Shown: piece by piece, positions 1 to 64,000 of the stretch
How the letters are laid out: each line of letters starts with the position of its first letter
Position numbering within the stretch: the stretch's first letter is position 1
Origin: Candidatus Falkowbacteria bacterium
GTDB lineage: Bacteria; Patescibacteriota; Patescibacteriia; UBA11705; JABHMO01
Direction: 5' to 3'
DNA length: 64,000 bases
NCBI GenBank assembly: GCA_018674305.1
Contig: JABHAL010000004.1
Span: 128,446 to 192,445 of the forward strand
The notes under the pieces: generated by a model
The model's database searches: none
What the model was told of the DNA's origin: nothing
The model's input: the letters and a program-made list of their open reading frames with translations, nothing else
Program-made: the position numbers and the translations under genes

Positions 1-1258
1 TTTTATCAAACACTACAACCTGAACCTTATTTGCAATTTCCAAATACTCACCACCTTTAATTAAAATCCCACTTTCTGCGCCTTTACCAGTACCAACCAT
101 AATCGCAGTAGGCGTAGCTAATCCCAGAGCACACGGACAGGCAATAACAAGGACAGCAGTAAAAATCATTAAAGCCTTTACAAAAACCACTCCAATTAAA
201 AAGTACCAAATTAGAAATGTAATTATTGCAATCACAACTACGGTCGGCACAAAATAACTTGAAACCATATCTGCAAATTTTTGAATAGGCGCTTTTGACC
301 CTTGAGCATTTTGCACAAATTGAATAATTTGCGATAGCATAGTATCCGCCCCGACTTTTGTAGCCTTGAACTTGAAGCTACCAGTTTTATTTATGGTTGC
401 ACCAATAACCAAGTCTCCTGCTTTTTTTTCTACTGGGATGCTTTCGCCAGTGACCATCGCTTCATCAATACTTGAATGCCCATCTATTATTTCACCGTCA
501 ACAGGAATTTTTTCACCAGGACGAACTAAAATAATATCTCCAACTTTAACTTGTTCAATTGGAACATCTTTTTCTTGACCATCAACAATTATTCTAGCTG
601 TTTTTGCACCAAGTTCCATTAATTTTTTAATAGCCTCACCGGTTTTTCCTTTGGCCCGTGACTCTAACCACTTACCAAGTAAAATAAAAGTAATTAAAAG
701 TGCTGAAGTTTCGAAAAAAACATCTCCGGCAATGAAAAAAGTAGTAGCAATACTATAAAAATAGGCAGCACTTGTTCCAAGCGCAACCAAAGTATCCATA
801 TTTGCCGTTTTATTTTTTAAAGCATAAAACGCACCACGATAAAACCGAGCACCAAGCACAAACTGAACAATTCCAGCCAAAACTAATTGCGCAATTTTGT
901 TTTCAATGCCTTTGCTCATCATTACCATGCTTAAAATAAAAACCGGTATTGCAATTACCAAACTTACAAGAAAATAATTTCGATCTCTATTGGCTTCTCG
1001 AGCACCGGGTGCTTTACTATGCTGATGACCAGCATTATTCTTTGTGTTATTATACTCATCCACTCCATAACCTGATTGCTTAATAGAATCTTCCAATTCA
1101 CCTTTCTTCACCTCTTCCGAATATTCAACAACAGCTTTTTCATTAGCATAATTAACCACGGCAGACTTTACTCCGGGGATTTTTTTTAATTTTTTTTCTA
1201 TAATCAAAGCGCAAGACGAACAATGCATTCCCGAAATTCTAAGCTCTTTTTTGGACAT
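1..1258 (-). CDS. copA: Copper-translocating P-type ATPase, N-terminal ~419 aa; the gene continues beyond the window start
   Basis: Reverse translation from ATG (complement of 1256-1258) gives [17 protein letters not shown] (HMA motif GMHCSSC), then TM segments, a TGES-like 'MVTGESIPV' actuator motif and the Cu-ATPase signature [10 protein letters not shown] just before position 1. This frame is not in the ORF track because the track starts inside the window. Confidence 0.85.
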
Positions 1259-1269
1259 ATTCAATTATA

Positions 1270-1845
1270 TTATTTTCTAATTATTAAATTATAAAATGAA
1301 TGTTGACAACCAACGATTTCAACCTTGAATCCATTTTTTTCAAATATTTCCTTAAATCGTTTCGGTGAATGAAACCTACTCCCCATCAATAAAATCTTTT
1401 CAGCAATTTTCAAAATAAATCCACCAAAACTTCTAGGATTTACTTCTTCCACAAAAATACTCCCGCCATCCTTCAAAACTCTCTTTATTTCCTTAATTGC
1501 TTGCGCTTGATCCTGAAAATGATGAAAAGCATCAATTATAAGCATTTTGTCGAATGAATTATCTGGAAAAGGAATCTTTTCTGCTACGCCAAACTTACAC
1601 TTTATTCCTTTTTTTCTACATTGTTTTAACATCTCTTCTGATGCATCGAGCACTATCATTTCATCTACCTGCCAAGAAAGTATCTTAGCAATTCTCCCAG
1701 TTCCACCAGCCAAATCCAGTACCCTATCTTTCTGATTGAAGAACTTTTCTTTTTTGACTGATTTAATTATCTTCTTCTTGCCTGAAAAATGAATCATTTC
1801 GTAAAACGGTGCAGTTATTTCAAAAAATTTTATTTTTATTGACAT
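1270..1845 (-). CDS. Class I SAM-dependent methyltransferase (UbiE/COQ5-like)
   Basis: 191-aa ORF with SAM-binding motif VLDLAGGTGRIAKIL and an acidic residue after beta-2 (IVLDASEEM). Confidence 0.7.
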   Translation of the reverse strand: MSIKIKFFEITAPFYEMIHFSGKKKIIKSVKKEKFFNQKDRVLDLAGGTGRIAKILSWQVDEMIVLDASEEMLKQCRKKGIKCKFGVAEKIPFPDNSFDKMLIIDAFHHFQDQAQAIKEIKRVLKDGGSIFVEEVNPRSFGGFILKIAEKILLMGSRFHSPKRFKEIFEKNGFKVEIVGCQHSFYNLIIRK

Positions 1846-1856
1846 ATTTATTCAAC

Positions 1857-3359
1857 TTAACCACCACAACCACAGGATGGCTGGCCACAAGAACCACCAC
1901 ACGCACCACCACCGTCACATGTTGTGTTCAAGCTATTATCTTGAATTGCCTTAACTTTATAAGGAGCTCCACCGCTTGCCGGTTTCTTCACCGAGCTTGA
2001 GCTATCTGTTACTATAAACTTACCTCTAACCATCCCCATCCAACAACTGAATGATAAATCTCCAACTTTTGTGGGAGTAAATTGGATTACATTTTTGCCA
2101 TACTGTAATTTCTTTTTAATTCCTAATTCAGGAACAATAATTTCGTTGGTGCAACCAGTCATTTGTTTCACATCGACAACCCATTTAACAGGTATTCCTT
2201 TTTCTATTGTAAAAACATTTGGAGAATAACCGCGATAATCTACATTCATAATAACTTCCTGAATATTTTCTTTAGTGATGGTCGATCCATAATCTTTATC
2301 CCAGCCAAGGTCTAAATTGATCCCTGCAATTGTTAGTCCAGTCAAAAGCGTATAAAAAGCAAAAATTAAGACAACAAAACCCATCACTTTTTGGAAAACA
2401 ATCATTTTTTTATTCTGGAATCTAGAAGCTGCGATTCCAACTCCAATTAAAATTGGAGCGGTGCCAAGAGCAAACAAGAATAAACTCAATCCACCCAGCC
2501 AAAAACTTCCGACTGTGATTGCAAAAAGCTGCATACTTTGAGTAAATCCACATGGAAGAAAAAAGGTAAAGGCACCAAGTAAAAATGGAGCAGATTTATG
2601 TTCTGATGTTTTTAATTTATTCCAATACTGCATTGATTTTTTAGGCAGCCTAACTCCGAACGAACTTGGAGACGGCAAAAAACCAAGGATATTAAGGCCA
2701 AGCAAAAACATTACAACTGCCACAAGCGCTGTTAACCAACCATTAAAGGCAGAGGACATATCGAACCAACTACCTATTACTCCTAATAATCCGCCAAGAA
2801 CAAAGAAACAAGTTAGTCGACCAATATGAAAATGTAAATGTGGCTTAACGTTTTTTTGATAAAAGTTGCCTTTTGCTTGATACTTGGAAGCAAAAGAAAC
2901 TACCACTCCGCCAACAACTGCCAAACAAGAAGACAAAGATGCAACTATTCCGATCAAAAAGGCAATTCCCAAGCTAACATCCGTTGTGTCAAACCCAACT
3001 AACCCCCAAACATCAAATAAACTAAGAACTTTATAGGCTAATACAATAAAACCAACTGTAAGTAACGAACAAAACCATTGCAATGGTGTCGCCCTGTTTT
3101 TACTGAAGAATTTTTTTTCTAAATTCTCACCAATTTCATATCCTAGCTTCTTAATTTCTTCGTTTACTCTATTTTCATCTGGCTCAACATCTTCAAAATG
3201 AAGCTCGATGTGCCTTTTCTTGTGACTAGCTTTAACTAATTTCACACCTTCAATTTTTTGCAATTCTTCTTCTAGTAAATTTTCACAAGAAACACAAGTC
3301 ATCCCATGAACTTTTATAATTTTGCATTTTTGATTTTTCTCACTTTTTTTTGTTTTCAT
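1857..3359 (-). CDS. Heavy-metal-associated (HMA) domain polytopic membrane protein (DsbD_2/TauE-like core) with C-terminal cupredoxin-like domain and Cys/Gly-rich tail
   Basis: N-terminal GMTCVSCENLL HMA motif; ~8 hydrophobic helices with conserved Cys (SSCLAVVGG, FFLPCGF); C-terminal beta-rich domain (FSCWMGMVRGKF); terminal tail CDGGGACGGSCGQPSCGCGG. Confidence 0.6.
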   Translation of the reverse strand: MKTKKSEKNQKCKIIKVHGMTCVSCENLLEEELQKIEGVKLVKASHKKRHIELHFEDVEPDENRVNEEIKKLGYEIGENLEKKFFSKNRATPLQWFCSLLTVGFIVLAYKVLSLFDVWGLVGFDTTDVSLGIAFLIGIVASLSSCLAVVGGVVVSFASKYQAKGNFYQKNVKPHLHFHIGRLTCFFVLGGLLGVIGSWFDMSSAFNGWLTALVAVVMFLLGLNILGFLPSPSSFGVRLPKKSMQYWNKLKTSEHKSAPFLLGAFTFFLPCGFTQSMQLFAITVGSFWLGGLSLFLFALGTAPILIGVGIAASRFQNKKMIVFQKVMGFVVLIFAFYTLLTGLTIAGINLDLGWDKDYGSTITKENIQEVIMNVDYRGYSPNVFTIEKGIPVKWVVDVKQMTGCTNEIIVPELGIKKKLQYGKNVIQFTPTKVGDLSFSCWMGMVRGKFIVTDSSSSVKKPASGGAPYKVKAIQDNSLNTTCDGGGACGGSCGQPSCGCGG

Positions 3360-3360
3360 A

Positions 3361-3915
3361 TTAGAAATGACCTTTTAAATCTTTTAAATCAAGTTTCTCA
3401 ATGATTAAATCATTACCAATGACTTTTAAATTTGGATTGACCGGCACAGGGTTACAACCACCTTTTTCGGTGGCTATTTTTTCCAAAGGATACTTATTAC
3501 CGCAAGTGTTGCACACCATATTATTTCCTTCCTGACGGAACCCCATTTTCGCATCAGCACAAACCTGGCAGGCATTCCCCGCAGCACGATATATTCCGTT
3601 TTTGTCTTTAACTACAAAAAAGTAAACCATGTCACCATCTAATTCCACATTATAATAATGAGCCTTACCATCATCAAAAATCGCTTTACTTAATTTAATC
3701 TGATCATTTTCGAAAATAACTGGATCTCCGGCCTCTCCAGTAAAGGTCGCTTCTTGGGGCTTGACTGTAGGTTTTGGTTGAATTGACTTTTGAAAAGAAC
3801 TTGCACTGGAGGTTTTACTTTCAGAGCTTGATTTGGCAGCTGGCTTCTCAGTACAACCACTTACAACTCCAGCGACCAACAGCACTAATACAAAAATCCA
3901 TACTTTGTTTTTCAT
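3361..3915 (-). CDS. Lipoprotein with C-terminal Cys-rich (zinc-ribbon-like) putative metal-binding domain
   Basis: Signal peptide plus lipobox LVAGVVSG|C; C-terminal CQVCADAK...CNTCGNKY...GGCNP motif cluster; adjacent to csoR and HMA genes. Confidence 0.5.
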   Translation of the reverse strand: MKNKVWIFVLVLLVAGVVSGCTEKPAAKSSSESKTSSASSFQKSIQPKPTVKPQEATFTGEAGDPVIFENDQIKLSKAIFDDGKAHYYNVELDGDMVYFFVVKDKNGIYRAAGNACQVCADAKMGFRQEGNNMVCNTCGNKYPLEKIATEKGGCNPVPVNPNLKVIGNDLIIEKLDLKDLKGHF

Positions 3916-3928
3916 ATTTACAATGGTA

Positions 3929-4267
3929 TTATTTATTGGTTAATTTACTTACTCTTAAAATTTCATCAATCATTTGCTGTTTTTGTTTACTATTTTTTGT
4001 AGACATAGCCTTTTTAAAACAGCTATTTAAATGCCCCTCCATTAAAAGATGGTGAGCTGACTTCAAAAGACCAATAGCTGCTAAATTTTGTTGCATAATA
4101 TCTACGCAATACTTATCCTCCTCTGTCATCTTGGAAATTTTCGCCAAAAGACTTTTCGCTTTTTTAAAATTAATCAACGCTTTTTCTTTTTTACTCATAA
4201 TTTTTATTGTATATTGATTATTAGGTCTTTGATATTCACGACACCCCCACCCCAGGTGTGGGTACAT
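3929..4267 (-). CDS. csoR: CsoR/RcnR-family metal-sensing transcriptional repressor
   Basis: EEDKYCVDIMQQNLAAIGLLKSAHHLLMEGHLNSC matches the CsoR 'DRYCVDIL...LLEDH..HC' Cu-ligand signature (Cys, His, Cys). The true start may be an internal Met (MSKKEK). Confidence 0.7.
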   Translation of the reverse strand: MYPHLGWGCREYQRPNNQYTIKIMSKKEKALINFKKAKSLLAKISKMTEEDKYCVDIMQQNLAAIGLLKSAHHLLMEGHLNSCFKKAMSTKNSKQKQQMIDEILRVSKLTNK

Positions 4268-4312
4268 AATACTCCATTAAAAAATTACTGTCAACTACTA
4301 TTGGGGATAACC

Positions 4313-4342
4313 AAAAAAGAGGCCTTTCAGCCTCTTTTTTTA
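4313..4342. terminator. Bidirectional rho-independent terminator (AGAGGC-loop-GCCTCT, flanked by A-run and T-run)
   Basis: Hairpin read at 4318-4335 with T6 following and A6 preceding; lies between csoR and the small membrane ORF. Confidence 0.6.
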
Positions 4343-4350
4343 TCTACCTT

Positions 4351-4626
4351 TTATTTTTTACACTTATCGTCTTTACAGTGACATCCGACTAGCACCCAAA
4401 CTCCTGATACAATATATCCCCAAACATAGGCCTGGATCGCGCCCAAAATGAAACTGAGAGTATTCATTCCTTCAAAGCCGAAAAAGGACATCCTTAGCAT
4501 ACTTAAATGCATTGACTGTTCAACTGGTCGAATATAATACCAAAGAAAACACAACACGAACATTACTAGAAAAAATAAGCCAATATGGTTAGCACGTTTC
4601 CAATAAGAACATTTTCCACCCTTCAT
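4351..4626 (-). CDS. Small membrane protein, hypothetical
   Basis: 91 aa with two or three hydrophobic helices and a C-terminal HCKDDKCKK; no recognisable family. Confidence 0.4.
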   Translation of the reverse strand: MKGGKCSYWKRANHIGLFFLVMFVLCFLWYYIRPVEQSMHLSMLRMSFFGFEGMNTLSFILGAIQAYVWGYIVSGVWVLVGCHCKDDKCKK

Positions 4627-4650
4627 AAAGTTATATATTAATAATTAAAT

Positions 4651-7600
4651 TTACTTAACTGTTTTCTCCGCCGCCTGCAGATCCAAAGATAAAGTCTTGG
4701 ATACCCCATCATCTCCCATGGCTACGCCATAAAGTGCATCTGCTACGTGCATAGTAACGCGATTGTGGGTAATGATGATAAACTGAGCCTTATACGACAA
4801 CTCTTGCAATATGGCACTGAACTTATGTGAATTAGACTCATCTAAGGCAGCTTCAACTTCATCCATTACAATAAATGGTGAAGGGTTGCTATCAATAATA
4901 GCGCAGATCAAAGCCAATGAGGTCATAGTTCTTTCCCCACCAGACAACACAGCAATATTACTTATCTTTTTGTTTGGGGGTGCAACCATAATTTCAATTC
5001 CAGTGTTTAATAGCTTGGACTGTTCTTCTGGCAAAAGCTCCTCGACCTCTGCATCGGTATCATCAGAAGAATCGTGAAGATTCAAAGTTAGATTTTCGCC
5101 AACTTCATTTTTTTCTTTTCGTTCTTTTTGAATTAACTCCAACTTGGCCTTCCCTCCATCAAAGATTTTCGTAAAATATTTTTCAAATGCTTTGTTTATT
5201 TTTTTGAATGAAGCATTGAACTGTTTATTAATAATAACATCCAACTCTTTAACAATCTTCTCTAGATCGTTGATCGCTTTTTCTAAATCTTGCGCTTGCA
5301 CGCTTAAAAACTCGTACCTTTCTGCAACTTCCTTGTGTTCCGCAATTATTTCAGGATCAATCCCTCCAATTTGCTCCAAATTATGTTTTAGTTTACTTAT
5401 TTCAAACCAAAGCTGGTCAAGATTAAGAATCTGCTCATCAGCCTTCAATGTTTCTAATTTAAAATCTGGTCCCAGTTCCTGAACAATTTCTTTATCAAGC
5501 TCTTCTTTCTTGGTTTCTAGTTTGGCAAGGGAAATGTTGACATCATTGACCTCTCGGTTAACATCATTCAATTTCATCTGGTATTTTTGCATTTGGCCTT
5601 GCAATTCAAAAACTTCATTTTTTTTCTTTTCTTCATCTAAATTGAATTGGTCAAGTTTTTTTCTAACTTCCGCAACTTTTTCTTCAATTTTTTCCAATTG
5701 CCTTTCAAGTTCCTGCTTCTTACTTGTTAGATTTTTTAACAACACTGCCTGATCTTTTGGCGCTACCTGATTTTCTGAAATCTCATCACTGATTTTTTCT
5801 TTTTCCTTAGTTAGGTCAGCAAAATCATGATCCAATCCCTTTTTCTTGGTTGAACCAACCTCTACCTCAACTCTCAGATCATTTACCTGTAGTAGCAAAC
5901 TCTGCTTTTGTTTAACGAAGTCTTCAATCTTCTGCTTTAATAATGCAATTTCTTTTAATTTTCCTTCCTGAGAAACCAAACGTTGTTCTTGACTAGCAAT
6001 TTGCCAAGTTATAGCAGAACCCTTGTTGTAACCCCCACGCATTGCTCCAGATTTTTCAAGAATATCGCCATCCTGGGTAACCATTCTGGCCCGGCCTACT
6101 CCAATTTGCTTAGCATGTTCTACATTATCAACAACAACTGTGGTGCCAAACACAAACTGGAATGCCTTTTTGTATTTTGGATCAAAACCAATCAAATCAA
6201 CCGCAAATCCAATAGCTCCCGTCTCCTCTAAAACTCTTTTTGCTTCCGTATTTGGCGAATATACCTGTAATTTATTTAACGGCAAGAAAGTAACTGTTCC
6301 CAATCTATTTTCTCTTAAATAATTTATACACTTAACGGCAACTTCGTCGCTTTGGACCACAACGGCCGACAAGCGATTGCCAGCAGCTACAGCCAACGCT
6401 GTTTCATAAGCTTTGTCTACATTAGCTAAGTCACTAATAGTCCCATATATCCCCTTAATAGAATCTTTTTGTCTCATAACAGCCTTAACCGCTTCCATCC
6501 CAACCGAATATCTACCACCACTTCGTATTTTCGATAAATCATTCTCAGCAGCTCGTAAATTATTGTTCAAAACAGTTAACTGACCACTTAGCTCATGAAT
6601 TTTAACTTCACTCTTTTCCAGCTCTTGTTTTTTATGTTCTAGTTTGGTTTCTAAATTATTCAGACTTTCTTTTATCTCATTTACACGTTTGCCTATTTCC
6701 TCTTTCTTGTTTTCCAACCAAGATAAATTTTGTTTTCCAACTTTTACATACTCCAAACTCATCTTCCCCTTGATCGTTGATAAATCTTTTTGAATTTCGT
6801 TCTTATCAGCCTGTAGTCGGTTGTAATCTTTTTGTAAATTATTGAAAATATCTTTACGTGACTCTGCTTTAGCAAGTTTTGCCAAGTTAGCCTGAACTTG
6901 TTCTAGTCTTTGCTCCAGATCCTGTTTCAAGGCATCTTTTATACTGAATTTCTCTTCAAATTGCTGGCGATCACGTTGCATGTTTTTCCAAATATAACCA
7001 TAATATTTTTTCTGTTGCTGACGGAGTAATGTTTCAACCTCTTTTCGTTTTTCTAATTTTTTAATTTGTCTGGTTAGGAGTCGGAGTCGTGGCTCTAACT
7101 CAGCTAAAATTTTATTTGTCTGATCCAGATTTGTCCTCGACCGGCGTAAACGATTTACTGACTGATCACGTTTAATCTGATATTGTTTAACTCCGGTAGC
7201 TTCATCAAAAAAATCTTTTCTTTCAAACGCTGAAACATTAATAATATGATCTACCATACCCTGACCGATAATACTATAACTTCTTTGTCCAAAATTCGCC
7301 TTGGCCAACAAAATTAAAATATCATAAAGACGAACCTTGCTTTTGTTTAATAAATATTCTGTTTCTCCATTACGATAAACTCTACGAGTCAACACTACTT
7401 CTGTATAATCAATAGGCAGTTCATTATCTTCATTATTCATAATCAGAGATGCCTCTGCAAAGCCTTGCCGGGCCCTTGTTTCACTACCACCAAAAATAAC
7501 ATCATCCGACTTCTTACAACGAATCAACTTTAAGCTCTGCTCGCCCAAAACCCACCTAATTGCATCTGCTACATTAGATTTCCCAGATCCATTGGGCCCA

Positions 7601-7716
7601 ACAATAGCTACAATACTTTTGGCAGCAGAGTCATGATTTGATTTTGCGGAAAACTCAAAAGTAGTCTTCTTCGCAAAAGACTTAAATCCTTGAATTTCTA
7701 ATCGTTGTAAATACAT
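4651..7716 (-). CDS. smc: Chromosome segregation protein SMC
   Basis: Walker A GPNGSGKSN; long coiled-coil arms; hinge region; ABC signature LSGGERTMTSLALI; Walker B FIVMDEVEAALD; 1021 aa. Confidence 0.9.
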   Translation of the reverse strand: MYLQRLEIQGFKSFAKKTTFEFSAKSNHDSAAKSIVAIVGPNGSGKSNVADAIRWVLGEQSLKLIRCKKSDDVIFGGSETRARQGFAEASLIMNNEDNELPIDYTEVVLTRRVYRNGETEYLLNKSKVRLYDILILLAKANFGQRSYSIIGQGMVDHIINVSAFERKDFFDEATGVKQYQIKRDQSVNRLRRSRTNLDQTNKILAELEPRLRLLTRQIKKLEKRKEVETLLRQQQKKYYGYIWKNMQRDRQQFEEKFSIKDALKQDLEQRLEQVQANLAKLAKAESRKDIFNNLQKDYNRLQADKNEIQKDLSTIKGKMSLEYVKVGKQNLSWLENKKEEIGKRVNEIKESLNNLETKLEHKKQELEKSEVKIHELSGQLTVLNNNLRAAENDLSKIRSGGRYSVGMEAVKAVMRQKDSIKGIYGTISDLANVDKAYETALAVAAGNRLSAVVVQSDEVAVKCINYLRENRLGTVTFLPLNKLQVYSPNTEAKRVLEETGAIGFAVDLIGFDPKYKKAFQFVFGTTVVVDNVEHAKQIGVGRARMVTQDGDILEKSGAMRGGYNKGSAITWQIASQEQRLVSQEGKLKEIALLKQKIEDFVKQKQSLLLQVNDLRVEVEVGSTKKKGLDHDFADLTKEKEKISDEISENQVAPKDQAVLLKNLTSKKQELERQLEKIEEKVAEVRKKLDQFNLDEEKKKNEVFELQGQMQKYQMKLNDVNREVNDVNISLAKLETKKEELDKEIVQELGPDFKLETLKADEQILNLDQLWFEISKLKHNLEQIGGIDPEIIAEHKEVAERYEFLSVQAQDLEKAINDLEKIVKELDVIINKQFNASFKKINKAFEKYFTKIFDGGKAKLELIQKERKEKNEVGENLTLNLHDSSDDTDAEVEELLPEEQSKLLNTGIEIMVAPPNKKISNIAVLSGGERTMTSLALICAIIDSNPSPFIVMDEVEAALDESNSHKFSAILQELSYKAQFIIITHNRVTMHVADALYGVAMGDDGVSKTLSLDLQAAEKTVK

Positions 7717-7926
7717 ACTCTGATAAAATTCTAAATCCTAAATTCTAAGCACTAAACAAATACAAAACTTTAAAATCCAAATTTTTGAATTTATTTAGAA
7801 TTTAAATATCGGGAAGTTCGAATATTCATCAAAAGGTATGCTGTTATTATAGCAAAAAAATAAACCAAATCAAAGGCTAGCTGTTGACAAATTATCATAA
7901 CTGCCAAGGCTTACACAATATATAAA

Positions 7927-7962
7927 AACAAAGAACCTTCATCACGTGAAGGTTCTTTTCAT
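7927..7962. terminator. Bidirectional intrinsic terminator downstream of the PBP gene
   Basis: AAAGAACCTTCA-tcacg-TGAAGGTTCTTT hairpin flanked by T-runs on both strands. Confidence 0.65.
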
Positions 7963-7975
7963 TATACAATCTTTT

Positions 7976-10840
7976 TTATTCAACAGTCACTCCAACTGAA
8001 CTAGATTTGAAATGTTTACCTCCCGGATCAACAATATCTACATAAAGTTGGTATTCACCTTGTTCAAAAACTGCTGGCCATTCAAACACAATATTACTTT
8101 GCTTTGGTAAAATAACTGTTGACAATAAATTAATCTGACCAGTGTCCATTTTTCTTTGATAAAAATCAACCTTTTTACTTGAGACAAGGTCAGTTAACTT
8201 CATATTGACTTGGACTGGAAATTGACTCTGCTTTATTATTTCGCCACTGCTAATTGATGTCCAGATAACACTAGGCTCTGGTAATTCCACGGTAATATTT
8301 AAATCAATTTGTGTTTCATTACTATTATCAACATCATCATAGGCGATAACCCTCAACTTATGATAGCCTTTGCTAAAATAGCTACTAAGTAAATAATGAA
8401 GATTAAAGGGTGCGTTGGTTTTAGTAGCGATTAGAATGTTGTCAATATAATATTCAACTCGATGAACACCACGTGGAGCTGACGCATTAATTGACGCACT
8501 TAAAGTTGTATCTGAAATTGTTTGGTTATTTTTAGGATTAACAATAAAAATCGTTGGTTTGTTTTCCTCTGTATGCACATTATCATATTCCGTTGGTGGA
8601 GTTTCAAAAATAAATTCACTATCTTCACCGCCTTCTTCGTCTGTACGTTTTATCCAATCTTGAACTCCAGCCTCCCATTGTTCATATGCTGAATCCGTGC
8701 TTGCAGGATTTTCTGGGGCACCACCTTGCGGATCATCTTTGTAAACATAATGCAAAATGCTATGAGCATCACGGAATTTTTTCTCTTCAATTGAACTTTC
8801 TGGTGTAAACTCGTTGGCTAATTTACCTGAATGCTTGTCAATTTTGACTACTATTTCTGGAGATACTTCACCATCAAGAATTGGTTTACCGGTTTTTTCA
8901 ATTTCCACTTCAGGAAAACTATCAACTGGTGAACCTTCAAGAGCTTTGGCCATAAAGTTATGCCAGATTGGCGCTGCTACCACTCCACCAGCTGCACCTT
9001 TTTTCATTTCTGAATTATCATTATTACCTACCCATACTCCAGCGACTAAAGACGGCGTATAACCAACAGTCCAAGCATCACGATAATCATTAGTGGTACC
9101 TGTTTTAGCGGCCGCTGGTCGACCAGGTAAAGTCAAATAACTCCCAGCACCAAACACATAGGCGCGTGCTGCATCATCAGACAACATATTTGTTAAAATA
9201 TTGATATTATCTTTGTTCATTACTTTACGTTTTTTCTCTTTATACTCAATTAAAACATTTCCTTTACTGTCCTCAACTTTTAATATTGCTACTGGCTGAT
9301 GGTAGACACCTTGATTAGACAAAGTACCAAAAGCTGCTGTATGTTCTAATAATTTCACTTCTCCACCACCTAAAACTAGAGATAAACCAAAGCGAGATCT
9401 ATCTTCAAAGGTGGTGTAACCAAATAATTCCAACATATCAATCACCTTTTGCACCCCTACTAAGTAAATTGCTTTTACCGCTGGAATATTCAAAGAACCT
9501 TGCAAAGCTTTGCGCATTGCCACAGGTCCATGTTCCATTAAATCATAATTTAGTGGGTGATAATCCTTGGTATCTGTCTTAAATGTTGTTTCTACATCAT
9601 ACAAAATAGTATCCGGAGTATATCCTTTTTGCAATGCCGCTAAATAAACTAGGGGTTTCATTGATGAACCAGGTTGTCTTAAACTCAAAGTCACATTTAC
9701 ATTACCATCATTTTCTAAATCAAAATAATCCTTTGAACCAACCATGGATAATATCTGACCTGAGCTCGGGTCAAGAGCTACTAAAGCAGCATTATGAAAA
9801 CCATATTGAGCTCCTTTAAGTTCCACTCCATCTATAACTGCCTGCTCGCCTTTTTCTTGTTTATCCAAATCAAGAGTAGTAGTGACTTTCAGTCCACCAT
9901 TTTCAACTAATTCATCTCCCAATTCTTCACTTAATAATTCTTTTACGTACATCACAAAATGAGGTGCAATAATTGACTGTTTCTTCAAGGCAAATTCTAT
10001 TTCTTCATTACCAGCTTCCTCAGCTTGCTGTTCAGTAATGTAGCCACCTTTTACCATTTGATCTAAAACATACTTTTGTCGGTTGAATAAATCATCGGTA
10101 TGTGAACCATATGGAGAATAATAGGTCGGAGCTTGTGGCAACGCTACTAAAACAGCAGCTTCTCCTAAGGTTAATTCTTGCACATCCTTATTATAAAATG
10201 TTTGACTGGCCGATTGAACACCGTAAGCAACAGAGCCGTAAGGAATCTCATTTAGATACATTTGTAAAATTTCATCCTTGTCAAAAGCTTTTTCAATTTT
10301 ATAAGATAATATAAATTCTTTTATTTTTCTAGATATTTTTCTTTCATTAGTTAAAATTGCATTTTTTACAAACTGTTGAGTTAAAGTTGAGCCACCGCGC
10401 ACCCTTTTTCCCATTAACGGATCAATAATTACCCCCTTAAACATAGCCAGTAAATTAAATCCTTTGTGTTCATAAAAATGCTTATCTTCAGCTGAAATAG
10501 TTGCCCATTTAACAAATTCGGGAATATCTTCAAGTTTAACTAAAGTTCTTTTTTCTGCTCCATGAATATCATACAAAACCATTTCCTCATCACGATCATA
10601 AATCTTTGTACTTTGTGAAATATTACGTTCCAAAATCTTATTCGGATCCGGCAAGCTCCTAGAATACCAAGCTACTGCGCCAATTAAATATATTCCAATC
10701 AAACAAACCAAAACAATACTAATATAAACTCCCTTGCTAATCCAATAGCGAATTTTTTTTCTTAGTTTCTGTTTGAAAAATTTTCTTTTTCGTGGTCGCC
10801 GAGGTCCATTACGAACTACACGAAGTTGAGGAATTGGCAT
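7976..10840 (-). CDS. Class A penicillin-binding protein (GT51 transglycosylase plus transpeptidase) with C-terminal Ig-like extension
   Basis: N-terminal TM; GT51 motifs (EDKHFYEHKGFN, RKIKE); transpeptidase SxxK (SGSSMKP), SLN and KTGT(T); ~250-aa beta-rich C-terminal extension. Confidence 0.9.
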   Translation of the reverse strand: MPIPQLRVVRNGPRRPRKRKFFKQKLRKKIRYWISKGVYISIVLVCLIGIYLIGAVAWYSRSLPDPNKILERNISQSTKIYDRDEEMVLYDIHGAEKRTLVKLEDIPEFVKWATISAEDKHFYEHKGFNLLAMFKGVIIDPLMGKRVRGGSTLTQQFVKNAILTNERKISRKIKEFILSYKIEKAFDKDEILQMYLNEIPYGSVAYGVQSASQTFYNKDVQELTLGEAAVLVALPQAPTYYSPYGSHTDDLFNRQKYVLDQMVKGGYITEQQAEEAGNEEIEFALKKQSIIAPHFVMYVKELLSEELGDELVENGGLKVTTTLDLDKQEKGEQAVIDGVELKGAQYGFHNAALVALDPSSGQILSMVGSKDYFDLENDGNVNVTLSLRQPGSSMKPLVYLAALQKGYTPDTILYDVETTFKTDTKDYHPLNYDLMEHGPVAMRKALQGSLNIPAVKAIYLVGVQKVIDMLELFGYTTFEDRSRFGLSLVLGGGEVKLLEHTAAFGTLSNQGVYHQPVAILKVEDSKGNVLIEYKEKKRKVMNKDNINILTNMLSDDAARAYVFGAGSYLTLPGRPAAAKTGTTNDYRDAWTVGYTPSLVAGVWVGNNDNSEMKKGAAGGVVAAPIWHNFMAKALEGSPVDSFPEVEIEKTGKPILDGEVSPEIVVKIDKHSGKLANEFTPESSIEEKKFRDAHSILHYVYKDDPQGGAPENPASTDSAYEQWEAGVQDWIKRTDEEGGEDSEFIFETPPTEYDNVHTEENKPTIFIVNPKNNQTISDTTLSASINASAPRGVHRVEYYIDNILIATKTNAPFNLHYLLSSYFSKGYHKLRVIAYDDVDNSNETQIDLNITVELPEPSVIWTSISSGEIIKQSQFPVQVNMKLTDLVSSKKVDFYQRKMDTGQINLLSTVILPKQSNIVFEWPAVFEQGEYQLYVDIVDPGGKHFKSSSVGVTVE

Positions 10841-10859
10841 AAGCTTGAAAAACTCGAAA

Positions 10860-11786
10860 TTACTTAAATAACATTCTAATTATATCACGTCCAGGAAATC
10901 TTGACTTACCCAAATGAGGATAATGATGCAAAACAACATGTGGTCGTGGATTTACTTCAATAATAACGCCTTTGTCGCTGGAAATGTCTTCAGTTAAAAC
11001 ATCAACTCCAGCGCTAGCTAACTTCAAAGCTCGACAAGCTTCAATAGCAACGCTTTTTAATTTATCTGAAATTTGCTCTGTACAATCAATACTTGTACCA
11101 CCTTCTGCAACATTAGCTGCATTTCTTAAAAAAACTTTTTCACCTCTTGCAGGAATACTATCAAAAGTATACCCCCTAGACGCTAAAATCTTTTCAGATT
11201 TTTCGTCCAACTTGATATCTTTTTTGTATTTCTTCTTTATCTTATTTTTCTTTTTTACTAACCATTCAACATCATGCTTGCCGTCACCTTCCACAAAAGC
11301 TGGTACTCGCTTTACTACATACACATGTTTATAATCAATCACCGTAACCCTATAATCATCCCCTGGAACAAACTCTTCTATTAATACTTTCTTACCATAC
11401 TTTTTCGCAAATTTAAAAGCTTTTTTCAGGTTTTTTAATGTTGTTACTCCAACTGTCACTCCTTTTCCCAAAGAAGATTTATTAGGCTTAACAACCACCC
11501 GTTTATGTCTTCGATAAAACGCCAAGAGTTCACTATAATTAGTTACTAGTTTTTGTTTTGGGACCGGCAATCCGAAAGTTTTTAAAACATCAACTGTCAT
11601 CATCTTATTATCTGCCAAAAGATAACTAAGTCTACTGGTAAACTCGGTGGCAGATCGATTAATCAATCTAGTTTGCCTTCCCTTGCTCACGACATGTAGA
11701 GCACCTTCTGGATCAAATTTAGCAAAACGAAGACCCAGGCTTCGAGCTGAATTTCTTAGCACCTTAACGTGAGCTGGTTCTCTCAT
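10860..11786 (-). CDS. ATP-grasp ligase paralog D (cyanophycin-synthetase-N-terminal / RimK-like fold)
   Basis: KPNKSSLGKGVTVGV, EEFVPGDDYRVTVIDYKHV and GVIIEVNPRPHVVLHHYPHLG ATP-grasp motifs; start overlaps the stop of paralog C by 4 nt. Confidence 0.6.
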   Translation of the reverse strand: MREPAHVKVLRNSARSLGLRFAKFDPEGALHVVSKGRQTRLINRSATEFTSRLSYLLADNKMMTVDVLKTFGLPVPKQKLVTNYSELLAFYRRHKRVVVKPNKSSLGKGVTVGVTTLKNLKKAFKFAKKYGKKVLIEEFVPGDDYRVTVIDYKHVYVVKRVPAFVEGDGKHDVEWLVKKKNKIKKKYKKDIKLDEKSEKILASRGYTFDSIPARGEKVFLRNAANVAEGGTSIDCTEQISDKLKSVAIEACRALKLASAGVDVLTEDISSDKGVIIEVNPRPHVVLHHYPHLGKSRFPGRDIIRMLFK

Positions 11787-12751
11787 ATCTTGTGATGTTT
11801 AATTAACATTTGAATTAGTTTTTTTGCTGGATTTCTTTTCCTGCCTTGATGAGGATAATGATGCATCATAAATCCAGGAATTGGATTAACTTCAATAAAA
11901 AACCCCTTATCCTTGGTATAATCACGACACATAAAATCAAAGCCAGCAACTGTCATCTGCAATGCTTTGGCAGCATCAATGGCCATTTTTTTTATGTTAG
12001 GATTCACTTTATCAGTAATATCAATAGTTTCACCACCAGTTGCCAAATTTGCAGTTCGCCGCACAAAAACTCGGTCATCCATAATCGGAACATCTTGTAA
12101 ATTTAAATCCTGACGAGCCAATACATGCTCCAGTGATTCATCTATCACAATTTTTCGCTTGTGTTCTTTTTTCTCTCTGTTTTTTCTATTAATCAACTGA
12201 CGAATTGTATCTTTACCATTACCAATGACGTAAGCTGGTATTTTTTTTATTGCAAAAATATGTTTATAGTCAATAACCAAAATGCGGTGATCATCGCCAG
12301 GTACGGCCTTTTCCGCTAACACACACTTTGAATAAGTTTTTTGTAGTTTCTTCTTACTGGTATGTTTCAATGCAAAATTAACAGCTCGACGAAGATCCTC
12401 CTCGGTTTTAATACCAATTGTAATACCTTTTCCTCGGTTGGCAGACAAAGGCTTGATAACTATTTTCTTGTGTCTTTTTAGAAAATTTATCGCTTCACTA
12501 TAATCCTTGATTAATTTGAATTCAGGAACCGGAAAACCAGCTTTTTTAAGAGTATAACTGGTCAAAAACTTATTTGCAGCAATTGTATAATAAGGATCAC
12601 TAACCAATTCAGTTAATGTTTGATAAACATAAGTAAATTTATTTTTTCTTTGCAACGCAAAAATACTCTTACTATTGCCAATACGTCTAGCTTTAATGCC
12701 AAACTTCTCAGCCTCATTTAATACTACTTTTACGTAAGGAGATGTTTTCAT
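11783..12751 (-). CDS. ATP-grasp ligase paralog C
   Basis: KPLSANRGKGITIGIK, PGDDHRILVIDYKHIFAI and GFFIEVNPIPGFMMHHYPHQG; paralogous to D. Confidence 0.6.
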   Translation of the reverse strand: MKTSPYVKVVLNEAEKFGIKARRIGNSKSIFALQRKNKFTYVYQTLTELVSDPYYTIAANKFLTSYTLKKAGFPVPEFKLIKDYSEAINFLKRHKKIVIKPLSANRGKGITIGIKTEEDLRRAVNFALKHTSKKKLQKTYSKCVLAEKAVPGDDHRILVIDYKHIFAIKKIPAYVIGNGKDTIRQLINRKNREKKEHKRKIVIDESLEHVLARQDLNLQDVPIMDDRVFVRRTANLATGGETIDITDKVNPNIKKMAIDAAKALQMTVAGFDFMCRDYTKDKGFFIEVNPIPGFMMHHYPHQGRKRNPAKKLIQMLIKHHKI

Positions 12752-12772
12752 AAATATAATTTTTACCTTATG

Positions 12773-13639
12773 TTAGCAATTTTCAAGATATTTAACGATT
12801 TGCTCAGCAACATTAATTTTGGTAATCTTGGTAAAACGTTTAAATTTAGGTGAACGATTTACTTCCAAAAGTTTCAAGTCATCACCATCTTTTATTATAT
12901 CAACTCCAGCAATATCTGTATTCGTTGCTTTAGCTGCTTTCAGTGCTAATATCTTCAGGTCCTTGGTCAATTCTGCAAAAACTGATCGTTTGGCCAACGG
13001 AATGTTTTTTCTTTCCAAATTGAAATAACTCATTCTTTTCATTGCGCCTAAAACTTCATTACCAACCACAACCACGCGATAGTAAAAATTACTGTTTAGT
13101 CTTTTCTGAATTAGAAATTGTTTAACTTTATTTTTTCTTTTCTGAAAAAACTGCTCTAAGCCTTTTTTTGTTTTGAATGAATAAATATTACGGCTTTGCA
13201 TACCAGCAATATCCTTGATGACAACCGGTCTAGGGATTTTAGCCATATAGCGAGATAATTCCTCATAAGTCGAAAAGTGAAATGTATCAATACAAGGTAA
13301 TCCCTTCTGAAAAAACTCAAAAGACATAAACATTTTATCAAACTCATAAGCCTTATTATACAACTCCCGATCAATCACTTCTGTGCCAGAAAATTTCAGA
13401 AAGCGTGCCAAGGTTTTAGCTTTAGCAAAGTGTGGTGAAATCCCTCGGAACAAACAAACACCAAAACCATCCAGTTTTTTACCGCGCCAATATGCTTCCA
13501 TTTTATTACCTCTTACTAATAAGGATATTTTACTCAGAGAAGTATGTACCACATGGTGATGACGCTTTTTCGCCTCTTGAGCAATGCTGATATTTTCTTT
13601 TGACTTCGGTCCAATTATTAATAACTTCATAATAAACAA
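12773..13639 (-). CDS. RimK-family ATP-grasp ligase paralog B (alpha-L-glutamate-ligase-like)
   Basis: Collinear with E. coli RimK: YRVVVVGNEVLGAMKRM ~ IRCLVVGDEVVAAIERR; IAGVDIIKDGDDLKLLEVNRSP ~ [22 protein letters not shown]. Confidence 0.7.
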   Translation of the reverse strand: MFIMKLLIIGPKSKENISIAQEAKKRHHHVVHTSLSKISLLVRGNKMEAYWRGKKLDGFGVCLFRGISPHFAKAKTLARFLKFSGTEVIDRELYNKAYEFDKMFMSFEFFQKGLPCIDTFHFSTYEELSRYMAKIPRPVVIKDIAGMQSRNIYSFKTKKGLEQFFQKRKNKVKQFLIQKRLNSNFYYRVVVVGNEVLGAMKRMSYFNLERKNIPLAKRSVFAELTKDLKILALKAAKATNTDIAGVDIIKDGDDLKLLEVNRSPKFKRFTKITKINVAEQIVKYLENC

Positions 13640-13677
13640 AAATAAACTTTATAAATTTTTTCCTTCACGAACCTTTA

Positions 13678-15078
13678 TTACCCTTTTGTTGGATCAATTA
13701 AAAACTTGCGTAAATCTCGCCTTCCTATTATAACAGGATATTTCATATTCTCCCTCATGATAACAGAGGCATTCGAGTTAATTGACGTTCCTGCTAATTC
13801 TATTTTCAAAGGGATTTCCATTCGATAAGATGCGCCATGACTACTATAAGTTTTGGCAACCGCTACAATGTCTTCATGCTTTTCCAATTCTTTCCAAACT
13901 TTACGACTGCTCAAATCATCCAATTCCTGTTTTGTTAATACTCGTTTAATATCAAAAGTTTGATAATACTCAATAGCTTCACCATATCCCAACTGACGAG
14001 AGAAATTTTCATCTATAGAAGTAATTCCTGCTCCGGTATCCAACTTCGCTGAACACTCAATCCACTCGCCTTTTTTATTCTTTATTTTTATATCATTTAT
14101 TATACCTAAAATTTTCTTTCCTGTAATGCCTTCCACCTCATCTTCAATTTCACCACCAAACAATTCTTTAGCAACTTTGATCCCCTTGCTTACTGTTTTG
14201 ATTTTTAAACCTTCAACGCGGAGTAACCGATCTTTGAGTGATGCCAAATTAGCAATTTGAATTGACAGACCTGGGTGCGCATTTAATTCTAGAATAATAG
14301 GGCCCTTTTCTCTGTCAATGGCAATATCTACACCTGAATACCCCAATCCACAAACCATTGCAGCCTTGACTGACAATGCTAAAATTTCATCCCAATAAGG
14401 AATTTTTATTCCTCTCAAGGGTATTTTAATATCTGGCAAAGTCTCAATTAACCTGTCCGACTGGATAGCATTGGTGGTTACTCCAGTAGAAATATCAATT
14501 CCTACACAAATTCCACCTTGATGAAGATTGGCTTTGCCACGAGACGCCTTGGTCGGAAGTCTAAGCATCGCCATAACCGGAACTTTATTATAAATAATCA
14601 CTCTCACATCTGGAACCCCCTTATAACTATATAATTTAAATGCTGGATGAATTTTTAACCGCTCTTCAAAAAAAGCGGTGTCTGGTACATTAGTCTTAGA
14701 ATAATTACCGTCCAAAATGTTAGAAACTCTTGAAACAATATCTCGCAGACTAGCATCCTTATTGTTTGGCAAAACCCAATTACCATTTTTCTTTTTCCCA
14801 AAAGTTACTACTATCCCTTCACCACCTAATCCTCTATTGGGCTTCAAAACAAAACTTTTTGGTAGACTTGTCCAGTCAAACTTATAAAACTGTTTTCTGT
14901 TTTGTATCTTGGCAATAATTTTACAAACTGGTAATTCATGTTTTTCCAACAACTTTTTGGTCCTTAATTTATCATCAACCAAGGCCACCCGGTTTTTGGT
15001 GGCTGTAGGTCTTATAAATTTCAAATTCCTGGCGTTCATGCCAAGAATTAGTTTACTTTTTTGTAGCCAACTCAACAT
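13678..15078 (-). CDS. RimK-related ATP-grasp ligase fused to a C-terminal retropepsin-like (DTGA) aspartyl-protease-like domain
   Basis: N-terminal ~300 aa carry ATP-grasp motifs (GGEGIVV, ILELNAHPGL); C-terminal ~150 aa carry CSAKLDTGAGITSID (clan AA D-T-G-A). Overlaps the upstream 7TM gene by 26 nt. Confidence 0.65.
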   Translation of the reverse strand: MLSWLQKSKLILGMNARNLKFIRPTATKNRVALVDDKLRTKKLLEKHELPVCKIIAKIQNRKQFYKFDWTSLPKSFVLKPNRGLGGEGIVVTFGKKKNGNWVLPNNKDASLRDIVSRVSNILDGNYSKTNVPDTAFFEERLKIHPAFKLYSYKGVPDVRVIIYNKVPVMAMLRLPTKASRGKANLHQGGICVGIDISTGVTTNAIQSDRLIETLPDIKIPLRGIKIPYWDEILALSVKAAMVCGLGYSGVDIAIDREKGPIILELNAHPGLSIQIANLASLKDRLLRVEGLKIKTVSKGIKVAKELFGGEIEDEVEGITGKKILGIINDIKIKNKKGEWIECSAKLDTGAGITSIDENFSRQLGYGEAIEYYQTFDIKRVLTKQELDDLSSRKVWKELEKHEDIVAVAKTYSSHGASYRMEIPLKIELAGTSINSNASVIMRENMKYPVIIGRRDLRKFLIDPTKG

Positions 15079-16606
15079 TTTTTATAACCTTTCTAAAACG
15101 ATAATATTCAGTTAAACGTAAGCCAGTCCATTTTCCAATCAAAACATTCAAAATTATGGTACCTAAAATAAACTCTGGGTAACCAAGAATAAACGTTCTC
15201 ATAAACTGCCAACTGACCAGCCAATAACATATAATTGATAAAAATAAAGTCTCTATAACTAAAACAATTGCGCTTTTGTGACCTCTTTCAATTTGTACTG
15301 AAATAAACTTTTCAGTCAAGAGCACCATCACCAAAATAGGGAATATAGAAATTTCCAAAAGTCCCGTTTTGTTCATCGAGGCACCTAATAAAAACGCCAA
15401 GAAAATCGAAAAACTTACCATAGTCAAAACAATCGCCATTCTCGGTAAGTAAGACAACCGAACTTTGCGTGCCAACAAACGACTCACCGTTCCTACAATT
15501 AGTGTCATTAGAAACAATGCTAAACCATATTTTAAGCCTGTGACCAAAAAAGAAACTGCCACAATAGAAGGCATGTAAATACCCATAGCCTTGACTCCGA
15601 TAATTTGACGAAAAAAAGCAATCACCGTAGCGATGATTGGCAAAACTAAAATTAAATAAATTGTATTCAAGGCTACACCGTTATCAACCATGTAACTAAC
15701 AAAATACGAAACAAAATTTGACCACTTTAAACGATTAACATCCCGCTGAGTATGTAGGCCAACTAGCCGGTAATCAGTTTGTCCATATTTTAATCGATTT
15801 AGAAGGCCAGGAAAATCAGTCGTGGAAAATACTTCATTCATAGCGTCCGCCCGAGTCAAAACAATAAATTGTGGTGAAATTAAATTATAAACGCTCTGTC
15901 CCAAGCGAGCTGTAGCTGAAAAATTTTGATCAGTAATGACCACAAAGTATTTATTTGCAAAACCAAAACTATCTAGGTTACTTCCATTCTCGTCCGATGC
16001 CTTGGTCAAGTCTTGCGCGACTTCCAATAACGCATTAAGCCCAACATTGTTTTTTGTCCAAACTACAATTGAACTAGCTTGTCTGATGTCCTCTTTACTT
16101 TTTAATATTTTTTGAGCTAATTCTTTTTCTGCAATATAATCAACTTCATCTTTGACTTGAAAATCAACAACAAGAGTACCCTGTGCAGAAGCAATCGTTT
16201 GTACCGCTTGTAATTTTTCTGGCTCAAGATTTACGTCACTAATAAGAATCATTACATCCTTATCAACATTAACAATAATCTCATCCACTCCAGTCAATTG
16301 ATCTTCTCCTGCTACTGCCTTGAGCTCCAGCTTGACTCTATAAACACCGGAGTTGTCATAGGTATGTGTGACCTCTTTGCCATTTGCCCAATAACCATCA
16401 CCAAAATCCCAACGATATTCAACTTGGTCTACATTATTAGTAATTGAACCCAAAGCTGAGAAAATAACTTGGTGGTAAACAACTACGTTTCTATCCTGCC
16501 CAGCCACCGCTTTCAACAATGGAGTAGTATCAATTTCGTCTTGTGCCAACGCAAAACCTGGACAAAGTAGAATTGTTAATACCATTAATATAATAATTTT
16601 CTTCAT
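15053..16606 (-). CDS. Signal-peptide / PKD-like extracellular domain / C-terminal 7-TM membrane protein. Candidate '7TM plus inactive transglutaminase-like' partner of RimK-type ligases; that family assignment is recalled from the literature and not verified here.
   Basis: Sec signal MKKIIILMVLTILLCPGFALA; PKD motif YRWDFGDGYWANGKEVTHTYDNSGVYRV; ~290-aa extracellular region followed by seven hydrophobic helices (residues ~300-500). Confidence 0.55.
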   Translation of the reverse strand: MKKIIILMVLTILLCPGFALAQDEIDTTPLLKAVAGQDRNVVVYHQVIFSALGSITNNVDQVEYRWDFGDGYWANGKEVTHTYDNSGVYRVKLELKAVAGEDQLTGVDEIIVNVDKDVMILISDVNLEPEKLQAVQTIASAQGTLVVDFQVKDEVDYIAEKELAQKILKSKEDIRQASSIVVWTKNNVGLNALLEVAQDLTKASDENGSNLDSFGFANKYFVVITDQNFSATARLGQSVYNLISPQFIVLTRADAMNEVFSTTDFPGLLNRLKYGQTDYRLVGLHTQRDVNRLKWSNFVSYFVSYMVDNGVALNTIYLILVLPIIATVIAFFRQIIGVKAMGIYMPSIVAVSFLVTGLKYGLALFLMTLIVGTVSRLLARKVRLSYLPRMAIVLTMVSFSIFLAFLLGASMNKTGLLEISIFPILVMVLLTEKFISVQIERGHKSAIVLVIETLFLSIICYWLVSWQFMRTFILGYPEFILGTIILNVLIGKWTGLRLTEYYRFRKVIKNVELATKK

Positions 16607-16619
16607 ACTTTATAAACTT

Positions 16620-17111
16620 TTAACTTTTTAACTTATCTGAATTAGCTGCGCAGATAGCCACCGCTAAAGCATCGGCTGCGTCATCTGGCTTTGGAATCTT
16701 TTCTAAATTCAAAAACACTTTAACCATCTGCTGAACTTGCGCCTTTTCAGCTCGGCCATAACTAGTTATGGCTTGTTTAACCTGAAGAGGTGTAAACTCA
16801 ACAATAGGCTTGCCAGCTTCGACCGCTGTTAGCAAAATCACGCCTCGTGCCTGACCAACCTTAATCGCAGTTTTTACATTTTTAAAAAAGAAAAGTTCTT
16901 CAACTGCCACCAAATCTGGATTATATTTTTTAATTATTGATTTTAAATCTTTACTCAAGTATTTTAAACGCTGAACAAACTCCTCATCTTTATGGGTTTT
17001 GATAACTCCATAATCAACACATTCAAACACAGATCCTTTAACTTTAATCACGCCAAAACCAGTGAGGCCATAGCCTGGGTCGATTCCGAGAATTACTTTT
17101 TGTTTAGACAT
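16620..17111 (-). CDS. ruvC: Crossover junction endodeoxyribonuclease RuvC
   Basis: ILGIDPGYGLTGFGVI...VEELFF...GQARGV...ADALAVAICAA is collinear with E. coli RuvC including the catalytic acidic residues. Confidence 0.9.
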   Translation of the reverse strand: MSKQKVILGIDPGYGLTGFGVIKVKGSVFECVDYGVIKTHKDEEFVQRLKYLSKDLKSIIKKYNPDLVAVEELFFFKNVKTAIKVGQARGVILLTAVEAGKPIVEFTPLQVKQAITSYGRAEKAQVQQMVKVFLNLEKIPKPDDAADALAVAICAANSDKLKS

Positions 17112-17116
17112 AAGTT

Positions 17117-17145
17117 AAAAAAGAAAGAAAGAAATAAAGAAAAAA
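17117..17145. repeat. Left arm of ~29-bp inverted repeat, (AAGA)n-rich: aaaaaagaaagaaagaaataaagaaaaaa
   Basis: Near-perfect reverse complement of 17504-17536; the two arms exactly bracket the four-helix-bundle gene. Confidence 0.7.
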
Positions 17146-17511
17146 TCACTTTTTGCGAATACTCTTCTCTAAATTAGTAAGCTCGGTCCATAACATAGCT
17201 CCGATCTCTTTTTCCAGCTTAGTTCCCTCTTCATACTCCTCTTTCGAAATAAACTCTTCAACTAATGAGAATTCCAAAAGATAACTTGACTCCTTAAATG
17301 ACCCTAAACTGATTTCCAAATGATTAAGTCTTACCAATGTCTTTCTTCTGGCATAGCCTTCAATATAATTTAGTATTATTGACAAAGCTGCTCTTCGAAA
17401 CTGTGATACTGAGCTATACATTTCTTGCTTTGGAAAGTTTCTTGTTATCCTATAAACAAAATGAACATAATCATTCATCAATTTCTTCAGTTTTTCTTGA
17501 TATGCATTCAT
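17146..17511 (-). CDS. Four-helix-bundle protein (TIGR02436-like, the family first seen in 23S rRNA intervening sequences)
   Basis: 121 aa, all-helical, with the family hallmark NYIEGYARR (cf. NIAEGxGR) and an LEFSLVEE...EY tail. Confidence 0.6.
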   Translation of the reverse strand: MNAYQEKLKKLMNDYVHFVYRITRNFPKQEMYSSVSQFRRAALSIILNYIEGYARRKTLVRLNHLEISLGSFKESSYLLEFSLVEEFISKEEYEEGTKLEKEIGAMLWTELTNLEKSIRKK

Positions 17512-17536
17512 GTTTTTTTCTTTCTTTCTTTCTTTC
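17504..17536. repeat. Right arm of inverted repeat: tttttttctttctttctttctttctttctttttt
   Basis: Reverse complement of 17117-17145 (GAAA/TTTC tetranucleotide tracts). Confidence 0.7.
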
Positions 17537-17544
17537 TTTCTTTT

Positions 17545-18261
17545 TTACTCGATATTAGTATAAACGCCATTCACATCATCGTGAGCTTCAAGCAAATCCA
17601 TGATCCTCTCAATCTTCTCAGCCGATTGTTCATTAACTTCCTGCTTATCTTTAGCTACCCATTCCATTTCCGCATAATCAAGTTTAATGCTTTTATTTTC
17701 CAATTCTTTTCTTACCTTTTCAAAATTAGAAAAACTAGTCTCAATTGTTAGACCACCTTCTTCTTCCTCCACATCATCAGCGCCTAAATCAATCACTTCC
17801 ATCATTAATTCATCTTTATCTTCCAGTTTAGCTAAATCGACACGAATAACTCCTTTGTGTTCAAACATCCATTTAACAGAGTTTTGAGCTCCCAGTGAAC
17901 CTCCGTTTTTGGTAAGAATAGCTTTCACTTCTGGCGTAGTTCGATTTTTATTATCGGTCACTCCTTCAATCAATAAAGGCATTCCCCCTGGACCATAAGC
18001 TTCATACAAAACCTCCTCAATAACCGCACCACCAAGTTCACCGGTCCCACGTTTGATTGCATTTTCAATTTTGTCCTTGGGCATGTTGCTAGCCTTGGCC
18101 TTGTCAATTGCTATCTTTAAGGAAAAATTCATATCTGGATCGCCACCACCCCGAGCCGCGACCGAAATATTTCTTGAAAGTTTTGTAAATAAATTACCGC
18201 GAGCTGCATCAGTTGCTCCTTTTTGACGATGAATTTTGTCCCACTTAGAATGTCCGCTCAT
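17545..18261 (-). CDS. yebC: YebC/PmpR-family DNA-binding transcriptional regulator
   Basis: MSGHSKWDKIHRQKGATDAARGNLFTKL...NMPKDKIENAIKRG is the canonical YebC N-terminus. Confidence 0.9.
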   Translation of the reverse strand: MSGHSKWDKIHRQKGATDAARGNLFTKLSRNISVAARGGGDPDMNFSLKIAIDKAKASNMPKDKIENAIKRGTGELGGAVIEEVLYEAYGPGGMPLLIEGVTDNKNRTTPEVKAILTKNGGSLGAQNSVKWMFEHKGVIRVDLAKLEDKDELMMEVIDLGADDVEEEEGGLTIETSFSNFEKVRKELENKSIKLDYAEMEWVAKDKQEVNEQSAEKIERIMDLLEAHDDVNGVYTNIE

Positions 18262-18483
18262 AAATGAAAGAAGGCTAAATAGGGCGAAACAAGATTATAT
18301 GGTAATAAGATCGTCATTAATATCATTACCCTGTAAACCTGCTCCCTTATCTAGCCTCGTATAGCCTTATTCTACAATAATTTTCGCATTTTGAGCATAT
18401 CAAATCTGAAAGAAAAAATCAAGGGTTTTTGTTATTTCCAAAACCTAAAAATCCTTTTAATATTTTTACAACCAAAATTCTTT

Positions 18484-18512
18484 TTGACATTTTTATTGAA
18501 AAATGTGCATAA
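18484..18512 (+). promoter_or_regulatory. Candidate sigma70-like promoter for the PGI/PMI gene: TTGACA, 17 nt, GCATAA (weak -10)
   Basis: -35 consensus hexamer read at 18484-18489; the -10 is poor, so low confidence. Confidence 0.25.
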
Positions 18513-18636
18513 CTTAGTTGCAACATTAAATCACATTTGCTAAGTTAGTAATAAGTTAACTGAAATTAAACTACGAACAAAAAAACAAAAGAACACCACG
18601 CTGTTCACTGTTCATTTCTTCGTTAGTTATTCTTTT

Positions 18637-19641
18637 ATGCAGGCACTTCGTGAACAATTTGATTCACAAAATCTTTATCAAGTGATTGCCGACTTACCAA
18701 AGCAGTTTACAACTGCCTTTACTGAAACAGATCTTAGCATTGACAAGAAAACCACCAAAATAGTTTTTTGTGGTATGGGAGGCTCTGCCTTACCAGCCAA
18801 TCTTTTGAAAACTTTTTTAGCAACAGCTAAAACAAATTTTAATATTCCTTTTAAGATCAACCGCGACTATTCTCTACCACAGGTGGTAGATGAAAACTGG
18901 TGCGGTTTTTTTGATTCTTATTCAGGAAATACAGAAGAGACCTTATCTGCAATAGAAGAAGCAGAAACCAAAGGCCTAAAACAAATTGTAGTTCTGGCAC
19001 ATGGCGGAAAGCTAGAAAAAATAGCTCAAGAAAAAGGATATAAGTTCATTAAAATTCCGGACACCAAACAACCACGTATGGCCTACGGCTACGTAATGGG
19101 CGCTCTACTGAAAGTTTTAGCCAATTCCGAGCTGGTAGACCTTAATTTCGCAGAATTAACCTCTGACGTGGAAAAAGCTTTATCTTCTGAGAAAGAAATG
19201 CAACTTCAGGCTGAGAAGTTAGCAAAATCTTTGCAAAATAAAATTCCAGTTATCTACACTTCCAACATCTGGAAGTATGTGGCGATGGTCTGGAAAATTA
19301 ATTTCAACGAAAATACCAAGACCCAAAGTTTTTGGAATGCTTTTCCAGAATTAAACCACAATGAAATGGTAGGCTACACCAATATTATTGGCAACTACAA
19401 GATAATTATATTAAAAGATCTAGAAGAACATGCTCACATTCAAAAAAGAATGGATGTTTTCCAGAAAGTACTTGCTGACAAGCTGGACATTGAAATAATC
19501 GATATGCAATCTGGCTCAGCTTTTTACAAACTGTTAAGTACTTTACTACTTGGCCAATGGACTTCCTACTATTTAGCCCTAATCAATAAAGTTGATCCTA
19601 CGCCTGTTGATTTAGTCGAAGAGTTCAAGAAACTGATTTAA
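18637..19641 (+). CDS. Bifunctional phosphoglucose/phosphomannose isomerase (archaeal-type SIS-domain PGI/PMI)
   Basis: SIS-domain motif CGMGGSALPANLL; ~330-aa two-SIS architecture typical of the TIGR02128-like family. Confidence 0.7.
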   Translation: MQALREQFDSQNLYQVIADLPKQFTTAFTETDLSIDKKTTKIVFCGMGGSALPANLLKTFLATAKTNFNIPFKINRDYSLPQVVDENWCGFFDSYSGNTEETLSAIEEAETKGLKQIVVLAHGGKLEKIAQEKGYKFIKIPDTKQPRMAYGYVMGALLKVLANSELVDLNFAELTSDVEKALSSEKEMQLQAEKLAKSLQNKIPVIYTSNIWKYVAMVWKINFNENTKTQSFWNAFPELNHNEMVGYTNIIGNYKIIILKDLEEHAHIQKRMDVFQKVLADKLDIEIIDMQSGSAFYKLLSTLLLGQWTSYYLALINKVDPTPVDLVEEFKKLI

Positions 19642-19784
19642 TAATTGTTTTCTTGCTTTCTTGCTTTTTTTCTTTTTTTCCAATCTAAGTAATTTATTCA
19701 CTCAAAAGTATCTAACCAAGCCGCTCTTTAATATAACCTTTGTGTCGGCTACGGGGATAAATGTCCCTTGATGTGCTGGCAAAC

Positions 19785-19826
19785 AAAAAAGCTGCCCTTT
19801 CCCATGCTTGGAGGGCAGCTTTTTTA
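19785..19826. terminator. Bidirectional intrinsic terminator between the PGI/PMI gene and the pilin-like array
   Basis: GCTGCCCT-tcccatgcttgg-AGGGCAGC followed by TTTTTT, with an A-run upstream. Confidence 0.7.
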
Positions 19827-19837
19827 TTGTCTGAAAA

Positions 19838-20242
19838 TTAATTTGCGACTGTAGTAGCTGACGACAAATTGGTCACTACAAAACTGGAGATTGCGTAAGC
19901 AGATAAGACCAACGCTAAACCAATAATAGCATTAATCAACCACTGTTTAGCTTTTTTCACTTGATCTTCATTTCCACCAGCGGTCATCCATAGAAATCCA
20001 GCATAAACAATAATCACTAGAACAATCACTCCAAGTAAGGTCAAAACGATCTTAACAATGTTACCGATTATACCAACCAAGTCTGTTCCGTCTTTGTCTT
20101 GACCAAAGTCTTTAGCAAAAAACTCCATATTTCCTTCAGCATCCATAGGAGTTAAGCCTTGATCTAATATGTCTTGAGCTCCAATAGCTCCTGGTAATAG
20201 CAATAAAGATAATATTGCTAAAATTGGCATTACTTTTTTCAT
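19838..20242 (-). CDS. Secreted two-helix membrane protein, VirB2/TrbC-pilin-like topology, paralog 1 of 9
   Basis: Sec signal (AIGA|QD); variable ~40-aa region; conserved core IVKIVLTLLGVIVLVIIVYAGFLWMTAGGNEDQVKKAKQWLINAIIGLALVLSAYAI. Confidence 0.5.
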   Translation of the reverse strand: MKKVMPILAILSLLLLPGAIGAQDILDQGLTPMDAEGNMEFFAKDFGQDKDGTDLVGIIGNIVKIVLTLLGVIVLVIIVYAGFLWMTAGGNEDQVKKAKQWLINAIIGLALVLSAYAISSFVVTNLSSATTVAN

Positions 20243-20274
20243 AAGTTTTCTATATTTAATTATTTATTATCTTA

Positions 20275-20661
20275 TTATTTAGTTGTTGCTGATGCAAGAT
20301 TTTGCACTACGAAACTGGAGATTGCATAAGCTGCTAAAATCAAGGCCAGGCCTATTACCGCATTTATTAACCATTGTTTCGATTTTTTTACTTGGTCCTC
20401 ATTACCGCCGGCCGTCATCCAGAGAAAACCTGCGTAAATGATTATTACTAGCACTACGACTCCCAGTAATGTTAGCACAATTTTGACGACATTACCAACA
20501 ATCTCAACTAAGTTTTTATCACTACTTGCATACCCCGCTTGAGTTTGAAAGTCGGTTAAACCCTTTGCTGTAGTTTTAGTTAAATCAACATCCATTGCCA
20601 TAGTCATTGTTGGCATAACCAATAAAGAACATAGCGTTAATATCACAAACAATTTTTTCAT
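20275..20661 (-). CDS. Pilin-like paralog 2 of 9
   Basis: Signal peptide plus core YAGFLWMTAGGNEDQVKKSKQWLINAVIGLALILAAYAI. Confidence 0.5.
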   Translation of the reverse strand: MKKLFVILTLCSLLVMPTMTMAMDVDLTKTTAKGLTDFQTQAGYASSDKNLVEIVGNVVKIVLTLLGVVVLVIIIYAGFLWMTAGGNEDQVKKSKQWLINAVIGLALILAAYAISSFVVQNLASATTK

Positions 20662-20687
20662 ACTAATTTTAATTATTTAAAATCTCC

Positions 20688-21065
20688 TTAAGTTGTAGTC
20701 GCTGCGAATAGATAACTAACTGCGAAATCAGCAATTGCATAGGCTGCTAAAATTAACGCCAGACCAATTACTGCATTTTTTAACCACTGTTTAGCTTTTT
20801 TCACTTGATCTTCATTTCCACCAGCACTCATCCACAAAAATCCAGCATAAACAATAATTACAACAGTTATTATGCCGACCAATGTTAATACTATCTTGAT
20901 GATATTACCAACGATATCTACTAAAGTTCCCTTACCTGTATATCCAGTTTTGTCTTTGAATGTTTCCATTTCCTTGACAGGATCACCACCAATTGTTGCT
21001 GCTGTAGCTACCAGGGGCATAGCAAACAGAGAACACAAAGTTAAAATTACAATTAAATTTTTCAT
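20688..21065 (-). CDS. Pilin-like paralog 3 of 9
   Basis: Signal peptide plus YAGFLWMSAGGNEDQVKKAKQWLKNAVIGLALILAAYAI. Confidence 0.5.
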   Translation of the reverse strand: MKNLIVILTLCSLFAMPLVATAATIGGDPVKEMETFKDKTGYTGKGTLVDIVGNIIKIVLTLVGIITVVIIVYAGFLWMSAGGNEDQVKKAKQWLKNAVIGLALILAAYAIADFAVSYLFAATTT

Positions 21066-21081
21066 ATTGATTTGATTTATT

Positions 21082-21489
21082 TTAGGTGGTTGTTGCTGTA
21101 ACTAAATAATCAACCGCAAAGTAGGCGATCGCATAAGCTGCCAAAGTTATAGCTAAACCAATTACAGCATTAGTCAACATTTGCTTTGCTTTTTTTACCT
21201 GGTCTTCGTTGCCACCTGCGGTCATCCACTGTACACCGCCCCAAACAACTAATATTACCATGATAATACCAAGTAAAGTTAAAATAATTTTAATTATACT
21301 ACCAACAATTGTAGGTAAATCTGCTTTTGGTTTATCTGCACCGTGTAAACCTTTACCTACATTACCCAATTCACCAAGTGGTCCATCCGCAGCCAAAGCA
21401 ATTCCACCACACAGAACAAAACTGAAACAGATTACTAACAAAAATGTTACTACTTTTAATGTAAATGGATTTTGACGTAAAAAATTCAT
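21082..21489 (-). CDS. Pilin-like paralog 4 of 9
   Basis: Signal peptide plus WGGVQWMTAGGNEDQVKKAKQMLTNAVIGLAITLAAYAI. Confidence 0.5.
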   Translation of the reverse strand: MNFLRQNPFTLKVVTFLLVICFSFVLCGGIALAADGPLGELGNVGKGLHGADKPKADLPTIVGSIIKIILTLLGIIMVILVVWGGVQWMTAGGNEDQVKKAKQMLTNAVIGLAITLAAYAIAYFAVDYLVTATTT

Positions 21490-21531
21490 AATTTTTTTGT
21501 ATAGAGTAATAAGTAAAGAGTAACAAGTGAT

Positions 21532-21568
21532 TACCTTTTACTTTTTACCTTTTACTTTTTACTTTATT
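21532..21568. repeat. 14-bp tandem repeat (taccttttactttt) x ~2.6 in the 77-bp gap upstream of paralog 4
   Basis: Read directly: taccttttactttt taccttttactttt tactttatt. Confidence 0.6.
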
Positions 21569-21971
21569 AAACTCCAGCTGCTGTACTAAGCTTCTCCACA
21601 AAATAATAAGCAATTGCATAAGCACCCATAGTTACGGCCATACCTAGCACACCTTCAATCAGCATACTTCGAGCTTTTTTCACCTGATCAGCATTTCCAC
21701 CAGCGGTCATCCAGGTGATTCCACCATAAACAACTATGATCACAAAAATAATTCCTAAAATTGAAGTTACAACTTTCAAAGCTTTACCAATTACACCCGC
21801 TGGATCAGCGGCTGTAGTACTAAATCCGGCGCCAGGCGCAGCAGCATCAAGACCTGCCTTGGCTTTGTCAGTAGCACCACTAGCAAAAACATTATTGGTG
21901 ATTATAGTTAAATTAAAAACCAATAAACTGATAATGATTGAAAATAATACTAATTTTTTAAGCATATTCAA
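21567..21971 (-). CDS. Pilin-like paralog 5 of 9
   Basis: Signal peptide plus YGGITWMTAGGNADQVKKARSMLIEGVLGMAVTMGAYAI. Confidence 0.5.
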   Translation of the reverse strand: MNMLKKLVLFSIIISLLVFNLTIITNNVFASGATDKAKAGLDAAAPGAGFSTTAADPAGVIGKALKVVTSILGIIFVIIVVYGGITWMTAGGNADQVKKARSMLIEGVLGMAVTMGAYAIAYYFVEKLSTAAGV

Positions 21972-21994
21972 TATAAATTAAAACCTCTAATAAA

Positions 21995-22378
21995 CTAAAG
22001 AGTCCCGGAAATCTTAGCAATTACATATGCAGTTAATTGGTATGCCATTAAGGTAACAACTAAACCAATCGCCGCATGGATCAAAGTTTTTCTTGCCTTT
22101 TCTACATTTTGCGGAGTACCTCCAGCGGTCATCCACATAATTCCGCCGTAAACAATCATAATTAGGAAAGCAATACTAACGTAGCCAAAAAAAACTCCAA
22201 TGTACTGACCAATAACCTTTTCAATTGTATTATCAGCTTTAGGCAATAAGCCCGGTTTTTCAGCTGCTCCTTTTAAACCATCCGCAAAATCGCCAGCTAT
22301 AGCTAAATTAGGAATAGCTAAAAAACAAATTCCGATCAATAATATAAAAACAATTAAAAAATATGAGTTTTTTTTCAT
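21995..22378 (-). CDS. Pilin-like paralog 6 of 9
   Basis: Signal peptide plus YGGIMWMTAGGTPQNVEKARKTLIHAAIGLVVTLMAY. Confidence 0.45.
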   Translation of the reverse strand: MKKNSYFLIVFILLIGICFLAIPNLAIAGDFADGLKGAAEKPGLLPKADNTIEKVIGQYIGVFFGYVSIAFLIMIVYGGIMWMTAGGTPQNVEKARKTLIHAAIGLVVTLMAYQLTAYVIAKISGTL

Positions 22379-22472
22379 AGAATCTTATTTCTAAAAAGCT
22401 TTCTTCTCATTAATTAACAATGTGTATTATTAACTAATGAGAAGGGCAGATAAATCTGCCCTTTAAACTTTT

Positions 22473-22877
22473 TTATTCGGTTGTTGCAGTAACTAGATTA
22501 GTGATTACAAAACTGGTAATCGCGTATGCGCTTAGAATAATTGCTACGCCTATTATACCAGAAACAATGTATTTCCTCGCTTCTTGTACTTTCTCATCGC
22601 TACCACCAGCTGTCATATATTTAAAGCCTCCGATCAAAACAATTACGATCGCGATCACACCCAAAAATCCAAGTGCAACTTTAATTATAGCTCCAATAGT
22701 TTCCTTCAAATCTTTATTTCCTAAATTTGTGTTGTCACCAACTGCGCCAATCCCAAATGGGTCTGGTGCTGGATCCTCAAGCGCCACGGCTGGTAAAGCA
22801 AATGTTGCAAGCATGAAAATTACTAGGAAAAGTCCCGCGAACATTTTGATTTTGTTTGTGTCTACGTACATGTGCAT
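22473..22877 (-). CDS. Pilin-like paralog 7 of 9
   Basis: Signal peptide plus IGGFKYMTAGGSDEKVQEARKYIVSGIIGVAIILSAYAI. Confidence 0.45.
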   Translation of the reverse strand: MHMYVDTNKIKMFAGLFLVIFMLATFALPAVALEDPAPDPFGIGAVGDNTNLGNKDLKETIGAIIKVALGFLGVIAIVIVLIGGFKYMTAGGSDEKVQEARKYIVSGIIGVAIILSAYAITSFVITNLVTATTE

Positions 22878-22913
22878 TTTCTTAATTATTAATTTTTTAT
22901 ATATATTAAATTA

Positions 22914-23285
22914 TTAAACTCCGAATTTAGAAATTATTGTACTTACTAGTATATAACTCATAAAAATGATAAATAACCCCAAAGCCGCCCAAATCATTGA
23001 ATGCTCGGCTGTCTTAATTCTTTTTTCATTACCGCCTGAGGTCATCCATATTATACCACTATAGATAAAAATCACCAAAGCAACTGTCCCGATTATCCCC
23101 AATGCCATACCAATAGCTTTTCCAATTAATGCATTAAAATCATCACTTTTAACAATTTCGTCACCAAACGTTGAATTAATCTTACTGGTAGCATCAGAAA
23201 TAGCATCCGCGTGAACAACAGCAATTGACACTACGAAAAAGAAAAAACATGAAAGCAATAAAACACCTACTATTTTTTTATACAT
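22914..23285 (-). CDS. Pilin-like paralog 8 of 9
   Basis: Signal peptide plus YSGIIWMTSGGNEKRIKTAEHSMIWAALGLFIIFMSY. Confidence 0.45.
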   Translation of the reverse strand: MYKKIVGVLLLSCFFFFVVSIAVVHADAISDATSKINSTFGDEIVKSDDFNALIGKAIGMALGIIGTVALVIFIYSGIIWMTSGGNEKRIKTAEHSMIWAALGLFIIFMSYILVSTIISKFGV

Positions 23286-23295
23286 ATTAAATAAT

Positions 23296-23661
23296 TTAGG
23301 AACCTGCTAAAACTTTTAATAAAGTCTTTATAAGAGCCCCTGATAAAAATATTATAACTAGACCAATAAAAGCATTTTTTAACATAGTTGTTGCCTTACC
23401 TATTCTTTCTTTGTTCCCACCAGAGAGCATATACATGATACCGCCAACTACAAAAACCAGAAGAGTAACTGATCCTGAAATTCCCAAAATGATCTGGGCA
23501 ACATTCGCAATAGTTTGTTCTACACTTCCTAGGTTGCATTTATCAACAGGAGCATCTCCTAAACATTCGCCGGGAACAATTGAAGGAAAGGCCAGTGTTG
23601 ATTGTCCAACCAGCAAACCAAAACTAATTAAAATAATTACAAATATAATTTGTTTTTTCAT
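23296..23661 (-). CDS. Pilin-like paralog 9 of 9 (most divergent)
   Basis: Signal peptide plus VGGIMYMLSGGNKERIGKATTMLKNAFIGLVIIFLSG. Confidence 0.4.
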   Translation of the reverse strand: MKKQIIFVIILISFGLLVGQSTLAFPSIVPGECLGDAPVDKCNLGSVEQTIANVAQIILGISGSVTLLVFVVGGIMYMLSGGNKERIGKATTMLKNAFIGLVIIFLSGALIKTLLKVLAGS

Positions 23662-25085
23662 AACTTCTTTTTTATCGAGTAATTTATTTGACTGGCAGCA
23701 TTCTCTATTGCTTCATCAATTTCCAAAGTTCCTTCTAAAATATAGTTTATCATTGAATTAAAAATTCCCTCAGCTGCAATTGGACTTTCTCCCCGATACC
23801 AACTCTTGGCCGTTAATAATTGATCAGCCTTTGCCGATAATAATTCATTTGCTAAATGTTCATTAATCAACTTAGTTGAACGCAAAGCAGTGGTCTGCTG
23901 AGTTTCATTCAAATACTCAACAACATTTTTTTCACTAGTAATAAAATTAACAAAATCCCAAGCATAATCCTTAATCTCAGTTTTCTTAGACACGCCCTGC
24001 ACCCAGTAACTCGCATAATTAACTCTCTGATTATCTCCGACCTGCGGAACTGGTGCAACATTGAAATCCAATTGTGGTGCCTCTGCTCTAATTCGTTCAC
24101 GATGATGCGCATAACCAAATACATATGCTACTTTGCCATCAATAAAGGCATCTATTGAATTAGGCATCTGCTTATTCCAAGTATAAACCTCGTGTAGTGG
24201 TGAAGCAAACTGAGTATAGTATTCAACTGCTCCTATAGCTGGTGGAGCAGACACTCCTGTTACGCCTTCTGGTTTTTCAGTAAACGTAGCCTGACCATAA
24301 GCATTAGTCATTGGAGTTAAATTCTGCATCATTAAAAGTGATAAAATATCAAAGTTTCTTTCTACATTGTCAGCCGTGCCCATCGCAGTTCCAGACAATA
24401 GTATTTGCCCTGAATCTTTACTTATTTGGGTAATTCTCTTCACGTGCTCTTGAAAGTCATTCCAATTACTTGCTGGCTCAACAATCCCGGCATTATTCAA
24501 AATATCTTTATTATAATACATTACCAGAGAATCCATACTCATGGGCAATCCCCAAACCCTCTCTATTTGCTCACTCTTTTTGTTACTTGTATCGTTAACA
24601 ACAACTGTATCTAAAGAAACGGCATCTAAATATTTTTTTCTAACTTCAGCTGGGGTAGGTAATTTTGTTGTTCTAAATTCTACAATTTCTTCTTTTTTGA
24701 TTGAACCTTTAATATATTTAATTGGAGTTACCACTTTGTCTGGTGCTGGCAGTAACTTGGTCATATAGCGCTTTACCCAAGTATTCTGCATGGTAAAAAC
24801 ATCTGGTCCTCGATCTTCCGCCAAAGCCTCTACTAATTCTTGTTCGTACTCATCATATCGAAGCTTGTGATAATCAATCCTTACATTCGGATGTAATTGT
24901 TTGTATGCTGCTATAAGACCCTGTACATCTGCCGAGTTATCCCACAAATTCCACCAAACTAAAGTTTCCTTTTTATAAGCTTTTTGCGCATTTCCATCGC
25001 CCCCTTTGGTACAAGCAGAAACAGAAAAACTCACAGCCACCAACAACAAAATTGATACTATTTTGTATGTTTTTGTTTTTGTCAT
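23658..25085 (-). CDS. ABC-transporter substrate-binding lipoprotein (family 1, sugar/MalE-like). Orphan: no permease or ATPase gene nearby.
   Basis: Signal peptide plus lipobox VSFSVSA|C; ~450-aa periplasmic-binding-protein-like sequence; its stop overlaps the start of paralog 9 (ATGA). Confidence 0.7.
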   Translation of the reverse strand: MTKTKTYKIVSILLLVAVSFSVSACTKGGDGNAQKAYKKETLVWWNLWDNSADVQGLIAAYKQLHPNVRIDYHKLRYDEYEQELVEALAEDRGPDVFTMQNTWVKRYMTKLLPAPDKVVTPIKYIKGSIKKEEIVEFRTTKLPTPAEVRKKYLDAVSLDTVVVNDTSNKKSEQIERVWGLPMSMDSLVMYYNKDILNNAGIVEPASNWNDFQEHVKRITQISKDSGQILLSGTAMGTADNVERNFDILSLLMMQNLTPMTNAYGQATFTEKPEGVTGVSAPPAIGAVEYYTQFASPLHEVYTWNKQMPNSIDAFIDGKVAYVFGYAHHRERIRAEAPQLDFNVAPVPQVGDNQRVNYASYWVQGVSKKTEIKDYAWDFVNFITSEKNVVEYLNETQQTTALRSTKLINEHLANELLSAKADQLLTAKSWYRGESPIAAEGIFNSMINYILEGTLEIDEAIENAASQINYSIKKKL

Positions 25086-25093
25086 ATTTATTT

Positions 25094-25963
25094 TTATATT
25101 TTTAAACTTTTCAAATACTTTCTAAAGTCAGCTCTCAGGTCCGGCCTAGTTAGTGCCAATTCAACGTTCGCACGTAAATAACCAAGCTTTGAACCTGTAT
25201 CATAATAAATACCATCAATCTTCTTGGCATAAATTGGTCGCTTCTTGGATAATTTAAAAATAGCATCAACCAACCACAATTCCCCGCCTTTTCCTAATTT
25301 GGTTTTTTCTAATTCTTCAAAAATATCTGGTGTCAAAACAAAACCACCAAGAGAAGCTAATAATGAAGGTGCCTTTTCTGGTCCTGGTTTTTCTACTATT
25401 GTATTAACTTGTAAAACATCTTTTTCAACTTCCAGCCCATCAATAATGCCATATTTATTTGTGTCCTTTTTGGATACGCCATAGGCAGTCAAAACAGGAT
25501 CTCCATATTTTTCATAAACTTCCGTTAATTGTTTGAGTTGTGGTTTTTTCTTGGTATAAAAAAATTCATCTCCCCACATTACAGCAAACGGCTCATCTCC
25601 AATCAAATGCTTGCAACACAGAACTGGTGTACCATTGCCATATGGACCTTTCTGCCGTATATAAATAAAATTGGCCATGTCCGCAATTTTTTTAATCTCT
25701 TTTCGCATTTCTTCTTTTCCCGCTTTTCTTAGAAAATTCTGCAATTCATAATTGTAACCAAAATGATCTTCCACGGCTCGTTTACCACTACCGGTAACTA
25801 AAATTATTGTTTCAATACCAGACCTTACTGCATCCTCAACCACATACTGAACAATCGGCTTATCAACTACTGGCAACATTTCTTTTGGTTGCGCCTTTGT
25901 AGCTGGCAAAAATCTAGTTCCGTACCCAGCCACTGGAATAATTAATTTTTTGACTTTAACCAT
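25094..25963 (-). CDS. galU: UTP--glucose-1-phosphate uridylyltransferase
   Basis: IIPVAGYGTRFLPATKAQPKEMLPVVDKP is the canonical GalU N-terminus. Confidence 0.85.
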   Translation of the reverse strand: MVKVKKLIIPVAGYGTRFLPATKAQPKEMLPVVDKPIVQYVVEDAVRSGIETIILVTGSGKRAVEDHFGYNYELQNFLRKAGKEEMRKEIKKIADMANFIYIRQKGPYGNGTPVLCCKHLIGDEPFAVMWGDEFFYTKKKPQLKQLTEVYEKYGDPVLTAYGVSKKDTNKYGIIDGLEVEKDVLQVNTIVEKPGPEKAPSLLASLGGFVLTPDIFEELEKTKLGKGGELWLVDAIFKLSKKRPIYAKKIDGIYYDTGSKLGYLRANVELALTRPDLRADFRKYLKSLKI

Positions 25964-25975
25964 ATATTCAAATCA

Positions 25976-26227
25976 TTAACCAATTTTTAAAGTGTCTTTC
26001 AATTTCTTTAGTTTTGTAAAATAATGAATAAACAGAATTGCAAAATAAACGTTCACTGCTGCTATCAAGACAAAAAATAGGGCGAACAAAATAAACAAAG
26101 TTTGAGGATAAACCAAAACCAAAACACCCAAGGCAATCCAGATAACAGTTTGCAAAACAAAATACACAATGAACCACATTAATGTATTTCTAGTGTGCTG
26201 ATAAAATTTCTCTAGAAAATGTAACAT
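25976..26227 (-). CDS. Small two-helix membrane protein, hypothetical
   Basis: 83 aa, two long hydrophobic segments; an alternative overlapping frame (25968..26177) is less protein-like. Confidence 0.35.
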   Translation of the reverse strand: MLHFLEKFYQHTRNTLMWFIVYFVLQTVIWIALGVLVLVYPQTLFILFALFFVLIAAVNVYFAILFIHYFTKLKKLKDTLKIG

Positions 26228-26344
26228 AATTTTAAGTTAAATATTAAAAATTTTCGAATTGAATTATTCGAGCTTATATTTTGTCTTGTTTATTATAACA
26301 TTTTTTACAAAATTTAACCAAAATTTAATCAACAGACCTTCCTA

Positions 26345-26373
26345 TTGACAAAATGTTTAATTTACACTATAAT
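26345..26373 (+). promoter_or_regulatory. Consensus sigma70 promoter: TTGACA, 17 nt, TATAAT
   Basis: TTGACA at 26345-26350, 17-nt spacer, TATAAT at 26368-26373; SD GAGGGG and start ATG at 26417 follow. Confidence 0.65.
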
Positions 26374-26416
26374 AAACTGTCATTCGTTCTTTAAACTTTT
26401 ATACTCGAGGGGAAAT

Positions 26417-27145
26417 ATGGCGTATAAAGGCAAAAAATCAGTTCTAGCAGTAGATCTCCTTCCGGTAATTGGTTGGAAAAGGGTGGCCCTAATCAAGCGA
26501 GCCAAGTGGCCGTGCTTGGAAAAATTATGTATCGTTGGTGGTCATTTTGACGCAGATAATGAGCACAATGAAAACTTGCCTGAGCATGAGCGTAACTTGC
26601 CAGACATCAGTGTTCCACACGCTGCGCTACGCGAAGCCAACGAAGAAATTCATCTGGAAACAGTAACGCTTGAAGACCTGGTTGAGTGGTGTTGGCTTGA
26701 CGAGATTGGCCGTGATCCACGAGAAGAACAACCTGACGAAGATCGCCGAGTTTCCAAATGTTTCTTGGTTCACCTCGAATCAGAAGAAGCTCTTAAAGAT
26801 TGTTTTGCGGACTCAGACGCACTGGAACTGGTTATCTGCGACATTGATTCTTTGACCGAAGATGACATGGGATTTGACCACTGGATTGCAATCAAGAAAC
26901 TCCAGGCTGAAAAACAGCGACTTTGGGAGTTCTGGACCCAATTAAGTAGTCACTGTTTTACTCACAGGTGTGATGCTCTTATTACAGAAGAAAAGCTTCT
27001 GCAAGACGAATGCACTGCCGATACTCTAGATATTGCTTGGCACACCTCAGAGGGCAGAGCACAGCTCATAACTATGGGGATTGAAATGTTTATTGTAGCT
27101 TGTCCCTTCTGCGGACACAAAATTACTCCTCCAATTTTCTATTAA
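26417..27145 (+). CDS. Divergent Nudix-like hydrolase with C-terminal CxxC zinc ribbon; GC-rich relative to host
   Basis: Start reassigned to MAYKGKK (26417) behind a good RBS. Nudix-box-like ...HAALREANEEIHLE (RE-xx-EE); C-terminal CPFCGHK. GC visibly higher than the flanks. Confidence 0.4.
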   Translation: MAYKGKKSVLAVDLLPVIGWKRVALIKRAKWPCLEKLCIVGGHFDADNEHNENLPEHERNLPDISVPHAALREANEEIHLETVTLEDLVEWCWLDEIGRDPREEQPDEDRRVSKCFLVHLESEEALKDCFADSDALELVICDIDSLTEDDMGFDHWIAIKKLQAEKQRLWEFWTQLSSHCFTHRCDALITEEKLLQDECTADTLDIAWHTSEGRAQLITMGIEMFIVACPFCGHKITPPIFY

Positions 27146-27157
27146 GGTTAATCAACA

Positions 27158-27195
27158 CACCTCCACTTTTCAAAGAAAAGTGGAGGTTTTTTATT
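27158..27195 (+). terminator. Strong intrinsic terminator
   Basis: CCTCCACTTTTC-aaag-GAAAAGTGGAGG followed by TTTTTTATTT. Confidence 0.75.
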
Positions 27196-27290
27196 TAAAA
27201 ATATAAAACCGCCTCAACTATGTGATGCGGGTTACCATGATTCATAACAATTTATTTTCTATTCCTATCAATCTCCCCTTAGTCCAAAAG

Positions 27291-27377
27291 CGGAGGGCGT
27301 GAGATTTGAACTCACGGAACCTTTTCAGGCTCAACGCTTTTCGAGAGCGTCCCATTCAACCACTCTGGCAGCCCTCC
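27291..27377 (-). tRNA. tRNA-Ser (anticodon CGA), type II with long variable arm
   Basis: Minus-strand sequence GGAGGGCTGCCAGAGTGGTTGAATGGGACGCTCTCGAAAAGCGTTGAGCCTGAAAAGGTTCCGTGAGTTCAAATCTCACGCCCTCCG; anticodon loop CTCGAAA; CCA not encoded. Confidence 0.8.
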
Positions 27378-27456
27378 TTGATTGAAACGTCCACTGGAAT
27401 TAGCATGCCCCGTAATTACTGCGGGACAGCCCTCCACTTTTGGGCCAAGTAATAAT

Positions 27457-28860
27457 CTAAATTTTACAAAATTCAATTTTTGTTTTGCTACGAGAAACCA
27501 GCCAACCAACTGCAAACAAGAGCCACCAAAAAACACTTAAATCATTTTTAAAATACGGCACGTCAACCAAACCATGAACTAGAATTGCAACCATGACTGC
27601 AATTAGAACTAAGTATATTTTCTGATTTTCTCTATTTTTAACCTTCCAATAATTCATCAAAAATTTCATTCCCAAAACCAACACCACCAACATGCCAAAC
27701 AAACCTATCTCACTCCAGAAGTTTAAAATAATATTATGTGGATACATATAGATCTCAGTTGGCTGCCAAGCTTGCTTTTTGAATTCTTCATTATACAAAA
27801 CCTTTCTTAGCCACTCAGGATCTTGTTTATCTTCAATCCAAATCCCCTCTGCGTGATAAGGTTCGATAGTAGTTTGATAGCCAGCTAATCCTGCACCAAA
27901 AACTTCTCTCCCGTCCGTTAACATAGTCCACGTTTCTTTCCATTGCTGAACGCGAATTTGACCTGAATGATCAGACAGAGAAATTTTATCAACAGCGTAA
28001 GTTCGTGCTTGAGGAATAAAAGAGACGAGCAAGACGAGCGAAACAAGCGAAACGAGCGAAATAAGTCGCAATCTTTTATTTGGGTAAAATAATCCTAGAA
28101 AAATAACTGCTGCCAAGATTCCGAACAACGCTCCTTCGGAGCGAGCGAAGATAATCGCGGATAATGGCACTAAAACACAAAAGCACGAAAGCACAAAAAC
28201 CCAACTGTACAGACGCGATTTATCGCGTCTCCCTTTTCCAAAAAAAACAATAATCAAACCTAAAAACAAAATAACAATCGGAGCTAAATACAAACCAACC
28301 GCATTTGGAAATCCATACCACGAAACAACTCGACGCGTAGCTTCAGCTGCCCAGAATGAGTTTTCAATTCCAATTGGCCAGAACTTCTGAATAATTGCCG
28401 GGATAGCAACCACCAAAGCGGAAGCACCAAGAGCCCCAGTAATTAATGAAACCAACTTTACCCCTGACTTTAGTCGGGGAATATTTATTAATACTACAAA
28501 AAATAAAATTGGTTCGATAAAATAAGCTTTCCAAATTCCAAGCGCTACCGTTCTATCTGGTGAAACAAAAACACTAACTGTCGCAAAAAACAAAAATATC
28601 AAAATCCACCACTTGTAATTACTTAAAGTTACGGATTTGTAATATTTGTAAAAATTTGCAGCATTTGTAACTTTCTTAATCAACCAAACAACAAACAGTA
28701 ACAAAATCATCACTTCCAGCAAAGTCATTGGTAAACCAAAAACCGAAAATCGAATCAAATATGTTGGTAAACAAAATATAACGAAGGCCACTGCCCAGTC
28801 AATTCGTTTCCATGCCAATATGGCAAATAACACACAATAAATTGTCAGCAAATAAATCAT
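27457..28860 (-). CDS. O-antigen ligase / Wzy-like polytopic membrane protein
   Basis: 467 aa, ~12 TM helices with a large external loop; sits beside GT4 and flippase genes; contains an internal GC-rich short tandem repeat (28015-28065). Confidence 0.55.
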   Translation of the reverse strand: MIYLLTIYCVLFAILAWKRIDWAVAFVIFCLPTYLIRFSVFGLPMTLLEVMILLLFVVWLIKKVTNAANFYKYYKSVTLSNYKWWILIFLFFATVSVFVSPDRTVALGIWKAYFIEPILFFVVLINIPRLKSGVKLVSLITGALGASALVVAIPAIIQKFWPIGIENSFWAAEATRRVVSWYGFPNAVGLYLAPIVILFLGLIIVFFGKGRRDKSRLYSWVFVLSCFCVLVPLSAIIFARSEGALFGILAAVIFLGLFYPNKRLRLISLVSLVSLVLLVSFIPQARTYAVDKISLSDHSGQIRVQQWKETWTMLTDGREVFGAGLAGYQTTIEPYHAEGIWIEDKQDPEWLRKVLYNEEFKKQAWQPTEIYMYPHNIILNFWSEIGLFGMLVVLVLGMKFLMNYWKVKNRENQKIYLVLIAVMVAILVHGLVDVPYFKNDLSVFWWLLFAVGWLVSRSKTKIEFCKI

Positions 28861-28870
28861 ATATTTATAA

Positions 28871-30022
28871 TTAACTCAACAAAACCTTTTTGTATTCATC
28901 TAACATTTCACTGAGTAAAAACTTACTTTTTACCTTGCGTAGCCCTGCCTCTACAAATTGCTGAGCGATATCCTTTTCTTTATACAACAACAAAATTGCT
29001 TTGGCTAATGCCTGAGGACTACCGACTTCAACCAAGATGCCGTTTTTACCATGTTCTACAACTTCCGGAATACCACCGGTCAAAGTTGAAATCACAGGTT
29101 TTGAACAGGCCATTGCTTGGATTAAAGTAATTCCCAATGACTCCTTGAGCGACGGTAAAACAAAAACATCAAAATCATAAATCCAATCCAAAAAATTATC
29201 TTTGTACCCAACTAATTTAACTTTATTTCCCATCCTGAACGTTTCAGTTAGCCATTGTAAATTTTTTCTTTGTGGTCCTTCCCCAACAATTATTAAATCT
29301 ATGTTTGGAATTTTATCTTTTAAAATATCAACAGCTTTAATCAAATATTCCAACCCCTTTATTTCATCTAGTCTTGCCACGCAACCAACTGTAAAATTTC
29401 TTTTTTCATAGTTTACAGATCTTTTCTCGGCCATCATTTCAAACAAATCCTCTTGCTTTTTGAATATTGTTGGCTCTACTCCATGACGAATAACAATTAC
29501 ATCTTTTACTCCCAAATTTTCTAATTCTTGTTTAACGAAATGGGAAATTGCCACAACATCAACTTTTGAGCTCCACCACTTATATAAAAAGCGATATATG
29601 TTATTGCTTAATGTCGGATCTATTGACAAAGCTTCTGGCCATATAACTTTATAACCCAAAAGTAATGCCACTGGTGTCATAATTAATTTATCAGTTAATC
29701 CCAGGCAATATAGTTTTTCAATTTTAAATTTATATCGACAATACACCAATCCGATCAACGAACTCAAAACTAATAATGGCCAACTAAATAAAAAAGTAAC
29801 TTTTGAACCACGAGTTTCTGGTGCTAAACCTAGCCACCATCGTTGATTTGGCCAACCTTGTTTTTTGAACTCACTAAGCATCACAGGACAAGAGGCCAAC
29901 AAAAAAAAGCGCACCCCTTTGCCCTCTAAATTTTTCACTAAACTAAATGTATGCTTTTCCACTCCGCTCAAACTGGCCTTAAATGGAAACTTAGTTATCA
30001 GAATTCTAGTTTCTGGTATCAT
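28871..30022 (-). CDS. Glycosyltransferase family 4 (GT-B, group 1)
   Basis: C-terminal LPSLKESLGITLIQAMACSKPVISTLTGGIPEVVEHGKNG (EX7E-like GT4 motif region). Confidence 0.8.
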   Translation of the reverse strand: MIPETRILITKFPFKASLSGVEKHTFSLVKNLEGKGVRFFLLASCPVMLSEFKKQGWPNQRWWLGLAPETRGSKVTFLFSWPLLVLSSLIGLVYCRYKFKIEKLYCLGLTDKLIMTPVALLLGYKVIWPEALSIDPTLSNNIYRFLYKWWSSKVDVVAISHFVKQELENLGVKDVIVIRHGVEPTIFKKQEDLFEMMAEKRSVNYEKRNFTVGCVARLDEIKGLEYLIKAVDILKDKIPNIDLIIVGEGPQRKNLQWLTETFRMGNKVKLVGYKDNFLDWIYDFDVFVLPSLKESLGITLIQAMACSKPVISTLTGGIPEVVEHGKNGILVEVGSPQALAKAILLLYKEKDIAQQFVEAGLRKVKSKFLLSEMLDEYKKVLLS

Positions 30023-30023
30023 A

Positions 30024-31442
30024 TTATTTCAGTTTTACAAATTCCTGAATCGTTTCTTTTCTGATCCCGCCAAACAAATACAAAAACCCGAAGTAAACCA
30101 CTCCGGCAATCATTAACAAAATAAGAACATGCCAACTTCTCACAGAATACAAAACTCCAGACATAATTATAGCTGCTGGGATTGTCTTTAGAAATGTTTT
30201 TAGACTTGGGAAAAATTTTATTGCTCTATAGATAAGAACTGCGGTCCATATCATTATCAATGCTTCACTAAAAACGGTCATCCAGGCTGCACCCCAATAT
30301 CCATACTTTGGAATGAAAATAAAATAACCAACCAACGTCAATACTGCCACAGTTAAATATCCCCACATCATTGTTTTTTGTCGATTTACTGCTACTACCG
30401 CATAAGCAAATAAACTTGTCGCAAAAATTGCACATGACGCAAGGATCAAAACTTTCAAAATTTCACCTGATGGTATAAACTCCGCTCCGGCAATGAAAAT
30501 CATTATTTTTTCAGCAATCACAAAAGTTCCTATCGTTATTGGTACCGCAAAAATCATTAATGCGTCAAATGATTTCTGCAAAATCGCACGTAATTCTTTT
30601 TTATTCTTTTCTAAATAATATTTTGTGGCAATTGGTAAAACAATCCCCATAAATACAGCGGGGAGCATTGTCAAAATATCCACCACGCGATAGGTTGCGC
30701 CATACAAACCTACTTCCCCCTGACTTCTGAATAAAGATAATATAATAATATCCATTTTTAAATAAATCAGATTAAAAGAAATTGATAATGCAATCGGCCA
30801 AGTTTTACTGATCAATTCTTTCCAGATGGTAAAATCAAATTCCAGTCTCCATTTAATATATTTTTTCGAATACAAAAATACAATTACCAAATTAACAATA
30901 CTTCCAATTGACATTGCCCCAAATATCCAATAAATGTTCTTTCCTAACCAGGCAGCAAGAACAACTAAAGCAACAAAAACAACTCGACCAATAACTTCCG
31001 CTAATGTTAATTTGAACATTTTTAGTTTTTGCTGAAAGACTCCCGTTAAGGTTTGGATTATTGTAATACAAAAAAACGAAGCCACCGTTATAATTACGCC
31101 AAGCTTTATAAAAATATTATACGGGAAAAACCAAATTAAAATGGGCGCTAAAAGTAAAAAACAAAAAGCAGTAATAACTCTGAATGAAATAATGGAATTC
31201 ATAGTCCGGCTAATATTTACTCCGGGCTTAGAAATCATTTGTACTGTTGTTAATGTTAATCCGAAATCAACTAAAATTCCAAAAAACTGTAAAAATGCAG
31301 TTACCGTAATATAATAACCAAAACCTTCTTGCCCTAGATATCTCGCCATTACAGCTATAGCAACCAATCCTAAAATTAGGCTGATTAATTTACCAGCCAA
31401 GTGAATAACTGTATTTTTTGCAATTTGTTTATCAAGACTCAT
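30024..31442 (-). CDS. Polysaccharide biosynthesis / oligosaccharide flippase (Wzx/MOP superfamily)
   Basis: 472 aa, ~12-14 TM helices; N-terminal KNTVIHLAGKLISLILGL motif region typical of MOP flippases. Confidence 0.7.
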   Translation of the reverse strand: MSLDKQIAKNTVIHLAGKLISLILGLVAIAVMARYLGQEGFGYYITVTAFLQFFGILVDFGLTLTTVQMISKPGVNISRTMNSIISFRVITAFCFLLLAPILIWFFPYNIFIKLGVIITVASFFCITIIQTLTGVFQQKLKMFKLTLAEVIGRVVFVALVVLAAWLGKNIYWIFGAMSIGSIVNLVIVFLYSKKYIKWRLEFDFTIWKELISKTWPIALSISFNLIYLKMDIIILSLFRSQGEVGLYGATYRVVDILTMLPAVFMGIVLPIATKYYLEKNKKELRAILQKSFDALMIFAVPITIGTFVIAEKIMIFIAGAEFIPSGEILKVLILASCAIFATSLFAYAVVAVNRQKTMMWGYLTVAVLTLVGYFIFIPKYGYWGAAWMTVFSEALIMIWTAVLIYRAIKFFPSLKTFLKTIPAAIIMSGVLYSVRSWHVLILLMIAGVVYFGFLYLFGGIRKETIQEFVKLK

Positions 31443-31701
31443 AAAGAATAAGGAACAATAAAATTATAAATACCTACTATCTAAAATCTACCGCTTATAA
31501 CCTAATTCTACCATTAATCTATTTAATTTGAAATGCTCCAAGATTCCCGATGTCTTAATTTTGTCTAAAATTAAACAAAAAGTACTCTTTAACATTGACA
31601 AATAAAATATAATGTGTAAGATGTAGTGTCCTTTACATAAGGATTTTATTTATAGAAGGATCGTTAACAATGATGATTTCAAACTAAAAAGGAGGAACCC
31701 A

Positions 31702-32601
31702 ATGGCTAGAAAGAAGAGAGGTCGAGGTTTGTTTCGTAAAATTTGGGACAACATTATCAACGGCATCTTTGGCGAGGAAAACGTCAATGAGGCCACACTG
31801 GAAGAAGATTCCAGGGAAATGCTCGTTCAACTGGAAGCTAACCGAAGCTCAGTTTCCCAGACAATGGCTCTGTCTCTAGAGACTAGGGCTCGACTGGAAA
31901 CTGACGTTGCTCAGCTGGACGAACTCAAGAAGGCCATTAAGGTCTTTTTAGGTGCTGGCAAAACTACAGAGGCACAGCGACTTGCCCAGCAAGTTCTTAG
32001 CTTGCAAGGTAAGCTCGCGACGACTGCGACGCTGTATGAGAGCCAAAAGTCGGCAGCTGACAATGCTATTGTCACCTTCCGGACCAATGAGCAACAGGTA
32101 AAAACACGCTTGGAGAAACTGGAAAACCTCAAAGCTCTCCAGCAGATCAACAAGATCCGAGAACAAGTTCAAGCGGAACTGGTTGGCTTTAACATTGATG
32201 GCGCAGCACAGAGGTTTGACCAAATCGCTGGCAAAATCGAGCGTAAAGCTCTTCAGCTGACAGCTGGAGATGCTCTTGCTGATGTATCTGGCCAGCGGGC
32301 TGATCTTTCAATCAACAAACAGCTGGAAACTCAGAAAGTAGCTGGACTATTAGAAGGATTCAAGGCTGAGATGGCTTTGAGTGCTGCTACCGGTGAAACG
32401 CAAGTGATCGAAGGGCCTGCGAGCAAAGCGACTATGCTTCTGTCCTCGCCAGCTTTCGACTCCCTGGCTTTGGGTGATTTGACCCCGGCAAATGAACCAG
32501 AAACAATAGTTGCTCAAGCAGTTGAAGTTGAGGTGGTAGACACCAAGGCTGCTGATATTGATTCAACTATTGAAAATGCGGGTGAAAATACCCAAGAGTA
32601 A
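31702..32601 (+). CDS. pspA: PspA/IM30 (Vipp1) family membrane-stress protein
   Basis: Strong RBS AAAGGAGGAAcccaATG; coiled-coil protein collinear with PspA (ILG.F..L...IN.....ED.....L....E....V.....A.); GC ~48-50%. Confidence 0.7.
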   Translation: MARKKRGRGLFRKIWDNIINGIFGEENVNEATLEEDSREMLVQLEANRSSVSQTMALSLETRARLETDVAQLDELKKAIKVFLGAGKTTEAQRLAQQVLSLQGKLATTATLYESQKSAADNAIVTFRTNEQQVKTRLEKLENLKALQQINKIREQVQAELVGFNIDGAAQRFDQIAGKIERKALQLTAGDALADVSGQRADLSINKQLETQKVAGLLEGFKAEMALSAATGETQVIEGPASKATMLLSSPAFDSLALGDLTPANEPETIVAQAVEVEVVDTKAADIDSTIENAGENTQE

Positions 32602-32621
32602 AACCAAAGGGAGGCGTTGAT

Positions 32622-33377
32622 ATGAATTTTTCTAGGCTTCTACCATTTTTACCGGTAGCTGCCCTTACTCTCCCTGACTTCATTGCCTGGTACGGTGCAG
32701 GATATTTAGCCACGTTCATTCTTGGCTTGATGTTCCTAGTCCTGGCGGTAATGGGTGTCGGAGAGCATGACGCAGCAGCTGAACATGACCTTGATCACGA
32801 TATTGATCATGACATTGACGTGGAACACGACGTTGAAACTGATCATGACGTTGGTCACGAAAGTGAACATGACCACGAAGTCGAACAGGCTCACGGACTA
32901 ATGCACTCAATTCTCAATCTTTTGGGAATTGGTCGTTGTCCACTGTCCATCATTATGATGACGTTCCTTTTCCTTTTTACAGGGATTGGAATTGGTAGTC
33001 TATTGATTCTCAAGCCGATCACTTTCACGTCTGTCATTTTTGGAACAGTTTCCTATTCAGTAGCCTTCCTAGGTGCATTATTCTTGACTGGTTCAATTGC
33101 TCGATTAATCGGACGATATTTGCCAACCAAGGAAACCTATGTAAAAGGCACTGCCTCATTACACGGAAAAATCGGTAAAGCAAACTATGATTTTAGCGAC
33201 AACACTGGATTTTTCCAAGTCGTTGACGACAATCATACCATGCTGGAAAAAAAGGGTATTAACATTGACCCTGATAATCCAATCAAAGCTCGAGATTCTG
33301 TTCTGATTGTTACCTACAATAAAGAAAAGGGCTGTTTCTTGGTAAAGAAAGCACCCCCAGAACTAGTAAAATCATAA
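32622..33377 (+). CDS. NfeD-like membrane protein (flotillin partner) with His/Asp-rich insert
   Basis: TM helices; low-complexity EHDLDHDIDHDIDVEHDVETDHDVGHESEHDHE; C-terminal beta-rich OB-like GKIGKANYDF...IKARDSVLIVTYNKEKGCFLVKK; immediately upstream of the flotillin gene, as in yuaF-floT. Confidence 0.5.
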   Translation: MNFSRLLPFLPVAALTLPDFIAWYGAGYLATFILGLMFLVLAVMGVGEHDAAAEHDLDHDIDHDIDVEHDVETDHDVGHESEHDHEVEQAHGLMHSILNLLGIGRCPLSIIMMTFLFLFTGIGIGSLLILKPITFTSVIFGTVSYSVAFLGALFLTGSIARLIGRYLPTKETYVKGTASLHGKIGKANYDFSDNTGFFQVVDDNHTMLEKKGINIDPDNPIKARDSVLIVTYNKEKGCFLVKKAPPELVKS

Positions 33378-33445
33378 ATTACTGCTATTAATTTATAGTG
33401 GTCGTTTCTTTGTAGAGCCCATTCACTCAAATAGGGAGGAAAAAC

Positions 33446-35485
33446 ATGGGTTACATTCTTTGGTTGGTGGTATCACTGATTCTGGCAATTGGGCCGTTTT
33501 TGGCCCCAGCACTGATTCCCAAATTCGAGATGGGAGGCCTGGCGCAATTCATTATGATGGCCTTTGGGATTGTTTCCCTTCTCATTCTGGCGATTGTGGT
33601 AGTTATTACAAAACTCTACCGCAAAACGTCAGCCGACATGGCCTTTGTGCGAACAGGCATGGGCGGGAAAAAGATTATCCTCGATGGAGGTATCTTGGTT
33701 ATTCCCGTCATCCACAAAGTCATCGAGGTCTCTTTGCAGACCATGCGGCTAGACGTTAAACGTGCAGGCAGAGAAGCTCTCATTACCGAGGACTATCTGC
33801 GTGGCAATCTTGAGGCAGAATTCTATATCAAGGTTCAGCCTGCAGACGAGGACATCGTCAGTGCCGCTCGTTCACTTGGTGATCGCTCGGTTGATCCGGG
33901 AACCATCAAGGACCTGGTATTTGAGAAGCTGGTATCTGCACTACGAACCGTGGCTGCGAAGTCTACGCTTTTCGCACTCAACTCTGAACGTGAAAAGTTT
34001 GCGGACGACGTGAAGAAAGCCGTAACCGAGGACTTGACGCACAACGGTCTGACGCTGGAAACAGTTACTGTTTCTCAGTTGGACCAGGCTGACATCAAGG
34101 ACTTTGATGAATCCAACGTGTTCGACGCCCAGGGTCGCAAGCGCGTAGCTGAGATTACTCAGGCTGCCCGTGTCGTTACCAATAAACTGGAGCGTGACGC
34201 TGAGCGCGACATCAAGGACAAGGACGTTGAGACTCGCAAAAAGGTCCTGACTCTCGAACTCGACCAGAAAAGGGCCGAGGCAGAGCAGGGACGTGACGTA
34301 GAAATGGCCAACTCCGAAGCCAAGCGTAAGGCCGATGAATTCGAGATCGAGCAGCAGGAAATTGTTGCCAAGCGTGAGATCGGCAAGGATCGAGCAGTTG
34401 AGCTCGAGAACGTGGACAAGGCTCGGAAGGTTGAGATCGCTGAACGCGACAAGGAAGCCGCGATTATCGATGCCGAGAAGAAGAAGGAACTGGCTGACAA
34501 GGCCCGTGAGCAGGCTGTCCGTGTAGCCGAGGTTGGACGTGACAAGGCACAGGCTCTGGCTGACCGTGACAAGGAAATTGAAATCGCGGCCAAGGAAGAA
34601 GAGCGCGCCAAGGCTGAGTCTGCCCGACTGGCCGCTGAGGCTCTCCGTGAAACCAATGAGCAGGCTGTGAAGACCGTCGAGGTCGTCGAGGCTGCTAAGC
34701 GTGACAAAGAGCAGCAGATCATTGCTGCCGAAGCCGACGCAGAGAAGAACTACGTAACCCTTCAGCGTAAGGCTGATGCTTCTGCCTATGAAGTCAAGAA
34801 GGATGCTGAAGCTCGTAAGGAAGCTGCAGAAGCTGACTTCTCCGCCAAGGTCAAGGCAGCTCAGGCCGTAGAGGAGACTCTGAAACGTGAGGCAGCTGGT
34901 AAGCAAGCTGCGGACATGGTGCCTGTACAGGTCGGATCCAAGCAGGTCGAAGTTGATCGCGCAAGTCAGATGATTGTGGTCGACGTGGCTGCCAAGCAGG
35001 TCGAAGTTGACCGCGCATCCGTGACAGTGAAGGACGCTGAAGTTGCTGTGGAGCGTAAGGCTTTGGAGCAGAAGGAAGAGTTCGGCCGTGCTGGTATCGA
35101 CTTGCAGATCACTCTGGCCAAGATCGAGGCCATGAAGGAAGTGGAAATCGCCAAGGCCACGGCGCTCGGTACGATGCTGAGCAATGCGGAAATGACGCTG
35201 TTTGGGGATCCCACCTCTGCTGCGGACATCGTTGGTAAGTACAACAACGCCATGGGAATTGGGAAGTCTCTCGAAGGCTTTATGGCCAGCATGCCCGAGG
35301 GTAGCGCTGCTCGTAAACTGGTCGATGGTGTCGTTGAAAAGGTTGGTGGACTGGCCGAAGCAGTATCTGATCGGCTGACTCAGGATGCACCGGCTGATGA
35401 TGCTCCTGCAACGACCGCTGCTCCGACTCCGCCCCCGACACCTGCCAAGAAGGCTCCGGTACCGCCAGTTGATCCTGCAAAGTAG
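33446..35485 (+). CDS. floT: Flotillin-like SPFH/band-7 protein (FloT-like)
   Basis: N-terminal TM, SPFH domain (FVRTGMGGKKII...), then ~350 aa of EA-rich coiled coil and a C-terminal flotillin-type tail; GC ~55-58% versus ~33% flanks. Confidence 0.8.
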   Translation: MGYILWLVVSLILAIGPFLAPALIPKFEMGGLAQFIMMAFGIVSLLILAIVVVITKLYRKTSADMAFVRTGMGGKKIILDGGILVIPVIHKVIEVSLQTMRLDVKRAGREALITEDYLRGNLEAEFYIKVQPADEDIVSAARSLGDRSVDPGTIKDLVFEKLVSALRTVAAKSTLFALNSEREKFADDVKKAVTEDLTHNGLTLETVTVSQLDQADIKDFDESNVFDAQGRKRVAEITQAARVVTNKLERDAERDIKDKDVETRKKVLTLELDQKRAEAEQGRDVEMANSEAKRKADEFEIEQQEIVAKREIGKDRAVELENVDKARKVEIAERDKEAAIIDAEKKKELADKAREQAVRVAEVGRDKAQALADRDKEIEIAAKEEERAKAESARLAAEALRETNEQAVKTVEVVEAAKRDKEQQIIAAEADAEKNYVTLQRKADASAYEVKKDAEARKEAAEADFSAKVKAAQAVEETLKREAAGKQAADMVPVQVGSKQVEVDRASQMIVVDVAAKQVEVDRASVTVKDAEVAVERKALEQKEEFGRAGIDLQITLAKIEAMKEVEIAKATALGTMLSNAEMTLFGDPTSAADIVGKYNNAMGIGKSLEGFMASMPEGSAARKLVDGVVEKVGGLAEAVSDRLTQDAPADDAPATTAAPTPPPTPAKKAPVPPVDPAK

Positions 35486-35519
35486 TAGTAAGTACTACTA
35501 ATTACTAAGTAAAACCACA

Positions 35520-35556
35520 AGCTCCTGTTTGTAACTACAAACAGGAGCTTTTTTAT
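35520..35556 (+). terminator. Intrinsic terminator after the flotillin gene
   Basis: AGCTCCTGTTTG-taacta-CAAACAGGAGCT followed by TTTTTT. Confidence 0.8.
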
Positions 35557-35604
35557 TATAAAAATCCACTTCAACCCTTATGTATTTTACGACAAATAGC
35601 AACC

Positions 35605-35633
35605 TTGACAAAGCTTAATCTCTATGTTAATAT
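35605..35633 (+). promoter_or_regulatory. Sigma70-like promoter: TTGACA, 17 nt, TAATAT
   Basis: TTGACA at 35605-35610; TAATAT at 35628-35633; RBS AGGAGA and start ATG at 35670. Confidence 0.55.
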
Positions 35634-35669
35634 AACAAGTTCCTTAAAATCAATTAGAAGGAGATAACC

Positions 35670-36068
35670 ATGGCTGAAATAATTACTATTAGTGCTGTTT
35701 TAATTCTTGGAACTCTGCTTTATTGGCTTTCAACCAGAAAGTCCAGTTCACAAGCAAAAATCGGCCTAGAAATGATTGGTAATGAGGCGCTTAAAACCAA
35801 AGACCAGGTTCACGTTGATCTTAAAATTAGTTTGAGTATGTCTTTTTCTGCTACTACTATTAAATATGGATTAGTACGTCTATTGCAAGAAGTTCAAAAT
35901 AATACTAAAACAAGGATTATTAAACTACTTCAGCAATTATCTTTTGTTGAAGTAGATAATAATTTCGTTTTCACTGATAAAGTACGAACTGGCCTAAAAC
36001 CATTGTTTGACAGTTATGGACTTGAGATTACTAAGATCAAGGTTCATTTTGTCCGACAATCTAAGTAG
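35670..36068 (+). CDS. Hypothetical membrane-anchored protein
   Basis: 132 aa; N-terminal TM (ITISAVLILGTLLYWL) plus a soluble domain; no family recognised. Confidence 0.4.
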   Translation: MAEIITISAVLILGTLLYWLSTRKSSSQAKIGLEMIGNEALKTKDQVHVDLKISLSMSFSATTIKYGLVRLLQEVQNNTKTRIIKLLQQLSFVEVDNNFVFTDKVRTGLKPLFDSYGLEITKIKVHFVRQSK

Positions 36069-36077
36069 GGAGTCTCC

Positions 36078-36326
36078 ATGAAAATGTACTTTTTCATTTT
36101 TATAATAGTACTCATTGTAACTTTTGTTCAAGGAAGGTTTTTTAAAGGATCCACCCGCCCGCTTCTCCGAGCATTGATTTATGCTGGTCTTGCTTGCCTA
36201 GGAACATTTCTTTTTATAATTGGAATACAGTGGCTTTTGGGTCTACTACTAGTGGTAATTGCCATTATTGGTATATACTTTCTAATCAAGTTGAAATCTT
36301 CTATTAATGAAGAAAACGAAGAATAG
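36078..36326 (+). CDS. Small two-helix membrane protein, hypothetical
   Basis: 82 aa, two hydrophobic helices and an acidic C-terminus. Confidence 0.4.
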   Translation: MKMYFFIFIIVLIVTFVQGRFFKGSTRPLLRALIYAGLACLGTFLFIIGIQWLLGLLLVVIAIIGIYFLIKLKSSINEENEE

Positions 36327-36337
36327 TCTGTCAAAAA

Positions 36338-36372
36338 CAAAAGAGCGTTGATATCATCAACGCTCTTTTTCA
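36338..36372. terminator. Bidirectional terminator between the 36326 '+' gene and yidD
   Basis: AGAGCGTTGAT-atc-ATCAACGCTCT followed by TTTTT. Confidence 0.75.
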
Positions 36373-36385
36373 TTTTCTCAAAAAA

Positions 36386-36649
36386 TTATTTCATTGGATC
36401 ATGACCACCTTTGGACCAGGGATTACAACGAAGCACTCTATAAGCTGCCTTTGCCCCACCAACAAATACTCCATATTTTTCAATTGCCTGATAGCCATAT
36501 TCTGAACAAGATGGTTTATATTTACAATAGCCTCCCGGAAAATTATCCTTCAATGGGCCATGATCAAAAGACAGTGTACTTTGATAAATTTTTATCAACT
36601 TTAGAACAAAAATCCTAGGAAAATATTTTAAGTGATGGTTTAATTTCAT
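36386..36649 (-). CDS. yidD: Membrane protein insertion efficiency factor YidD
   Basis: GGYCKYKPSCSEYGYQAIEKYG...RCNPWSKGGHDP matches YidD; located in the rnpA-yidD position. Confidence 0.8.
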   Translation of the reverse strand: MKLNHHLKYFPRIFVLKLIKIYQSTLSFDHGPLKDNFPGGYCKYKPSCSEYGYQAIEKYGVFVGGAKAAYRVLRCNPWSKGGHDPMK

Positions 36650-37020
36650 AAAAGATTCAATTTTTTAAGAAGTCCAATTAGCTCAGTTTTAATTTCCCCA
36701 AGTTCTTTATGCTTTATACTTGGTTTAGTAATTATTAAACAATCATAATTTCCCTTGATCTGACTTTGCTCTCTTTGAACTATATTCCTAAGTCGCCTTT
36801 TTATTTTATTTCGCTCAGTAGCTCTTTTATCTATTTTATTATTTACAATAAATCCAAATCTATTATATTTAAGGCTATTATTAAATATTTTAACAATCAA
36901 AAATTTTCCAGCTATATTCAACCCTTTTTTTTGTTTAAAATCTTTGCCCCAAAAGGCATCAAATTCATTTTGCTTAGTTATTCTGTTTTCCTTTTTCAAC
37001 ATAATAGACTTTTTAAGCAT
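36646..37020 (-). CDS. rnpA: Ribonuclease P protein component
   Basis: Basic ~120-aa protein with an RnpA-like KRATERNKIKRRLRNIV region; follows rpmH and overlaps yidD (ATGA). Confidence 0.8.
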   Translation of the reverse strand: MLKKSIMLKKENRITKQNEFDAFWGKDFKQKKGLNIAGKFLIVKIFNNSLKYNRFGFIVNNKIDKRATERNKIKRRLRNIVQREQSQIKGNYDCLIITKPSIKHKELGEIKTELIGLLKKLNLL

Positions 37021-37097
37021 TACTAAATTTCTGGTTTCTTTTATTCAAAAAAGAAACCACTTATAGTGTAGCTTCTTTTCTATATTTGTTCCAGTTA

Positions 37098-37244
37098 TCA
37101 ACGGTCAGAAGAACTTAAGCTTGTTCTAGCTTTATCTCGTCTTCTCTTTAAAATTGATCGGCCGTTTTTAGTTTGCATTCTGGATCGAAATCCATGCTTT
37201 TTCAGCTTTTTCCGAATATTCGGTTGAAATGTTCTTTTTGGCAT
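37098..37244 (-). CDS. rpmH: 50S ribosomal protein L34
   Basis: Not in the ORF track (48 aa). Minus-strand translation [48 protein letters not shown] matches L34 (MKRTFQP...HGFR.RM.T..GR.VL..RR.KGR). Confidence 0.85.
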
Positions 37245-37367
37245 ATTTTTGTGCTAGATATTAACTTTCAAAAGTATACTTCTTTATTTTGTTTTTGTCA
37301 ATAGGCTAATATAGCTTGCTTTTTTTTTCAGACTATTATAAAATTTTCTCTAGAGCTACCTTCCACG

Positions 37368-37417
37368 TTATCAACATGATATTAACAGTTTAGTAACTTT
37401 TCAACAGCTTGTCCACA
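37368..37417. promoter_or_regulatory. DnaA-box pair upstream of dnaA (TTATCAACA at 37368-76; TTGTCCACA at 37409-17), the left part of oriC
   Basis: Each is 8/9 to TTATCCACA; lies in the rpmH-dnaA intergenic region. Confidence 0.5.
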
Positions 37418-37484
37418 TGTTAGTTGAGTGCTAAAATAAAAACAGTCCTCTACTATAAGTAATCTCTAATAAAAATAAAAAGCT

Positions 37485-38870
37485 ATGGAAGATCAAAATG
37501 AGCAACTTTGGTTAGCTGTTCTTGGTGAACTTGAACTCTCCTTAAGTAAAGCCAGTTTTACCACCTGGTTAAAAAATACTTTTATTATAAAAAATGATGA
37601 AGGATGTATTGAGGTTGGTGTGCCTAATACTTTTTCACAAGCCTGGTTAAAACAAAAATACCACCAACAGATATACAAGATTATTCAAACAAAAAGCAAA
37701 GAGAGAATTAAAGAAATAAACTATAAAGTTCAAAGCTTAAAATCTTACAACAAACAAATAGATGAATTAAAGAAAACTGTTTCTACTCAAGAACAAATCC
37801 CAGAAGCTACCCAAAATGAAGTTCTCGCTAAGCAAACAAAAAAACAAGGACTCAATGTTAAATATCTTTTCGACTCCTTTATTGTTGGTAAAGCTAATGA
37901 ACTAGCTCACGCTGCAGCTTTAGCTGTGGCTGAAAAACCAGGATTAACTTATAACCCTCTTTTTATTTATGGTGGTGTTGGATTAGGAAAAACTCACCTA
38001 CTACAATCCGTTGGGCATGCCGTTTCACAAAAAAATCCTGAAAAAAAGATCGTTTATGTAACTTGTGAACAATTTACCAATGACTTTATAAGTTCAATTT
38101 CTTCTGGCCAGGCTGTTCGTTTTAATAATACTTACCGTACTGCTGATGTTCTACTAATTGATGATATTCAATTTTTAACTGGCAAAGAAGGAACTCAAGA
38201 AGCTTTTTTTCATACTTTCAATGATCTTCATCAGAGAGATAAACAGATTGTTATAACTTCTGATCGTCCACCAAAAGCTATTTCTACCCTAGAAGATCGT
38301 TTATTATCTCGTTTTGAATGGGGAATGATTGCTGATATTTCTCAACCTGATCTTGAAACCAGAATTGCCATTTTGGAAACTAAATGCCAAGAAAAAGAAT
38401 TTTTATTAGAAAGAGACATTATTCAGTACATCACCTTGAATATTCAAAATAATATTCGTGAACTCGAAGGTGCCCTAAATAAGATTATTGCTTACCATCA
38501 ATTAAATAAACTTGAACCTACTCTAGAAAATATCAAAAAGATACTATTTTCAATTTCTGAATCAAGTAAAAAGGGTGGTGCTGTTTCTGCAAAACAGCTA
38601 ATTGATTTGGTTAGTGGTTTTTATGAACTATCACTGGACGATATTCTAGGTAAAAGTAGAGAAAAAAGATTAGCTTTTCCTCGCCAAATCATAATGTATC
38701 TCCTTCGTGAAGAATTAAGCTGTTCATATCCAATGATAGGAAGTGAACTAGGTGGTCGAGATCACACAACTGCTATGCATGCTTACGATAAAATTTCTAG
38801 ATTAATTGCTGAAGATGAAAAATTGCGTCAAGAAATAAATTTAATCAAACAAAAGGTATATTCATCTTGA
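37485..38870 (+). CDS. dnaA: Chromosomal replication initiator protein DnaA
   Basis: AAA+ Walker A GGVGLGKTHL; Walker B LLIDDIQFL; sensor and DnaA signature regions; C-terminal HTH domain. Confidence 0.95.
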   Translation: MEDQNEQLWLAVLGELELSLSKASFTTWLKNTFIIKNDEGCIEVGVPNTFSQAWLKQKYHQQIYKIIQTKSKERIKEINYKVQSLKSYNKQIDELKKTVSTQEQIPEATQNEVLAKQTKKQGLNVKYLFDSFIVGKANELAHAAALAVAEKPGLTYNPLFIYGGVGLGKTHLLQSVGHAVSQKNPEKKIVYVTCEQFTNDFISSISSGQAVRFNNTYRTADVLLIDDIQFLTGKEGTQEAFFHTFNDLHQRDKQIVITSDRPPKAISTLEDRLLSRFEWGMIADISQPDLETRIAILETKCQEKEFLLERDIIQYITLNIQNNIRELEGALNKIIAYHQLNKLEPTLENIKKILFSISESSKKGGAVSAKQLIDLVSGFYELSLDDILGKSREKRLAFPRQIIMYLLREELSCSYPMIGSELGGRDHTTAMHAYDKISRLIAEDEKLRQEINLIKQKVYSS

Positions 38871-38889
38871 TAAGTTGTGCATAACCATA

Positions 38890-39126
38890 TAAAAAAATGT
38901 CCACATTCTTGTTTATAACTTTTAGTCATTTCTGTTCATAAGTATTTCGAAATCACCAAAAGACCACTTATAAACATTTAAGGACTGTTCATCTACACCC
39001 ATGTCAACAGGGTTACGCAATGATTTTTTCAATAAACTAATTACAAAAAAGCACTTATCCACCCGTATCCACAGCCTTATTATTATTATTGTTTTTATAT
39101 ATATAGAATTATAAAAAAGAGAATCT
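38890..39126. promoter_or_regulatory. oriC core: DnaA boxes (aTGTCCACA at 38898; TTATCCACC at 39055; GTATCCACA at 39065) followed by an AT-rich unwinding element (39077-39125)
   Basis: Boxes read directly; (tta)n/(ta)n-rich tract lies immediately before dnaN; dnaA-dnaN intergenic position is typical of Firmicute-like oriC. Confidence 0.6.
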
Positions 39127-40254
39127 ATGAAAATCACATGTCTTCAAGAGAACTTAAACTTCGGGTTACAAACTACAGGACACCTTGTAAATAAAAATAT
39201 CAACTTACCTATCTTAAACAATGTACTGCTTGAAGCCAAGGAAGGAAGCTTGAAACTTTCTAGTACAAATTTAGAAATAGGGATTAGTAGTGTTGTTAGA
39301 TGTAAAGTTGAAAAAGAAGGAAGCTTCACAGTGGACGCAAGACTTCTGGCTGATTATGTTAATCTTTTAGCCAAAGACCAAGTTAATATGGAATTATTAG
39401 CAGATGATTTTATGAAGATAGCCTGTCTATCCTCTGAAACTAAAATGAAAGGAATTGTTGCTGATGATTTCCCAGTTATTCCTCAAATTGAAAAGAAAGA
39501 TCCGTTTACTATTAAAATCAGTGATTTTAAAAAAGCTCTATCGCAGGTTATATTTTCAGTAGCAAGTTCAGAAACAAGACCTGAAATAAGTGGTATTTTA
39601 ATGAACTTTAATAAACTTAGTAAAAACAAATTAGTAATGGTCGGAACTGATAGTTATAGGTTAGCTGAAAAATTTGTGGAATTAGAAAAGAATGAACAAG
39701 AACAAGAAGTTATAGTACCACTAAAAACTTTACAAGAATTACTTAGAATCCTTGGTAACTTAAAGGACAAGGCTGATACTCCAGAAAATTTGGAAATTTA
39801 TATTACCGAAAATCAAGTTCTATTTACTTGTGCTAATATTGAATTAATATCTAGACTACTTGAAGGACAGTATCCAGATTATAAACAGATTATTCCACAA
39901 GAAACAAAAACTAAGATTATTACCTCAACTTCAGAATTAGTTAAAGCTATAAAAAAAGTTGCCCTATTTTCCAAGACAGGAATATTTGATATTAATTTAG
40001 TGTTTGAAGCTCAAAAAGGATTAACTGTACAAGCTACAAACTCTCAACTTGGTGAAAGTAAAGCTGATATTGATGTTGAATTCACTGGTGAAACAAATGA
40101 TACAACTTTGAACTATAGATATTTACTTGATGGATTAAATAATGTTGATGCTAGCGAAGTTGAAATAAGTTTAGTCGATAATAATCTCCCCTGTTTAATT
40201 AGACCAAAAGGAACAACTGATTATTTGTATATTGTGATGCCTATTAAGCAGTAA
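39127..40254 (+). CDS. dnaN: DNA polymerase III beta subunit (sliding clamp)
   Basis: 375 aa beginning MKITCLQENLNFGLQ...; three-domain beta-clamp length and position after dnaA. Confidence 0.9.
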   Translation: MKITCLQENLNFGLQTTGHLVNKNINLPILNNVLLEAKEGSLKLSSTNLEIGISSVVRCKVEKEGSFTVDARLLADYVNLLAKDQVNMELLADDFMKIACLSSETKMKGIVADDFPVIPQIEKKDPFTIKISDFKKALSQVIFSVASSETRPEISGILMNFNKLSKNKLVMVGTDSYRLAEKFVELEKNEQEQEVIVPLKTLQELLRILGNLKDKADTPENLEIYITENQVLFTCANIELISRLLEGQYPDYKQIIPQETKTKIITSTSELVKAIKKVALFSKTGIFDINLVFEAQKGLTVQATNSQLGESKADIDVEFTGETNDTTLNYRYLLDGLNNVDASEVEISLVDNNLPCLIRPKGTTDYLYIVMPIKQ

Positions 40255-40438
40255 AAAGTTGAAAGTTTGTAAAGTTCATAAAGTAAAACATAAAATAAAA
40301 AACGCTCCGATGGTTATCGTGGGCGTTTTTGAATTATTGGTTTTCTGGGATCTGTTCGATCAGATTTATATCTTAGAGAATATTATTAATGGAAATATTA
40401 TTTGTCAATAAAAAATGCGGTAAGATACCGTATTTTTT

Positions 40439-40482
40439 ATGGCCGCGCCATTCGTAGCTCTGATGAAATACAGAGCGAAGAA
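40439..40482 (-). repeat. Conserved structured tRNA 3'-trailer element, copy a (two hairpins directly after the CCA of tRNA-Leu)
   Basis: Minus sense CCA-TTCTTCGCTCTGTATTTCATCAGAGCTACGAATGGCGCGGCCAT; ~95% identical to copy b at 40603-40645. Confidence 0.6.
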
Positions 40483-40570
40483 TGGTGCCTCGGGCCGGAA
40501 TCGAACCGGCACGGTTTATACAACCACTGGATTTTAAGTCCAGCGCGTCTACCAATTCCGCCACCGAGGC
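40483..40570 (-). tRNA. tRNA-Leu (anticodon TAA), CCA encoded
   Basis: GCCTCGGTGGCGGAATTGGTAGACGCGCTGGACTTAAAATCCAGTGGTTGTATAAACCGTGCCGGTTCGATTCCGGCCCGAGGCACCA; long variable arm; A73. Confidence 0.85.
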
Positions 40571-40602
40571 TTATTTAATGTAATGGATTGTCATGACTTG
40601 TT

Positions 40603-40645
40603 ATGGCTTGCCATTCGAAGCTCTGATGAAATACAGAGCGAAGAA
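40603..40645 (-). repeat. Conserved tRNA 3'-trailer element, copy b (after tRNA-Gly)
   Basis: CCA-TTCTTCGCTCTGTATTTCATCAGAGCTTCGAATGGCAAGCCAT. Confidence 0.6.
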
Positions 40646-40721
40646 TGGAGCGGGAGACGAGACTCGAACTCGCGACCTCAACCTTGGCAAGGTTGCGCTC
40701 TACCAACTAAGCTACTCCCGC
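40646..40721 (-). tRNA. tRNA-Gly (anticodon GCC), CCA encoded
   Basis: GCGGGAGTAGCTTAGTTGGTAGAGCGCAACCTTGCCAAGGTTGAGGTCGCGAGTTCGAGTCTCGTCTCCCGCTCCA. Confidence 0.85.
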
Positions 40722-40736
40722 ATAAATTTTTAATTT

Positions 40737-40984
40737 GATCGCAACCTTTTTAAATTCATTTGCGCTCTAACCAATCCCGATGATTTAGCAAAGCTAAATT
40801 TCGGGATCCCGACGAACAATGTGACGTCGGGACTAAGCTACTCCCGCATAATATTTTAAAAATCGCGCAACCTTTAAAAATTAATTTTTGTTTATTTGCG
40901 CTCTAACCAATCCCGATGATTTAGCAAAGCTAAATTTCGGGATCCCGACGAACAACGTGACGTCGGGACTAAGCTACTCCCGCA
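40737..40984 (-). repeat. Two tandem ~136-bp units (core 40758-40848 and 40894-40984, 1 mismatch). Each is a degenerate tRNA-Gly 5' half (GCGGGAGTAGCTTAGT...TTGGTTAGAGCGC) interrupted in the D-loop by a ~57-nt double-hairpin insert.
   Basis: Minus sense GCGGGAGTAGCTTAGT[CCCGACGTCACATTGTTCGTCGGG ATCCCGAAATTTAGCTTTGCTAAATCATCGGGA]TTGGTTAGAGCGC; lacks anticodon arm, T-arm and acceptor 3' end. Confidence 0.65.
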
Positions 40985-41030
40985 ATCAAATGTAAGGTCA
41001 TTATAGCAAAATTATTATGAATGTCAATAT

Positions 41031-41069
41031 AAAAAAAAGCCCCAGTAAGAGCTTTGTGTAAACTGGGAG
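41031..41069 (-). terminator. Intrinsic terminator for the minus-strand small ORF 41097-41291
   Basis: CCCAGT-loop-ACTGGG with T-run on the minus strand. Confidence 0.5.
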
Positions 41070-41096
41070 CTTTGTGATTTAATGTGGTAATGTAGG

Positions 41097-41291
41097 CTAC
41101 TTAAGCCAAGGGAAAGGATCCTTTTCCTTGGGTTCAATGAACGTCGTAAGAGGCTGAAAATCCGGCTTTATTTCCGGCGTCTGAATTCGTGCGAACTTTT
41201 TCCGTTCCATCTCCTCATGGACCAATGTCCTTCGCATGGTAGCAAGACCAACTCCAGTAAATTCGTTGTTTCCAAATTCATCTGCCATCAT
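41097..41291 (-). CDS. Hypothetical small protein (64 aa)
   Basis: ORF with its own terminator; no family recognised. Confidence 0.3.
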   Translation of the reverse strand: MMADEFGNNEFTGVGLATMRRTLVHEEMERKKFARIQTPEIKPDFQPLTTFIEPKEKDPFPWLK

Positions 41292-41353
41292 CCACCTCCT
41301 ATTATGTGAAAGTATTAAAATTATATAGAATAATTAATGTTTTGTCAAGGGCT

Positions 41354-41390
41354 AATAAAAAAGCTTCAAGTGGTGTGCTTGAAGCTTGGT
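41354..41390 (-). terminator. Intrinsic terminator for ORF 41403-41648
   Basis: AAGCTTCAAG-tggtgtg-CTTGAAGCTT with minus-strand T-run. Confidence 0.55.
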
Positions 41391-41402
41391 TTGTTGTTTG
41401 TT

Positions 41403-41648
41403 CTATAGTTCTCTCAGAAACTCGTTTTCTGTTATTTCTGCTCTTACCGCTAATGGCTTTTTATCAAAGGGAAGTTTTTCTTTGGCAACCTTTGCCGGTG
41501 CACTCAAGTGATCTGCCCTTTTTACAGCCATTGCTTTGGTGGTTGGATCAATAGGATCTTCTCTGAATGTATTCAGAACCAGATCTTCTGCTCGGTCTTT
41601 CATCCTTTGATCATGGTGTCTACGAAAGGTTTTGTCTCTCATACTCAC
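41403..41648 (-). CDS. Hypothetical small basic protein (81 aa)
   Basis: ORF with terminator; basic; no family recognised. Confidence 0.3.
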   Translation of the reverse strand: MSMRDKTFRRHHDQRMKDRAEDLVLNTFREDPIDPTTKAMAVKRADHLSAPAKVAKEKLPFDKKPLAVRAEITENEFLREL

Positions 41649-41764
41649 TCCTCCCCAAGGTTTCCAGCGATTGTACTTCAGAGTATATCAGAAGAAATAT
41701 AGGTTGTAAATATTAGAAAAAGAAAAAGCTCCAGTCGTGAGAGACTAGAACTTTTTGTGTTCAT

Positions 41765-42016
41765 TTAAGGAGAAGACATTGTAGCCAGAACTGCTTCATC
41801 ACGGGCTTGTCTGACATCAAAGGGAATAACTTCCAGTCCCTTCTCAATGTCCAATTCAGAGCCTGTTCCGCAGTGGAATACATGTATTCTTGAAGCTATA
41901 TTTGATTTTTCAAGAATTCCTATCAGGTCATAAACAGCTTCAGTTTTAGTAATAATCACTTCTCTACTTCCTCTGCCTTCGATATAAAATCTAATGCAGT
42001 ACATGAGTACCTCCAT
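41765..42016 (-). CDS. Hypothetical small protein (83 aa)
   Basis: ORF directly upstream of the second tRNA-Leu; no family recognised. Confidence 0.3.
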   Translation of the reverse strand: MEVLMYCIRFYIEGRGSREVIITKTEAVYDLIGILEKSNIASRIHVFHCGTGSELDIEKGLEVIPFDVRQARDEAVLATMSSP

Positions 42017-42036
42017 TTAAAGTTTGAGACAATTAG

Positions 42037-42120
42037 TGCCGGATGCGGGATTTGAACCCGCACGGGAATTACCCCAAGGGATTTTAAGTCCCCAGTGTCT
42101 ACCAGTTCCACCAACCCGGC
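42037..42120 (-). tRNA. tRNA-Leu (anticodon TAA), second divergent copy; no CCA encoded
   Basis: GCCGGGTTGGTGGAACTGGTAGACACTGGGGACTTAAAATCCCTTGGGGTAATTCCCGTGCGGGTTCAAATCCCGCATCCGGCA; long variable arm; A73. Confidence 0.75.
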
Positions 42121-42128
42121 ATTGAGAT

Positions 42129-42401
42129 CTATATTCGTTTCTTGTAGTAAAACCACTGAATAATAGTAATTGCCGAAAGACAAATGCCAATGGTGTCAGG
42201 AATCAAGATGTAGAAAGAATCAATTGTTATAGCATAACCAGCTCGAGAAAGATAAACTGCACAAGCTAAGACCGCTAATGTTAAAGGATTTCCACTTCTT
42301 TTTTCCTTGAAGTTTTTTAGCACTTGAGCTGAAAGCCCAAGAATAACCATGGCAATTCCAAATACCATGGTCATTGTTCCAAATATATTGGACCAATTCA
42401 T
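42129..42401 (-). CDS. Small membrane protein, hypothetical
   Basis: 90 aa, three hydrophobic helices. Confidence 0.4.
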   Translation of the reverse strand: MNWSNIFGTMTMVFGIAMVILGLSAQVLKNFKEKRSGNPLTLAVLACAVYLSRAGYAITIDSFYILIPDTIGICLSAITIIQWFYYKKRI

Positions 42402-42510
42402 GATATGCTCCTACATGGCTAGATGAAGTAAAATGAACATAGAACTAGCCACTATAGCATGAAAGGTATTTAATGTCAATATTTCTTACTTAATTTTAGC
42501 CCCGAAGGGG

Positions 42511-42981
42511 TCACTTAGTGGCTAAAATATAATACAATAAGCCACCTAAAGCTACAGTTACATTAAGGCTTTTCTTTATGCCTAACATTGGGAGTGAAAT
42601 GATTTTATCACATTGTTTTTGAATATTTGAAGGAATACCGGTTACTTCATTGCCAAGAATAATAACCACTTTATTTTTTGGTTGCCATTTTCTGTAATCC
42701 AAACTTTTGTTTTTAACTTCTTCCAGTCCAATAATTTCATAACCCAAAGATTTATATTTTTTGATGGTTGGTGCCAAGGTCTTGATCTTTTCCCAGGGGA
42801 CAGTTAAATCAGCACCAAGAGCAGTCTTGGCTAATTGAATTGGTTTTTCATTTGGTGAAGCAGTATAACCAGCTAAATATAATTTTTCAGCACCAATGGC
42901 ATCGCAGGTTCGGAAAATTGATCCTACGTTATAAAGGCTCCTAATTTTGTTGGCAATAACAATAATACTTGGTTTTTGCAT
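42511..42981 (-). CDS. SpoU/TrmH-family RNA 2'-O-methyltransferase
   Basis: Start reassigned to MQKPSIIVIANKIRSLYNVGSIFRTCDAIGAEKLYLAG (SPOUT motifs); the 5' extension in the ORF track overlaps an intergenic hairpin. Confidence 0.7.
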   Translation of the reverse strand: MQKPSIIVIANKIRSLYNVGSIFRTCDAIGAEKLYLAGYTASPNEKPIQLAKTALGADLTVPWEKIKTLAPTIKKYKSLGYEIIGLEEVKNKSLDYRKWQPKNKVVIILGNEVTGIPSNIQKQCDKIISLPMLGIKKSLNVTVALGGLLYYILATK

Positions 42982-43053
42982 AAATTTGATGTAAAATAAT
43001 GTGTAGAGGCAGGGAATTGTCGCGACTATTCCCTTTCCTACACACCATATCAA

Positions 43054-44091
43054 ATGTCGCTGCAAAAACCAAATATGATTGATTCTAACAACGACCGAAT
43101 TGTTTCAGCCAACTTAGACTCCAATGAAAATGAGTTTGATCAGAATTTGCGTCCAAAAGATTTGAAGAATTTCATTGGTCAAAATAAGATAAAAAATAAT
43201 TTGAATATATTCATGGAGGCAGCCAAGCTTCGAGGCGAACCCATTGAACATGTGCTTTTATTTGGACCACCCGGATTGGGAAAAACAACTTTGGCTCATA
43301 TTATTGCTGGTGAAATGGGAGCTAATATGAGAGTTACAACCGGACCAGCAATTGAGAAAAGTGGCGACTTGGCAGCTATTTTAACTAATCTTGAGGATGG
43401 TGATATTTTATTTATTGATGAAATTCATCGTTTGAATAGAATTGTGGAGGAAATTTTATATTCAGCTATGGAAGATTTTGTTTTGGATATTGTAATTGGT
43501 AAAGGTCCCTCAGCAAAAACTTTAAGAATTGATTTACCGAAATTTACTTTGATTGGTGCAACTACAAAATTATCTAAATTGTCCTCCCCTCTTCGTGACC
43601 GCTTTGGTAATAGTTTTGCTTTGGAATTTTATGAGCATGAAGACATTGATGAAATAATAAAAAGATCAGCAAATATTCTAAAGGTTAATTTTATTGAGGA
43701 TTGTTCCTTGTCTATTGCTGAGCGGGCTCGTAAAACTCCACGTATTGCCAATCGACTATTAAAAAGAATAAGAGATTATGCTGAAGTAAAAAATAGTGGC
43801 CAGATTGATTCACAAATTGTAGATAAAACTTTACAAATGTTGGATGTTGACGAATATGGATTAGATCAAATTGATCGCAAAATTTTATTAACGATTATAG
43901 AAAAATTTAACGGTGGCCCCGTCGGTTTAAATACTATTTCTGCCGCGACCTCTGAAGAAATGGAAGCTATTGAAGATGTTTATGAACCATATTTATTACA
44001 GTTGGGTTTTATTAATCGAACAAATCGTGGTAGAATAGTTACAGCAGATGCTTACAAACATTTGAATAAAAAACAAACTAATATTAAATAG
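43054..44091 (+). CDS. ruvB: Holliday junction branch-migration helicase RuvB
   Basis: [24 protein letters not shown] (Walker A); [10 protein letters not shown] (Walker B); RuvB C-terminal winged helix. The true start may be an internal Met (MIDSN, ~43075). Confidence 0.9.
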
Positions 44092-44149
44092 ATATTACAC
44101 AGATATTAAACAAATATTTAGTGATTAGGTTATAATATTGGTATAATAT

Positions 44150-44440
44150 TTGTACAATATTCGAATAATATTTTTTTGGGTCGCTATGGAAATTCCAATT
44201 ACAATTTTTCTTTTCATTTATTTATTATACATTCTGATATTTTTGTTTTTTAGTTTTTTCAATTTATATCACATGTTGCGATTTGGTTTCGTGAGTTTTG
44301 GGGCATATGTTATTACGATTGGCTATATTGTTGTTACGCTTTTGGCTTTATTTATTTCATATTATTATATTGCTCAGATTGATTGGGAAAATACTTTTAT
44401 TAAATTATATGGAGTCACCTCTTCTGGACAAGTGTATTAA
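44150..44440 (+). CDS. Small membrane protein, hypothetical
   Basis: 96 aa, three TM helices. Confidence 0.4.
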   Translation: MYNIRIIFFWVAMEIPITIFLFIYLLYILIFLFFSFFNLYHMLRFGFVSFGAYVITIGYIVVTLLALFISYYYIAQIDWENTFIKLYGVTSSGQVY

Positions 44441-44455
44441 TTAAATTATTTTATT

Positions 44456-45001
44456 ATGTATAGTCATAGACATTTTCCAAATCAAAAACCGAATGAACAT
44501 ATTTTAATGTTCTTGCGTAGGCATTGGCTTGAAGTGTTAAAAATAGCTTTGACTAATATTTGTTTAGCCGCTATTCCTATTATCTTTTTTGTGATTATTT
44601 ATAATTATACAAATTATTTTGAATCTGATATTATTGCAGCTTTAATAGTTTTACTTGGTAGCGCGTTTTACTTGTTTGTGATTTTATATGCATTTACAAA
44701 TTTTGTTGATTATTATTTAGATGTTTGGATTGTAACTAATCAAAGGATAATTAACATTGAACAAAAAGGATTGTTTTCTAGAATCGTTTCAGAAAAAGAT
44801 CTAGGTCAAATGCAGGATATCACTTCAGAGGTTGATGGTTTTTGGGCAACTCTTTTAAATTTTGGAAACGTACATATTCAGACTGCAGGTGAAAAAGAAA
44901 GGTTTGTTTTTAAACAAGTTCCTTTTGCTAGTGAAGTTTCTCGGCGGATAAGTAATTTGGTAGCTGAGTATAATAAAATGGAAAAAACCAAGGAAGTGTA
45001 A
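44456..45001 (+). CDS. Membrane protein with bacterial PH (bPH_2/YdbT-like) domain
   Basis: Two TM helices followed by VWIVTNQRIINIEQKGLFSRIVSEKDLGQMQDI...FGNVHIQTAGEKERFVFKQVPFASEV. Confidence 0.6.
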   Translation: MYSHRHFPNQKPNEHILMFLRRHWLEVLKIALTNICLAAIPIIFFVIIYNYTNYFESDIIAALIVLLGSAFYLFVILYAFTNFVDYYLDVWIVTNQRIINIEQKGLFSRIVSEKDLGQMQDITSEVDGFWATLLNFGNVHIQTAGEKERFVFKQVPFASEVSRRISNLVAEYNKMEKTKEV

Positions 45002-45031
45002 AATATTTAGTAACAATATATTTAAAATAAA

Positions 45032-45070
45032 AATAGGGCATACAAAGCCCTACTTTTATTTTTGTTTTTT
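45032..45070 (+). terminator. Intrinsic terminator
   Basis: TAGGGC-atacaaa-GCCCTA followed by CTTTTATTTTTGTTTTTT. Confidence 0.7.
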
Positions 45071-45600
45071 CTGAAAGTGAAGAAAGACCTTAGAGTGCAG
45101 ACTGTGAGCCATCATCAAGTTTAGAAGCTAAAAAATAGATGATTTCAAGAAACGACGATGCAGGAGTAGTTGAAAAATACTTCAATGAGGAGTGACAAAG
45201 AAATCAGTAATTTTTTTGCTTCCCTTTGGGCGGTTCAATTTGATTCCTTTTCTGCGTTGCGCGTCGCTCACGATGCATTTAGCATCACTTCACTCCTTGC
45301 GTCTTGAAAAGAAACAAAATTGGTTCCGCTAAATTGATGTTGGTTCAAAGCCTGCACTCTGAGCTGTGGAGAAAATTTTTAATTGTTAAATTAAATAAGG
45401 AACAAGAAAATTTTTAGCTGTTCTTTTGGAATCTCTCCAAAAGTGTTGATAAACGGTTTTTGCAACCGAGTTAGTTTGAACGTTTAATTGTGGGTGCCCC
45501 TCTGGGGCGTTGTTATTTATATCAGTTCAACTTTGTTTAATTAGTTGACTGGTTTATCAGTTGAGTTTTTTCAACCACTAAACCAGTGAACCAAACGAGG

Positions 45601-47229
45601 TTAATATATTTTTTCAATATCAATATTTTTGTAATAATAATTTAGAATTTCATCATAGGTCCAGTTTAATTGTTTTGCTCTTGCTTTTGCGTCGACCTGA
45701 TCAATGCCGTAGCCATGCCCCCATTTGCCATATTTTGCGCTGTACGGCGTTTTTACTGTGTTTAGATATGGAAGGTTGTTTATGTTAGTTGTCTGCCCTC
45801 CGCTCTGCGCAGAGTAATAAGCAATTATGACTTCACTATTATGAGTTAATACCACCCCCTCAGTTTCTTTTACTGCTTTCATTTGATTGGGCATTATGGA
45901 TTCAATAACATAACCTTTGTAAACTTGATCTCTTTCATCTGGGTATACATCAAAAAAACTGTCTTCTACTTCAAATTTATTTAAATGATAAAGCGCATAA
46001 GTTCGAGCAGCAATTATCATTGCTTTTTGATATTCGATAGGATCAGAGTTAGAAGTTTCCTTAATACCTTTTAAGTAACTTTCCAGAGGTAAAATTTCAA
46101 TTAACCAAGTTCTGTCCTTTGGTTCATAATAATTTAAATGTAAATCACCTGTGAATTGATTATAGTTGAGTGTTTTGTTCCAAGTCGGAATATCATCAAG
46201 GCTGGTAATCGTAAATATTCCATGATTAGAATTTCTTAAGTATAAATTAGTTTTTGTTCTTACAGTTTTATTAATAAAATCAAAAACATACTCACCTTTC
46301 GCATTTATATAATTGAATTGTAAAATAGTATCAGCTGGCACAGAGGCTAATAAAATATCATTTTCATCATAGACTTGCCAGGCTTTACTGTTTTTTATTC
46401 TAATGAAATTATCTGTATTTAAAATACCAACTTCAATGTTTGGCCCTTTTTCTTCAATATCAAATTGTTCTGCGCAGGTAACATTATCCAAACCAGCGTC
46501 TACACTAGCAATATTTAGCTTGAGTGTACAAACAGCTTTTAGTTTAGTTTCTACTGTTTCTGGTTCAGTCTGTGCTACTTCTTCTTGGGTAGTATTTTTG
46601 GCGGTTGAATAGTCTTCCGGATTGTTAACAACGTTCATAGAGATTTCTACAGTACCGCCACTGATCATTATATTATCTCTAACTAAAACAAACTTACCCA
46701 CATATTCATTTATATTTTTTGGAGCTTGTAGCGCAAATTTAAATGTTCCAGTTTCACCTGGGTTAACTTCTTCTTCTTGAAGTTGCGCGGGGTGAAAGGC
46801 GTCTGGCCAAAAGTTATGCCGAAATTTTAGGGCAGTGGACATTGATTTTAAGTAAACAGATTCTTTTGTCCAGGTAGATGTGCCCTCGTTTTTGTAACTT
46901 AAATTAAAAGTAAAAGCTTGATTGGGTTTAATATTTACCGTGTCAAGTGATTGATAAAAAAGGTTTGCTTGATTCGATAACTCTGCTGCCATAACAATTT
47001 TCAAAGCAAGCGGGTTATTGGGATTAGTAGTTGGTGTAAATAAATTTTTTTCTATTAAACGTAGACCAGAGGCCGTCGTAACTACAAGAATAAATGATAT
47101 AAAAACATAACTAAAAACATTAAGCCAGGATTTTTCATCTTGAGCTTTTTTGTATAGCTTGTTGTTTTTTATTTTTGCCTTAGCCTGGGCGTTCCAGGAA
47201 TAAGACAAGTACTTAGTATGGCAGTGCAT
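45601..47229 (-). CDS. SpoIID/LytB-domain protein (putative peptidoglycan lytic-transglycosylase / amidase enhancer) with N-terminal TM and Ig-like region
   Basis: C-terminal AYYSAQSGGQTTN...GHGYGIDQVDAKARAKQLNWTYDEILNYYYKNIDI matches SpoIID motifs. Confidence 0.7.
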   Translation of the reverse strand: MHCHTKYLSYSWNAQAKAKIKNNKLYKKAQDEKSWLNVFSYVFISFILVVTTASGLRLIEKNLFTPTTNPNNPLALKIVMAAELSNQANLFYQSLDTVNIKPNQAFTFNLSYKNEGTSTWTKESVYLKSMSTALKFRHNFWPDAFHPAQLQEEEVNPGETGTFKFALQAPKNINEYVGKFVLVRDNIMISGGTVEISMNVVNNPEDYSTAKNTTQEEVAQTEPETVETKLKAVCTLKLNIASVDAGLDNVTCAEQFDIEEKGPNIEVGILNTDNFIRIKNSKAWQVYDENDILLASVPADTILQFNYINAKGEYVFDFINKTVRTKTNLYLRNSNHGIFTITSLDDIPTWNKTLNYNQFTGDLHLNYYEPKDRTWLIEILPLESYLKGIKETSNSDPIEYQKAMIIAARTYALYHLNKFEVEDSFFDVYPDERDQVYKGYVIESIMPNQMKAVKETEGVVLTHNSEVIIAYYSAQSGGQTTNINNLPYLNTVKTPYSAKYGKWGHGYGIDQVDAKARAKQLNWTYDEILNYYYKNIDIEKIY

Positions 47230-47272
47230 ATTTATTTTTATATCTTAGCAAAAAACTTTTGTCTGGCAAAAC

Positions 47273-47416
47273 TTATCTGGCAACATTAAAAGTTTTACGG
47301 TCTAAAAACTCTGATTTTTTACCCTTGTTCCAGCGATGAACAGGACTTAAGTAGCCGACAACTCGGGTATAAACCTCACATTTTTGTCGTTTTTGTTGTT
47401 GTTTGAGTGGTGTCAT
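47273..47416 (-). pseudogene. 47-aa orphan ORF resembling the extreme C-terminus (glycyl-radical motif) of anaerobic ribonucleotide reductase NrdD; probable gene remnant
   Basis: MTPLKQQQKRQKCEVYTRVVGYLSPVHRWNKGKKSEFLDRKTF; compare E. coli NrdD ...VTRRVCGYLGSPDARPFNAGKQEEVKRR. Only one Cys and no upstream nrdD body (stops in frame upstream). Confidence 0.4.
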
Positions 47417-47683
47417 ATTTATTTTATTAATTAGTGATTAATAAGTGATAGTGGTGGGTAAAGAGTTAAATTACTCAACACTTTTAGCTTATCAATAAAA
47501 AGGAGCGCCATTCCTTTGTGGAAAGACACTCCTTGAATTCTCCTACTACTAGTATAGCAAAGATCTATTGATTTGTCAAGCTAACTTTATTGGCTAAAAT
47601 TAGTTTAATGTGTGGACTATTGAACACAAAATTTATTTACATTTTTGCCAAAAAATTAATTATTGTCTAAAATTACAACAAAG

Positions 47684-47724
47684 TGGTCCCTTCGGGACGA
47701 AAAAACCAGCGCTTTGAGCTGGTT
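47684..47724 (-). terminator. Terminator for the 47733-48047 minus-strand gene (two GC hairpins plus T-run)
   Basis: Minus sense CCAGCtcaaagcGCTGG followed by TTTTTT, then GTCCCGAAGGGAC. Confidence 0.6.
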
Positions 47725-47732
47725 GTAACTAT

Positions 47733-48047
47733 TTATTCTTTAAGCATGGTAACTTTGCCAATAAAACCGTAATTATTGGATCCAATCCAGTGGACGCGGA
47801 CTGAATTCTGGGTATCACTGTGATTAATAATATTTACATGGGAAGGCTCGATATATGCGGCCATAGCTTGTAAATTAATGCAGCAAATCGCTTCACCTAG
47901 AATCAAAGGACCCTTTTTACCACGCGGTTTGGAAATTAGCCAAAGACCGCGATTGGAACGGTCTCCCCTTTTGTGAAAAGTCTTTTCATTTTCACCTGTA
48001 GAGTAAAAACAGATTTTTTGTGAATTAACTTCAACTGTGATTTCCAT
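47733..48047 (-). CDS. Hypothetical protein (104 aa)
   Basis: ORF with its own terminator; beta-rich; no family recognised. Confidence 0.35.
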   Translation of the reverse strand: MEITVEVNSQKICFYSTGENEKTFHKRGDRSNRGLWLISKPRGKKGPLILGEAICCINLQAMAAYIEPSHVNIINHSDTQNSVRVHWIGSNNYGFIGKVTMLKE

Positions 48048-48115
48048 CTCAACCTCCTTAGAAAATGAACATTGGAATATGTTAATTTACTAAAGTTTTA
48101 ACTGATTGTCAAGTC

Positions 48116-48150
48116 GAAATAAAAACCCCGCTGTTCGCGAACAGCGGGGT
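48116..48150 (-). terminator. Strong terminator after the VIT-vWA gene
   Basis: CCCCGCTGTTCG/CGAACAGCGGGG palindrome followed by TTTTTATTT on the minus strand. Confidence 0.8.
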
Positions 48151-48157
48151 GTGTTGT

Positions 48158-50512
48158 TTATGTAGATATTGCTGTAGCCTTACCCAAGCCTTGCTCCGCT
48201 AGTGTCCATAGAGCTAAAGCCATTTCTTCAGTTGGTTGTTGAATGAGCTCACTTGGAATAGTCGTAGTGTAACCATAAGCTCGCAGTTCAACCAGTAGGT
48301 TGTACAAACTGGAAAGTTGTATTTCTGGCCAATCTGTGAATTTTTCTGTTGTTAATCCCATCTGTAAGACTATCCATAGTTTGTCAGTAACAGATCTGTC
48401 TGTGTGTTTTTCCAGTTTGGCCTTCAGGTCTTCAGCTTGTTGCAAAAGAGTGGGCTTGTCGGTTAGTTGCTGAGGTGGGGAGGGCAATTGAAGGGGATCT
48501 TCGTACTCATCCGGTAATCTCAGCTCACCACTTAAATATCGGATGTCATCGCAAAAGCTTTCAGATGCATCATCAATGGAATCAAGGGAGTGCATCTCAC
48601 CGCCACTGGGCGTAAGACCTTGTCTCTGAAGATTGACTCCACCAGAAAAGAATTTCATGTTATCAACTGTGGAGCGTCGGCTACTTAACATGCCGATCAT
48701 AGCGGCACCAGCCATACTGCGGCTACCAAAAGTAGCATCGTAATCCCAAGTATGGGGCAGTAGTACGGGAATATCAACCTTTTCCGGTTTTTCACCGGGA
48801 ATGTCTTTGTAGGACACTGCCACAAATGAGGTTGTCGGACCAATAATGCCGTAACGCAATGACAGTTCAGTTTTTGCTTTGTCATCCGTAAGTTCGCGCA
48901 TTTTCATTTTGGCCCACATCCAGGAGCCCATATCAGAAGTTGATTCTTCCGGCACAGCTAGCGGCCATTCGTGGGTTTGTCCATCAACTCCTTGACCTTG
49001 AACAATCAACCGGCGAGGTTCGAATTTTTTGCTGCGAATAGCAATTGTGGCCGGTCGGTTGCTGAATAAGCTGGTAGACCCAATCATTTCTGCGTCATCA
49101 GGTAGTTCAAGAATGCTGATGTTCTGGATCACCGGACCTGAGGCCAGGTTAGCCATTTGGTTAGCCACGGCTGTGTAGTCTTCACCGGGCAGAACACATT
49201 CATTTTGACCGTCAGATTCTTTGGCAAAGCTTTTTAAGGTATCATTATTGACGGCGCTGTCAATGCCAATAGTGTGAACGCGCACTCCAGCCTTTTTGAC
49301 GTAGGAATCATCATGAGTTTGACCATCTGAAACAGCAATGACACAGCGTTCGATATTATCGCCTCTAGCTGGAATATCAAACTGTTTCATGCATTGGGTT
49401 AGAGCTTGGCCAAGGTAAGTACTTCCACGGCTATTGAAATTTTTTAAACAAGAAAAATGTTCTTCAGTGACTTCACTTAAACGAACAAGTAGCTCAAATT
49501 GATCTTCATAATCAAAGATCATAATACCAACTTTGGTTGGCCGAGTGGAAGCTCTGAATTTTTCTAGCAGTTTTCTGGTAATGACTTTGAGACCTTCTAT
49601 TTTAGGTCCGCTCATACTACCGGAGCGATCCAGGCAAAGCATAACTTCGATTGGTGAAGTAGCAGTTTGATCCAGTCCTGCAGTTAACTGCAGCAGGGTA
49701 AACTCTTCTGTTTCCCCTTCTCCAACAGTAACGATCGTGTTATCAACTTTCAGATTGGGCTGCTTGGCCGTGGTCTTGTAAGTAATAACAATATCCCGAT
49801 CCATGCGCAGATTTTCTGCCTTGATCAGATGTGTGCCATTGCCTTCAAGTTGAGTGGCTTCAATCAGTTCTTGATGGGAAGGAGATTCAATGGTTGCCGG
49901 AAAGCCGGGAGTGAGAAAGATTTCAAGCGAAGCTTTGTAGCTGACTTCTTCAACAACCTGCGGGGTGATTTTACTGGCATCAGGAACTAAATTAGTATCC
50001 GGAGCCCAGCCGTCGCCTTGAGGTTCGCCATCTTTAGGAACTCCGGGAATAAAACGTGGCGCCACAACCAGAGGAGCACTGAATCGACCGCCATCATCCT
50101 GCCAGGAAACCGGCGCAAAATAGCGCGCAGTCACACTGATAGTTTCACCTGGTTCAATTCCTGCCACAGACATGGTAAAAATGTTCGGTCTTTCCTGCTC
50201 TAATAGAGCAGCATGATGTCCATCGTCGCGCGCTTCTTCGTATTCATCGCGTGCTTCTTGTTTGGTTCGAAGTTCAGACTCAATACGCTTGTCACCGATT
50301 TGCATGGTGACGCCAAGTACGCTGGCTTCGTCTACCAATGGAAATACATAGATTGCTTCTACTGGTTTGTCTAATTCATTGCCGTACGTTTGGCACACTT
50401 CCATTTCAGATTCTGTGCCATTGACCACACCACGAATTTCCATTTCCTTCAATGGTAGAGCGGGAATGGGTTTTCCCATTGCTTCTTCTTGCTGTTGAGT
50501 GTTTTCACTCAT
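48158..50512 (-). CDS. Cytoplasmic VIT (vault/inter-alpha-trypsin) plus von Willebrand A (vWA, MIDAS DRSGSMSG) domain protein, 784 aa; GC-rich
   Basis: N-terminal VIT-like beta region (EIRGVVNGTESEMEVCQTY...IYVFPL); vWA MIDAS motif MLCLDRSGSMSG...T..G; no signal peptide; GC ~46-48%. Confidence 0.7.
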   Translation of the reverse strand: MSENTQQQEEAMGKPIPALPLKEMEIRGVVNGTESEMEVCQTYGNELDKPVEAIYVFPLVDEASVLGVTMQIGDKRIESELRTKQEARDEYEEARDDGHHAALLEQERPNIFTMSVAGIEPGETISVTARYFAPVSWQDDGGRFSAPLVVAPRFIPGVPKDGEPQGDGWAPDTNLVPDASKITPQVVEEVSYKASLEIFLTPGFPATIESPSHQELIEATQLEGNGTHLIKAENLRMDRDIVITYKTTAKQPNLKVDNTIVTVGEGETEEFTLLQLTAGLDQTATSPIEVMLCLDRSGSMSGPKIEGLKVITRKLLEKFRASTRPTKVGIMIFDYEDQFELLVRLSEVTEEHFSCLKNFNSRGSTYLGQALTQCMKQFDIPARGDNIERCVIAVSDGQTHDDSYVKKAGVRVHTIGIDSAVNNDTLKSFAKESDGQNECVLPGEDYTAVANQMANLASGPVIQNISILELPDDAEMIGSTSLFSNRPATIAIRSKKFEPRRLIVQGQGVDGQTHEWPLAVPEESTSDMGSWMWAKMKMRELTDDKAKTELSLRYGIIGPTTSFVAVSYKDIPGEKPEKVDIPVLLPHTWDYDATFGSRSMAGAAMIGMLSSRRSTVDNMKFFSGGVNLQRQGLTPSGGEMHSLDSIDDASESFCDDIRYLSGELRLPDEYEDPLQLPSPPQQLTDKPTLLQQAEDLKAKLEKHTDRSVTDKLWIVLQMGLTTEKFTDWPEIQLSSLYNLLVELRAYGYTTTIPSELIQQPTEEMALALWTLAEQGLGKATAIST

Positions 50513-50583
50513 ATGAAACCTCCTAAATTAGGTTAAAAAGGTACAATAGCTATTGATTAGCTATATATAAACTTAGAATATTA

Positions 50584-51201
50584 TTACTCAGTTGTCAATA
50601 CTGTCTGAATCTGATTTGCTAATGCTAAAAAGTCTTGATCACTATACTTAAATTCATTATTGTCACCATCAGCAATTAAAATTGGGCAAATATCAAAATT
50701 TTCGATCCATTTTTCGTAAAGTTTGTTTAAATTAGAAATATAATCACTATTCATATGAAATTCCACATTTCGGTTTCTTTTATTAATGTTTTTTAGACAG
50801 CGTTCTGTGGAAGATTTCACATAAACGACTAGCGTTGGCGGAGTTATTGTTTTTTTAATAGCTTGATAAAGATTATTGTAATTTTGCCAATCGGTTTCAT
50901 TCAAGTGACCACTCAAATAAAGATTTTTAACAAAAATTTCAGCACCTTCATAAATACAACGATCTTGAATAGTGGAATTTTTGTTATTTAATATATTAAT
51001 ATGATCTTCTAATCTTCTACCAAGAAAAAAAGTTTCACATTTAAATGCCCACTTGGTCATGTCATTATAATAATCTTGTAAGTATGGATTTTCCTGAAAA
51101 GGCTCTTGATATAGTTCCCAATCAAAATGTTGAGCTAGTTTTTTAGAAACTGCAGTTTTGCCGGCGCCAATGTTCCCTACGATTGCAATAAAGTGTTTCA
51201 T
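50584..51201 (-). CDS. Deoxynucleoside kinase (dNK/dGK/dAK family)
   Basis: IAIVGNIGAGKTAVSKKLAQHFDW (P-loop) and ...FLGRRLEDH. Confidence 0.8.
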   Translation of the reverse strand: MKHFIAIVGNIGAGKTAVSKKLAQHFDWELYQEPFQENPYLQDYYNDMTKWAFKCETFFLGRRLEDHINILNNKNSTIQDRCIYEGAEIFVKNLYLSGHLNETDWQNYNNLYQAIKKTITPPTLVVYVKSSTERCLKNINKRNRNVEFHMNSDYISNLNKLYEKWIENFDICPILIADGDNNEFKYSDQDFLALANQIQTVLTTE

Positions 51202-51275
51202 AATATTGTCTATAGTTTAACATGTTTTCGTCGTAATAAAAAATTACATTACTAAAGTCGATTTTGTGAAAATAG

Positions 51276-52046
51276 CTATCCCTTGATTGATTTAGATTGA
51301 TTCCAAATAACCTTGAATTGAGCTTTCATCAGTTCAGCTAGTTCATGACTTTCTACCAAAAATCCAAAGTGATCTTTAGTTAAGGAAATAAATCGAACGG
51401 TATCTTTGTAAACTGCATAGCCAAATTTAAAATCCATTTCCTTCGGGGCAATTTTGACTTCACGTAAGTAATTTTCTCCCACATTAAGAAATTCGTACTG
51501 CTGAGCATCTTTTATTTCTGATTCTGGACGTAAAACTTCAACTTTTATATTGCGAGCAATTCGTTCTTTATGATACTTTTCCATAAATTCAATTTCAAAC
51601 ATTTCTATTACTTCTTTATCTGGCCAGTAAATTTGGACTGAGATGTCTCGGTATAAAAGAACATCTTTAATCATTTGTTGCATTTCTCTTTGACCTTCAA
51701 ACATTAGCAAAGAAGGTTTTTTTTGTTTACCTTTTTCTTGGTAGCTTTTTTTAAATTCAGTTAAATTTGATTGTGCCAATTCAAGCTGCTCTTTTTTTTC
51801 TTGCAAAAGGAGTTCAACTTTTTCTGGGGGCTCAACAGCAAACATTTTTACACCTAAATGTCTGGTTTCGTTGATTAAGCCAGTTTCAATCAGCTTTTTT
51901 AATAAGTCATAAACGGCCGTTCGACTAAATTTGGCTTTATTGGCCAATTGACTGGCACTAAGAGTTCCGCCATGGAGAAGTGTTTCGTACAGATGAAGTT
52001 CAACATCACGCAGATTAAAGAGAGAGAAAAGTTGTTTTAATTTCAT
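51276..52046 (-). CDS. TrmB-family transcriptional regulator (N-terminal wHTH)
   Basis: LHLYETLLHGGTLSASQLANKAKFSRTAVYDLLKKLIETGLINE. Confidence 0.6.
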   Translation of the reverse strand: MKLKQLFSLFNLRDVELHLYETLLHGGTLSASQLANKAKFSRTAVYDLLKKLIETGLINETRHLGVKMFAVEPPEKVELLLQEKKEQLELAQSNLTEFKKSYQEKGKQKKPSLLMFEGQREMQQMIKDVLLYRDISVQIYWPDKEVIEMFEIEFMEKYHKERIARNIKVEVLRPESEIKDAQQYEFLNVGENYLREVKIAPKEMDFKFGYAVYKDTVRFISLTKDHFGFLVESHELAELMKAQFKVIWNQSKSIKG

Positions 52047-52240
52047 ATTTTTTAATTTAATTATGAATATTTGACGTAGGGACTGGATATTATTCAGTCC
52101 TTAACATAATAATTTTACATGAAATGTAAACATTTGTCAAATATTCACGACAGTATTAACAGGCGAGATAACTAGGCGTACAATGAAATTACAATCGAAA
52201 AGATTGAACATTAACAATCAAAAATATTGAGGAGATAATC

Positions 52241-52570
52241 ATGAGTGATAATAATATCATTGAATTCCCTAGTCAAGAAGAGGAAGCGCCGTTTGCGGTT
52301 TGTACAGATTGTAAGCATTTTCAGAATGCCGAGTTTCATTCACCAAGAAGAGATTGTTGGTACAATCATTTTTGTCTGGTACAGGATTTGCCTACCGCCA
52401 GAGATCCGTATGATGGTAAAGTTAAGTCATATAAAGTTGGATTTGGTGGGCAGAAAGTATTTTCATATCAGCAACATCCAAATTGTCATGACGTAAATAA
52501 TGATGGGCGTTGCGAATATTTTGAATCACGTCAAAACTTTTGGCGATGGTTGTACGCTGATGCTGAGTAG
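52241..52570 (+). CDS. Cys/His-rich small protein, putative metal-binding, hypothetical
   Basis: CTDCKHF...RRDCWYNHFC...HPNCHDVNNDGRCEYF; RBS GAGGAGATAAtcATG. Confidence 0.45.
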   Translation: MSDNNIIEFPSQEEEAPFAVCTDCKHFQNAEFHSPRRDCWYNHFCLVQDLPTARDPYDGKVKSYKVGFGGQKVFSYQQHPNCHDVNNDGRCEYFESRQNFWRWLYADAE

Positions 52571-52580
52571 GGAGGGTTTT

Positions 52581-52646
52581 ATGAAGGAATTTATATTGCT
52601 AGTTCTCGGCTTGTTGTTTTGCTATGGATGCATGTATAAAATTTGA
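52581..52646 (+). CDS. Candidate 21-aa micro-ORF with lipoprotein-like signal (MKEFILLVLGLLFCYGCMYKI)
   Basis: Strong SD GGGAGGG 6 nt upstream; hydrophobic peptide with Cys; lies between the Cys-rich gene and flotillin-2. Speculative. Confidence 0.25.
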   Translation: MKEFILLVLGLLFCYGCMYKI

Positions 52647-52668
52647 ACTTTGCTGAAAGGAGAAGGTT

Positions 52669-54720
52669 ATGTTATCTATTGGAATGATTTTTTTAATCGT
52701 AGTGAGTGTTTTTCTTTTGATGGTTGCATTTGTTGTTTTTCGTTCGGTGCACTTTATTGAGCCAAATGAAATTGGATTGGTGACTAAAAACTTTAGTTTG
52801 ACCGGTCGTAAAACCGAGGATGATTGTCCGGTAGCTTTTCTCGGTGAGGCTGGTTTTCAAGCGAAACTACTGATGCCAGGTTGGCGATTTAAGTTCTGGC
52901 CGGTATTTACAGTTGAAAAGCATCCTTGGGTGCAGGTTCCAGCTGGTGAAGTTGGTGTAGTTATTTCTCAAGTGGGAAAACCTTTGCCTCTCGATGCAAA
53001 ATCAGGTATTTACAAAGAGGTATTTGGTAACTTTAGTAATTTGAAAGGGTTTGTTGAAAATGGTGGTGAAAAAGGTGTTCAGCGTCCCGTACTCCCGCCA
53101 GGTACTTTGGCCCCGGTTCATCCGTTAGGATTTCTAGTTCTTACTAAGTGTCGTGTTTACGGTGTTCCAGTTGATACAGCAATGCAAAATAAAAAGAACC
53201 TTAAGGTTGAGGATTTTGGACTGGAGCCGGATCAGTTGAACGTTGTGCTTATTCGGCCGAAAAAAATTGAGGTTGGTCCTCGTAATGAAATGGATCATCA
53301 CAATCATATTGAACAGAACCGAAAAGTAGTTGATATGGTTGGCGTTATTACCACTTATGAAGGAAAACCACTGTCCGCTGGTGACATTGCTGGTCGGATT
53401 GGTGATTTTTCTGAGATTGATTATAGTGATGCAGAATTGGATGATAAAGAAATTATTGAGAAGGTTCTGGGTACGCAGAATGAGCAACATGATAACTATC
53501 AAAATTTCCAAAAGTTTTTAGATCTTGGTGGTAGAATTGGTCTTCAGCATGATCCAATTCTGTACGGTGCGTACAACTTTAATCCGTTCTTGATTAGTGT
53601 AGAAAGGGTTCCCATGTTGGTTGTTCAGCAGGGTGAAGTTGCTGTTATCAAAGCTTATGTTGGTCGCCCCAGCAAGGATATTTCTGGTCATGAGTTCAAG
53701 TTTGGATCTTTGGTACGTCCAGGCTGTCAGGGTATTTGGAGTTATCCGCTTCGGACAGGTAAGTATCCGATCAATCCACGTTGCTATGAAGCTGAGGTTG
53801 TGAAGACTTACATTCTTACTTTGAACTGGGCTAATGCTACTTCTGATGCTCATGATCTTGATTCTAGGTTGTGTCAGATTGAAGCCAAGAGTCGTGAAGG
53901 ATTTATATTTAAACTGGATCTGCAAGTTCAGATTCATGTGCCTGACACCAAGGCTCCGAAAGTTATTTCAATTGTGGGAACGATTCAGAATTTGGTTAAT
54001 GAAGTTTTGCAGGCGGCCGTGGGTAACCATTTTCGTGATAAATTGCAAAGTATTCCAGCGATTAAGTTCATTGAGACTCGTCAGCAAGTGCAGGAAGAAG
54101 CTTTTGAACATATCAAAACGCAACTTGCTCAATATGAAATTGAAACTAAGGGAGTGTTTATTCAGGACGTGGTATTACCCGCTGATATGGTTAAAGTTTT
54201 GACTCAGCGTGAGATTGCTCATCAGGAAATTGAGACGTTCAAAAAGCAAACCGAAGCTCAGGTCCAGAGAATTGAAACTGAGCGACAGCGAGGAATTGCT
54301 GATCAGCAGGCTGAACTGGCTCGTTCCAAAGTTAGTATTAACATTAAGGAGAATGAAGCCAGCGCTAGAAAGAAGCAGGCCGATGGTGAGGCGACGTTCA
54401 TTAGTGAGGTTGGTGCAGCTGAAGCTTCAAAGACCAGAGATATTGGTCTAGCGAAGGGTGAGTCTTATCAGAAGCAGGTTGAGGCTTTGGGGCAGATGGA
54501 AACTGCTATGGTTAATGCAGTTCAGGCTTTGGCTGAAGCTGGAACTAAGATTGTACCTGATACCTTGGTTGTTTCAGGTGGAGGTTCTAGCGGCAGTTTT
54601 GAGGGACTAGCAGCTACGTTAATGAAGTATGTTGGTAGTTTAAAAACACAACCGAGTGGAGGTTCGATTGTGGCTCCGAAAAAGGAAAAGAAGACTACTT
54701 CGCGGAAAAAGGCCGCATAA
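52669..54720 (+). CDS. Second flotillin-like SPFH-domain protein (683 aa)
   Basis: N-terminal TM; FVVFRSVHFIEPNEIGLVTKNF SPFH start; C-terminal flotillin-type coiled coil (QEIETFKKQTEAQVQRIETERQRG...) ending in Gly/Ser/basic residues. Confidence 0.7.
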   Translation: MLSIGMIFLIVVSVFLLMVAFVVFRSVHFIEPNEIGLVTKNFSLTGRKTEDDCPVAFLGEAGFQAKLLMPGWRFKFWPVFTVEKHPWVQVPAGEVGVVISQVGKPLPLDAKSGIYKEVFGNFSNLKGFVENGGEKGVQRPVLPPGTLAPVHPLGFLVLTKCRVYGVPVDTAMQNKKNLKVEDFGLEPDQLNVVLIRPKKIEVGPRNEMDHHNHIEQNRKVVDMVGVITTYEGKPLSAGDIAGRIGDFSEIDYSDAELDDKEIIEKVLGTQNEQHDNYQNFQKFLDLGGRIGLQHDPILYGAYNFNPFLISVERVPMLVVQQGEVAVIKAYVGRPSKDISGHEFKFGSLVRPGCQGIWSYPLRTGKYPINPRCYEAEVVKTYILTLNWANATSDAHDLDSRLCQIEAKSREGFIFKLDLQVQIHVPDTKAPKVISIVGTIQNLVNEVLQAAVGNHFRDKLQSIPAIKFIETRQQVQEEAFEHIKTQLAQYEIETKGVFIQDVVLPADMVKVLTQREIAHQEIETFKKQTEAQVQRIETERQRGIADQQAELARSKVSINIKENEASARKKQADGEATFISEVGAAEASKTRDIGLAKGESYQKQVEALGQMETAMVNAVQALAEAGTKIVPDTLVVSGGGSSGSFEGLAATLMKYVGSLKTQPSGGSIVAPKKEKKTTSRKKAA

Positions 54721-54728
54721 TTTAACAC

Positions 54729-54768
54729 AAAGATCTCTGTGTAATAGCACAGAGATCTTTTCTATTTT
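54729..54768 (+). terminator. Intrinsic terminator
   Basis: AAAGATCTCTGTG-taatag-CACAGAGATCTTT followed by TCTATTTT. Confidence 0.75.
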
Positions 54769-54801
54769 AAACAAAAAAAATTGACTTACGTCAATTTCTT
54801 T

Positions 54802-54877
54802 TGGTGGGCGCAGGAGGACTCGAACCTCCGACCATTTGGTTAAGAGCCAAGTGCTCTACCAACTGAGCTATGCGCCC
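54802..54877 (-). tRNA. tRNA-Lys (anticodon CTT), CCA encoded
   Basis: GGGCGCATAGCTCAGTTGGTAGAGCACTTGGCTCTTAACCAAATGGTCGGAGGTTCGAGTCCTCCTGCGCCCACCA. Confidence 0.85.
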
Positions 54878-54944
54878 TGAAGTACATAGAAAAAGATACA
54901 AATTATTTATTGATATATTTTTCTATGACTTCAGGGTAAACCCT
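54877..54944. repeat. 17-bp-stem inverted repeat (CTGAAGTaCATAGAAAAA ... TTTTTCTATGACTTCAG) abutting the tRNA-Lys 5' end
   Basis: Arms read at 54877-54894 and 54928-54944 around a 33-nt AT-rich loop. Confidence 0.55.
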
Positions 54945-54998
54945 ATTTTAAGTAAATTCTTTAATATATATTTTTATGACTTTAGAGTAATCTTTGTT

Positions 54999-55262
54999 TT
55001 AATTATTAGACTGAAGCGTTTTTCTTAGCATATGTTTTAAGGCTCTTTTTCCGGCTGTAGTTTTCAAATAGTTTTCTCTTCTAGTTGCATCTTGTTCATT
55101 AGTATAGGCTTCAAAATATATTAAATCAAGAGGAATCCTGGGTTTTGTTGATTGAACTAAGCCATTGTTATGTCTTCGTGTTCGTTCATGTGGATCATTA
55201 GGAGTAAAACCTGTATACAACAAGGAATCTTTTTGACTTTTTAGGACATATACAAAAAACAT
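54999..55262 (-). CDS. GIY-YIG nuclease-superfamily protein (YhbQ/COG2827-like), located among the tRNA genes
   Basis: MFFVYVLKSQKDSLLYTGFT...RRHNNG...LIYFEAYTNEQDATRRENYLKTTAGKRAL; start reassigned to the internal Met (track 54999..55301). Confidence 0.7.
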   Translation of the reverse strand: MFFVYVLKSQKDSLLYTGFTPNDPHERTRRHNNGLVQSTKPRIPLDLIYFEAYTNEQDATRRENYLKTTAGKRALKHMLRKTLQSNN

Positions 55263-55312
55263 AGGAATGTTTAATAATGAAAAATCCTCATGGCAAACCA
55301 TAATTAAGTTGA

Positions 55313-55359
55313 TTATGGTTTACCATGAAGTCATGACGTAAGGTCATGTACTTCATGGT
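55313..55359 (-). repeat. Conserved tRNA 3'-trailer palindromic hairpin (GGTTTACCATGAAGTCATGACGTAAGGTCATGTACTTCATGG), copy after tRNA-Arg; overlaps the encoded CCA
   Basis: ~16-bp stem; paralogous element at 55483-55531 after tRNA-Ala. Confidence 0.6.
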
Positions 55360-55431
55360 GCAGCTGGCAGGAGTCGAACCTGCAACCCCTTGGTCCGAAG
55401 CCAAGTGCTCTATCCATTGAGCTACAACTGC
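55356..55431 (-). tRNA. tRNA-Arg (anticodon TCG), CCA encoded
   Basis: GCAGTTGTAGCTCAATGGATAGAGCACTTGGCTTCGGACCAAGGGGTTGCAGGTTCGACTCCTGCCAGCTGCACCA. Confidence 0.8.
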
Positions 55432-55482
55432 ATAATATGTTTTTGTTTTTAAAAGAGCGGAGTAATCCTTTTGCTAAGGGAG

Positions 55483-55531
55483 TGGTTTACCATGTAGTCA
55501 TGCGTGGCATGTACTACATGGTGGACCCGAC
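55483..55531 (-). repeat. Conserved tRNA 3'-trailer palindromic hairpin, copy after tRNA-Ala
   Basis: GGTTTACCATGTAGTCATGCGTGGCATGTACTACATGG. Confidence 0.6.
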
Positions 55532-55605
55532 TGGGGTCGAACCAGCGACCTCTTGCATGCCATGCAAGCGCTCTAACCAACTGAGCTACGGGCCCTCAAG
55601 GTGTA
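55529..55605 (-). tRNA. tRNA-Ala (anticodon GGC), G3:U70 present, CCA encoded
   Basis: GGGCCCGTAGCTCAGTTGGTTAGAGCGCTTGCATGGCATGCAAGAGGTCGCTGGTTCGACCCCAGTCGGGTCCACCA. Confidence 0.8.
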
Positions 55606-55700
55606 CCGGATTTTAATTTGAGATCTTACCGATGGCTATCAGGACGTTCTGACCAACCCCGAAGGGGCCCCTTTGGGGCTGAGCTACGGGCCGAAAATGT
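55606..55700 (-). repeat. Degenerate tRNA-Ala 5'-half copy (GGCCCGTAGCTCAG) interrupted by a GC hairpin insert (CCCCAAAGGGGCCCCTTCGGGG) before TTGGTCAGAACG, directly upstream of tRNA-Ala
   Basis: Minus sense ...TTTTCGGCCCGTAGCTCAG[CCCCAAAGGGGCCCCTTCGGGG]TTGGTCAGAACG...; same architecture as the tRNA-Gly-derived repeats. Confidence 0.55.
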
Positions 55701-55753
55701 TCAATAATTAAAAACTAGTATTATTTATTGGGCATTGTGTATTGGGTATTGTT

Positions 55754-56446
55754 TTAACCCCAACCCTTCTCTGTTAAGGCATTGCGAGCGGCATCTTCTT
55801 GCGCTTCCTGTTTACTTAATCCAGTCCCACTGGAGACTAATTCATTTTTCAAATATGCGCCAACTTCAAATGTTTTTGAATGGTCAGGTCCAGTTTCTGA
55901 TAGTACTTTATAGTTCGGAGTAATACCAACTTTTTCTTGAGCAAGTTCTTGAAAATTACTTTTTGGGTCAAGGTACAATTTTTTGTCTAATATCTCAGGT
56001 AGTTTTGAAAGAATAAATCTTTCTATGAAAATTTTTGCCTGATCCCAACCTTGATCAAGATAAATCGCTCCGATTATAGATTCCATAGCATTCGCTAAAA
56101 TATATTGTCGAGCTTTGCCAGTATCTTTTTGTTCACCTCGACTCAGAAACATGCAACTTTCAAAATCAATTTCATTGGCGATAGTGGATAGCATTTTACT
56201 ATTGACCAAGCTAGCGCGCCAATTGGTTAGCTCTCCTTCTGGATTGGGATAATTATTATATAGGTTTTCAGTTACAACTAATTCCAAAACTGCATCACCT
56301 AAAAACTCTAATCTTTCGTTATGGTCCAACTCAAAACTTTTGTGTTCATTTAGATATGACCGGTGGACAAAAGCTTGTTTTAACAAGTCCTTGTTTTTGA
56401 ACTTGGTTCCAATCTTTTTCTCGATTTTAGAAAGTTTTTTTTCCAT
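55754..56446 (-). CDS. rnc: Ribonuclease III
   Basis: RNase III signature ERLEFLGDAVLELVV; C-terminal dsRBD. Confidence 0.9.
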   Translation of the reverse strand: MEKKLSKIEKKIGTKFKNKDLLKQAFVHRSYLNEHKSFELDHNERLEFLGDAVLELVVTENLYNNYPNPEGELTNWRASLVNSKMLSTIANEIDFESCMFLSRGEQKDTGKARQYILANAMESIIGAIYLDQGWDQAKIFIERFILSKLPEILDKKLYLDPKSNFQELAQEKVGITPNYKVLSETGPDHSKTFEVGAYLKNELVSSGTGLSKQEAQEDAARNALTEKGWG

Positions 56447-56525
56447 ATGTTTAAAAGAACAGAAAACAGTAATTAGAAAACATAAGTAAGTGTTTACTAA
56501 TTACTGCTTTCTGTTAAAGCATAAT

Positions 56526-57089
56526 TTATTTTTCAGGATCAGATTTTTTTATTTTCTTTGGGGCTTCTTTTTCGTCTGGTAATATTTCTTTGTCTTCTGT
56601 TTTATCCATTGGTCCGAGGTCATTATAAATTGAACCCAAGACTCCATTAACAAATTTTCCTGATGATTCACCGCCAAAAGCTTTTGCAGTTTCAATTGCT
56701 TCATTAATAGCTACTTTGGCAGGGATGTCTGGATCCATTACTAATTCATAAATACCAATACGTAAAATGTTACGATCAACATTAGTGATTTGGTCCAGTG
56801 GCCACTCGGGGGCGTATTTGGCAATATACCCATCAATGCTTTTTTGATTTCCAGTTACGCCTTTAATAATTTTGTCAGTAAATGAATGGTCGTTAAATTC
56901 TGGGGCAAAGGCTTTATAATTGTATTGGATAATTTCATCCAATAGTTTTTTTTCCTGGCCCTTAAAGTCCCATTCAAATAAAGTTTGAAGCGCGATTGTG
57001 CGCGCTAGGTGTCTATTAGACATACAAAGAACAAGTTTTATTTTTGATTTTATAATTAAATAATTAAATCTAACAATATCATACCTCAT
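56526..57089 (-). CDS. nusB: Transcription antitermination factor NusB with C-terminal extension
   Basis: [18 protein letters not shown]...; probable true start at MSNRH (~57023). Confidence 0.7.
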
Positions 57090-57209
57090 TCTACATTATT
57101 TTTCCATACAATGCAATAGTAATTATCACTATTTAGCTTATTTTTAGCAAAAAAAGTGACAAATGCCTATATTTATAAGTAAATAATTCATTGACTGAAT
57201 AGAGAATAT

Positions 57210-58604
57210 TTGCTATTTTGGAAAGGTCAATATATGCAAATAAAAAGAATTTTTATAAAAATATTAGCTGGATTTTTTAGAGGATTTGCTACTTTAAGCA
57301 GAAGTGTTTTTGCTAGGTGCAAATTTATAACTCGTTTTTTTGAAACGATCGGTAAGGGTGTTTTTAGGTATTTATTTTTTCCTGTTTACAGATTGTTTTA
57401 TATTTTCAAATACAAAGTTCTAAATATATATGCACCAGCTCATAGCAAGGTGTATTATATTTTAAACAAGACTTATTTGGTTCATGTTGTAATTGTGGTA
57501 ATTGGCCTTGCGGTAGTTGTTAACAGCATTAATGCTCAAGAATTAAGAGAAGGTAATTTTGGTGAAAGGACAATTATATATTCGGTTGTGACCAAAGAAT
57601 TGATGGAAGAGCTAACAGAAGAAACTCAGATTGTCGAGACAAGTGATCAAGTTTTAAGTTATTTAGATAATACTGCATCTGTTGGCAGTTCTGGCGGTTC
57701 AGAATCAGATATTTTGGCGAGTGATCAGTTAGTTACAGAGTTTTCAACCATAACGGAAGGTGGTGCCGCAGTTGTTAAACCGAATATTATCGAACCAATA
57801 AAAATTGAAGATTTACCACAAGTAACAACGCCATCACGATCCAGAATAATAGAATACACCGTGTTGCCTGGAGAAACCGTTTCTGCAATTGCTGAAAAAT
57901 TTAATATAAGCGTGGAGACTATTCTATGGCAAAATAATTTAGGGGTACGGAGTTTAATTAGACCAGGGGATGACTTGGAAATTTTACCAACAAGTGGAAT
58001 CGCTCACAAGGTATCAAGGGGTGAAAATATTGGGTCAATTGCTAAAAAATATAATGTTGAGTCGGAAAAGATTGTTAGCTATAATAATTTATTTGATGTA
58101 AATGATATCAAGATTGGACAGTATCTCATTATTGCAGGTGGGAAGAAAATCTCACCTTATATTAGTAAGCCATCTTATGCAGGTTCTGTTCCATCAGTTT
58201 CGCCAATTAGTAAATTGTTTATTCCTCCGTCGCAGAACGTTGTCAGTTCTGGTATGCTTTGGCCAACATCAGTTCGTCGTATTTCCCAATATTATAGTTG
58301 GCGTCATACCGGATTGGATATTGCTGGCCCCAAGGGGACTCCACTTTATGCGTCAGAGTCTGGTAAGGTGACTTATTCTGGTTGGTCTAATGGTTATGGA
58401 TATAATGTCATGATTGATCATGGAAATGGTACTAAAACTCGTTATGCTCATGCTAGTAAATTATATGTTAGCAAGGGAGATTCCGTAGTAAAGGGACAAA
58501 CCATAGCAGCGATGGGATCTACTGGTTGGTCTACCGGTTCGCATATCCATTTTGAAGTAATTGTTAGTGGTGGGAAAAAGAACCCGTTGTCGTATGTTAA
58601 GTAG
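57210..58604 (+). CDS. Peptidoglycan endopeptidase: two LysM domains plus M23 (LytM) peptidase
   Basis: LysM (YTVLPGETVSAIAEKFN; HKVSRGENIGSIAKKYN); M23 motifs HTGLDIA...HxH (GSHIHFEV). Confidence 0.85.
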   Translation: MLFWKGQYMQIKRIFIKILAGFFRGFATLSRSVFARCKFITRFFETIGKGVFRYLFFPVYRLFYIFKYKVLNIYAPAHSKVYYILNKTYLVHVVIVVIGLAVVVNSINAQELREGNFGERTIIYSVVTKELMEELTEETQIVETSDQVLSYLDNTASVGSSGGSESDILASDQLVTEFSTITEGGAAVVKPNIIEPIKIEDLPQVTTPSRSRIIEYTVLPGETVSAIAEKFNISVETILWQNNLGVRSLIRPGDDLEILPTSGIAHKVSRGENIGSIAKKYNVESEKIVSYNNLFDVNDIKIGQYLIIAGGKKISPYISKPSYAGSVPSVSPISKLFIPPSQNVVSSGMLWPTSVRRISQYYSWRHTGLDIAGPKGTPLYASESGKVTYSGWSNGYGYNVMIDHGNGTKTRYAHASKLYVSKGDSVVKGQTIAAMGSTGWSTGSHIHFEVIVSGGKKNPLSYVK

Positions 58605-58650
58605 TTGAAAGTTTTAAAGTTAAAAGTTCATAAAGTACAATTCAAAAAAT

Positions 58651-58681
58651 AAAAAAAAACGAGCAATGGTGCTCGTTTTTG
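58651..58681. terminator. Bidirectional intrinsic terminator
   Basis: A9-CGAGCA-atgg-TGCTCG-T5. Confidence 0.75.
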
Positions 58682-58693
58682 GTTTGCATAATT

Positions 58694-58951
58694 TTAAAGG
58701 ATTTCTAGCACATCATCTTTTTCCCAGGGTTCGATCGTTCCACCAACAGACTTGAAGAGTCTAACAAAACCACCTTTATCAAGTGTGATGGTGGTAAGAT
58801 TGTTACTTGCTTTGGTAATGGTTCCAGTATCATTTTCACTGGCGAGTGATGGAATATCTGGTTCTTCGATTGCAAAAGAGGCTCTGTCAAAATAATCTTT
58901 TTTGAAACGAACTTTTGCCCCATTTTTAAAATCCTGATACTTTATTGTCAT
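58694..58951 (-). CDS. Hypothetical small protein (85 aa)
   Basis: ORF between two terminators; no family recognised. The overlapping alternative frame 58705..58923 is less likely. Confidence 0.35.
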   Translation of the reverse strand: MTIKYQDFKNGAKVRFKKDYFDRASFAIEEPDIPSLASENDTGTITKASNNLTTITLDKGGFVRLFKSVGGTIEPWEKDDVLEIL

Positions 58952-58999
58952 GAATCCTCCTCGTATATTTTGAGCAAATACAAAAACTTAGTTTTACTT

Positions 59000-60517
59000 T
59001 TAACTTAAAGAACGATATTGTAAAGCTTCAGCAATATGTTTGGAGCTTATTTTTTCAGCTTGTTCAAGGTCAGCAATAGTGCGACTGACTTTTAGGATGC
59101 GATGATAAGCTCTTGCCGATAAATGTAGTTGGTTCATAGCTGACCTTAGCAAATCAATGGAGGGTTGGTCAAGGGGGCAATATTTTTTTACATCTTGTGC
59201 ACGCATTTCATTGTTATATTTTAAATCTGTTTGCATAAATCTTTGAGCCTGTATTTCCAAGGCTTTTTCTATCCGTTGGCGAATTGTGGCGGACGATTCA
59301 TTTTGTGCAGTGCTTTGCATTTTTTCAAAATTGATTCTAGGGACTTCTATGTGTAGATCAATGCGATCTAAAATTGGACCGGAGATCTTTTTTTGATAAT
59401 TTAGAATTTGATTTGTTGTACAGGTACAATTTTTTTCTGGGTCTGAAGCATAGCCACAGGGGCAAGGGTTTTGACTGGCAATTAACGTGAAGTTCGCTGG
59501 GAAACTTAAGGTTCCATGAGCTCGGGAAATAGAAACAGTTCCGTCCTCAAGTGGTTGTCGTAAATTTTCTAATACTTGCCGAGTAAATTCAGGAAATTCA
59601 TCTAAAAATAGAATACCACGATGGGCCAGGCTGATTTCACCAGGACTTGGGATTCTGCCGCCGCCGACCAGGGCAACCCCTGAACTTGTGTGATGTGGAG
59701 ATCTGAACGGTCGGCGGCGAATGATTGCTTTGTCTTTTGGCAATAATCCCGCCACTGAATATATCTTGGTAACTTCTATAATTTCTTCTTCGCTCATCGC
59801 TGGTAAAATTGAGGCCAGAGATCTGGCAAGCAGGGTTTTGCCTGAACCTGGAGGTCCACTCATCAAAACATTATGTGCTCCGGAGGCGGCAATTTCCAGA
59901 GCCCTTTTAGCTTGCTCTTGGCCATGGACAAAAGACATGTCTATTTCTGAAGGAGCTTCTATTTCTAGATTTATGTTTAACCTTGGTTTTACAGTGGTCA
60001 ATGGTTTAGTTCCTTGTAAATGTAACACAACGTCGGACAATGATTCTACAGCATAAATATTTAAGCCGGAAATTAAGCTGGCTTCATCTGCATTATCTTT
60101 GGGAATGAATAAATTTTTTATACCTTTTTCCTTGGCAAAAATAGTAATTGGCAAAATTCCATTTGTCTGACGTACATTTCCGTTCAAGGCCAGCTCCCCC
60201 ACAAAAATACTACTTTCGATTTGGCAAACAATTTGATTAGTGGCTATTAGAACTGACAGAGCAATGCCTAAATCGTAAGCTGGTCCTTCTTTGCGTAGAT
60301 CTGCTGGTGCTAAATTGACAATTGTTTTGTAGCGTGGAGTTTTGAACCCACTATTTTTTATAGCTAAGCGGACCCTCTCCCTTGCTTCTTGAATAGCTGT
60401 GTCAGGTAATCCAACAATTACAAACTTAGTCTGATCAGTTCTTATTTGATCAGTTTCAATTTCAATTAATTCGCAGTTGAGGCCAGTATTGGCGCAGGAG
60501 TTTACTTTAGTAAACAT
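59000..60517 (-). CDS. comM: YifB/ComM-family Mg-chelatase-like AAA+ ATPase
   Basis: N-terminal Lon-protease-like domain; Walker A MSGPPGSGKT; Walker B ILFLDEFPEF; C-terminal ChlI-like domain. Confidence 0.85.
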   Translation of the reverse strand: MFTKVNSCANTGLNCELIEIETDQIRTDQTKFVIVGLPDTAIQEARERVRLAIKNSGFKTPRYKTIVNLAPADLRKEGPAYDLGIALSVLIATNQIVCQIESSIFVGELALNGNVRQTNGILPITIFAKEKGIKNLFIPKDNADEASLISGLNIYAVESLSDVVLHLQGTKPLTTVKPRLNINLEIEAPSEIDMSFVHGQEQAKRALEIAASGAHNVLMSGPPGSGKTLLARSLASILPAMSEEEIIEVTKIYSVAGLLPKDKAIIRRRPFRSPHHTSSGVALVGGGRIPSPGEISLAHRGILFLDEFPEFTRQVLENLRQPLEDGTVSISRAHGTLSFPANFTLIASQNPCPCGYASDPEKNCTCTTNQILNYQKKISGPILDRIDLHIEVPRINFEKMQSTAQNESSATIRQRIEKALEIQAQRFMQTDLKYNNEMRAQDVKKYCPLDQPSIDLLRSAMNQLHLSARAYHRILKVSRTIADLEQAEKISSKHIAEALQYRSLS

Positions 60518-60721
60518 AATATTAATAATTAACTAATGGATCAATTTCTAAATTCTAAATAAACTTAAAGGCTACAAGTTCAAAAAGCTAAAGTAAATTT
60601 TAACTATTTATAGATTTGTAGTTGCTTAGGGTTTAGGATTTGAGTAATTGATAATTGTGATGTTATAGTAGTTTACTAATTAAGCTTGACAAAGTCAAAA
60701 TTTTTCATTAATATATTTTAA

Positions 60722-61042
60722 TTGAACCGTAACTTTTTGGAGGAGGAAAACATGGCTAGAGTACCACTGAGCGAGATTGACAAAGCGAAAGAGAAGGCTG
60801 CAGAGTATGTGGGGCAAGTCAGGAAAAAACGTCTTAAGCGAATCACTAGCGATGGTTGGATTGCGGGAATTTGCGCTGGATTGGCTTATTTTCTAGGACT
60901 AAGAACCTGGATGGTTCGGTTGATTGTCGTTGGTTTGGCTTTAGCCTATGGAACCGGCGTAGTCGCCTATATTGTACTTTGGATTTTTATGCCTGAATGG
61001 AGTAGCACTCCTTCAGATTACGGAAAAGTCTCTGGGGATTGA
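60722..61042 (+). CDS. PspC-domain membrane protein
   Basis: DGWIAGICAGLAYFLGLRTWMVRLIVV matches the PspC N-terminal domain. Confidence 0.7.
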   Translation: MNRNFLEEENMARVPLSEIDKAKEKAAEYVGQVRKKRLKRITSDGWIAGICAGLAYFLGLRTWMVRLIVVGLALAYGTGVVAYIVLWIFMPEWSSTPSDYGKVSGD

Positions 61043-61054
61043 ATTAAAGTAATC

Positions 61055-61088
61055 AAAAAAGCTCCGCCATGCGGAGCTTATTATTTTA
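61055..61088. terminator. Bidirectional intrinsic terminator
   Basis: AAGCTCCGC-cat-GCGGAGCTT flanked by A-run and T-run. Confidence 0.7.
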
Positions 61089-61093
61089 TCTGA

Positions 61094-61633
61094 TTATAGT
61101 ATTTTAATAACAAGTATAAATCCAAAGAAGACAACGAGTATAATGGCCACGACCCAGCCAAGAAGCGATTTGCCAGTAGAAGTGACTGGTGGGTTGTTCT
61201 TGTTGTTGTAGTAATCTCTAGTTTCTAGTTCTTTTTTTACAAACTGTTCTGGGTTAACACAATCATTTACTGGCAAGGAACAAAAGTCAATATTATTGCG
61301 AACATCATTTTCTCGATAACCTAAAATTGCCCGCTCTCCAATAAAAGTTGTAGGAACTGTGGAAATGCCTACTTCGTAAACAGATGCAAATTCCTGAAAT
61401 TTTGAAAAATATTCAGGATTTGATTTTAGATCAAACTCGTGAACTTTTATTTCTGGATACTCTTGTTTCAGGGTTTCCAATAGTGAAAGAATTTTAGCAC
61501 AGTATGGACAACTTTTCTGTGTGAAAGTATAAACATCTATTGTTTTTTCAGTATCAGCGGCGATGGTTGTGGATAAGGGCAAAAAAACAATAAAGAAAAA
61601 AAGCAATAAAGAAAACACTATTTTATTTTGCAT
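61094..61633 (-). CDS. Secreted, membrane-anchored thioredoxin-fold (glutaredoxin-like CPYC) protein
   Basis: Signal peptide; CPYC active-site motif (KSCPYCAKIL); C-terminal TM anchor. Confidence 0.6.
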   Translation of the reverse strand: MQNKIVFSLLLFFFIVFLPLSTTIAADTEKTIDVYTFTQKSCPYCAKILSLLETLKQEYPEIKVHEFDLKSNPEYFSKFQEFASVYEVGISTVPTTFIGERAILGYRENDVRNNIDFCSLPVNDCVNPEQFVKKELETRDYYNNKNNPPVTSTGKSLLGWVVAIILVVFFGFILVIKIL

Positions 61634-62090
61634 AATTTTTAGATTTAAATTGATTTAAGATAAATATTATACAGGCCACAACAATTAAGCAGTCTGCGAG
61701 ATTGAAGGTCGGCCAAGTAAAATTATAAATGGTAATGGATAAATAATCAACCACTCCCCCTAAAAATATTCGGTCAATTAAATTTGAAACTGCTGCGTAA
61801 AACATTATTGATAAAAGAATTGAGTCAAAATATTGTTTTTGTTTTCTTGCTTGCATTAATAAACAACTAATTAAAACCAAGGCAACTAATATTAAAACAA
61901 AAACTAAAATTGTAGGTAGTGCAAAGCCAAAGGCAATATTTTGATTGAGCACATTTTCTATTTTAATCGTTGATCCTAATACAAAAATCCCTGAATCAGG
62001 GACTTTAGTTGACACTAGAAATTTAATTATCTGGTCAAAGCTAATAATGGCTATTCCGATTATTAAGCTACAAACTTTTATAGCGCGCAT
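61623..62090 (-). CDS. lspA: Lipoprotein signal peptidase (signal peptidase II)
   Basis: Four TM helices; conserved NxxAFG (NQNIAFGFA) and FNLAD (FNLADCLIV) motifs. Confidence 0.75.
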   Translation of the reverse strand: MRAIKVCSLIIGIAIISFDQIIKFLVSTKVPDSGIFVLGSTIKIENVLNQNIAFGFALPTILVFVLILVALVLISCLLMQARKQKQYFDSILLSIMFYAAVSNLIDRIFLGGVVDYLSITIYNFTWPTFNLADCLIVVACIIFILNQFKSKNYAK

Positions 62091-62091
62091 T

Positions 62092-62460
62092 TTATAGAGA
62101 TTTTAATTTTGTTTTGCAAGAAATACAAGCTCCGGAAGTTGGTCTCGCCATAAGTCGTTTAAAGTTGATTTCGTTTTGACAATATTTGCAAGTTCCATAA
62201 TCACCACCATTAACTCTGGCCAATGATTTATTTACATCACGCAGTGATTTTTCCAGAGTTTTTTCCAATGTTAAATTAAGTCCAAACTTCGCTACTTCTG
62301 AAGTGTTATCAGTCTCATCATCGCCAATATCTTCAAATTGAGTTTCGTAATCTTCTGGATTATTGGGGTTTTGTTTAGCAAATTTAGATAATTCCGATTC
62401 GAGATTAGCTTTCTGTTCAAGCAGGTTTTGTTTGATTTGTTCTAGTTCTTTTTTCTTCAT
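62092..62460 (-). CDS. DksA/TraR-family C4 zinc-finger protein
   Basis: N-terminal coiled coil; C-terminal CKYCQNEI...CISCK. Confidence 0.7.
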   Translation of the reverse strand: MKKKELEQIKQNLLEQKANLESELSKFAKQNPNNPEDYETQFEDIGDDETDNTSEVAKFGLNLTLEKTLEKSLRDVNKSLARVNGGDYGTCKYCQNEINFKRLMARPTSGACISCKTKLKSL

Positions 62461-62575
62461 ATGATTTTAATTGATTTATAAAGGAAGTATAACTCATTTC
62501 CGAGCTAATTACAAGGGGTAATAAGGCTTTTTCATTATTGAATATAATTTATATTTTGTCAATCGCTTAATTCAC

Positions 62576-62821
62576 TTGAATGATGTATTTGAGTATGATA
62601 AGCTAGATTCGTTAGGAGGTGGGCGTATGGTGAAGGACCAAGTGGAAGAGAAAATTTCGGAATTCAAAGAAGGTAGTGAGCTACTTTTCTTTGAGAAGTA
62701 TGTGAGGCCACTAAGTCGAAGCGAGCAATATAGTTTAATTAAAGCACGCGCTGTACAAAATGCCCAAAAAAGATTCACAAGGTTTAGCTTCTGGAGAGTA
62801 TTTAGCAGAAAGTCAAGATAA
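62576..62821 (+). CDS. Hypothetical protein (81 aa)
   Basis: ORF with RBS-like GGAGGTGGG upstream; no family recognised. Confidence 0.3.
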   Translation: MNDVFEYDKLDSLGGGRMVKDQVEEKISEFKEGSELLFFEKYVRPLSRSEQYSLIKARAVQNAQKRFTRFSFWRVFSRKSR

Positions 62822-62943
62822 ACTGCTCTGTCATATTAGAGCAGTTTTTTTATTTGGTGTTGACAGACATCAAATATTTAGTTAAGGTAAGCTATTGACC
62901 TAAGGCATTAGCCAAGGTTGGTAATTATGATAAGGAGGGAAAA

Positions 62944-63672
62944 ATGATCATTACTGGTGAATATTGGATCCGAACTTTACGGGAAAATGAGTGTGAAATC
63001 CTAAATCAAAGTTTTGATGTCATGATGCTGGAAGAGGTTTTGGGCGAAATTGTAGCAGATCCTGAGCAAAAGAAATTGAGTGTGAGTAAAGTCTTTTCTG
63101 CAGTATATACTATGGTTGAGCGGAAAAAGTGTCGTTTTTTTTCTTTAACTAAATCCGGTACCATGGTTTTGAGCCCTGTTCAGCTCAATTATCAATCTGT
63201 TGCTTCTTATTTAGTTATGACAGATCACGATGCTGTTTTTTTGCAGCAGATTATGATCAGGGTTTTGCAGTTAGAAGAAGCAAAATGTAGGAACGGGCTG
63301 GACCTTCTTCAAAGGATGGTTGCTCGAATGCCTGATCTCCAAGAAGAAGGAAAGGAAGAGCCAGCGCAAGCAGAATCACAGACCGATTTGTCAGAAGGAG
63401 CGTTTGCTCTATTAGCTCAGTATGTTCGACCAATTGAAGAGTTGGAGCTTTCTCAGCGAACTTACAATTGTTTGAGGAATGGTAATATTCGTTACGTAGG
63501 CGATTTAGTTACTAAAAACGATAGGGATTTATTGAAAATCAAGAATTTAGGCCGGGGGAGTCTCGGGGAATGCAAAAATGTTTTGGTACCTTTGGGGCTT
63601 TCCTTGGAAACTGTGATGTCTGTTGAAGTGCAACAGGCGTTTGAAAAGGCACTTCAACCACCTTCAATATAA
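62944..63672 (+). CDS. Protein with C-terminal RNA polymerase alpha-subunit CTD-like (HhH) domain, N-terminal domain unknown
   Basis: IEELELSQRTYNCLRNGNIRYVGDLVTKNDRDLLKIKNLGRGSLGECKNVLVPLGLSL versus E. coli alpha-CTD [55 protein letters not shown]. Confidence 0.5.
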   Translation: MIITGEYWIRTLRENECEILNQSFDVMMLEEVLGEIVADPEQKKLSVSKVFSAVYTMVERKKCRFFSLTKSGTMVLSPVQLNYQSVASYLVMTDHDAVFLQQIMIRVLQLEEAKCRNGLDLLQRMVARMPDLQEEGKEEPAQAESQTDLSEGAFALLAQYVRPIEELELSQRTYNCLRNGNIRYVGDLVTKNDRDLLKIKNLGRGSLGECKNVLVPLGLSLETVMSVEVQQAFEKALQPPSI

Positions 63673-63675
63673 AAA

Positions 63676-63714
63676 CCAAAACCGCCTCTCGACAAAGCTC
63701 GAGGCGGTTTTTTA
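63676..63714. terminator. Bidirectional intrinsic terminator
   Basis: CCGCCTCGA-caaag-cTCGAGGCGG followed by TTTTTT; A-run upstream. Confidence 0.75.
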
Positions 63715-63754
63715 ATATGTGGAGTAAGCTTAATTTACTAATCAATTAGTTTGT

Positions 63755-64000
63755 TTATTTTTTCCAAAGTCCATGTAAATTGCAATACTCTCTCACTTCA
63801 AACTGCTCAGCTTGAATACAAAATTCAGCTTCAGGTTGATCACCTGGATTTAAGAATTGCCGGTAAGCTTTTCCGTCAGCTAAAACTTCAATCCATTCAA
63901 TATAATGATCAGCTTCCATTGGGTGAGGAACTTCTCCGATTTTGACTTTTAAACCGGTGTCAGTTTTTTCAACAACTGGAACATGTTTTTCTTCAGCTGC
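63755..64000 (-). CDS. Superoxide reductase (desulfoferrodoxin/neelaredoxin family), C-terminal part; the gene continues beyond the window end
   Basis: Minus-strand translation [85 protein letters not shown] and CNLHGLW are SOR hallmarks. Not in the ORF track. Confidence 0.8.

Follow-up and report, generated by a model that had tools for sequence, protein, structure and literature searches.

A candidate Rlo-type ligase–peptidase module with accessory ATP-grasp ligases in a Candidatus Falkowbacteria genome

Five adjacent genes of a Candidatus Falkowbacteria genome appear to constitute a fused, stripped-down relative of Rlo, the envelope-stress system of Pseudomonas, with three further peptide ligases, particular to this lineage, behind it. 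A five-gene operon with these motifs and domains is far beyond chance, and we regard it as reasonably probable that the locus represents the Rlo-type peptide ligase–peptidase module in the form it takes in Patescibacteria (CPR), acting by the mechanism proposed below. The most likely function is that acidic peptide chains are made and trimmed at the membrane, affecting the envelope. Patescibacteria are bacteria with tiny genomes, and this operon offers a simpler setting for learning what Rlo-type systems make.

Organization of the operon

An open reading frame check of the window (the whole stretch of DNA analysed, 64,000 nucleotides long) identifies five co-oriented minus-strand genes, g1 to g5, spanning 10860–16606:

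15053–16606, minus strand: g1, 517 aa, RloB-like membrane protein
13678–15078, minus strand: g2, 466 aa, ATP-grasp ligase with a C-terminal retropepsin-like domain
12773–13639, minus strand: g3, 288 aa from a TTG start or 285 aa from the ATG at 13630, accessory RimK-family ATP-grasp protein
11783–12751, minus strand: g4, 322 aa, accessory ATP-grasp protein, cyanophycin-synthetase G-domain-like
10860–11786, minus strand: g5, 308 aa, accessory ATP-grasp protein, cyanophycin-synthetase G-domain-like

A public gene call uses the ATG at 13630 as the start of g3. An earlier note, made from the sequence alone, had described five tightly packed co-oriented genes with 4-nt and 26-nt overlaps, and these coordinates and spacings are borne out: g1 and g2 overlap by 26 nt and g4 and g5 by 4 nt, with gaps of 38 nt between g2 and g3 and 21 nt between g3 and g4. 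Its domain calls agree with Pfam and NCBIfam profile matches for all five proteins, and the families whose association it had pointed out (ATP-grasp, retropepsin and 7TM_transglut) are all three matched in the operon. All four ligases, g2 to g5, retain the Lys for ATP binding and the Mg2+ ligands D...E-x-N. The genes are intact, as well as being conserved in related genomes; they are therefore not the pseudogenes that the note had considered.

A two-gene core related to Rlo

The rloABC operon of Pseudomonas aeruginosa, studied genetically and structurally by Lormand et al. (mBio 2025; PMC12239564), encodes the 7TM protein RloB, the ATP-grasp ligase RloC and the secreted retropepsin RloA. The operon described here has in common with Rlo (canonical example, locus L085) a 7TM_transglut protein, a TIGR02291/PF14397 ligase and a DTG retropepsin, encoded by adjacent, co-oriented genes, and the NCBIfam RloB and RloA models match g1 and g2, respectively. 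There are several differences. First, the gene order is B then C::A, as against A-B-C in Rlo. Second, the retropepsin forms the C-terminal part of the cytoplasmic ligase polypeptide and lacks a signal peptide; RloA is a separate, secreted protein. Third, RloB has an inactive-transglutaminase ectodomain (PF14400), instead of which g1 has PKD and flavodoxin-like domains. Fourth, Patescibacterial loci carry up to four extra ATP-grasp ligases. Finally, the host phylum is Patescibacteria, whereas 96% of RloB matches are in Proteobacteria (PMC12239564). With the transglutaminase domain absent and the protease cytoplasmic, tasks may be shared out differently than in Pseudomonas. The host of the operon is uncultivated.

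Iyer, Abhiman, Burroughs and Aravind, in Mol Biosyst in 2009, reportedly predicted by computation an ATP-grasp/7TM-inactive-transglutaminase/'Zn_protease' system, said to be the source of PF14397, PF14400 and PF14402; compared by Pfam family names, the same families co-occur here except for PF14400, which is absent. The earlier note's interpretation follows that prediction. Its remark that no such system had been characterised experimentally has been overtaken, since rloABC was studied genetically and structurally (PMC12239564), and RimB/RimK with the RimBK hybrid biochemically (PMC11957791), in 2025.

At least 596 matching stretches were found. The 7TM gene lies directly upstream of a g2-type fusion in 73 of 74 Patescibacterial loci (species-level genomes), and the neighbourhood conservation looked for thus holds for the first two genes. 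The 7TM protein and the ligase–retropepsin fusion are an invariant core, an obligate adjacent pair.

The membrane protein

Four regions can be distinguished in g1:

16544–16606, minus strand: signal peptide (residues 1–21)
16262–16519, minus strand: PKD domain (residues 30–115)
15752–16258, minus strand: flavodoxin/receiver-like alpha/beta ectodomain (residues 117–285)
15056–15670, minus strand: 7TM_transglut module (residues 313–517)

The PKD-like domain with its WDFGDG motif (16394–16411) and the C-terminal 7TM region, both noticed at the outset, are supported by Pfam matches to PKD_4 (1.4e-16) and 7TM_transglut (PF14402; 5.3e-31, 108.4 bits against a cut-off of 25). The NCBIfam RloB model aligns to residues 314–509 only, and the 7TM part is 27% identical, without gaps, to canonical RloB (L085), the two having R333, GxK, MP, PR, FP, E432, ERG, PE and GLRLTExxRF in common. 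The Pfam search gave no match to PF14400 (inactive transglutaminase) in g1, and its AF2 model has no papain- or transglutaminase-like structural match; where a degenerate transglutaminase fold had been suggested for this 517-aa protein, the model shows a PKD domain and a flavodoxin/receiver-like alpha/beta fold instead. The 7TM part stands alone in about 47 of 73 relatives, with neither PKD/flavodoxin-like nor transglutaminase ectodomain. A structure search found no solved structures resembling the 7TM module, so that a role as exporter or docking platform is a guess.

The ligase–retropepsin fusion

The protein encoded by g2 has three parts:

14155–15078, minus strand: RloC-type ATP-grasp ligase domain (residues 1–308; PF14397, TIGR02291)
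14122–14154, minus strand: linker GEIEDEVEGIT (residues 309–319), acidic and predicted disordered
13681–14121, minus strand: retropepsin-like (RloA/RimB-type) aspartic peptidase domain (residues 320–466)

The ligase domain matches ATPgrasp_ST (PF14397) at 2.5e-69 (234 bits, cut-off 31.4) and TIGR02291 at 2.4e-83 (279.7 bits, under the equivalog cut-off of 314.2), and residues 11–308 are 43% identical to a betaproteobacterial RloC that adjoins canonical RloA and RloB and itself scores 438 bits with TIGR02291. K79, D251, E264 and N266 are invariant in the homologue alignment. Although the best matches among solved structures are RimK, the domain is RloC-type and not RimK-type, scoring 50.1 bits against rimK_fam (TIGR00768; cut-off 143.4).

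The graspetide ligase PsnB is also among the structural matches of g2 and the cluster contains a protease domain, as would suit a graspetide-type maturation: cross-linking of a ribosomally made precursor by the ATP-grasp enzymes and release of its leader by the protease. This seems exceedingly improbable. PsnB ranks below RimK, LysX and Ddl and is therefore a generic fold match, the families present are RloC, RimK and CphA-G, and with gaps of at most 38 nt and only 17.6 bits to TIGR04187 (cut-off 350) the cluster has neither space for an adjacent precursor gene nor a graspetide-type maturase.

In the linker region pLDDT is below 50 (residues 310–325). All 49 of the 49 close homologues keep E312, E314 and E316; in distant lineages the linker is less conserved. 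The C-terminal LDTGAG retropepsin-like domain originally recognised on the first ligase is located as KLDTGAG at 14026–14046, the catalytic D347-T-G lying at 14032–14040, and DTGAG is invariant in the homologue alignment. The domain matches NCBIfam RloA3 (4.5e-08) and is borderline against Zn_protease/RimB-like PF05618 (26.7 bits, just below the cut-off of 27), the family recorded for most g2 homologues; its profile matches PDB entries 9g58/9g59, which we take to be RloA structures, and 2pma. K345, R419 and R442 are conserved and appear to align with the polyglutamate-binding K46, R114 and R137 of RloA (PMC12239564), conserved basic channel residues being common to the two proteins.

No signal peptide or TM segment was found in g2, and its retropepsin is predicted to be cytoplasmic, not secreted. 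With a cytoplasmic retropepsin, editing would occur in the cytoplasm, which argues against the surface-exposed acceptor that the earlier note had envisaged. In some Patescibacterial lineages a MATCAP metallo-carboxypeptidase domain is added to the g2 homologue and the retropepsin is without its DTG; peptidase activity thus appears to be retained beside the ligase, by displacement where needed. MATCAP is absent from the window's own g2.

Comparison with RimK/RimB and the tubulin cycle

RimB cuts polyglutamate and stimulates RimK, and Desulfotalea psychrophila has a RimBK hybrid (Little et al., JBC 2025; PMC11957791). The likeness to g2 is the pairing or fusion of an ATP-grasp enzyme of alpha-L-glutamate-ligase type with a cytoplasmic retropepsin. 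However, the protease is N-terminal in RimBK (PMC11957791) and C-terminal in g2, and no 7TM protein accompanies the Rim systems, whose target is ribosomal protein S6. The eukaryotic tubulin cycle, TTL/TTLL versus MATCAP/VASH/CCP, likewise opposes a C-terminal-adding ATP-grasp ligase with a peptidase; MATCAP fusions in some Patescibacterial g2 homologues notwithstanding, this is an analogy of logic only.

An alternative reading is that the operon reversibly tags the C-terminus of one protein, the ligases adding Glu or other residues, the retropepsin or MATCAP removing them and the 7TM protein recruiting or regulating. RimK on S6 and the tubulin tyrosine ligases are parallels. The assignment of g3 to the RimK family and the structural closeness of g2 to RimK are consistent with such tagging, as are the RimB/RimK precedent (PMC11957791), the fusion of MATCAP, a family of protein C-terminal carboxypeptidases, to g2 homologues, and the view of the authors of the Rlo study that polyglutamylated proteins are possible RloA substrates (PMC12239564). 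Nonetheless, we consider it possible but unlikely. No acceptor candidate emerged; the 7TM proteins have C-terminal tails that vary and are mostly basic, not acidic; within gaps of at most 38 nt the cluster has no small carrier-protein gene; and the obligate partner is a membrane protein, not a ribosomal or cytoskeletal one. For RimK, moreover, making free peptides does not preclude tagging proteins.

Proposed mechanism

Pseudomonas Rlo has roles in hypoosmotic tolerance, biofilm formation, beta-lactam tolerance and cell shape: rlo mutants show changed cell shape and beta-lactam sensitivity, the triple protease mutant is sensitive to hypoosmotic conditions, and the hypoosmotic growth defect of this triple rloA mutant is suppressed by deletion of rloB or rloC (PMC12239564). 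The suppression assigns all three components (ligase, 7TM protein and protease) to a single pathway.

For the Rlo-type module that we favour, we propose that the ligase domain of g2 would extend an acidic alpha-peptide in the cytoplasm, polyglutamate-like as with RimK, using ATP via an acyl-phosphate intermediate. The fused retropepsin would dimerise and so bring two ligase units together, and, in the way RimB acts with RimK, would cut the chain or limit its length; the basic residues with which RloA binds polyglutamate seem to be kept in the substrate channel of the domain. The 7TM protein, whose most conserved residues are predicted to face the cytoplasm, would dock the enzyme at the membrane and pass on, export or sense the product, with consequences for envelope and osmotic homeostasis such as the Pseudomonas Rlo genetics suggests, and g3 to g5 would extend or diversify the peptide in this lineage. 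RimK is a poly-alpha-L-glutamate synthetase, and polyglutamate as the g2 product is extrapolated from RimK and from the in-vitro specificity of RloA; we know of no RloC-type ligase for which a product has been identified.

The accessory ligases

The g3 product matches Pfam RimK (1.3e-24), scores 118.7 bits against rimK_fam (cut-off 143.4) and 52.5 against PRK10446 (cut-off 331), and aligns with RimK structures end to end; it has the Lys, R-x-N and D/E/N, with a degenerate Gly-rich loop. The cyanophycin synthetase model TIGR02068 matches g4 (2.2e-71) and g5 (7.5e-72) over about residues 161–474 of its 862, with full-length scores of ~242 bits against a cut-off of 850, and the best solved-sequence match of g5 is the CphA1 G domain (7.8e-47). 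Both proteins align over the whole G (ATP-grasp) domain of CphA1 and are without its N domain and Mur-ligase-like M domain, so neither can make cyanophycin alone. The profile matches agree with the initial description of one RimK-like and two cyanophycin-synthetase-like ligases, the latter likeness being to the G domain, and g3 to g5 can be classed, from their motifs, as putative accessory ATP-grasp ligases of these types with intact catalytic residues. Known enzymes of these groups lengthen a peptide or a protein tail by attaching an amino acid to a carboxylate.

The ATP-grasp parts of NAGGN synthetase (199–212 bits) and GshAB (176–208 bits) match g4 and g5 nearly as well as cyanophycin synthetase does. 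Together with the independent gain and loss of accessory ligases relative to the core and the link of Rlo to osmotic stress (PMC12239564), this could indicate that g4, g5 and perhaps g3 make a di- or tripeptide osmolyte or thiol, such as N-acetylglutaminylglutamine amide or glutathione, independently of the 7TM protein and g2. We give this a very slim chance: the scores are far below the full-length cut-offs (425–850) because the partner domains (GNAT, GshA, Mur-like M) are absent, the genes share an operon with the core, overlapping or directly adjoining one another, and two to four ATP-grasp genes stand behind the core in several lineages, some of them g3–g5 orthologues in the lineage closest to the window.

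The four ligases in series are not a conserved unit, as the earlier note had taken them to be. Between 0 and 4 accessory ligases are detected per locus, and none in 26 of 49 loci (detection being a lower bound on ligase number); they are absent where expected in an 80%-identical relative, and g5 orthologues are rare, the few coming from Kuenenbacteria and Falkowbacteria. One relative (L002) has intact orthologues of g3, g4 and g5, and a three-ATP-grasp arrangement recurs in another. Because they are dispensable in many relatives, and because a RimK-like ligase adjoins PBP1 without the 7TM/g2 pair in locus L092, g3 to g5 might serve a separate function. It seems decidedly unlikely that in this lineage the four ligases, the fused editing protease and the 7TM protein work together as an assembly line, neither ribosomal nor NRPS, whose defined hetero-oligopeptide or branched poly-amino-acid is handed via the 7TM protein to the envelope; if they do, the product would be a previously undescribed Patescibacterial envelope polymer or wall modification, and would show what Rlo systems in general produce.

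Neighbouring genes

The operon is flanked by the following:

16620–17111, minus strand: ruvC, upstream neighbour (Pfam RuvC, 3e-53), ending 13 nt from g1
7976–10840, minus strand: class A PBP gene (Transgly, Transpeptidase and Big_7), downstream neighbour, starting 19 nt after g5
7930–7958, minus strand: terminator-like hairpin, 12-bp stem followed by a T run

The distance to ruvC and the place of the PBP gene immediately downstream are as first described. The hairpin scan overall showed no enrichment over shuffles; that at 7930–7958 is much the longest, the four others having 5–9-bp stems and three of them lying within g1 and g5, and it is likely to be the transcript end. Both neighbours are probably on the same transcript as g1 to g5. 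Among related loci, ruvC precedes the module in the same orientation in 37 of 66.

ATP-grasp ligases such as Ddl work in wall synthesis, and the PBP gene follows closely, with the sole long terminator-like hairpin behind it. In 23 of 49 related loci PBP1 follows the module in the same orientation. The operon could then act in cell-wall chemistry, building or modifying a peptidoglycan stem or bridge, or another wall-linked peptide, for the co-transcribed PBP, a reading with which the shape, beta-lactam and hypoosmotic phenotypes of Pseudomonas rlo mutants are also consistent (PMC12239564). We think it very unlikely. First, g4 and g5 score just 38–51 bits against Ddl models (cut-offs about 243). 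Second, the YebC-RuvC...PBP1 backbone is present without the module in two loci (L116 and L139). Third, an oppositely oriented tyrosyl-tRNA synthetase gene parts the module from PBP1 in two others (L095 and L134). Finally, Microgenomates and Peribacteria loci have the module and no PBP nearby. The co-transcription that the earlier note had hinted at is plausible in this genome. In related genomes the module is a cassette in a backbone that exists without it, and the presence of ruvC and PBP1 beside it seems to reflect synteny of that backbone, not a functional link.

Organization of the operon

The genes g1–g5 and their immediate neighbors are arranged as follows in the window:

17545-18261: yebC, upstream of ruvC
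17146-17511, minus: 23S-rRNA-IVP/bAvd-like four-helix-bundle gene (121 aa), between yebC and ruvC
16620-17111, minus: ruvC, ending 13 nt before g1
15053-16606, minus: g1, membrane protein (517 aa)
13678-15078, minus: g2, ligase-retropepsin fusion (466 aa)
12773-13639, minus: g3, ATP-grasp ligase (288 aa from a TTG; the public gene call starts at the ATG at 13630, giving 285 aa)
11783-12751, minus: g4, ATP-grasp ligase (322 aa)
10860-11786, minus: g5, ATP-grasp ligase (308 aa)
7976-10840, minus: class A PBP gene, starting 19 nt after g5

The description of g1–g5 in the earlier note as five co-oriented genes is confirmed on the minus strand in its coordinates, overlaps and motifs. There are overlaps of 26 nt between g1 and g2 and of 4 nt between g4 and g5, gaps of 38 nt and 21 nt separate g2 from g3 and g3 from g4, and the WDFGDG and KLDTGAG motifs are located at 16394-16411 and 14026-14046. 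The yebC and IVP/bAvd-like genes are packed upstream of ruvC with gaps of 33–34 nt, and beyond yebC a PGI-like gene comes next, in divergent orientation. The longest terminator-like hairpin in our scan (12-bp stem, 7930-7958) is located 3′ of the PBP gene; the promoter and terminator scans gave counts equal to the shuffled expectation with no enrichment overall, and only this hairpin is used here, and weakly. Because of the tight packing, the long hairpin and the divergent PGI-like gene, a single transcript of ~10 kb extending from yebC to the PBP gene is plausible, and co-transcription of the operon with the PBP gene in this window is likely.

The window is AT-rich (GC ~0.35), and the names attached to the nearest relatives of g1 and g2 are Candidatus Kuenenbacteria and Falkowbacteria, which places the genome in Patescibacteria (CPR). 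An identical g2 protein is present in 50 blocks of a public assembly collection and is carried by all 24 contigs read, one of them 177 kb in length (JGI sample 3300024260). The IVP/bAvd-like gene is not between yebC and ruvC in three of the compared loci (L001, L004 and L088), and in an 80%-identical relative (L087, 10473-10838) a gene of this family lies right after g2, in the position of an accessory ligase; it may mark a recombination-prone or mobile spot.

g1 and g2 are related to the Rlo proteins

The first gene, g1, encodes a signal peptide, a PKD domain (PKD_4, 1.4e-16) and, at the C-terminal end, a 7TM_transglut module (PF14402, 5.3e-31), which is the only part aligned by the NCBIfam RloB model ("osmotic stress tolerance membrane protein"). 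The predicted structure (pLDDT 86.6, pTM 0.71) has four parts, among them a PKD beta-sandwich at residues 30-115 (Foldseek TM ~0.86 against collagenase PKD domains), seven transmembrane helices and a conserved cytoplasmic tail. Nothing similar to a transglutaminase or papain fold is present in this model, and the degenerate transglutaminase that the earlier note had raised for the 517-aa protein has to be abandoned. Searches with the whole model returned no solved homologue of the 7TM module, the matches being dominated by ectodomains. Given an external N-terminus and seven helices, the positive-inside rule would place most of the invariant residues on the cytoplasmic face, including the motifs R333-Q-x-x-G-x-K, Y386-x-P-R, Q438-x-E and, in the tail, G-L-R-L-x-E-x-x-R-F.

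The ligase part of g2 matches ATPgrasp_ST (2.5e-69) and TIGR02291 (2.4e-83), and its retropepsin-like domain scores 26.7 bits with PF05618, against a cut-off of 27, and 4.5e-08 with the NCBIfam RloA3 model. In the predicted structure (pLDDT 80.8) a disordered, acidic linker (residues 310-325) connects the two domains, both of them folded. Among solved structures the ligase domain best matches RimK (E ~1e-11), a poly-alpha-L-glutamate synthetase, and then LysX/ArgX, CphA1 and Ddl. A single-sequence search of solved structures with g2 finds RimK fragments only, and a profile of the retropepsin domain is needed to reach PDB entries 9g58 and 9g59; the profile also reaches 2pma. In the PDB the first two bear the description "putative ATP-dependent zinc protease domain" protein; we take them to be RloA structures.

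There are close counterparts among characterized systems, and the statement in the earlier note that no such system had been characterized experimentally is out of date, both for rloABC (PMC12239564) and for RimB/RimK (PMC11957791). The Pseudomonas aeruginosa operon was named rloA-rloB-rloC by Lormand et al. (mBio 2025, PMC12239564), who also solved RloA structures. RloA cuts runs of at least eight glutamates; loss of all three RloA paralogues prevents growth in low-osmolarity medium and alters biofilm formation, antibiotic tolerance and cell shape, and deletion of rloB or rloC suppresses these defects (PMC12239564). In Pseudomonas the system influences survival under hypoosmotic conditions, the formation of biofilms, tolerance of beta-lactams and cell shape, and RloB is described as almost confined to Proteobacteria (PMC12239564). 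RimB, a related enzyme of the cytoplasm, cuts polyglutamate and has a stimulating effect on RimK, and a RimB-RimK hybrid with an N-terminal protease has been described (Little et al., JBC 2025, PMC11957791).

A betaproteobacterial locus, L085, has the canonical rloA-rloB-rloC arrangement (RloA 95 bits, RloB 409 bits, TIGR02291 438 bits) and permits direct comparison. The g2 ligase domain is 43% identical to L085 RloC over residues 11-308, the alignment ending at a conserved LFG before the linker, and the 7TM part of g1 aligns with L085 RloB without gaps at 27% identity over 191 residues. On the strength of the family models and this comparison g1 and g2 are homologous to RloB, RloC and RloA, and we regard the assignment of g1 to the RloB type and of g2 to an RloC::RloA type as very probable; the domain calls and the type of system predicted in the earlier note were correct.

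There are several departures from the known systems. First, the g2 protease is fused to the C-terminus of a cytoplasmic ligase and has no signal peptide, whereas RloA is secreted; in the RimBK hybrid, by contrast, the protease is N-terminal. Second, the transglutaminase ectodomain of Pseudomonas RloB is absent. Third, unlike in Pseudomonas rloABC, three further ATP-grasp ligases follow the core. No paper on a Patescibacterial form of Rlo was found in the literature searched.

The putative substrate-binding residues of the protease appear to be retained. K345 of g2, invariant and two residues before the catalytic Asp, aligns with RloA K46, and the invariant R419 and R442 align with R114 and R137, with the same spacing of 23 residues between the arginines in both. 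In RloA these three residues bind polyglutamate and are required for activity (PMC12239564), and from the alignment registers the three g2 residues presumably correspond to them.

The linker GEIEDEVEGIT (residues 309-319; 14122-14154, minus strand) is predicted to be disordered, yet none of the 49 close g2 homologues departs from E312, E314 and E316. One possible role of the linker is as a pseudo-substrate, or as a site of self-cleavage, for a protease preferring acidic substrates. The motif (GEIEDEVEG) is not conserved in distant lineages, however, and as a universal site of this kind it is a candidate only.

The conserved unit is a two-gene pair

A scan of a collection with one genome per species yielded at least 600 matching stretches, 596 of them confirmed, and all of the best 80, which were examined, carry the fusion. 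The records are mostly named as Patescibacteria (Falkow-, Moran-, Kerfeld-, Dojka-, Levy-, Shapiro- and Peribacteria), with some third-party MAGs named otherwise; the g2 family has 5852 matches at E <= 1e-10 among 8000 candidates scored. When these loci are annotated with the window proteins as queries, a 7TM gene is directly upstream of the fusion in 73 of the 74 with enough flank. The 7TM protein is about 211-241 aa (7TM only) in 47, about 287-318 aa in 13, and about 506-553 aa in another 13, with a PKD domain detected in 11 of these last.

The accessory ligases are far less constant. Among 49 loci, 26 have none detected within 6 kb downstream, and 13, 7, 2 and 1 have one, two, three and four, respectively; these are lower bounds, as divergent ATP-grasp genes can escape detection and one in L003 did. 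An 81%-identical relative has three ligases and a 69% relative two, and there is no ATP-grasp gene in the ~2.5 kb of contig 3′ of the fusion in an 80%-identical Kuenenbacteria relative. Orthologues of g5 are rare (15 matches at E <= 1e-20), the named ones being from Kuenenbacteria and Falkowbacteria. Neighborhood conservation thus holds for the pair of 7TM and fusion genes and fails for the accessory ligases. The invariant unit is the pair, and the four ligases in series that the earlier note had emphasized are a lineage-specific elaboration.

The genomic surroundings also vary. A co-oriented ruvC lies upstream in 37 of 66 loci and PBP1 downstream in 23 of 49, and in Microgenomates and Peribacteria the module is on its own, flanked by genes of opposite orientation. 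Among metagenome loci anchored on RuvC, L116 and L139 have a backbone of YebC-RuvC-TyrRS(opposite strand)-PBP1 lacking the module, and in L095 and L134 a 7TM-fusion-ATP-grasp set is inserted between RuvC and TyrRS of the same backbone. The module behaves as a cassette, and its adjacency to the PBP gene is largely inherited synteny. This argues against a role in cell-wall peptide chemistry; as co-transcription with the PBP gene is likely here and the Pseudomonas rlo phenotypes involve the envelope, we keep that role as a minor rival of low probability. A functional link to PBP1 and ruvC was downgraded to synteny, the backbone being the same with or without the module and the TyrRS gene sometimes intervening.

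The accessory ligases

Family models and a structure match place g3 in the RimK family. Both g4 and g5 match the cyanophycin synthetase G (ATP-grasp) domain over their whole length (2e-71 and 7.5e-72), with a match of g5 to solved CphA1 at 7.8e-47. Nearly as good as the cyanophycin synthetase matches are those of g4 and g5 to the ATP-grasp halves of NAGGN synthetase and GshAB, and independent synthesis of an osmolyte or dipeptide by these two enzymes is a reading that we consider quite improbable.

The four ligases all retain the ATP-binding Lys (V-x-K-P), the D...E-x-N metal ligands and, by inspection, the R-x-N motif; the Gly-rich loop of g3 is degenerate and lacks the GG usual after R-x-N. 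A relative, L002, has intact orthologues of g3, g4 and g5 (300, 455 and 418 bits), and another has the same set of three ATP-grasp genes ahead of a PBP gene. Judging from their catalytic residues, none of the four is a pseudogene, an outcome that the earlier note had left to be checked. At locus L092 (8515-10314) a 280-aa protein with no Pfam match and a strong RimK-like ligase lie between RuvC and PBP1, where no 7TM/g2 pair is present; the accessory ligases may have a function of their own.

A peptidase is retained beside the ligase

Eight of the 80 g2 homologues are ~800 aa in length, and all four of those scanned have a third, C-terminal domain of the MATCAP metallo-carboxypeptidase family (PF08014; L047 3474-5876, L070 10001-12388, L071 9977-12424 and L073 9992-12346). 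Three of the four (L070, L071 and L073) have lost the D-T-G of the retropepsin-like domain, and the retropepsin has apparently been displaced by MATCAP in some homologues. Elsewhere a stand-alone extra retropepsin-like gene immediately follows the fusion (L009 7131-7667; L049 2843-3334). Among the 253 representatives of the domain family at E <= 0.001 there are stand-alone, fused and longer forms, many of the relatives being stand-alone proteins of 115-250 aa. From these arrangements, the ligase evidently retains an adjacent peptidase across changes of peptidase type, and this, with the fusion itself, argues that both enzymes work on one and the same chain.

A possible mechanism

As far as sequence comparison goes, the pairing of g1 and g2 is established as obligate, the active sites as intact, the ligase and protease as cytoplasmic, and the peptidase channel as basic. 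Reasoning from RimK and from the specificity of RloA and RimB, we tentatively propose that the g2 ligase produces an acidic chain with alpha linkages; that the fused retropepsin, which must dimerize, trims this chain or limits its length and possibly stimulates synthesis as RimB does; that the 7TM protein offers the enzyme a docking site on its conserved cytoplasmic face and serves to export, anchor or sense the product; and that g3–g5 would extend or diversify the chain in this lineage. The mechanism is a possible one, less secure than the family assignment; the two taken together are probably the best explanation of the locus.

C-terminal tagging of one specific protein is unlikely, as we found no acceptor and the tails of the 7TM proteins are neither conserved nor acidic. 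The cytoplasmic C-terminal tail of the 7TM protein was itself considered as a ligation acceptor and rejected as a conserved feature, the tails being variable and mostly basic. A graspetide cluster can hardly be envisaged, given that a precursor gene is missing and that the protein families are the wrong ones.

The two-gene version, a 7TM-only RloB with an RloC::RloA fusion, extends Rlo beyond Proteobacteria, mostly into records named as Patescibacteria, which have very small genomes. By sequence, a fused, transglutaminase-less module of Rlo type with variable accessory ligases is widespread in this group. The conserved core can do without the transglutaminase domain and without protease secretion, and this points to cytoplasmic or membrane chemistry. 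This is an extension of a known system and not a new principle, but through it a clinically studied system whose biochemistry is unexplained reaches a distant phylum. Variants in which ligases have been added are natural experiments for identifying the product, and together with the minimal two-gene form they make it easier to test the nature of the RloC product and its handling by RloB.

Other features of the window

Three further gene groups are present:

19838-23661, minus: nine tandem paralogous pilin-like genes (121-135 aa), each with a signal peptide and two TM segments
25094-31442, minus: polysaccharide-type cluster (nucleotidyl transferase, Wzy_C/O-antigen-ligase-like protein, GT1 glycosyltransferase, Polysacc_synt flippase)
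31702-35485, plus: PspA/IM30-like, YqiJ_N-like and 679-aa SPFH/Band 7 proteins (GC 0.46-0.50, against about 0.35 for the genome)

Most of the nine pilin-like paralogues share the motif WMTAGGNEDQVKKAK. In relatives, the genes at the corresponding position carry the annotation PF18895 T4SS_pilin, and several of these relatives also have the array ahead of the PGI-like gene, yebC and ruvC, on their upstream side. The GC-rich stretch is possibly a horizontally acquired membrane-stress island; rRNA was considered for it (32-36 kb) and rejected, as there is no Rfam match and it encodes the PspA, YqiJ and SPFH proteins. dnaA and dnaN (37485-40254) coincide with a change in sign of the GC skew (across about 32-40 kb), and the replication origin is probably located there. 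The Rlo-like operon is ~20 kb from these genes and is oriented with replication.

Follow-up and report, generated by a model that had tools for sequence, protein, structure and literature searches.

The genes yebC and ruvC of the 64-kb window (i.e. the whole stretch of DNA analysed in the current study) are separated by an insert of 434 bp, which carries a single gene for a four-helix-bundle (4HB) protein bracketed by inverted repeats. What kind of element this is, and how it came to lie between two protein-coding genes, is the question raised by the locus. Proteins of this type are associated with the intervening sequences (IVSs) of rRNA genes, which have been known since 1990 and regarded as peculiar to those genes; the origin of IVSs, the way they move and the purpose of their ORFs are long-standing questions. 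The interpretation favoured here, and considered on balance the probable one, is that the insert is a selfish, IVS-type cassette, mobile and living in mRNA, which has colonised the yebC-ruvC operon.

Anatomy of the insert

On the minus strand, yebC is followed by the 4HB gene and then by ruvC (Table 1), and the junctions are tight: the yebC stop codon, TAA (nt 17547 – 17545), shares bases with the start of the 5′ arm, and the ruvC ATG adjoins the end of the 3′ arm. No rRNA genes were detected in the 64-kb window (Rfam), the flanks of the cassette being yebC and ruvC and not an rRNA helix, and neither a second 4HB gene nor a further (GAAA)n inverted pair was found in the same 64 kb.

Table 1. 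Features of the yebC-ruvC region, and the RNase III gene of the window.
Feature	Position (nt)	Strand	Evidence or remarks
yebC (TACO1/YebC family), upstream host gene	17545..18261	-	Pfam PF20772 + PF01709; ORF list
Cassette 5′ arm, mRNA sense UAAAAAAGAAAGAAAGAAAGAAAGAAAGAAAAAAAC	17512..17547	-	purine-rich (GAAA)n array reaching the 4HB ATG
Four-helix-bundle (4HB) gene, 121 aa	17146..17511	-	PF05635 23S_rRNA_IVP; TIGR02436
Cassette 3′ arm, mRNA sense UUUUUUCUUUAUUUCUUUCUUUCUUUUUUAACUU	17112..17145	-	pyrimidine-rich reverse complement of the 5′ arm
ruvC, downstream host gene	16620..17111	-	Pfam PF02075
rnc (RNase III)	55754..56446	-	Pfam Ribonucleas_3_3, Ribonuclease_3, dsrm; ERLEFLGDAVL signature

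The earlier note had recognised a 4HB gene between yebC and ruvC by its NYIEGYARR motif, and this identification holds, as the protein contains LNYIEGYARRK and scores well above the cutoffs of both PF05635 (E = 1.5e-21; 77 bits, cutoff 33.8) and TIGR02436 (77.8 bits, cutoff 24). The AF2 model (pLDDT 97.6) consists of four helices, and its Foldseek matches include 2GSC (TM 0.88), 2RLD, the Avd protein 4DWL (TM ~0.78) and 8UB7. Among the 786 homologues, all those with a named source are labelled Patescibacteria/CPR. The match to 4DWL reflects a four-helix-bundle fold shared with Avd, the accessory protein of diversity-generating retroelements (DGRs), and a distant common Pfam clan. That the gene is itself an Avd is nevertheless highly improbable: while bAvd (33.9 bits), the DGR Avd equivalog DivGenRetAVD (34.6 bits) and a PHROG Avd family match it weakly, and its fold resembles those of 4DWL and 8UB7, the first two scores lie below their cutoffs (40 and 80, respectively), and the genes called in the 5 kb to each side include no reverse transcriptase family, the neighbours being yebC and ruvC and no TR/VR pair lying nearby. 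Membership of a defence system was rejected, as PADLOC gave no match.

Inverted repeats of about 29 bp, nearly perfect, had been described earlier as flanking the gene, and they can now be given as arms of 30 nt with 93% complementarity (nt 17116 – 17145 and nt 17518 – 17547). TRF calls (AAAG)x5.8 and (TTTC)x7.8 at the arms. The 5′ arm, read as (GAAA)x7.8, abuts the 4HB ATG and has a period of 4/8, not 7. Other short A-rich arrays are present in the window. When the 461-nt transcript segment was folded, both the MFE and the centroid structure paired the arms, in line with the earlier proposal of an RNA stem enclosing the ORF. The predicted stem is roughly 40 bp long and extends into the final codons of yebC and the AUG of ruvC, the latter being contained in the stem base; the stability of the segment as a whole is unremarkable (z = -1.5). 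No terminator-like sites (GC-rich hairpin plus T run) occur across nt 16400 – 18700, and no promoter-like sites (-35/-10 hexamers) within either arm or spacer of the cassette, so that the arms were rejected as an intrinsic terminator or a sigma-70 promoter.

A family of array-bounded cassettes

In the Patescibacteria loci examined (80, out of 524 matches), homologous 4HB genes separate unrelated, mostly co-oriented genes. A called ORF is present on both sides in 76 of 81 homologous loci, i.e. nearly all have protein-coding flanks, and 63 of 76 show co-orientation of the two neighbours, the spacers having medians of 40 and 45 nt. The cassettes follow one design, in which about four tandem 7- or 8-nt purine-rich units (median 4.3 per arm) precede the gene and a reverse-complement array follows it, the arms having a median length of 29 nt and a complementarity of about 86%. 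The units vary between loci, and the two arms of any one cassette match. Among loci with good arrays the periods of the two arms (7 or 8) are equal in 39 of 40, and the arm-arm duplex has a median energy of -30.3 kcal/mol, compared to -19.0 for arms paired across loci and -15.9 for shuffled arms (Mann-Whitney p = 1.5e-20). Arrays are found at 61 – 69% of 4HB flanks, compared to 8 – 9.5% for other genes of the same loci, and beyond these, paired arrays were seen around just two ORFs, which are PF05635 genes as well. The arms are also polar in composition with respect to the ORF: of 53 loci, 47 have a purine-rich 5′ arm, and of 55 loci, 46 have a pyrimidine-rich 3′ arm. Units with GGAG or GAGG, together with CTCC in the 3′ arm, occur in the GC-richer hosts. 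Exceptions are some loci (L171, L180 and L009) that have direct arrays or arrays on a single side.

The arms at yebC-ruvC are thus tandem arrays of 7 – 8-nt units common to the whole family and not a peculiarity of this locus, a point missed by the earlier note. Judging from the sequences of related cassettes, which carry 8-nt units such as AAGAAAGC, the (GAAA)n arm has decayed from a unit of that kind. Across the family, the paired arms look like two arrays drawn from one unit family and not like strictly compensating partners.

The same data bear on the reading of the repeats as chance low-complexity or promoter sequence of an AT-rich genome. The genome has a G+C content of 36% and the window contains the short A-rich arrays mentioned above, both of which favour such a reading, but the sequence GAAAGAAAGAAA (allowing at most one mismatch) occurs 12 times in 64 kb, compared to 2.3 expected and with 0 of 100 shuffles matching that number, and 10 of the 12 occurrences fall inside the two arms. 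Furthermore, among the 69 window ORFs of at least 90 aa, the 4HB ORF has the strongest duplex between its 5′ and 3′ flanks (-41.1 kcal/mol; the runner-up reaches -31.5), and the design is repeated in 80 loci, each with units of its own, and again in GC-rich hosts, where the units are GC-rich. This reading was refuted by the shuffles, the flank pairing and the recurrence, and can be given practically no credence. The earlier note had named ordinary low-complexity promoter sequence, with no conservation of pairing, as a finding that would count against its proposal, and the arm-pairing statistics rule this out.

The period of the arrays (7 or 8) tracks the protein clade, with agreement between nearest neighbours in 65 of 65 cases (shuffled mean 38.7, maximum 53), and the 7-nt and 8-nt clades differ in their N-terminal motif. 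Only the period follows the clade, as unit sequence is essentially uncorrelated with protein identity (Spearman 0.02). These relationships raise the possibility, regarded as rather unlikely, that the 4HB protein of the cassette itself, a member of a family that forms toroidal pentamers, binds to the tandem units, one ring of it reading some 4 – 5 units of 7 or 8 nt. TRAP, a ring protein that reads successive repeat units, provides a model for binding by a 4HB pentamer. Equally unlikely is the corollary that such binding would auto-regulate translation of the gene itself or of the downstream gene, or would protect or present the stem. The number of units per arm is close to what a pentamer would read, and the solved relatives 2GSC and 2RLD are homopentamers; Avd forms part of an RNA-protein complex (8UB7); and the co-segregation of period with protein clade is perfect. 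Against this, there is the near absence of correlation between unit sequence and protein identity, descent and slippage alone could conserve the period, and binding leaves the complementarity of the 3′ arm unexplained.

Occupancy of the junction and mode of movement

In the closest relatives (L089, L090 and L091) the junction is empty, the yebC stop and the ruvC ATG being separated by 0 – 6 nt. In four others (L016, L088, L092 and L139) it is occupied by different 4HB cassettes, and in still other relatives by ORF-less array hairpins or HNH genes. The cassettes occupying this junction are not each other's closest relatives: the 4HB protein of the window is 69 – 73% identical to those of cassettes at other sites and just 57 – 62% identical to those at the same junction. 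The distribution is therefore sporadic, one and the same junction being empty, occupied or differently occupied among relatives. An unchanged junction in all relatives, with no copies elsewhere, had been named in the earlier note as the outcome that would speak for an ancient fixed feature; this is not what is found, as the junction is empty or differently occupied in relatives. Duplication as one unit is shown by two cassettes of a single genome (L063 and L076), which are 92.8% identical over exactly arm, ORF and arm and have unrelated flanks. The duplicated unit ends precisely at the outer arm edges. Within the species, the window segment is base-for-base identical in two further samples (L001 and L002), between which no variation in arm copy number was seen. 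With the cassette the same in all three samples, the species gives no visible sign of ongoing mobility.

A comparison of occupied with empty junctions, and of the paralogous copies L063 and L076, revealed no target-site duplication, and no transposase or recombinase gene lies inside or beside the cassettes, the sole ORF of which is the 4HB gene. Measured against DNA transposons and MITEs, terminal inverted repeats are present, while target-site duplications and a transposase in cis are absent; a transposase acting in trans is conceivable. Only two distant loci were found in IMG/VR, so that nothing points plainly to phages as carriers of this subfamily. The mode of movement favoured here is homologous exchange, either by way of the arms or with ORF-less array hairpins as the target, in preference to a dedicated transposase.

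It is possible, though not likely, that the arms act in DNA, as terminal inverted repeats or hairpin ends for transposition, cassette exchange or template switching, with the RNA stem a mere by-product. The precise ends of the duplicated unit and the presence or absence of the cassette at one junction would fit such a role, and the ORF-less array hairpins resemble non-autonomous derivatives. A search of the arms for an RNA-specific signature, by G:U asymmetry and by comparison of sense and antisense energies, revealed none: G:U-compatible transitions number 52 in the sense and 60 in the antisense direction, and the duplex energies do not differ between the two. On the other hand, the lack of a transposase, a recombinase or an evident target-site duplication speaks against a DNA-level mechanism, and the co-orientation with host genes and the purine-rich 5′ arm would be unexpected of a strand-symmetric function in DNA. 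The related rRNA IVSs, moreover, are documented as RNA-level elements (PMC4990558).

The stem might instead be a domesticated host element that gates translation of, or read-through into, ruvC, with the 4HB gene incidental. Control of ruvC read-through had been offered as an alternative in the earlier note. Such a role is considered improbable. The predicted stem does sequester the ruvC AUG, placing it opposite the yebC stop codon, and the cassette is fixed in the three samples, but the closest relatives manage with the two genes virtually abutting, cassettes of the same type adjoin dozens of unrelated genes, and the 4HB ORF is strongly conserved (27 invariant columns).

The claim of the earlier note that this is a mobile, IVS-like cassette able to land outside rRNA operons is supported by the empty or differently occupied junction in relatives, by the occurrence of the same arm design in many unrelated contexts, and by the comparable arms of the 23S rRNA IVSs of Azospirillum and Coxiella (see below).

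A probable cassette in mRNA and its relation to known systems

In the selfish-cassette interpretation, the unit comprises the 5′ arm, the 4HB ORF and the 3′ arm, with the arms as inverted arrays of about four tandem 7 – 8-nt units, here decayed to (GAAA)n and (TTTC)n. The cassette leaves no space for a promoter or terminator within it, and its transcription would depend on read-through in the host operon. Once transcribed, the arms would pair to form a stem of 30 – 40 bp around the ORF, the base of which would bring the yebC stop and the ruvC start codons together, and it is proposed that the host operon tolerates the insertion because of this juxtaposition. The 23S rRNA IVSs have this architecture in common with the cassette, and by analogy with them the stem, which is of sufficient length, probably serves as a substrate of the cellular RNase III, cleavage by which would excise the cassette RNA from the polycistronic message. 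The earlier note placed an rnc gene at nt 55754, and the RNase III domains and signature of its product (Table 1) confirm this; the product is a candidate trans-acting nuclease for the stem, a connection that we infer. Ribosomes that translate the 4HB ORF probably also load at the purine-rich 5′ arm, which the 3′ arm would mask when paired. Points against the interpretation are the unremarkable stability of the folded segment, the lack of an RNA-specific signature in the arms, the identity of the cassette in three samples, the exceptional loci with direct or one-sided arrays, and the arm complementarity of just about 86%, a pattern that homogenisation at the DNA level could maintain.

The same architecture is present in a genuine rRNA IVS. 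In Azospirillum (L175) the 4HB ORF lies inside an LSU rRNA gene (2137 bits), i.e. in a bona fide 23S rRNA IVS, and its arms are tandem heptamers in inverted arrangement, (CAGAGGA/CGGATGA)n and (TCCGTCC/TCTGTCT)n. The design also occurs beyond the Patescibacteria (hundreds of genomes), namely in Cyanobacteria, where 4HB genes in cas and par operons share heptamer-array arms, in Gemmatimonadota and on one viral contig. The locus described here and about 90 related loci thus place the element design of IVSs inside ordinary operons of several phyla. No account of 4HB cassettes with flanking arrays inside operons came up in the literature searched, i.e. that outside subscription journals, and the cassette type, a widespread one, is apparently undescribed. 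Inverted arrays of 7 – 8-nt units offer a diagnostic, searchable signature, and with it a rule for annotating the very common 'four helix bundle protein' gene. The association of such genes with CRISPR loci receives a simpler account, as selfish insertion into operons, and the old questions about IVSs can be put to the test in hosts that are cultivable, e.g. Nostoc and Picosynechococcus, homologous cassettes being present in Nostoc punctiforme (L178) and Picosynechococcus PCC 7003 (L172). If such stems are cut in mRNAs, they would represent a widespread and unannotated layer of operon processing.

A broader reading, put forward tentatively and regarded as less likely than not, is that PF05635 genes with inverted 7 – 8-nt arrays form one ancient class of transposase-free mobile elements, in which the pentamer would read the period, one unit per subunit, and aid movement or processing. 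To the same tentative degree, the 23S rRNA IVSs, the cyanobacterial 'CRISPR-associated' IVP genes and the operon cassettes of Patescibacteria would be united in this class, and it might cover the ORF-less array hairpins and many unexplained heptamer arrays (STRR- or TAACTGA-like) as well.

Among known systems, MITEs and REPIN-type hairpins resemble the cassettes in being short, intergenic and bounded by inverted repeats, and the cassettes likewise have ORF-less hairpin versions. Unlike MITEs and REPINs, the cassettes show neither an associated transposase or RAYT nor a target-site duplication, their arms are arrays of short units that differ from copy to copy, and their cargo is always a 4HB gene.

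Intergenic tandem repeats of heptanucleotides are a second point of comparison, and the current data tie the 4HB family to these unexplained arrays. The STRR sequences of cyanobacteria were reportedly described as such repeats by Mazel et al. in 1990. In Beggiatoaceae and cyanobacteria, intergenic tandem repeats of TAACTGA show a patchy spread and have no explained function (PMC4679880). Both kinds share with the cassette arrays the tandem 7-nt units directly upstream of start codons, but their descriptions speak of direct repeats, with neither a partner array nor a connection to 4HB genes, whereas the cassette arrays are inverted pairs around such genes.

Members of the gene family have been reported outside their classical setting, in one case between co-directional cas genes (in the order cmr2, IVP, cmr3; PMC3936711), an insertion reproduced by two of the loci examined here (L171 and L172), and in another as 23S_rRNA_IVP ORFs within 16S and 23S rRNA insertions of CPR bacteria (PMC11270868). 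Insertion between co-directional genes is a feature shared with the cassettes. These reports consider the gene as a possible Cas partner or merely list it, and do not include flanking inverted arrays, presence/absence polymorphism or ORF-less derivatives.

The closest parallel is offered by the ORF-bearing 23S IVSs of Leptospira, Coxiella burnetii (helix 45), Brucella and Azospirillum, the proteins of which belong to the same PF05635/TIGR02436 ('S23p') family. The Coxiella IVS has 3 – 4 tandem GACAGAT heptamers directly upstream of its ORF and a terminal inverted-repeat stem of 28 bp that is cleaved by RNase III (PMC4990558). The cassette described here shares with these IVSs the terminal inverted repeats forming a stem of about 28 – 40 bp around the ORF, the heptamer-type tandem repeats right before the start codon, the sporadic distribution and the dependence on the host for transcription. 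It differs from them in lying between two protein-coding genes and not in an rRNA helix, and in having a unit period of 8 nt (here 4/8) instead of 7 nt. Its putative excision by RNase III would also have a different outcome, separating the cistrons of an operon instead of fragmenting the ribosome.

The insert between yebC and ruvC

On the minus strand of the window, yebC is followed by a 121-aa four-helix-bundle (4HB) ORF and then by ruvC. The description of this gene in the earlier note, as bracketed by inverted repeats between yebC and ruvC, is borne out by the ORF calls, Pfam assignments and complementarity of the two repeats (arms; see table). The host genome, a Candidatus Falkowbacteria (Patescibacteria/CPR), has a G+C content of 36.5%, and the spacers on either side of the ORF (33–34 nt) contain little besides (TTTC)n and (AAAG)n, as read on the plus strand. 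The window contains 12 occurrences of the arm motif, where 2.3 are expected (0 of 100 shuffles reach 12), and ten of them fall inside the two arms. Of the 69 window ORFs of at least 90 aa, the 4HB ORF is the one whose 5' and 3' flanks pair most strongly. The arms are paired in the MFE fold of the minus-strand transcript as well as in the centroid fold, so an RNA stem around the ORF is predicted as had been proposed, with a length of roughly 40 bp. It takes in the final codons of yebC and the AUG of ruvC, and one alternative is that it represents a domesticated regulator of ruvC. No terminator-like sites were found in the scanned region round the cassette (arm, ORF, arm), and no promoter-like sites in its two arm spacers.

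The protein scores 77.8 bits against TIGR02436 (cutoff 24) and 34.6 against the equivalog for Avd, the accessory protein of diversity-generating retroelements (cutoff 80). No reverse transcriptase lies near the gene, and PADLOC gave no match for it. The AlphaFold2 model is a four-helix bundle (pLDDT 97.6), with pentameric 2GSC (TM 0.88) and 2RLD as top structural matches, followed by Avd. Alignment of 27 homologues at about 60% identity gives 27 invariant columns, and the ORF is therefore under purifying selection.

Other arrays occur in the window. The hairpin between two pilin genes resembles a cassette that lacks its gene, and the arrays round the housekeeping gene pgi could be remnant or solo arms. 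As the array overlapping the ruvC stop codon shows, the 4HB gene is not the only one in this genome to have an A-rich 8-nt array ahead of its start codon.

Features of the window and of 4HB loci in other genomes (L, fetched loci)
Feature	Position	Strand	Remarks
yebC	18261..17545	minus	Pfam TACO1/YebC
4HB ORF	17511..17146	minus	PF05635 (23S_rRNA_IVP), E 1.5e-21
ruvC	17111..16620	minus	Pfam RuvC
Cassette arms	17116-17145 and 17518-17547		30 nt each, 93% complementary
8-nt array	16607-16634		(TAAAAAGT)-type, x3.5; overlaps ruvC stop, extends to next gene's ATG
PKD/7TM-transglutaminase-like ORF	16606..15053		gene after preceding array
27-nt tandem repeat	18427-18495		about 2.4 copies; divergent yebC/pgi intergenic region
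Short array	18576-18595		(AACAAAAA)x2.5; about 40 nt upstream of pgi start
8-nt array	19645-19680		(TTGCTTTC)n then (CTTTTTTT)n; begins directly after pgi stop
Seven tandem paralogous genes	19838-22877	minus	about 125-135 aa each; T4SS_pilin/TrbC-like Pfam domain in six (identical locus L001)
ORF-less hairpin	21499-21565		inverted 7-nt arrays, mRNA sense (AAAGTAA/AAGGTAA)n then (TTGTTAC/TCTTTAC)n; MFE -16.5 kcal/mol, z = -2.3
Array	7726-7804		AAATTCT, partial inverted partner
Array	28167-28198		GCACAAAA x4; within long minus-strand ORF
Array	61579-61615		GCAAAAAA x4.6
Two cassettes, L024	about 2457-2844, 3997-4369		one 5-kb locus
Two cassettes, L084	about 32-409, 2466-2906		one 5-kb locus
Junction 4HB ORF, L088	3291-3653		in-frame stop at codon 61, remainder conserved; 5' arm also degenerate
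Junction insert, L139	537-1171		different 4HB subfamily (LIVWQKS...IPSNLAEG)
Junction insert, L108	1711-2533		HNH-endonuclease-like ORF (HH..CH motifs), no 4HB cassette
Junction insert, L167	3016-3810		as L108
Cyanobacterial plasmid copy, L171	1207-1566		cas6 / 4HB / cas4
Cyanobacterial plasmid copy, L172	1189-1545		cas10 / 4HB / cmr3
Cyanobacterial plasmid copy, L173	1195-1557		parA-like / 4HB / parB

A family of array-flanked cassettes

The window protein has 786 detectable homologues, and all those with a named source are labelled Patescibacteria/CPR. The first three contexts fetched (response regulator/4HB/T2SSE; unknown gene/4HB/response regulator; ManC/4HB/mraZ) share one flank type, a purine-rich tandem array, e.g. 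(AAGAAAAC AAGAAAGC)n, that reaches the 4HB ATG and has its reverse complement after the stop codon. The family was then scanned with one genome per GTDB species, and the best 80 of 524 relatives were analysed. Nearly every one of these loci has about four tandem units of 7 or 8 nt (median 4.3) 5' of the ORF and a complementary array 3' of it, with equal period in both arms at 39 of the 40 loci with clear arrays. The unit varies by locus (CAAGAAAA, CATTAAAA, CATGAAA, CATGTAA, CACATAT, CTGGAAC), and even among copies within one genome. Despite these locus-specific units, the two arms of each cassette match each other: the median duplex energy is -30.3 kcal/mol within a cassette against -19.0 for arms paired across loci (Mann-Whitney p = 1.5e-20), -19.0 with the 3' arm reversed and -15.9 with it shuffled. 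Arrays flank 61–69% of 4HB gene sides, compared with 8–9.5% for other genes of the same loci; the only other ORFs with paired arrays on both sides, in several hundred kb of sequence, were two PF05635 members of a different subfamily. Because this design is shared across the family, the window (GAAA)n arms are a decayed member of the 7/8-nt theme, AAGAAAGC having changed to AAGAAAGA in one arm with a corresponding change in the other.

Protein clade and repeat period go together without exception. Among the genome loci, nearest neighbours agree in period in 65 of 65 cases (shuffled mean 38.7, maximum 53), and the N-terminal motif is ..YQ.KL.. with 8 nt and ..(Y/F)HE.. with 7 nt; protein identity is not reflected in the sequence of the units. 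One rival reading takes the arms to be arrays read by the pentameric 4HB protein itself. In several loci (L027, L038, L069, L077, L082) the gene immediately after the cassette encodes a type IV pilin with the N-terminus GFTLIEL, and the scaffold of L004 is broken by Ns, its 5' array being that long.

Variability of the junction and cassette mobility

Searching metagenomes with YebC gave 80 loci. The gap between yebC and ruvC is 0–6 nt in the closest relatives (L089, L090, L091; 58–67% YebC identity), and ruvC lies within about 170 nt of yebC in at least 34 loci. Elsewhere the junction holds a 4HB cassette with (AAGAAAGC)-type arms (L016, L088) or (CACTGAAG)n arms (L092), a 4HB gene of another subfamily, an HNH-endonuclease-like ORF, or, in spacers of 100–170 nt, an ORF-less hairpin of inverted 7/8-nt arrays (L113, L117, L122, L131, L098, L149). 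The comparison of relatives proposed in the earlier note therefore excludes an ancient insert fixed in all of them, and the junction appears to be a hot spot for selfish inserts in general. One of the ORF-less hairpins pairs (GTTTTAG)x6 with (CCTAAyA)x4 (-48 kcal/mol), and purine richness is absent from the 5' arm of this group. The interrupted ORF of L088 reflects either recent decay into a pseudogene or an error in sequencing. In L139 a 25-nt unit (aggtgttagggtttagcaagttctt) occurs about 8 times upstream of the 4HB gene, with a partial complement downstream, so arm units are not always 7–8 nt long.

The window protein is 69–73% identical to those of cassettes elsewhere (L008, L003) compared with 57–62% for same-junction ones, and the nearest proteins to that of L092 (L010, L023) are both at other sites. 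Several cassette lineages have therefore colonised the junction independently, or replaced one another there. In one Moraniibacteriota genome, two copies 11.5 kb apart (L063, L076) share 92.8% identity across a stretch of exactly 484 nt, which begins within the 5' array and stops at the last 3'-array unit, with unrelated flanks; the duplicating unit is therefore arm, ORF and arm. Neither a target-site duplication nor a transposase was seen for the cassettes examined at the junction or for this pair.

The arms in RNA and DNA, and their relation to rRNA intervening sequences

At 63 of 76 loci the genes on both sides run in the same direction as the 4HB gene, and the median spacers are so short (40 nt from upstream stop to 4HB ATG, 45 nt from 4HB stop to next start) that hardly any intergenic sequence is left outside the arms. 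Purines predominate in the 5' arm at 47 of 53 loci, pyrimidines in the 3' arm at 46 of 55; in GC-richer hosts GGAG or GAGG appears within 5' units and CTCC within 3' units. The 5' array thus resembles ribosome-binding-like motifs, which the complementary 3' array may mask. It is chiefly this polarity relative to the ORF that argues for a role of the arms in RNA or in translation, and it speaks against a rival that gives them a function in DNA, where they would be ends used in exchange or transposition. That rival gains from the lack of G:U asymmetry (52 vs 60 transitions), the equal duplex energies of sense and antisense arms and an arm complementarity of about 86% across the family, which count against a function confined to RNA; homogenisation of quasi-palindromes at the DNA level could yield the same picture. 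The rival readings of arms and stem are not mutually exclusive.

There is little doubt about what the element is or about its history of insertion. We regard it as fairly probable that the window insert is a selfish cassette of the type found as intervening sequences (IVSs) in 23S rRNA genes, transcribed by read-through from the host operon, with arms that would base-pair around the ORF in the RNA. The organism has a gene for RNase III, for which the stem is long enough as a substrate, and this enzyme would cut it; cleavage is drawn only from the rRNA relatives, and we offer this step tentatively.

The array design extends beyond CPR. Cyanobacterial plasmid copies have heptamer arms including (GGAGATA)n, (GGGAAGA)n, (GGGAACA)n and (CAGGAGT)n, with arm duplexes as strong as -61 kcal/mol; Gemmatirosa has (GGAGGGC)n vs (GCCCTCC)n, and a viral contig (GGAGTCC)n. 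Inverted heptamer arms were found at 9 of 12 non-CPR loci and a heptamer array beside the ORF at 11 of 12, which makes the design a family-wide hallmark; such arms, some with GC-rich units, rule out an artefact of AT-rich sequence. In L171, 14 direct (AAAGCTA) units precede the 4HB gene, and the downstream array is direct, not inverted.

Genes of the 23S_rRNA_IVP family have been noted in cas loci (PMC3936711) and in CPR rRNA insertions (PMC11270868), and unexplained heptamer direct repeats between genes have been reported (PMC4679880). The published CRISPR association may simply reflect selfish insertion into operons. No description of array-flanked 4HB cassettes in operons, of their presence/absence polymorphism or of ORF-less derivatives was found in the literature searched, which left most subscription journals outside. 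We classify the finding as an IVS-type element outside rRNA. A mobile IVS-like cassette, as the earlier note suggested, is the best-supported reading, given the presence/absence at the junction, the L063/L076 duplication and the design of a genuine IVS. In Coxiella burnetii, the terminal inverted repeats of the 23S IVS form a 28-bp stem, which RNase III cuts (PMC4990558). On plasmid p2 of Azospirillum lipoferum, a 4HB ORF within an LSU rRNA gene (Rfam 2137 bits) has the arms (CAGAGGA CGGATGA)n and (TCCGTCC TCTGTCT)n, and this rRNA IVS thus carries its 4HB ORF between inverted heptamer arrays, as in the operon cassettes.

Follow-up and report, generated by a model that had tools for sequence, protein, structure and literature searches.

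Tandem arrays of pilin genes have been described in Patescibacteria, with 441 arrays of 2–11 pilins recognized in 383 assemblies, about 40% of assemblies having virB4 at a distance from the pilins (Quinonero-Coronel et al. 2025, PMC12102498); they are also treated in a review (PMC12857230). In Southlakia epibionticum six pilins of the PF18895 family, SEML1_0014–0019, are essential (Wang et al. 2023, PMC10633639). The locus considered here, from contig JABHAL010000004.1 of a Candidatus Falkowbacteria bacterium, an ultra-small member of the candidate phyla radiation, was analysed within a stretch of 64,000 nucleotides (the window). Given the published arrays it is one more example of a known arrangement, and not an unexplained one, as a preliminary description had treated it. 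Its products belong to the same family, PF18895, and have the same size as those of the Patescibacteria arrays, including that of Southlakia and the "Sec-secreted array" of Nanosynbacter lyticus TM7x. The copies are likewise tandem, co-oriented and divergent, nine in number against the published 2–11, and the array is chromosomal, near the replication origin and without a relaxase gene. The differences lie in the surroundings: the six Southlakia pilins are located inside a type IV secretion system (T4SS) cluster, divergently from a VirB6-like gene and without a gene for a solute-binding protein (SBP), whereas the Falkowbacteria array is joined to a galU–SBP operon. Moreover, the survey highlights Microgenomatia and Saccharimonadia, while Falkowbacteria belong to the class ABY1, and the maximum identity between paralogues is 63% here versus 54% reported (PMC12102498).

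The array is a minus-strand run of nine neighbouring genes at positions 19838–23661, p1 to p9 in the order of transcription, encoding products of 121–135 aa; the ORFs have exactly the coordinates proposed for them before. The intergenic gaps from p1 to p9 are 10, 36, 94, 23, 77, 16, 26 and 32 bp, in agreement with the range given earlier. With a family HMM built here, only these nine ORFs are matched in the window (E 1e-31 to 1e-42). The features of the locus are as follows:

~26292–26300: extended -10-like sequence TGTTATAAT, a promoter candidate by consensus match only
25976–26227, minus strand: ORF of a small membrane protein (83 aa), 12 bp upstream of galU
25094–25963, minus strand: galU, UTP-glucose-1-phosphate uridylyltransferase (PF00483; TIGR01099, 328.2 bits, cut-off 326.8)
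23658–25085, minus strand: SBP lipoprotein of CUT1 type (oligosaccharide type), 475 aa (PF01547/PF13416)
23296–23661, minus strand: pilin p1, Cys-pair subtype, first transcribed, start overlapping the SBP stop (ATGA); PF18895 40.8 bits; segment PGECLGDAPVDKCNLG just before TM1
22914–23285, minus strand: pilin p2, conserved type-2 subunit; PF18895 34.2 bits; motif IWMTSGGN...SMIWAALGLFIIF.SY
22473–22877, minus strand: pilin p3, most conserved subunit; PF18895 37.8 bits; motif DPFG...DLKETIG...LIGGFKYMTAGGS
22403–22464, minus strand: two hairpins side by side in the p3–p4 gap, the first with a GC stem (GGGCAGA/TCTGCCC), the second with a 19-bp AT-rich stem
21995–22378, minus strand: pilin p4; PF18895 36.7 bits
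21567–21971, minus strand: pilin p5, TTG start; PF18895 23.4 bits (cut-off 26.6); family HMM E 1e-34
21531–21562, no strand assigned: tandem repeat with a 14-bp unit (2.3 copies), p5–p6 gap of 77 bp
21082–21489, minus strand: pilin p6; PF18895 35.5 bits
20688–21065, minus strand: pilin p7, of the distal lineage-specific duplicate group; PF18895 43.2 bits
20275–20661, minus strand: pilin p8, distal duplicate group; PF18895 42.9 bits
19838–20242, minus strand: pilin p9, distal duplicate group, last gene; PF18895 46.8 bits, TrbC 25.2 bits
19785–19825, minus strand: hairpin resembling an intrinsic terminator, downstream of p9, AAAAAGCTGCCC...GGGCAGCTTTTTT

An ATG lies two codons downstream of the TTG start of p5 and would give a product of 132 aa, which is also the length in the JGI call.

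As read from the sequence, each of the nine proteins begins with a signal peptide of n-h-c design whose -1 and -3 residues are small. A variable segment then leads into a TM helix (about 22 aa), which a short loop (net charge 0 to +3) connects to another hydrophobic helix. The architecture proposed in the preliminary description thus holds, and the N-terminal segment is indeed variable, although it is 24–42 aa long and not uniformly about 40 aa. The motif presented there as invariant is not: three copies have W, I or V in place of its Y, V also occurs at the [FGI] position and E at the [KT] position, and the only residues shared by all nine are G82, M86, G89, G90 and G108. An AF2 model of p9 (pLDDT 81) has helices at 4–27, 35–45, 55–86 and 92–131. 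Mean pairwise identity among the nine proteins is 33% (range 20–63%). The closest copies are p8 and p9 (63% overall, 85% in the core), and p7 is 55–61% identical to p6, p8 and p9.

Eight of the nine copies exceed the Pfam gathering score of PF18895, p5 remaining below it, and the nine genes encode two-TM-helix, pilin-like members of this family, predicted to be Sec-exported. The comparison with PF04956 (TrbC), suggested as a check, gave matches over the same region in all nine, but every one was sub-threshold. An hhalign comparison of 59 family members with eight genuine VirB2/TrbC proteins, all encoded directly upstream of virB3 on plasmids typed MPF_T and seven also following a VirB1-type lytic transglycosylase gene, gave Prob 62% and E 7.5e-5 over 64 aligned columns, while reversed, helix-swapped and shuffled controls reached at most 1.5%. 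By this profile evidence the VirB2/TrbC-like identity proposed earlier stands, and the PF18895 family is a remote but specific relative of VirB2/TrbC. The topology and charge of the proteins also agree with a hairpin of VirB2 type; in fold searches the array hairpin was inseparable from any other helical hairpin. VirB2/TrbC T-pilins (e.g., Agrobacterium VirB2) share with the array proteins the signal peptide, a short exposed N-terminus, two hydrophobic helices and a short polar loop. The array loop, however, is about seven residues longer and bears the signature WMTAGGNxxxVxKA, the N-terminal segment of the mature protein, at 24–42 aa, also exceeds that of VirB2, and there are nine paralogues instead of one gene, in a monoderm host and without flanking virB1 or virB3.

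Upstream, galU lies 8 bp from the SBP gene, and the SBP gene and p1 overlap by 4 bp (ATGA), which suggests translational coupling; both arrangements had been described before, and the identities of the two genes are now confirmed by TIGR01099 above its cut-off and by PF01547/PF13416. The SBP has the lipobox VSAC, its Cys25 being kept in at least 90% of 67 orthologues, and its AF2 model (pLDDT 92.7), with an extra beta-hairpin at 117–141, has cellodextrin, sophoro-oligosaccharide and maltodextrin binding proteins as Foldseek neighbours at 14–18% identity. As stated previously, the SBP has no permease or ATPase partner among the Pfam-scanned ORFs of the window, and a MalF/MalG-like permease was found neither there nor in 88 loci. 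The gene for the small membrane protein, which has no NCBIfam match, may be the first of the operon; it is also called in the relatives L001, L002 and L089, and a phmmer homologue lies upstream of the SBP gene in 12 of 80 loci. The gene immediately upstream of the SBP gene is galU in 54 of 74 related loci. The suspicion that galU, the SBP gene and the pilin genes form one operon is borne out by synteny in dozens of species, overlaps or short gaps and the terminator after the last pilin: the array forms the distal end of a conserved operon that encodes GalU, the SBP and the pilins, possibly with the small membrane protein at its head.

The terminator-like hairpin is identical in sequence in L089, and 83% of 48 arrays have a stable hairpin behind their last pilin. 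Within the array, the GC hairpin noted earlier lies at 22441–22464, in the longest (94-bp) gap, between p3 and p4. In L089 the p3–p4 hairpin is kept with a compensatory T>C/A>G change, and a stable hairpin after pilin 3 is present in 55% of 49 arrays, against 3–16% at most other internal positions. The p3–p4 hairpins are probably an internal attenuator or an RNA-stabilising element; p3 is the last gene ahead of them. The tandem repeat, previously assigned to the longest gap, is instead in the p5–p6 spacer, whose sequence in L089 and L009 is unrelated, so that the repeat is a local, non-conserved feature.

An SBP gene followed by at least one pilin gene was found in 76 of 80 ABY1 species loci, and a search begun from the pilin side led to the same arrangement. 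The synteny spans the ABY1 candidate lineages Falkow-, Kuenen-, Uhr- and Buchananbacteria, and the pair of SBP and first pilin is kept in at least two genomic contexts, with galU or ComM/SMC upstream. The median size of complete arrays is 7 genes (range 1–15). The first three pilins are positional reciprocal best hits across the class. At least two Cys residues occur in 57 of 60 first-position pilins versus 18 of 277 others; across the eleven related arrays compared, the reciprocal best hit of p2 always stands at position 2, or at position 3 in the case of L004, where only seven pilins were recognized; and orthologues of p3 at position 3 are 48–72% identical across the class. The gene order is therefore a Cys-pair pilin coupled to the SBP gene, a type-2 pilin, a highly conserved type-3 pilin with the hairpin, and a lineage-variable block, here p4–p9, in which p7–p9 are duplicates; p7 corresponds to the last genes of related arrays. 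The main text of the published survey makes no mention of a solute-binding protein, galU, positional subtypes or an internal hairpin (PMC12102498). What appears to go beyond published work is the SBP–pilin pair in nearly all ABY1 species studied, without permease or VirB4 nearby, the conserved order of pilin subtypes, and the purifying selection on all copies together with their 1:1 orthologues in a relative.

The reading of the whole locus that we prefer, with a probability of roughly 0.6, is that of a PF18895 pilin array in a conserved SBP operon, its specialised subunits being assembled by a T4SS into a heteromeric filament. After signal-peptide cleavage both ends of each protein would be outside and the basic loop inside, the protein being held in the membrane. 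A VirB4-type T4SS coded elsewhere in the genome would pull the subunits from the membrane, and these would co-assemble into one heteromeric surface filament with the variable N-terminal segments and the Ser/Thr-rich C-termini exposed. The p3–p4 hairpin may set the ratio of galU, SBP and p1–p3 to the distal genes, and the SBP may work with the filament, e.g., as a receptor for host glycans or a partner in assembly, and not feed an ABC importer. To our knowledge, strict coupling of pilins with an SBP is without precedent in T4SS biology, and we know of no pilus seen in any ABY1 organism. A purely functional analogy is offered by type IV pili and type II secretion, whose major and minor pilins or pseudopilins are encoded in ordered operons of small related subunits, Sec- or prepilin-type, with distinct conserved roles; it extends to one disulfide subunit and to a hairpin after one gene that would tune stoichiometry. 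Fold and assembly machinery are nevertheless unrelated, and neither a class III signal peptide nor PilD, PilB or PilC is present. Against the filament speak the scores for PF04956 and NF045849, both below cut-offs, and the missing T4SS genes near the array. In keeping with the earlier statement, VirB4, VirD4 and VirB6 domains are absent from the 40 Pfam-scanned non-pilin ORFs of the window (37 of these are among its 63 ORFs of 110 aa or more; the set leaves aside 17 others, most of them nested in larger genes). No T4SS gene was found in the 64-kb window or in the 10 kb adjoining it on each side, nor did any related array have one at a distance of up to 10 kb; the VirB4 HMM applied to the related loci had no positive control. 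Natural fusions of 2–17 hairpin units per polypeptide suggest that the units stand side by side in one assembly; covalent fusions with as many as 17 units are hard to reconcile with the helical polymer of a classical VirB2.

The nine copies had been proposed to be a variable surface repertoire, that is, equivalent major pilins with diverse N-termini serving antigenic variation, phage or immune evasion, or host-strain matching. Divergent tandem chromosomal virB2 copies do occur in the T4SSs of the host-dependent Bartonella and Anaplasma phagocytophilum, for which a link to surface variation was proposed (cited in PMC12102498), and the survey itself also suggests such a repertoire and proposes adaptation to different hosts (PMC12102498). 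Bartonella and Anaplasma, however, are diderm Alphaproteobacteria with canonical PF04956 VirB2 and complete virB operons. Mean identity between the paralogues is only 16% in the variable segment versus 41% in the hairpin core, p7–p9 are lineage-specific duplicates with cores 72–85% identical and unrelated N-termini, and array size varies from 1 to 15 genes among species. In the suggested dN/dS check, dN between L089 orthologues is higher in the variable segment (0.06–0.48) than in the core (0.01–0.10; 0.01 in the p3 core), but dN/dS of the variable segment is below 1 in the eight computable copies, dS of p9 being saturated. All copies are under purifying selection, with dN/dS of 0.07–0.19 against L089; even p4, the fastest evolving, has 79% aa identity and 0.19. 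At 90% SBP identity every copy has a 1:1 positional orthologue in L089, with no gain, loss or shuffling, positions 1–3 are kept as distinct ancient subtypes, and the N-terminal DPFG motif of the type-3 pilin is itself conserved. Synonymous sites are saturated between paralogues, long stretches of identical DNA are lacking, and DNA identity does not exceed 82% (over 119 nt), hence there is no cassette or gene-conversion substrate; the tandem repeat being non-conserved, no conserved phase-variation element was found either, and the copies, co-oriented and tightly spaced, are probably expressed together. The paralogues are an ordered specialised set and not interchangeable variants. Conserved order and subtypes under purifying selection argue against a purely variational role here, and, together with the 1:1 orthologues, favour the heteromeric filament of specialised subunits over antigenic variation, which we regard as unlikely.

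Still less likely is a T4SS-independent envelope system, in which the SBP and the hairpin proteins would form a complex of their own, e.g., an uptake channel or receptor, the term pilin then reflecting ancestry. The recurrence of the SBP–first pilin pair in different contexts, its ATGA overlap, the lack of an ABC partner or a T4SS gene near the module, and the multi-hairpin fusions, which resemble a membrane bundle more than filament subunits, would suit it. DctQ and TctB, small subunits of SBP-dependent secondary transporters, are matched too, but at 15–18 bits against cut-offs of 28–29, which is typical hydrophobic noise. The T4SS-assembled filament is in turn favoured by the specific match to genuine VirB2, by the location of essential PF18895 genes inside the T4SS cluster of Southlakia, and by VirB4 in most ABY1 genomes, namely in 23 of the 28 ABY1 and 9 of the 11 Falkowbacteria assemblies among the rows of Table S1 that were considered (PMC12102498). 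That the genes encode conjugative pilins of an integrated mobile element (ICE) is highly improbable. VirB2 homologues are classically borne by plasmids or ICEs, and the best NCBIfam match of eight copies is NF045849, the family of the Mycoplasma ICE conjugal transfer protein Mbov_0395/MMCAP2_0565, which is likewise a two-helix pilin-like protein of a monoderm host; yet every score (22–39 bits in eight copies, 11 in p5) falls short of the 40-bit cut-off, and the surroundings of the locus are not those of an ICE. Relaxase, integrase and coupling protein are absent, and tblastn against 72,556 plasmids gave no match. The array lies 14 kb from dnaA among housekeeping genes, its GC content equals that of the flanks, and its synteny is kept across several ABY1 candidate lineages.

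The pilin-like genes of the window form an array of nine consecutive minus-strand ORFs (19838–23661) with products of 121–135 aa, all nine annotated by NCBI as 'hypothetical protein'; they are designated here p1 to p9 in transcription order, which is opposite to the numbering of the preliminary description. The family HMM matches exactly nine ORFs in the window, none besides p1–p9. The window has a GC content of about 35% and a housekeeping gene content typical of a candidate-phyla-radiation bacterium, its genes including SMC, PBP1, an ATP-grasp cluster, RuvC, YebC, PGI, polysaccharide genes, rnpA, dnaA, dnaN and RuvB. The array and its surroundings comprise:

19785–19825, strong terminator-like hairpin after p9
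19838–20242, minus strand, p9, last in transcription order
21531–21562, 14-bp tandem repeat, 2.3 copies, in the 77-bp p5–p6 gap
22441–22464, GC hairpin in the longest, 94-bp gap
23296–23661, minus strand, p1, first in transcription order
23658–25085, minus strand, solute-binding lipoprotein (SBP) of 475 aa, its stop overlapping the p1 start (ATGA)
25094–25963, minus strand, galU, 8 bp upstream of the SBP gene, product passing the equivalog cut-off of TIGR01099
12 bp upstream of galU, same strand, ORF for a membrane protein of 83 aa

The spacers from p1 to p9 measure 10, 36, 94, 23, 77, 16, 26 and 32 bp, and the galU product scores 328.2 bits against the TIGR01099 model (cut-off 326.8). The array as first described is confirmed with minor corrections: the motif called invariant has only five columns identical in all nine copies, and the gaps holding the tandem repeat and the GC hairpin (77 and 94 bp, respectively) had been interchanged.

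All nine proteins share a layout that begins with a signal peptide whose −1 and −3 positions are small residues and whose cleavage is predicted from the sequence; it is followed by a variable segment of 24–42 aa, acidic or neutral, a first mature helix (about 22 aa), a loop of net charge 0 to +3 carrying the signature WMTAGGNxxxVxKA, and a second hydrophobic helix; the C-termini are often Ser/Thr-rich. In the AlphaFold2 model of p9 (pLDDT 81), the helix of the signal peptide is followed by a short one and then by a long helical hairpin. An N-terminal signal peptide, two hydrophobic helices and a short polar basic loop, present in p1–p9, are also the architecture of PF18895 (T4SS_pilin), whose model of 71 positions is covered from ~2 to 71 by eight of the nine copies at 34.2–46.8 bits (gathering cut-off 26.6 bits). 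The remaining copy, p5, scores 23.4 bits, under the cut-off, and matches the family HMM built here with an E of 1e-34. Profile scores and architecture assign p1–p9 to PF18895. PF04956 (TrbC/VirB2) matches the corresponding region of all nine copies, in each case below its cut-off of 27.9 bits (13.9–26.2 bits, model positions ~34–96). The best NCBIfam model, NF045849 (Mycoplasma ICE pilin-like, Mbov_0395; cut-off 40 bits), is likewise missed, at 39.1 bits by p3 and at 11–37 bits by the others.

The family was also compared with eight annotated VirB2/TrbC genes from MPF_T-typed plasmids, each located directly upstream of virB3 and seven of them also behind a gene for a VirB1-type lytic transglycosylase. 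In hhalign, a 59-member alignment of the window family matched this set with a Prob of 62% (the usual confidence level being 90%) and an E of 7.5e-5 over 64 columns, which span both helices. The controls (reversed, helix-swapped and 20 column-shuffled alignments) gave a Prob of at most 1.5%, so the similarity to VirB2 is specific, though remote; with the PF18895 membership, it supports the preliminary description's interpretation of these proteins as pilins. Fold searches were uninformative, because the hairpin resembles thousands of unrelated helical hairpins, and a PDB sequence search with the pilin profile returned one chance match (E 1.1). The family comprises 83,641 clusters (50% identity) matching at E ≤1e-3. 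A tblastn search of 72,556 plasmids with p9 gave no match at E ≤1; close relatives on plasmids were therefore not detected. Numerous relatives consist of one polypeptide in which 2–17 tandem pilin-hairpin units share one signal peptide, with none internal (P0361–P0367, P0369 and others among the protein matches of the family search); examples are P0362 (552 aa, 6 units) and P0367 (1775 aa, 17 stretches). Such multi-hairpin polypeptides are genuine fusions, and their sequences hint that the hairpin units may pack side by side.

Arrays of this kind have been described before. Quinonero-Coronel et al. 2025 (PMC12102498), who applied PF18895 and PF04956 to the genomes of 3,035 Patescibacteria, define a VirB2 array as at least two genes matching either model, in tandem or one non-pilin gene apart, in a Patescibacteria genome; they reported 441 arrays of 2–11 pilin genes each in 383 assemblies, with a mean identity of 25%, and suggested adaptation to different hosts as the role of the arrays. 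Six PF18895 pilins, SEML1_0014–0019, located in the Southlakia T4SS cluster, were found essential by Tn-seq (Wang et al. 2023, PMC10633639), and the patescibacterial T4SS with its pilin series is required for growth as an epibiont in the single species examined so far. A 2025 review (PMC12857230) considers pilin arrays a unique feature of monoderm T4SS. With nine tandem pilin matches in a Patescibacteria host (Candidatus Falkowbacteria, class ABY1), p1–p9 form such an array, and the nine-gene array is therefore one more locus of a kind already published and no new element type. Its conserved context, i.e., the SBP, galU, the ordered subtypes and the internal hairpin, is absent from the papers covered here; a link between SBP and pilins is mentioned neither in the main text of PMC12102498 nor in the literature covered by full-text searches.

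The absence of VirB4, VirD4 and VirB6 genes from the window, noted from the sequence, is upheld by a Pfam scan of 40 non-pilin ORFs of the window, in which no T4SS domain was found; the scan thus gave p1–p9 no virB1, virB3 or virB4 neighbours. The 10 kb beyond each window end carry housekeeping genes only and no VirB4, and an HMM of PrgJ relatives, used without a positive control, gave no VirB4-like match among the ORFs of the window and of 88 related loci; a protein search seeded with PrgJ of pCF10 gave matches from Firmicutes only. In the survey of PMC12102498, virB4 was near the pilins in only 1135 of 1948 assemblies. Since VirB4 is present in 23 of the 28 ABY1 and 9 of the 11 Falkowbacteria assemblies considered from Table S1 of that survey, a T4SS is likely encoded elsewhere in the source genome.

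The SBP preceding p1, of the CUT1 (oligosaccharide) type, scores 88.6 bits against PF01547 (cut-off 26). Its AlphaFold2 model (pLDDT 92.7) matches oligosaccharide SBPs in Foldseek with an E of 1e-24, the structural neighbours being oligosaccharide-binding proteins of 14–18% identity. Residues 117–141 (window ~24663–24737) form an extra beta-hairpin in the model, a candidate interaction surface. This hairpin is how the model renders an insertion of ~45 aa that the family has relative to solved sugar SBPs and that is highly conserved (G127, K131, E132). The SBP had been described as lacking a permease or ATPase partner nearby, and this observation stands: the window ORFs that were scanned lack BPD_transp_1 and ABC_tran domains, MalF and MalG as phmmer queries found no permease in the window or the 88 loci, and ABC-ATPase motifs in the same set are confined to SMC-like ORFs and two small ORFs.

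Close orthologues of the SBP occur throughout ABY1-type lineages. A scan of one genome per species yielded 303 genomes with a relative, the best 80 of which were analyzed. At least one pilin gene lies directly behind the SBP gene in 76 of these best 80 loci; the four exceptions are three contig ends and one real absence (locus L057). Within the same best 80 of 303, the 57 loci with a complete array have a median of 7 pilin genes (one gene in 12 loci, 4–15 in 44), and galU is directly upstream of the SBP gene in 54 of 74 loci. A second arrangement consists of ComM or SMC, the SBP, one pilin, a RodZ-like gene, and RecA or a methyltransferase, in some loci with a separate six-pilin array 4.5 kb away; because it is kept in this context as well, the SBP–pilin pair has survived rearrangement. 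Two pilins chosen independently, from the pilin side, were again found in galU–SBP–six-pilin operons. The earlier suggestion that the whole block may be one operon is borne out by the overlap of the SBP gene with p1, the short gap to galU and the synteny in related loci, and the operon structure and its conservation can be regarded as established.

The pilin genes themselves follow a conserved order. In the closest relative, L089, with an SBP 90% identical to that of the window, all nine genes recur in unchanged order, with orthologue identities of 79–92%; the dN/dS between the two loci is 0.07–0.19 for the pilins, compared with 0.04 (galU) and 0.09 (SBP). Evolution is faster in the variable segment than in the conserved core (dN 0.06–0.48 versus 0.01–0.10), but the segment's dN/dS stays below 1 wherever dS is estimable. 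In far more divergent arrays, the genes in positions 1, 2 and 3 mostly pair with p1, p2 and p3, respectively, as reciprocal best hits, and p7–p9 collapse onto the last gene(s) of related arrays, which identifies them as lineage-specific duplicates. Recent gene conversion among p7–p9 was ruled out by saturated synonymous sites. At least two cysteines just before helix 1 are present in 57 of 60 first-position pilins, compared with 18 of 277 pilins at other positions. This Cys-pair subtype (p1 and the first-position pilins of the related loci L009–L088) has 2–5 Cys within ~40 aa before helix 1, in a segment ending in C-x-[NDG]-L or CG-x-Y-x-L-[ND]-[DE], and is also the type present at loci that have just one pilin behind the SBP. 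The second-position pilin has the signature IWMTS...SMIWAALGLF, while the third, the most conserved of all, carries an N-terminal DPFG motif. Sequence comparison thus reveals ordered subtypes under purifying selection, which suggest one heteromeric structure and not alternative coats.

These properties bear on the antigenic variation and variable surface repertoire proposed in the preliminary description. The paralogues are saturated at synonymous sites and share at most 82% DNA identity over 119 nt, which leaves no substrate for cassette exchange, and a search of the array for the mechanics of antigenic variation (long identical repeats, inverted repeats, conserved tandem repeats) found none. 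Antigenic variation is weakened by this as well as by the ordered subtypes and the purifying selection, and a variable repertoire is possible for the distal block only.

The proximal and distal parts of the array are separated by two hairpins after p3 (22403–22464), conserved in L089 with a compensatory change; an equivalent pair in the related loci L009–L020 is kept across species through different sequences. Among 49 arrays, the frequency of a stable hairpin is 55% after pilin 3, 37% after pilin 4, 3–16% after other internal pilins and 83% after the last, and the largest spacer is most often behind pilin 3. The pair after p3 looks like an internal attenuator or stabiliser, and such a conserved RNA hairpin would divide the pilin genes into two blocks of expression. 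In the p5–p6 spacer, an imperfect AT-rich inverted repeat includes the 14-bp tandem repeat. The tandem repeat is not conserved, and since the sequence of this spacer is unrelated in L089, the repeat is probably not functional.

Throughout ABY1, the gene of the first pilin is firmly linked to that of an orphan sugar-binding lipoprotein and, in most cases, to galU. The orphan SBP and the Cys-pair pilin with its ordered hairpin train might constitute a functional unit of their own in ABY1, either an SBP-bearing T4SS filament, the SBP acting as its host-glycan sensor or adhesin, or a T4SS-independent, SBP-dependent envelope channel of VirB2-derived hairpins; we give this reading, in its two versions together, roughly one chance in five. 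In the interpretation preferred here, which is moderately likely and stands apart from that reading, the mature pilins would lie in the membrane as N-out/C-out hairpins and be co-assembled by a VirB4-type machine, encoded elsewhere, into one heteromeric filament; the hairpin after pilin 3 would set the ratio of proximal to distal genes, and the SBP lipoprotein would work with the filament, not with an importer. Were the SBP link functional, host-surface glycan recognition would be tied to a T4SS filament. A complex of SBP and hairpins independent of any T4SS draws some support from the natural proteins that fuse 2–17 hairpin units behind one signal peptide. The SBP-bearing filament and the channel alike would represent a new use of the SBP and of the VirB2 fold, and the SBP–pilin unit could bear on the uptake of material from hosts by auxotrophic epibionts.

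Genes for Wzy_C, GT4 and a Polysacc_synt flippase lie at 27457–31442, just upstream of the array on the same strand as galU. Wzy_C is found upstream of the array in 27 of the best 80 of 303 loci, 53 of the 80 having at least 6 kb of upstream sequence, and also in loci L003, L004 and L101. Ser/Thr are only ~2-fold enriched in the last six residues of the pilins, and six of the nine window pilins have an A-T-T-x terminus. By analogy with PilO/PglL, O-glycosylation of the pilins may be envisaged, speculatively.

Several other features of the window deserve mention. The replication origin region is marked by rnpA, dnaA and dnaN at 36646–40254, and the cumulative GC skew turns at ~30–34 kb; the array is ~14 kb from dnaA and transcribed away from it, a position that fits a published remark that patescibacterial T4SS genes tend towards origin proximity. 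The Rfam scan of the window returned nothing except tRNAs; tRNA-Ser(cga) at 27290–27377 is an ARAGORN call absent from the Rfam gathering scan, and two tRNA-Leu(taa) genes (40483–40570 and 42036–42120) are 1.5 kb apart. Two stretches of high GC, 32000–36000 (0.46–0.50) and 48000–50000 (0.44), against ~0.35 elsewhere, encode PspA/YqiJ/Band7 (flotillin-like) genes and a VIT-VWA protein, and may represent DNA acquired from elsewhere or genes under compositional constraint. The product of 17146–17511 (121 aa) matches the family of 23S rRNA intervening-sequence proteins (PF05635, 77 bits) and, below threshold, bAvd-like PF22296, the accessory protein of diversity-generating retroelements; the window showed no reverse transcriptase. 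Downstream of RuvC, at 10860–16606, four ATP-grasp genes (RimK/ATPgrasp_ST) accompany a PKD-7TM 'inactive transglutaminase-associated' membrane protein, a cluster also present behind the pilin array in the related loci L001 and L002.
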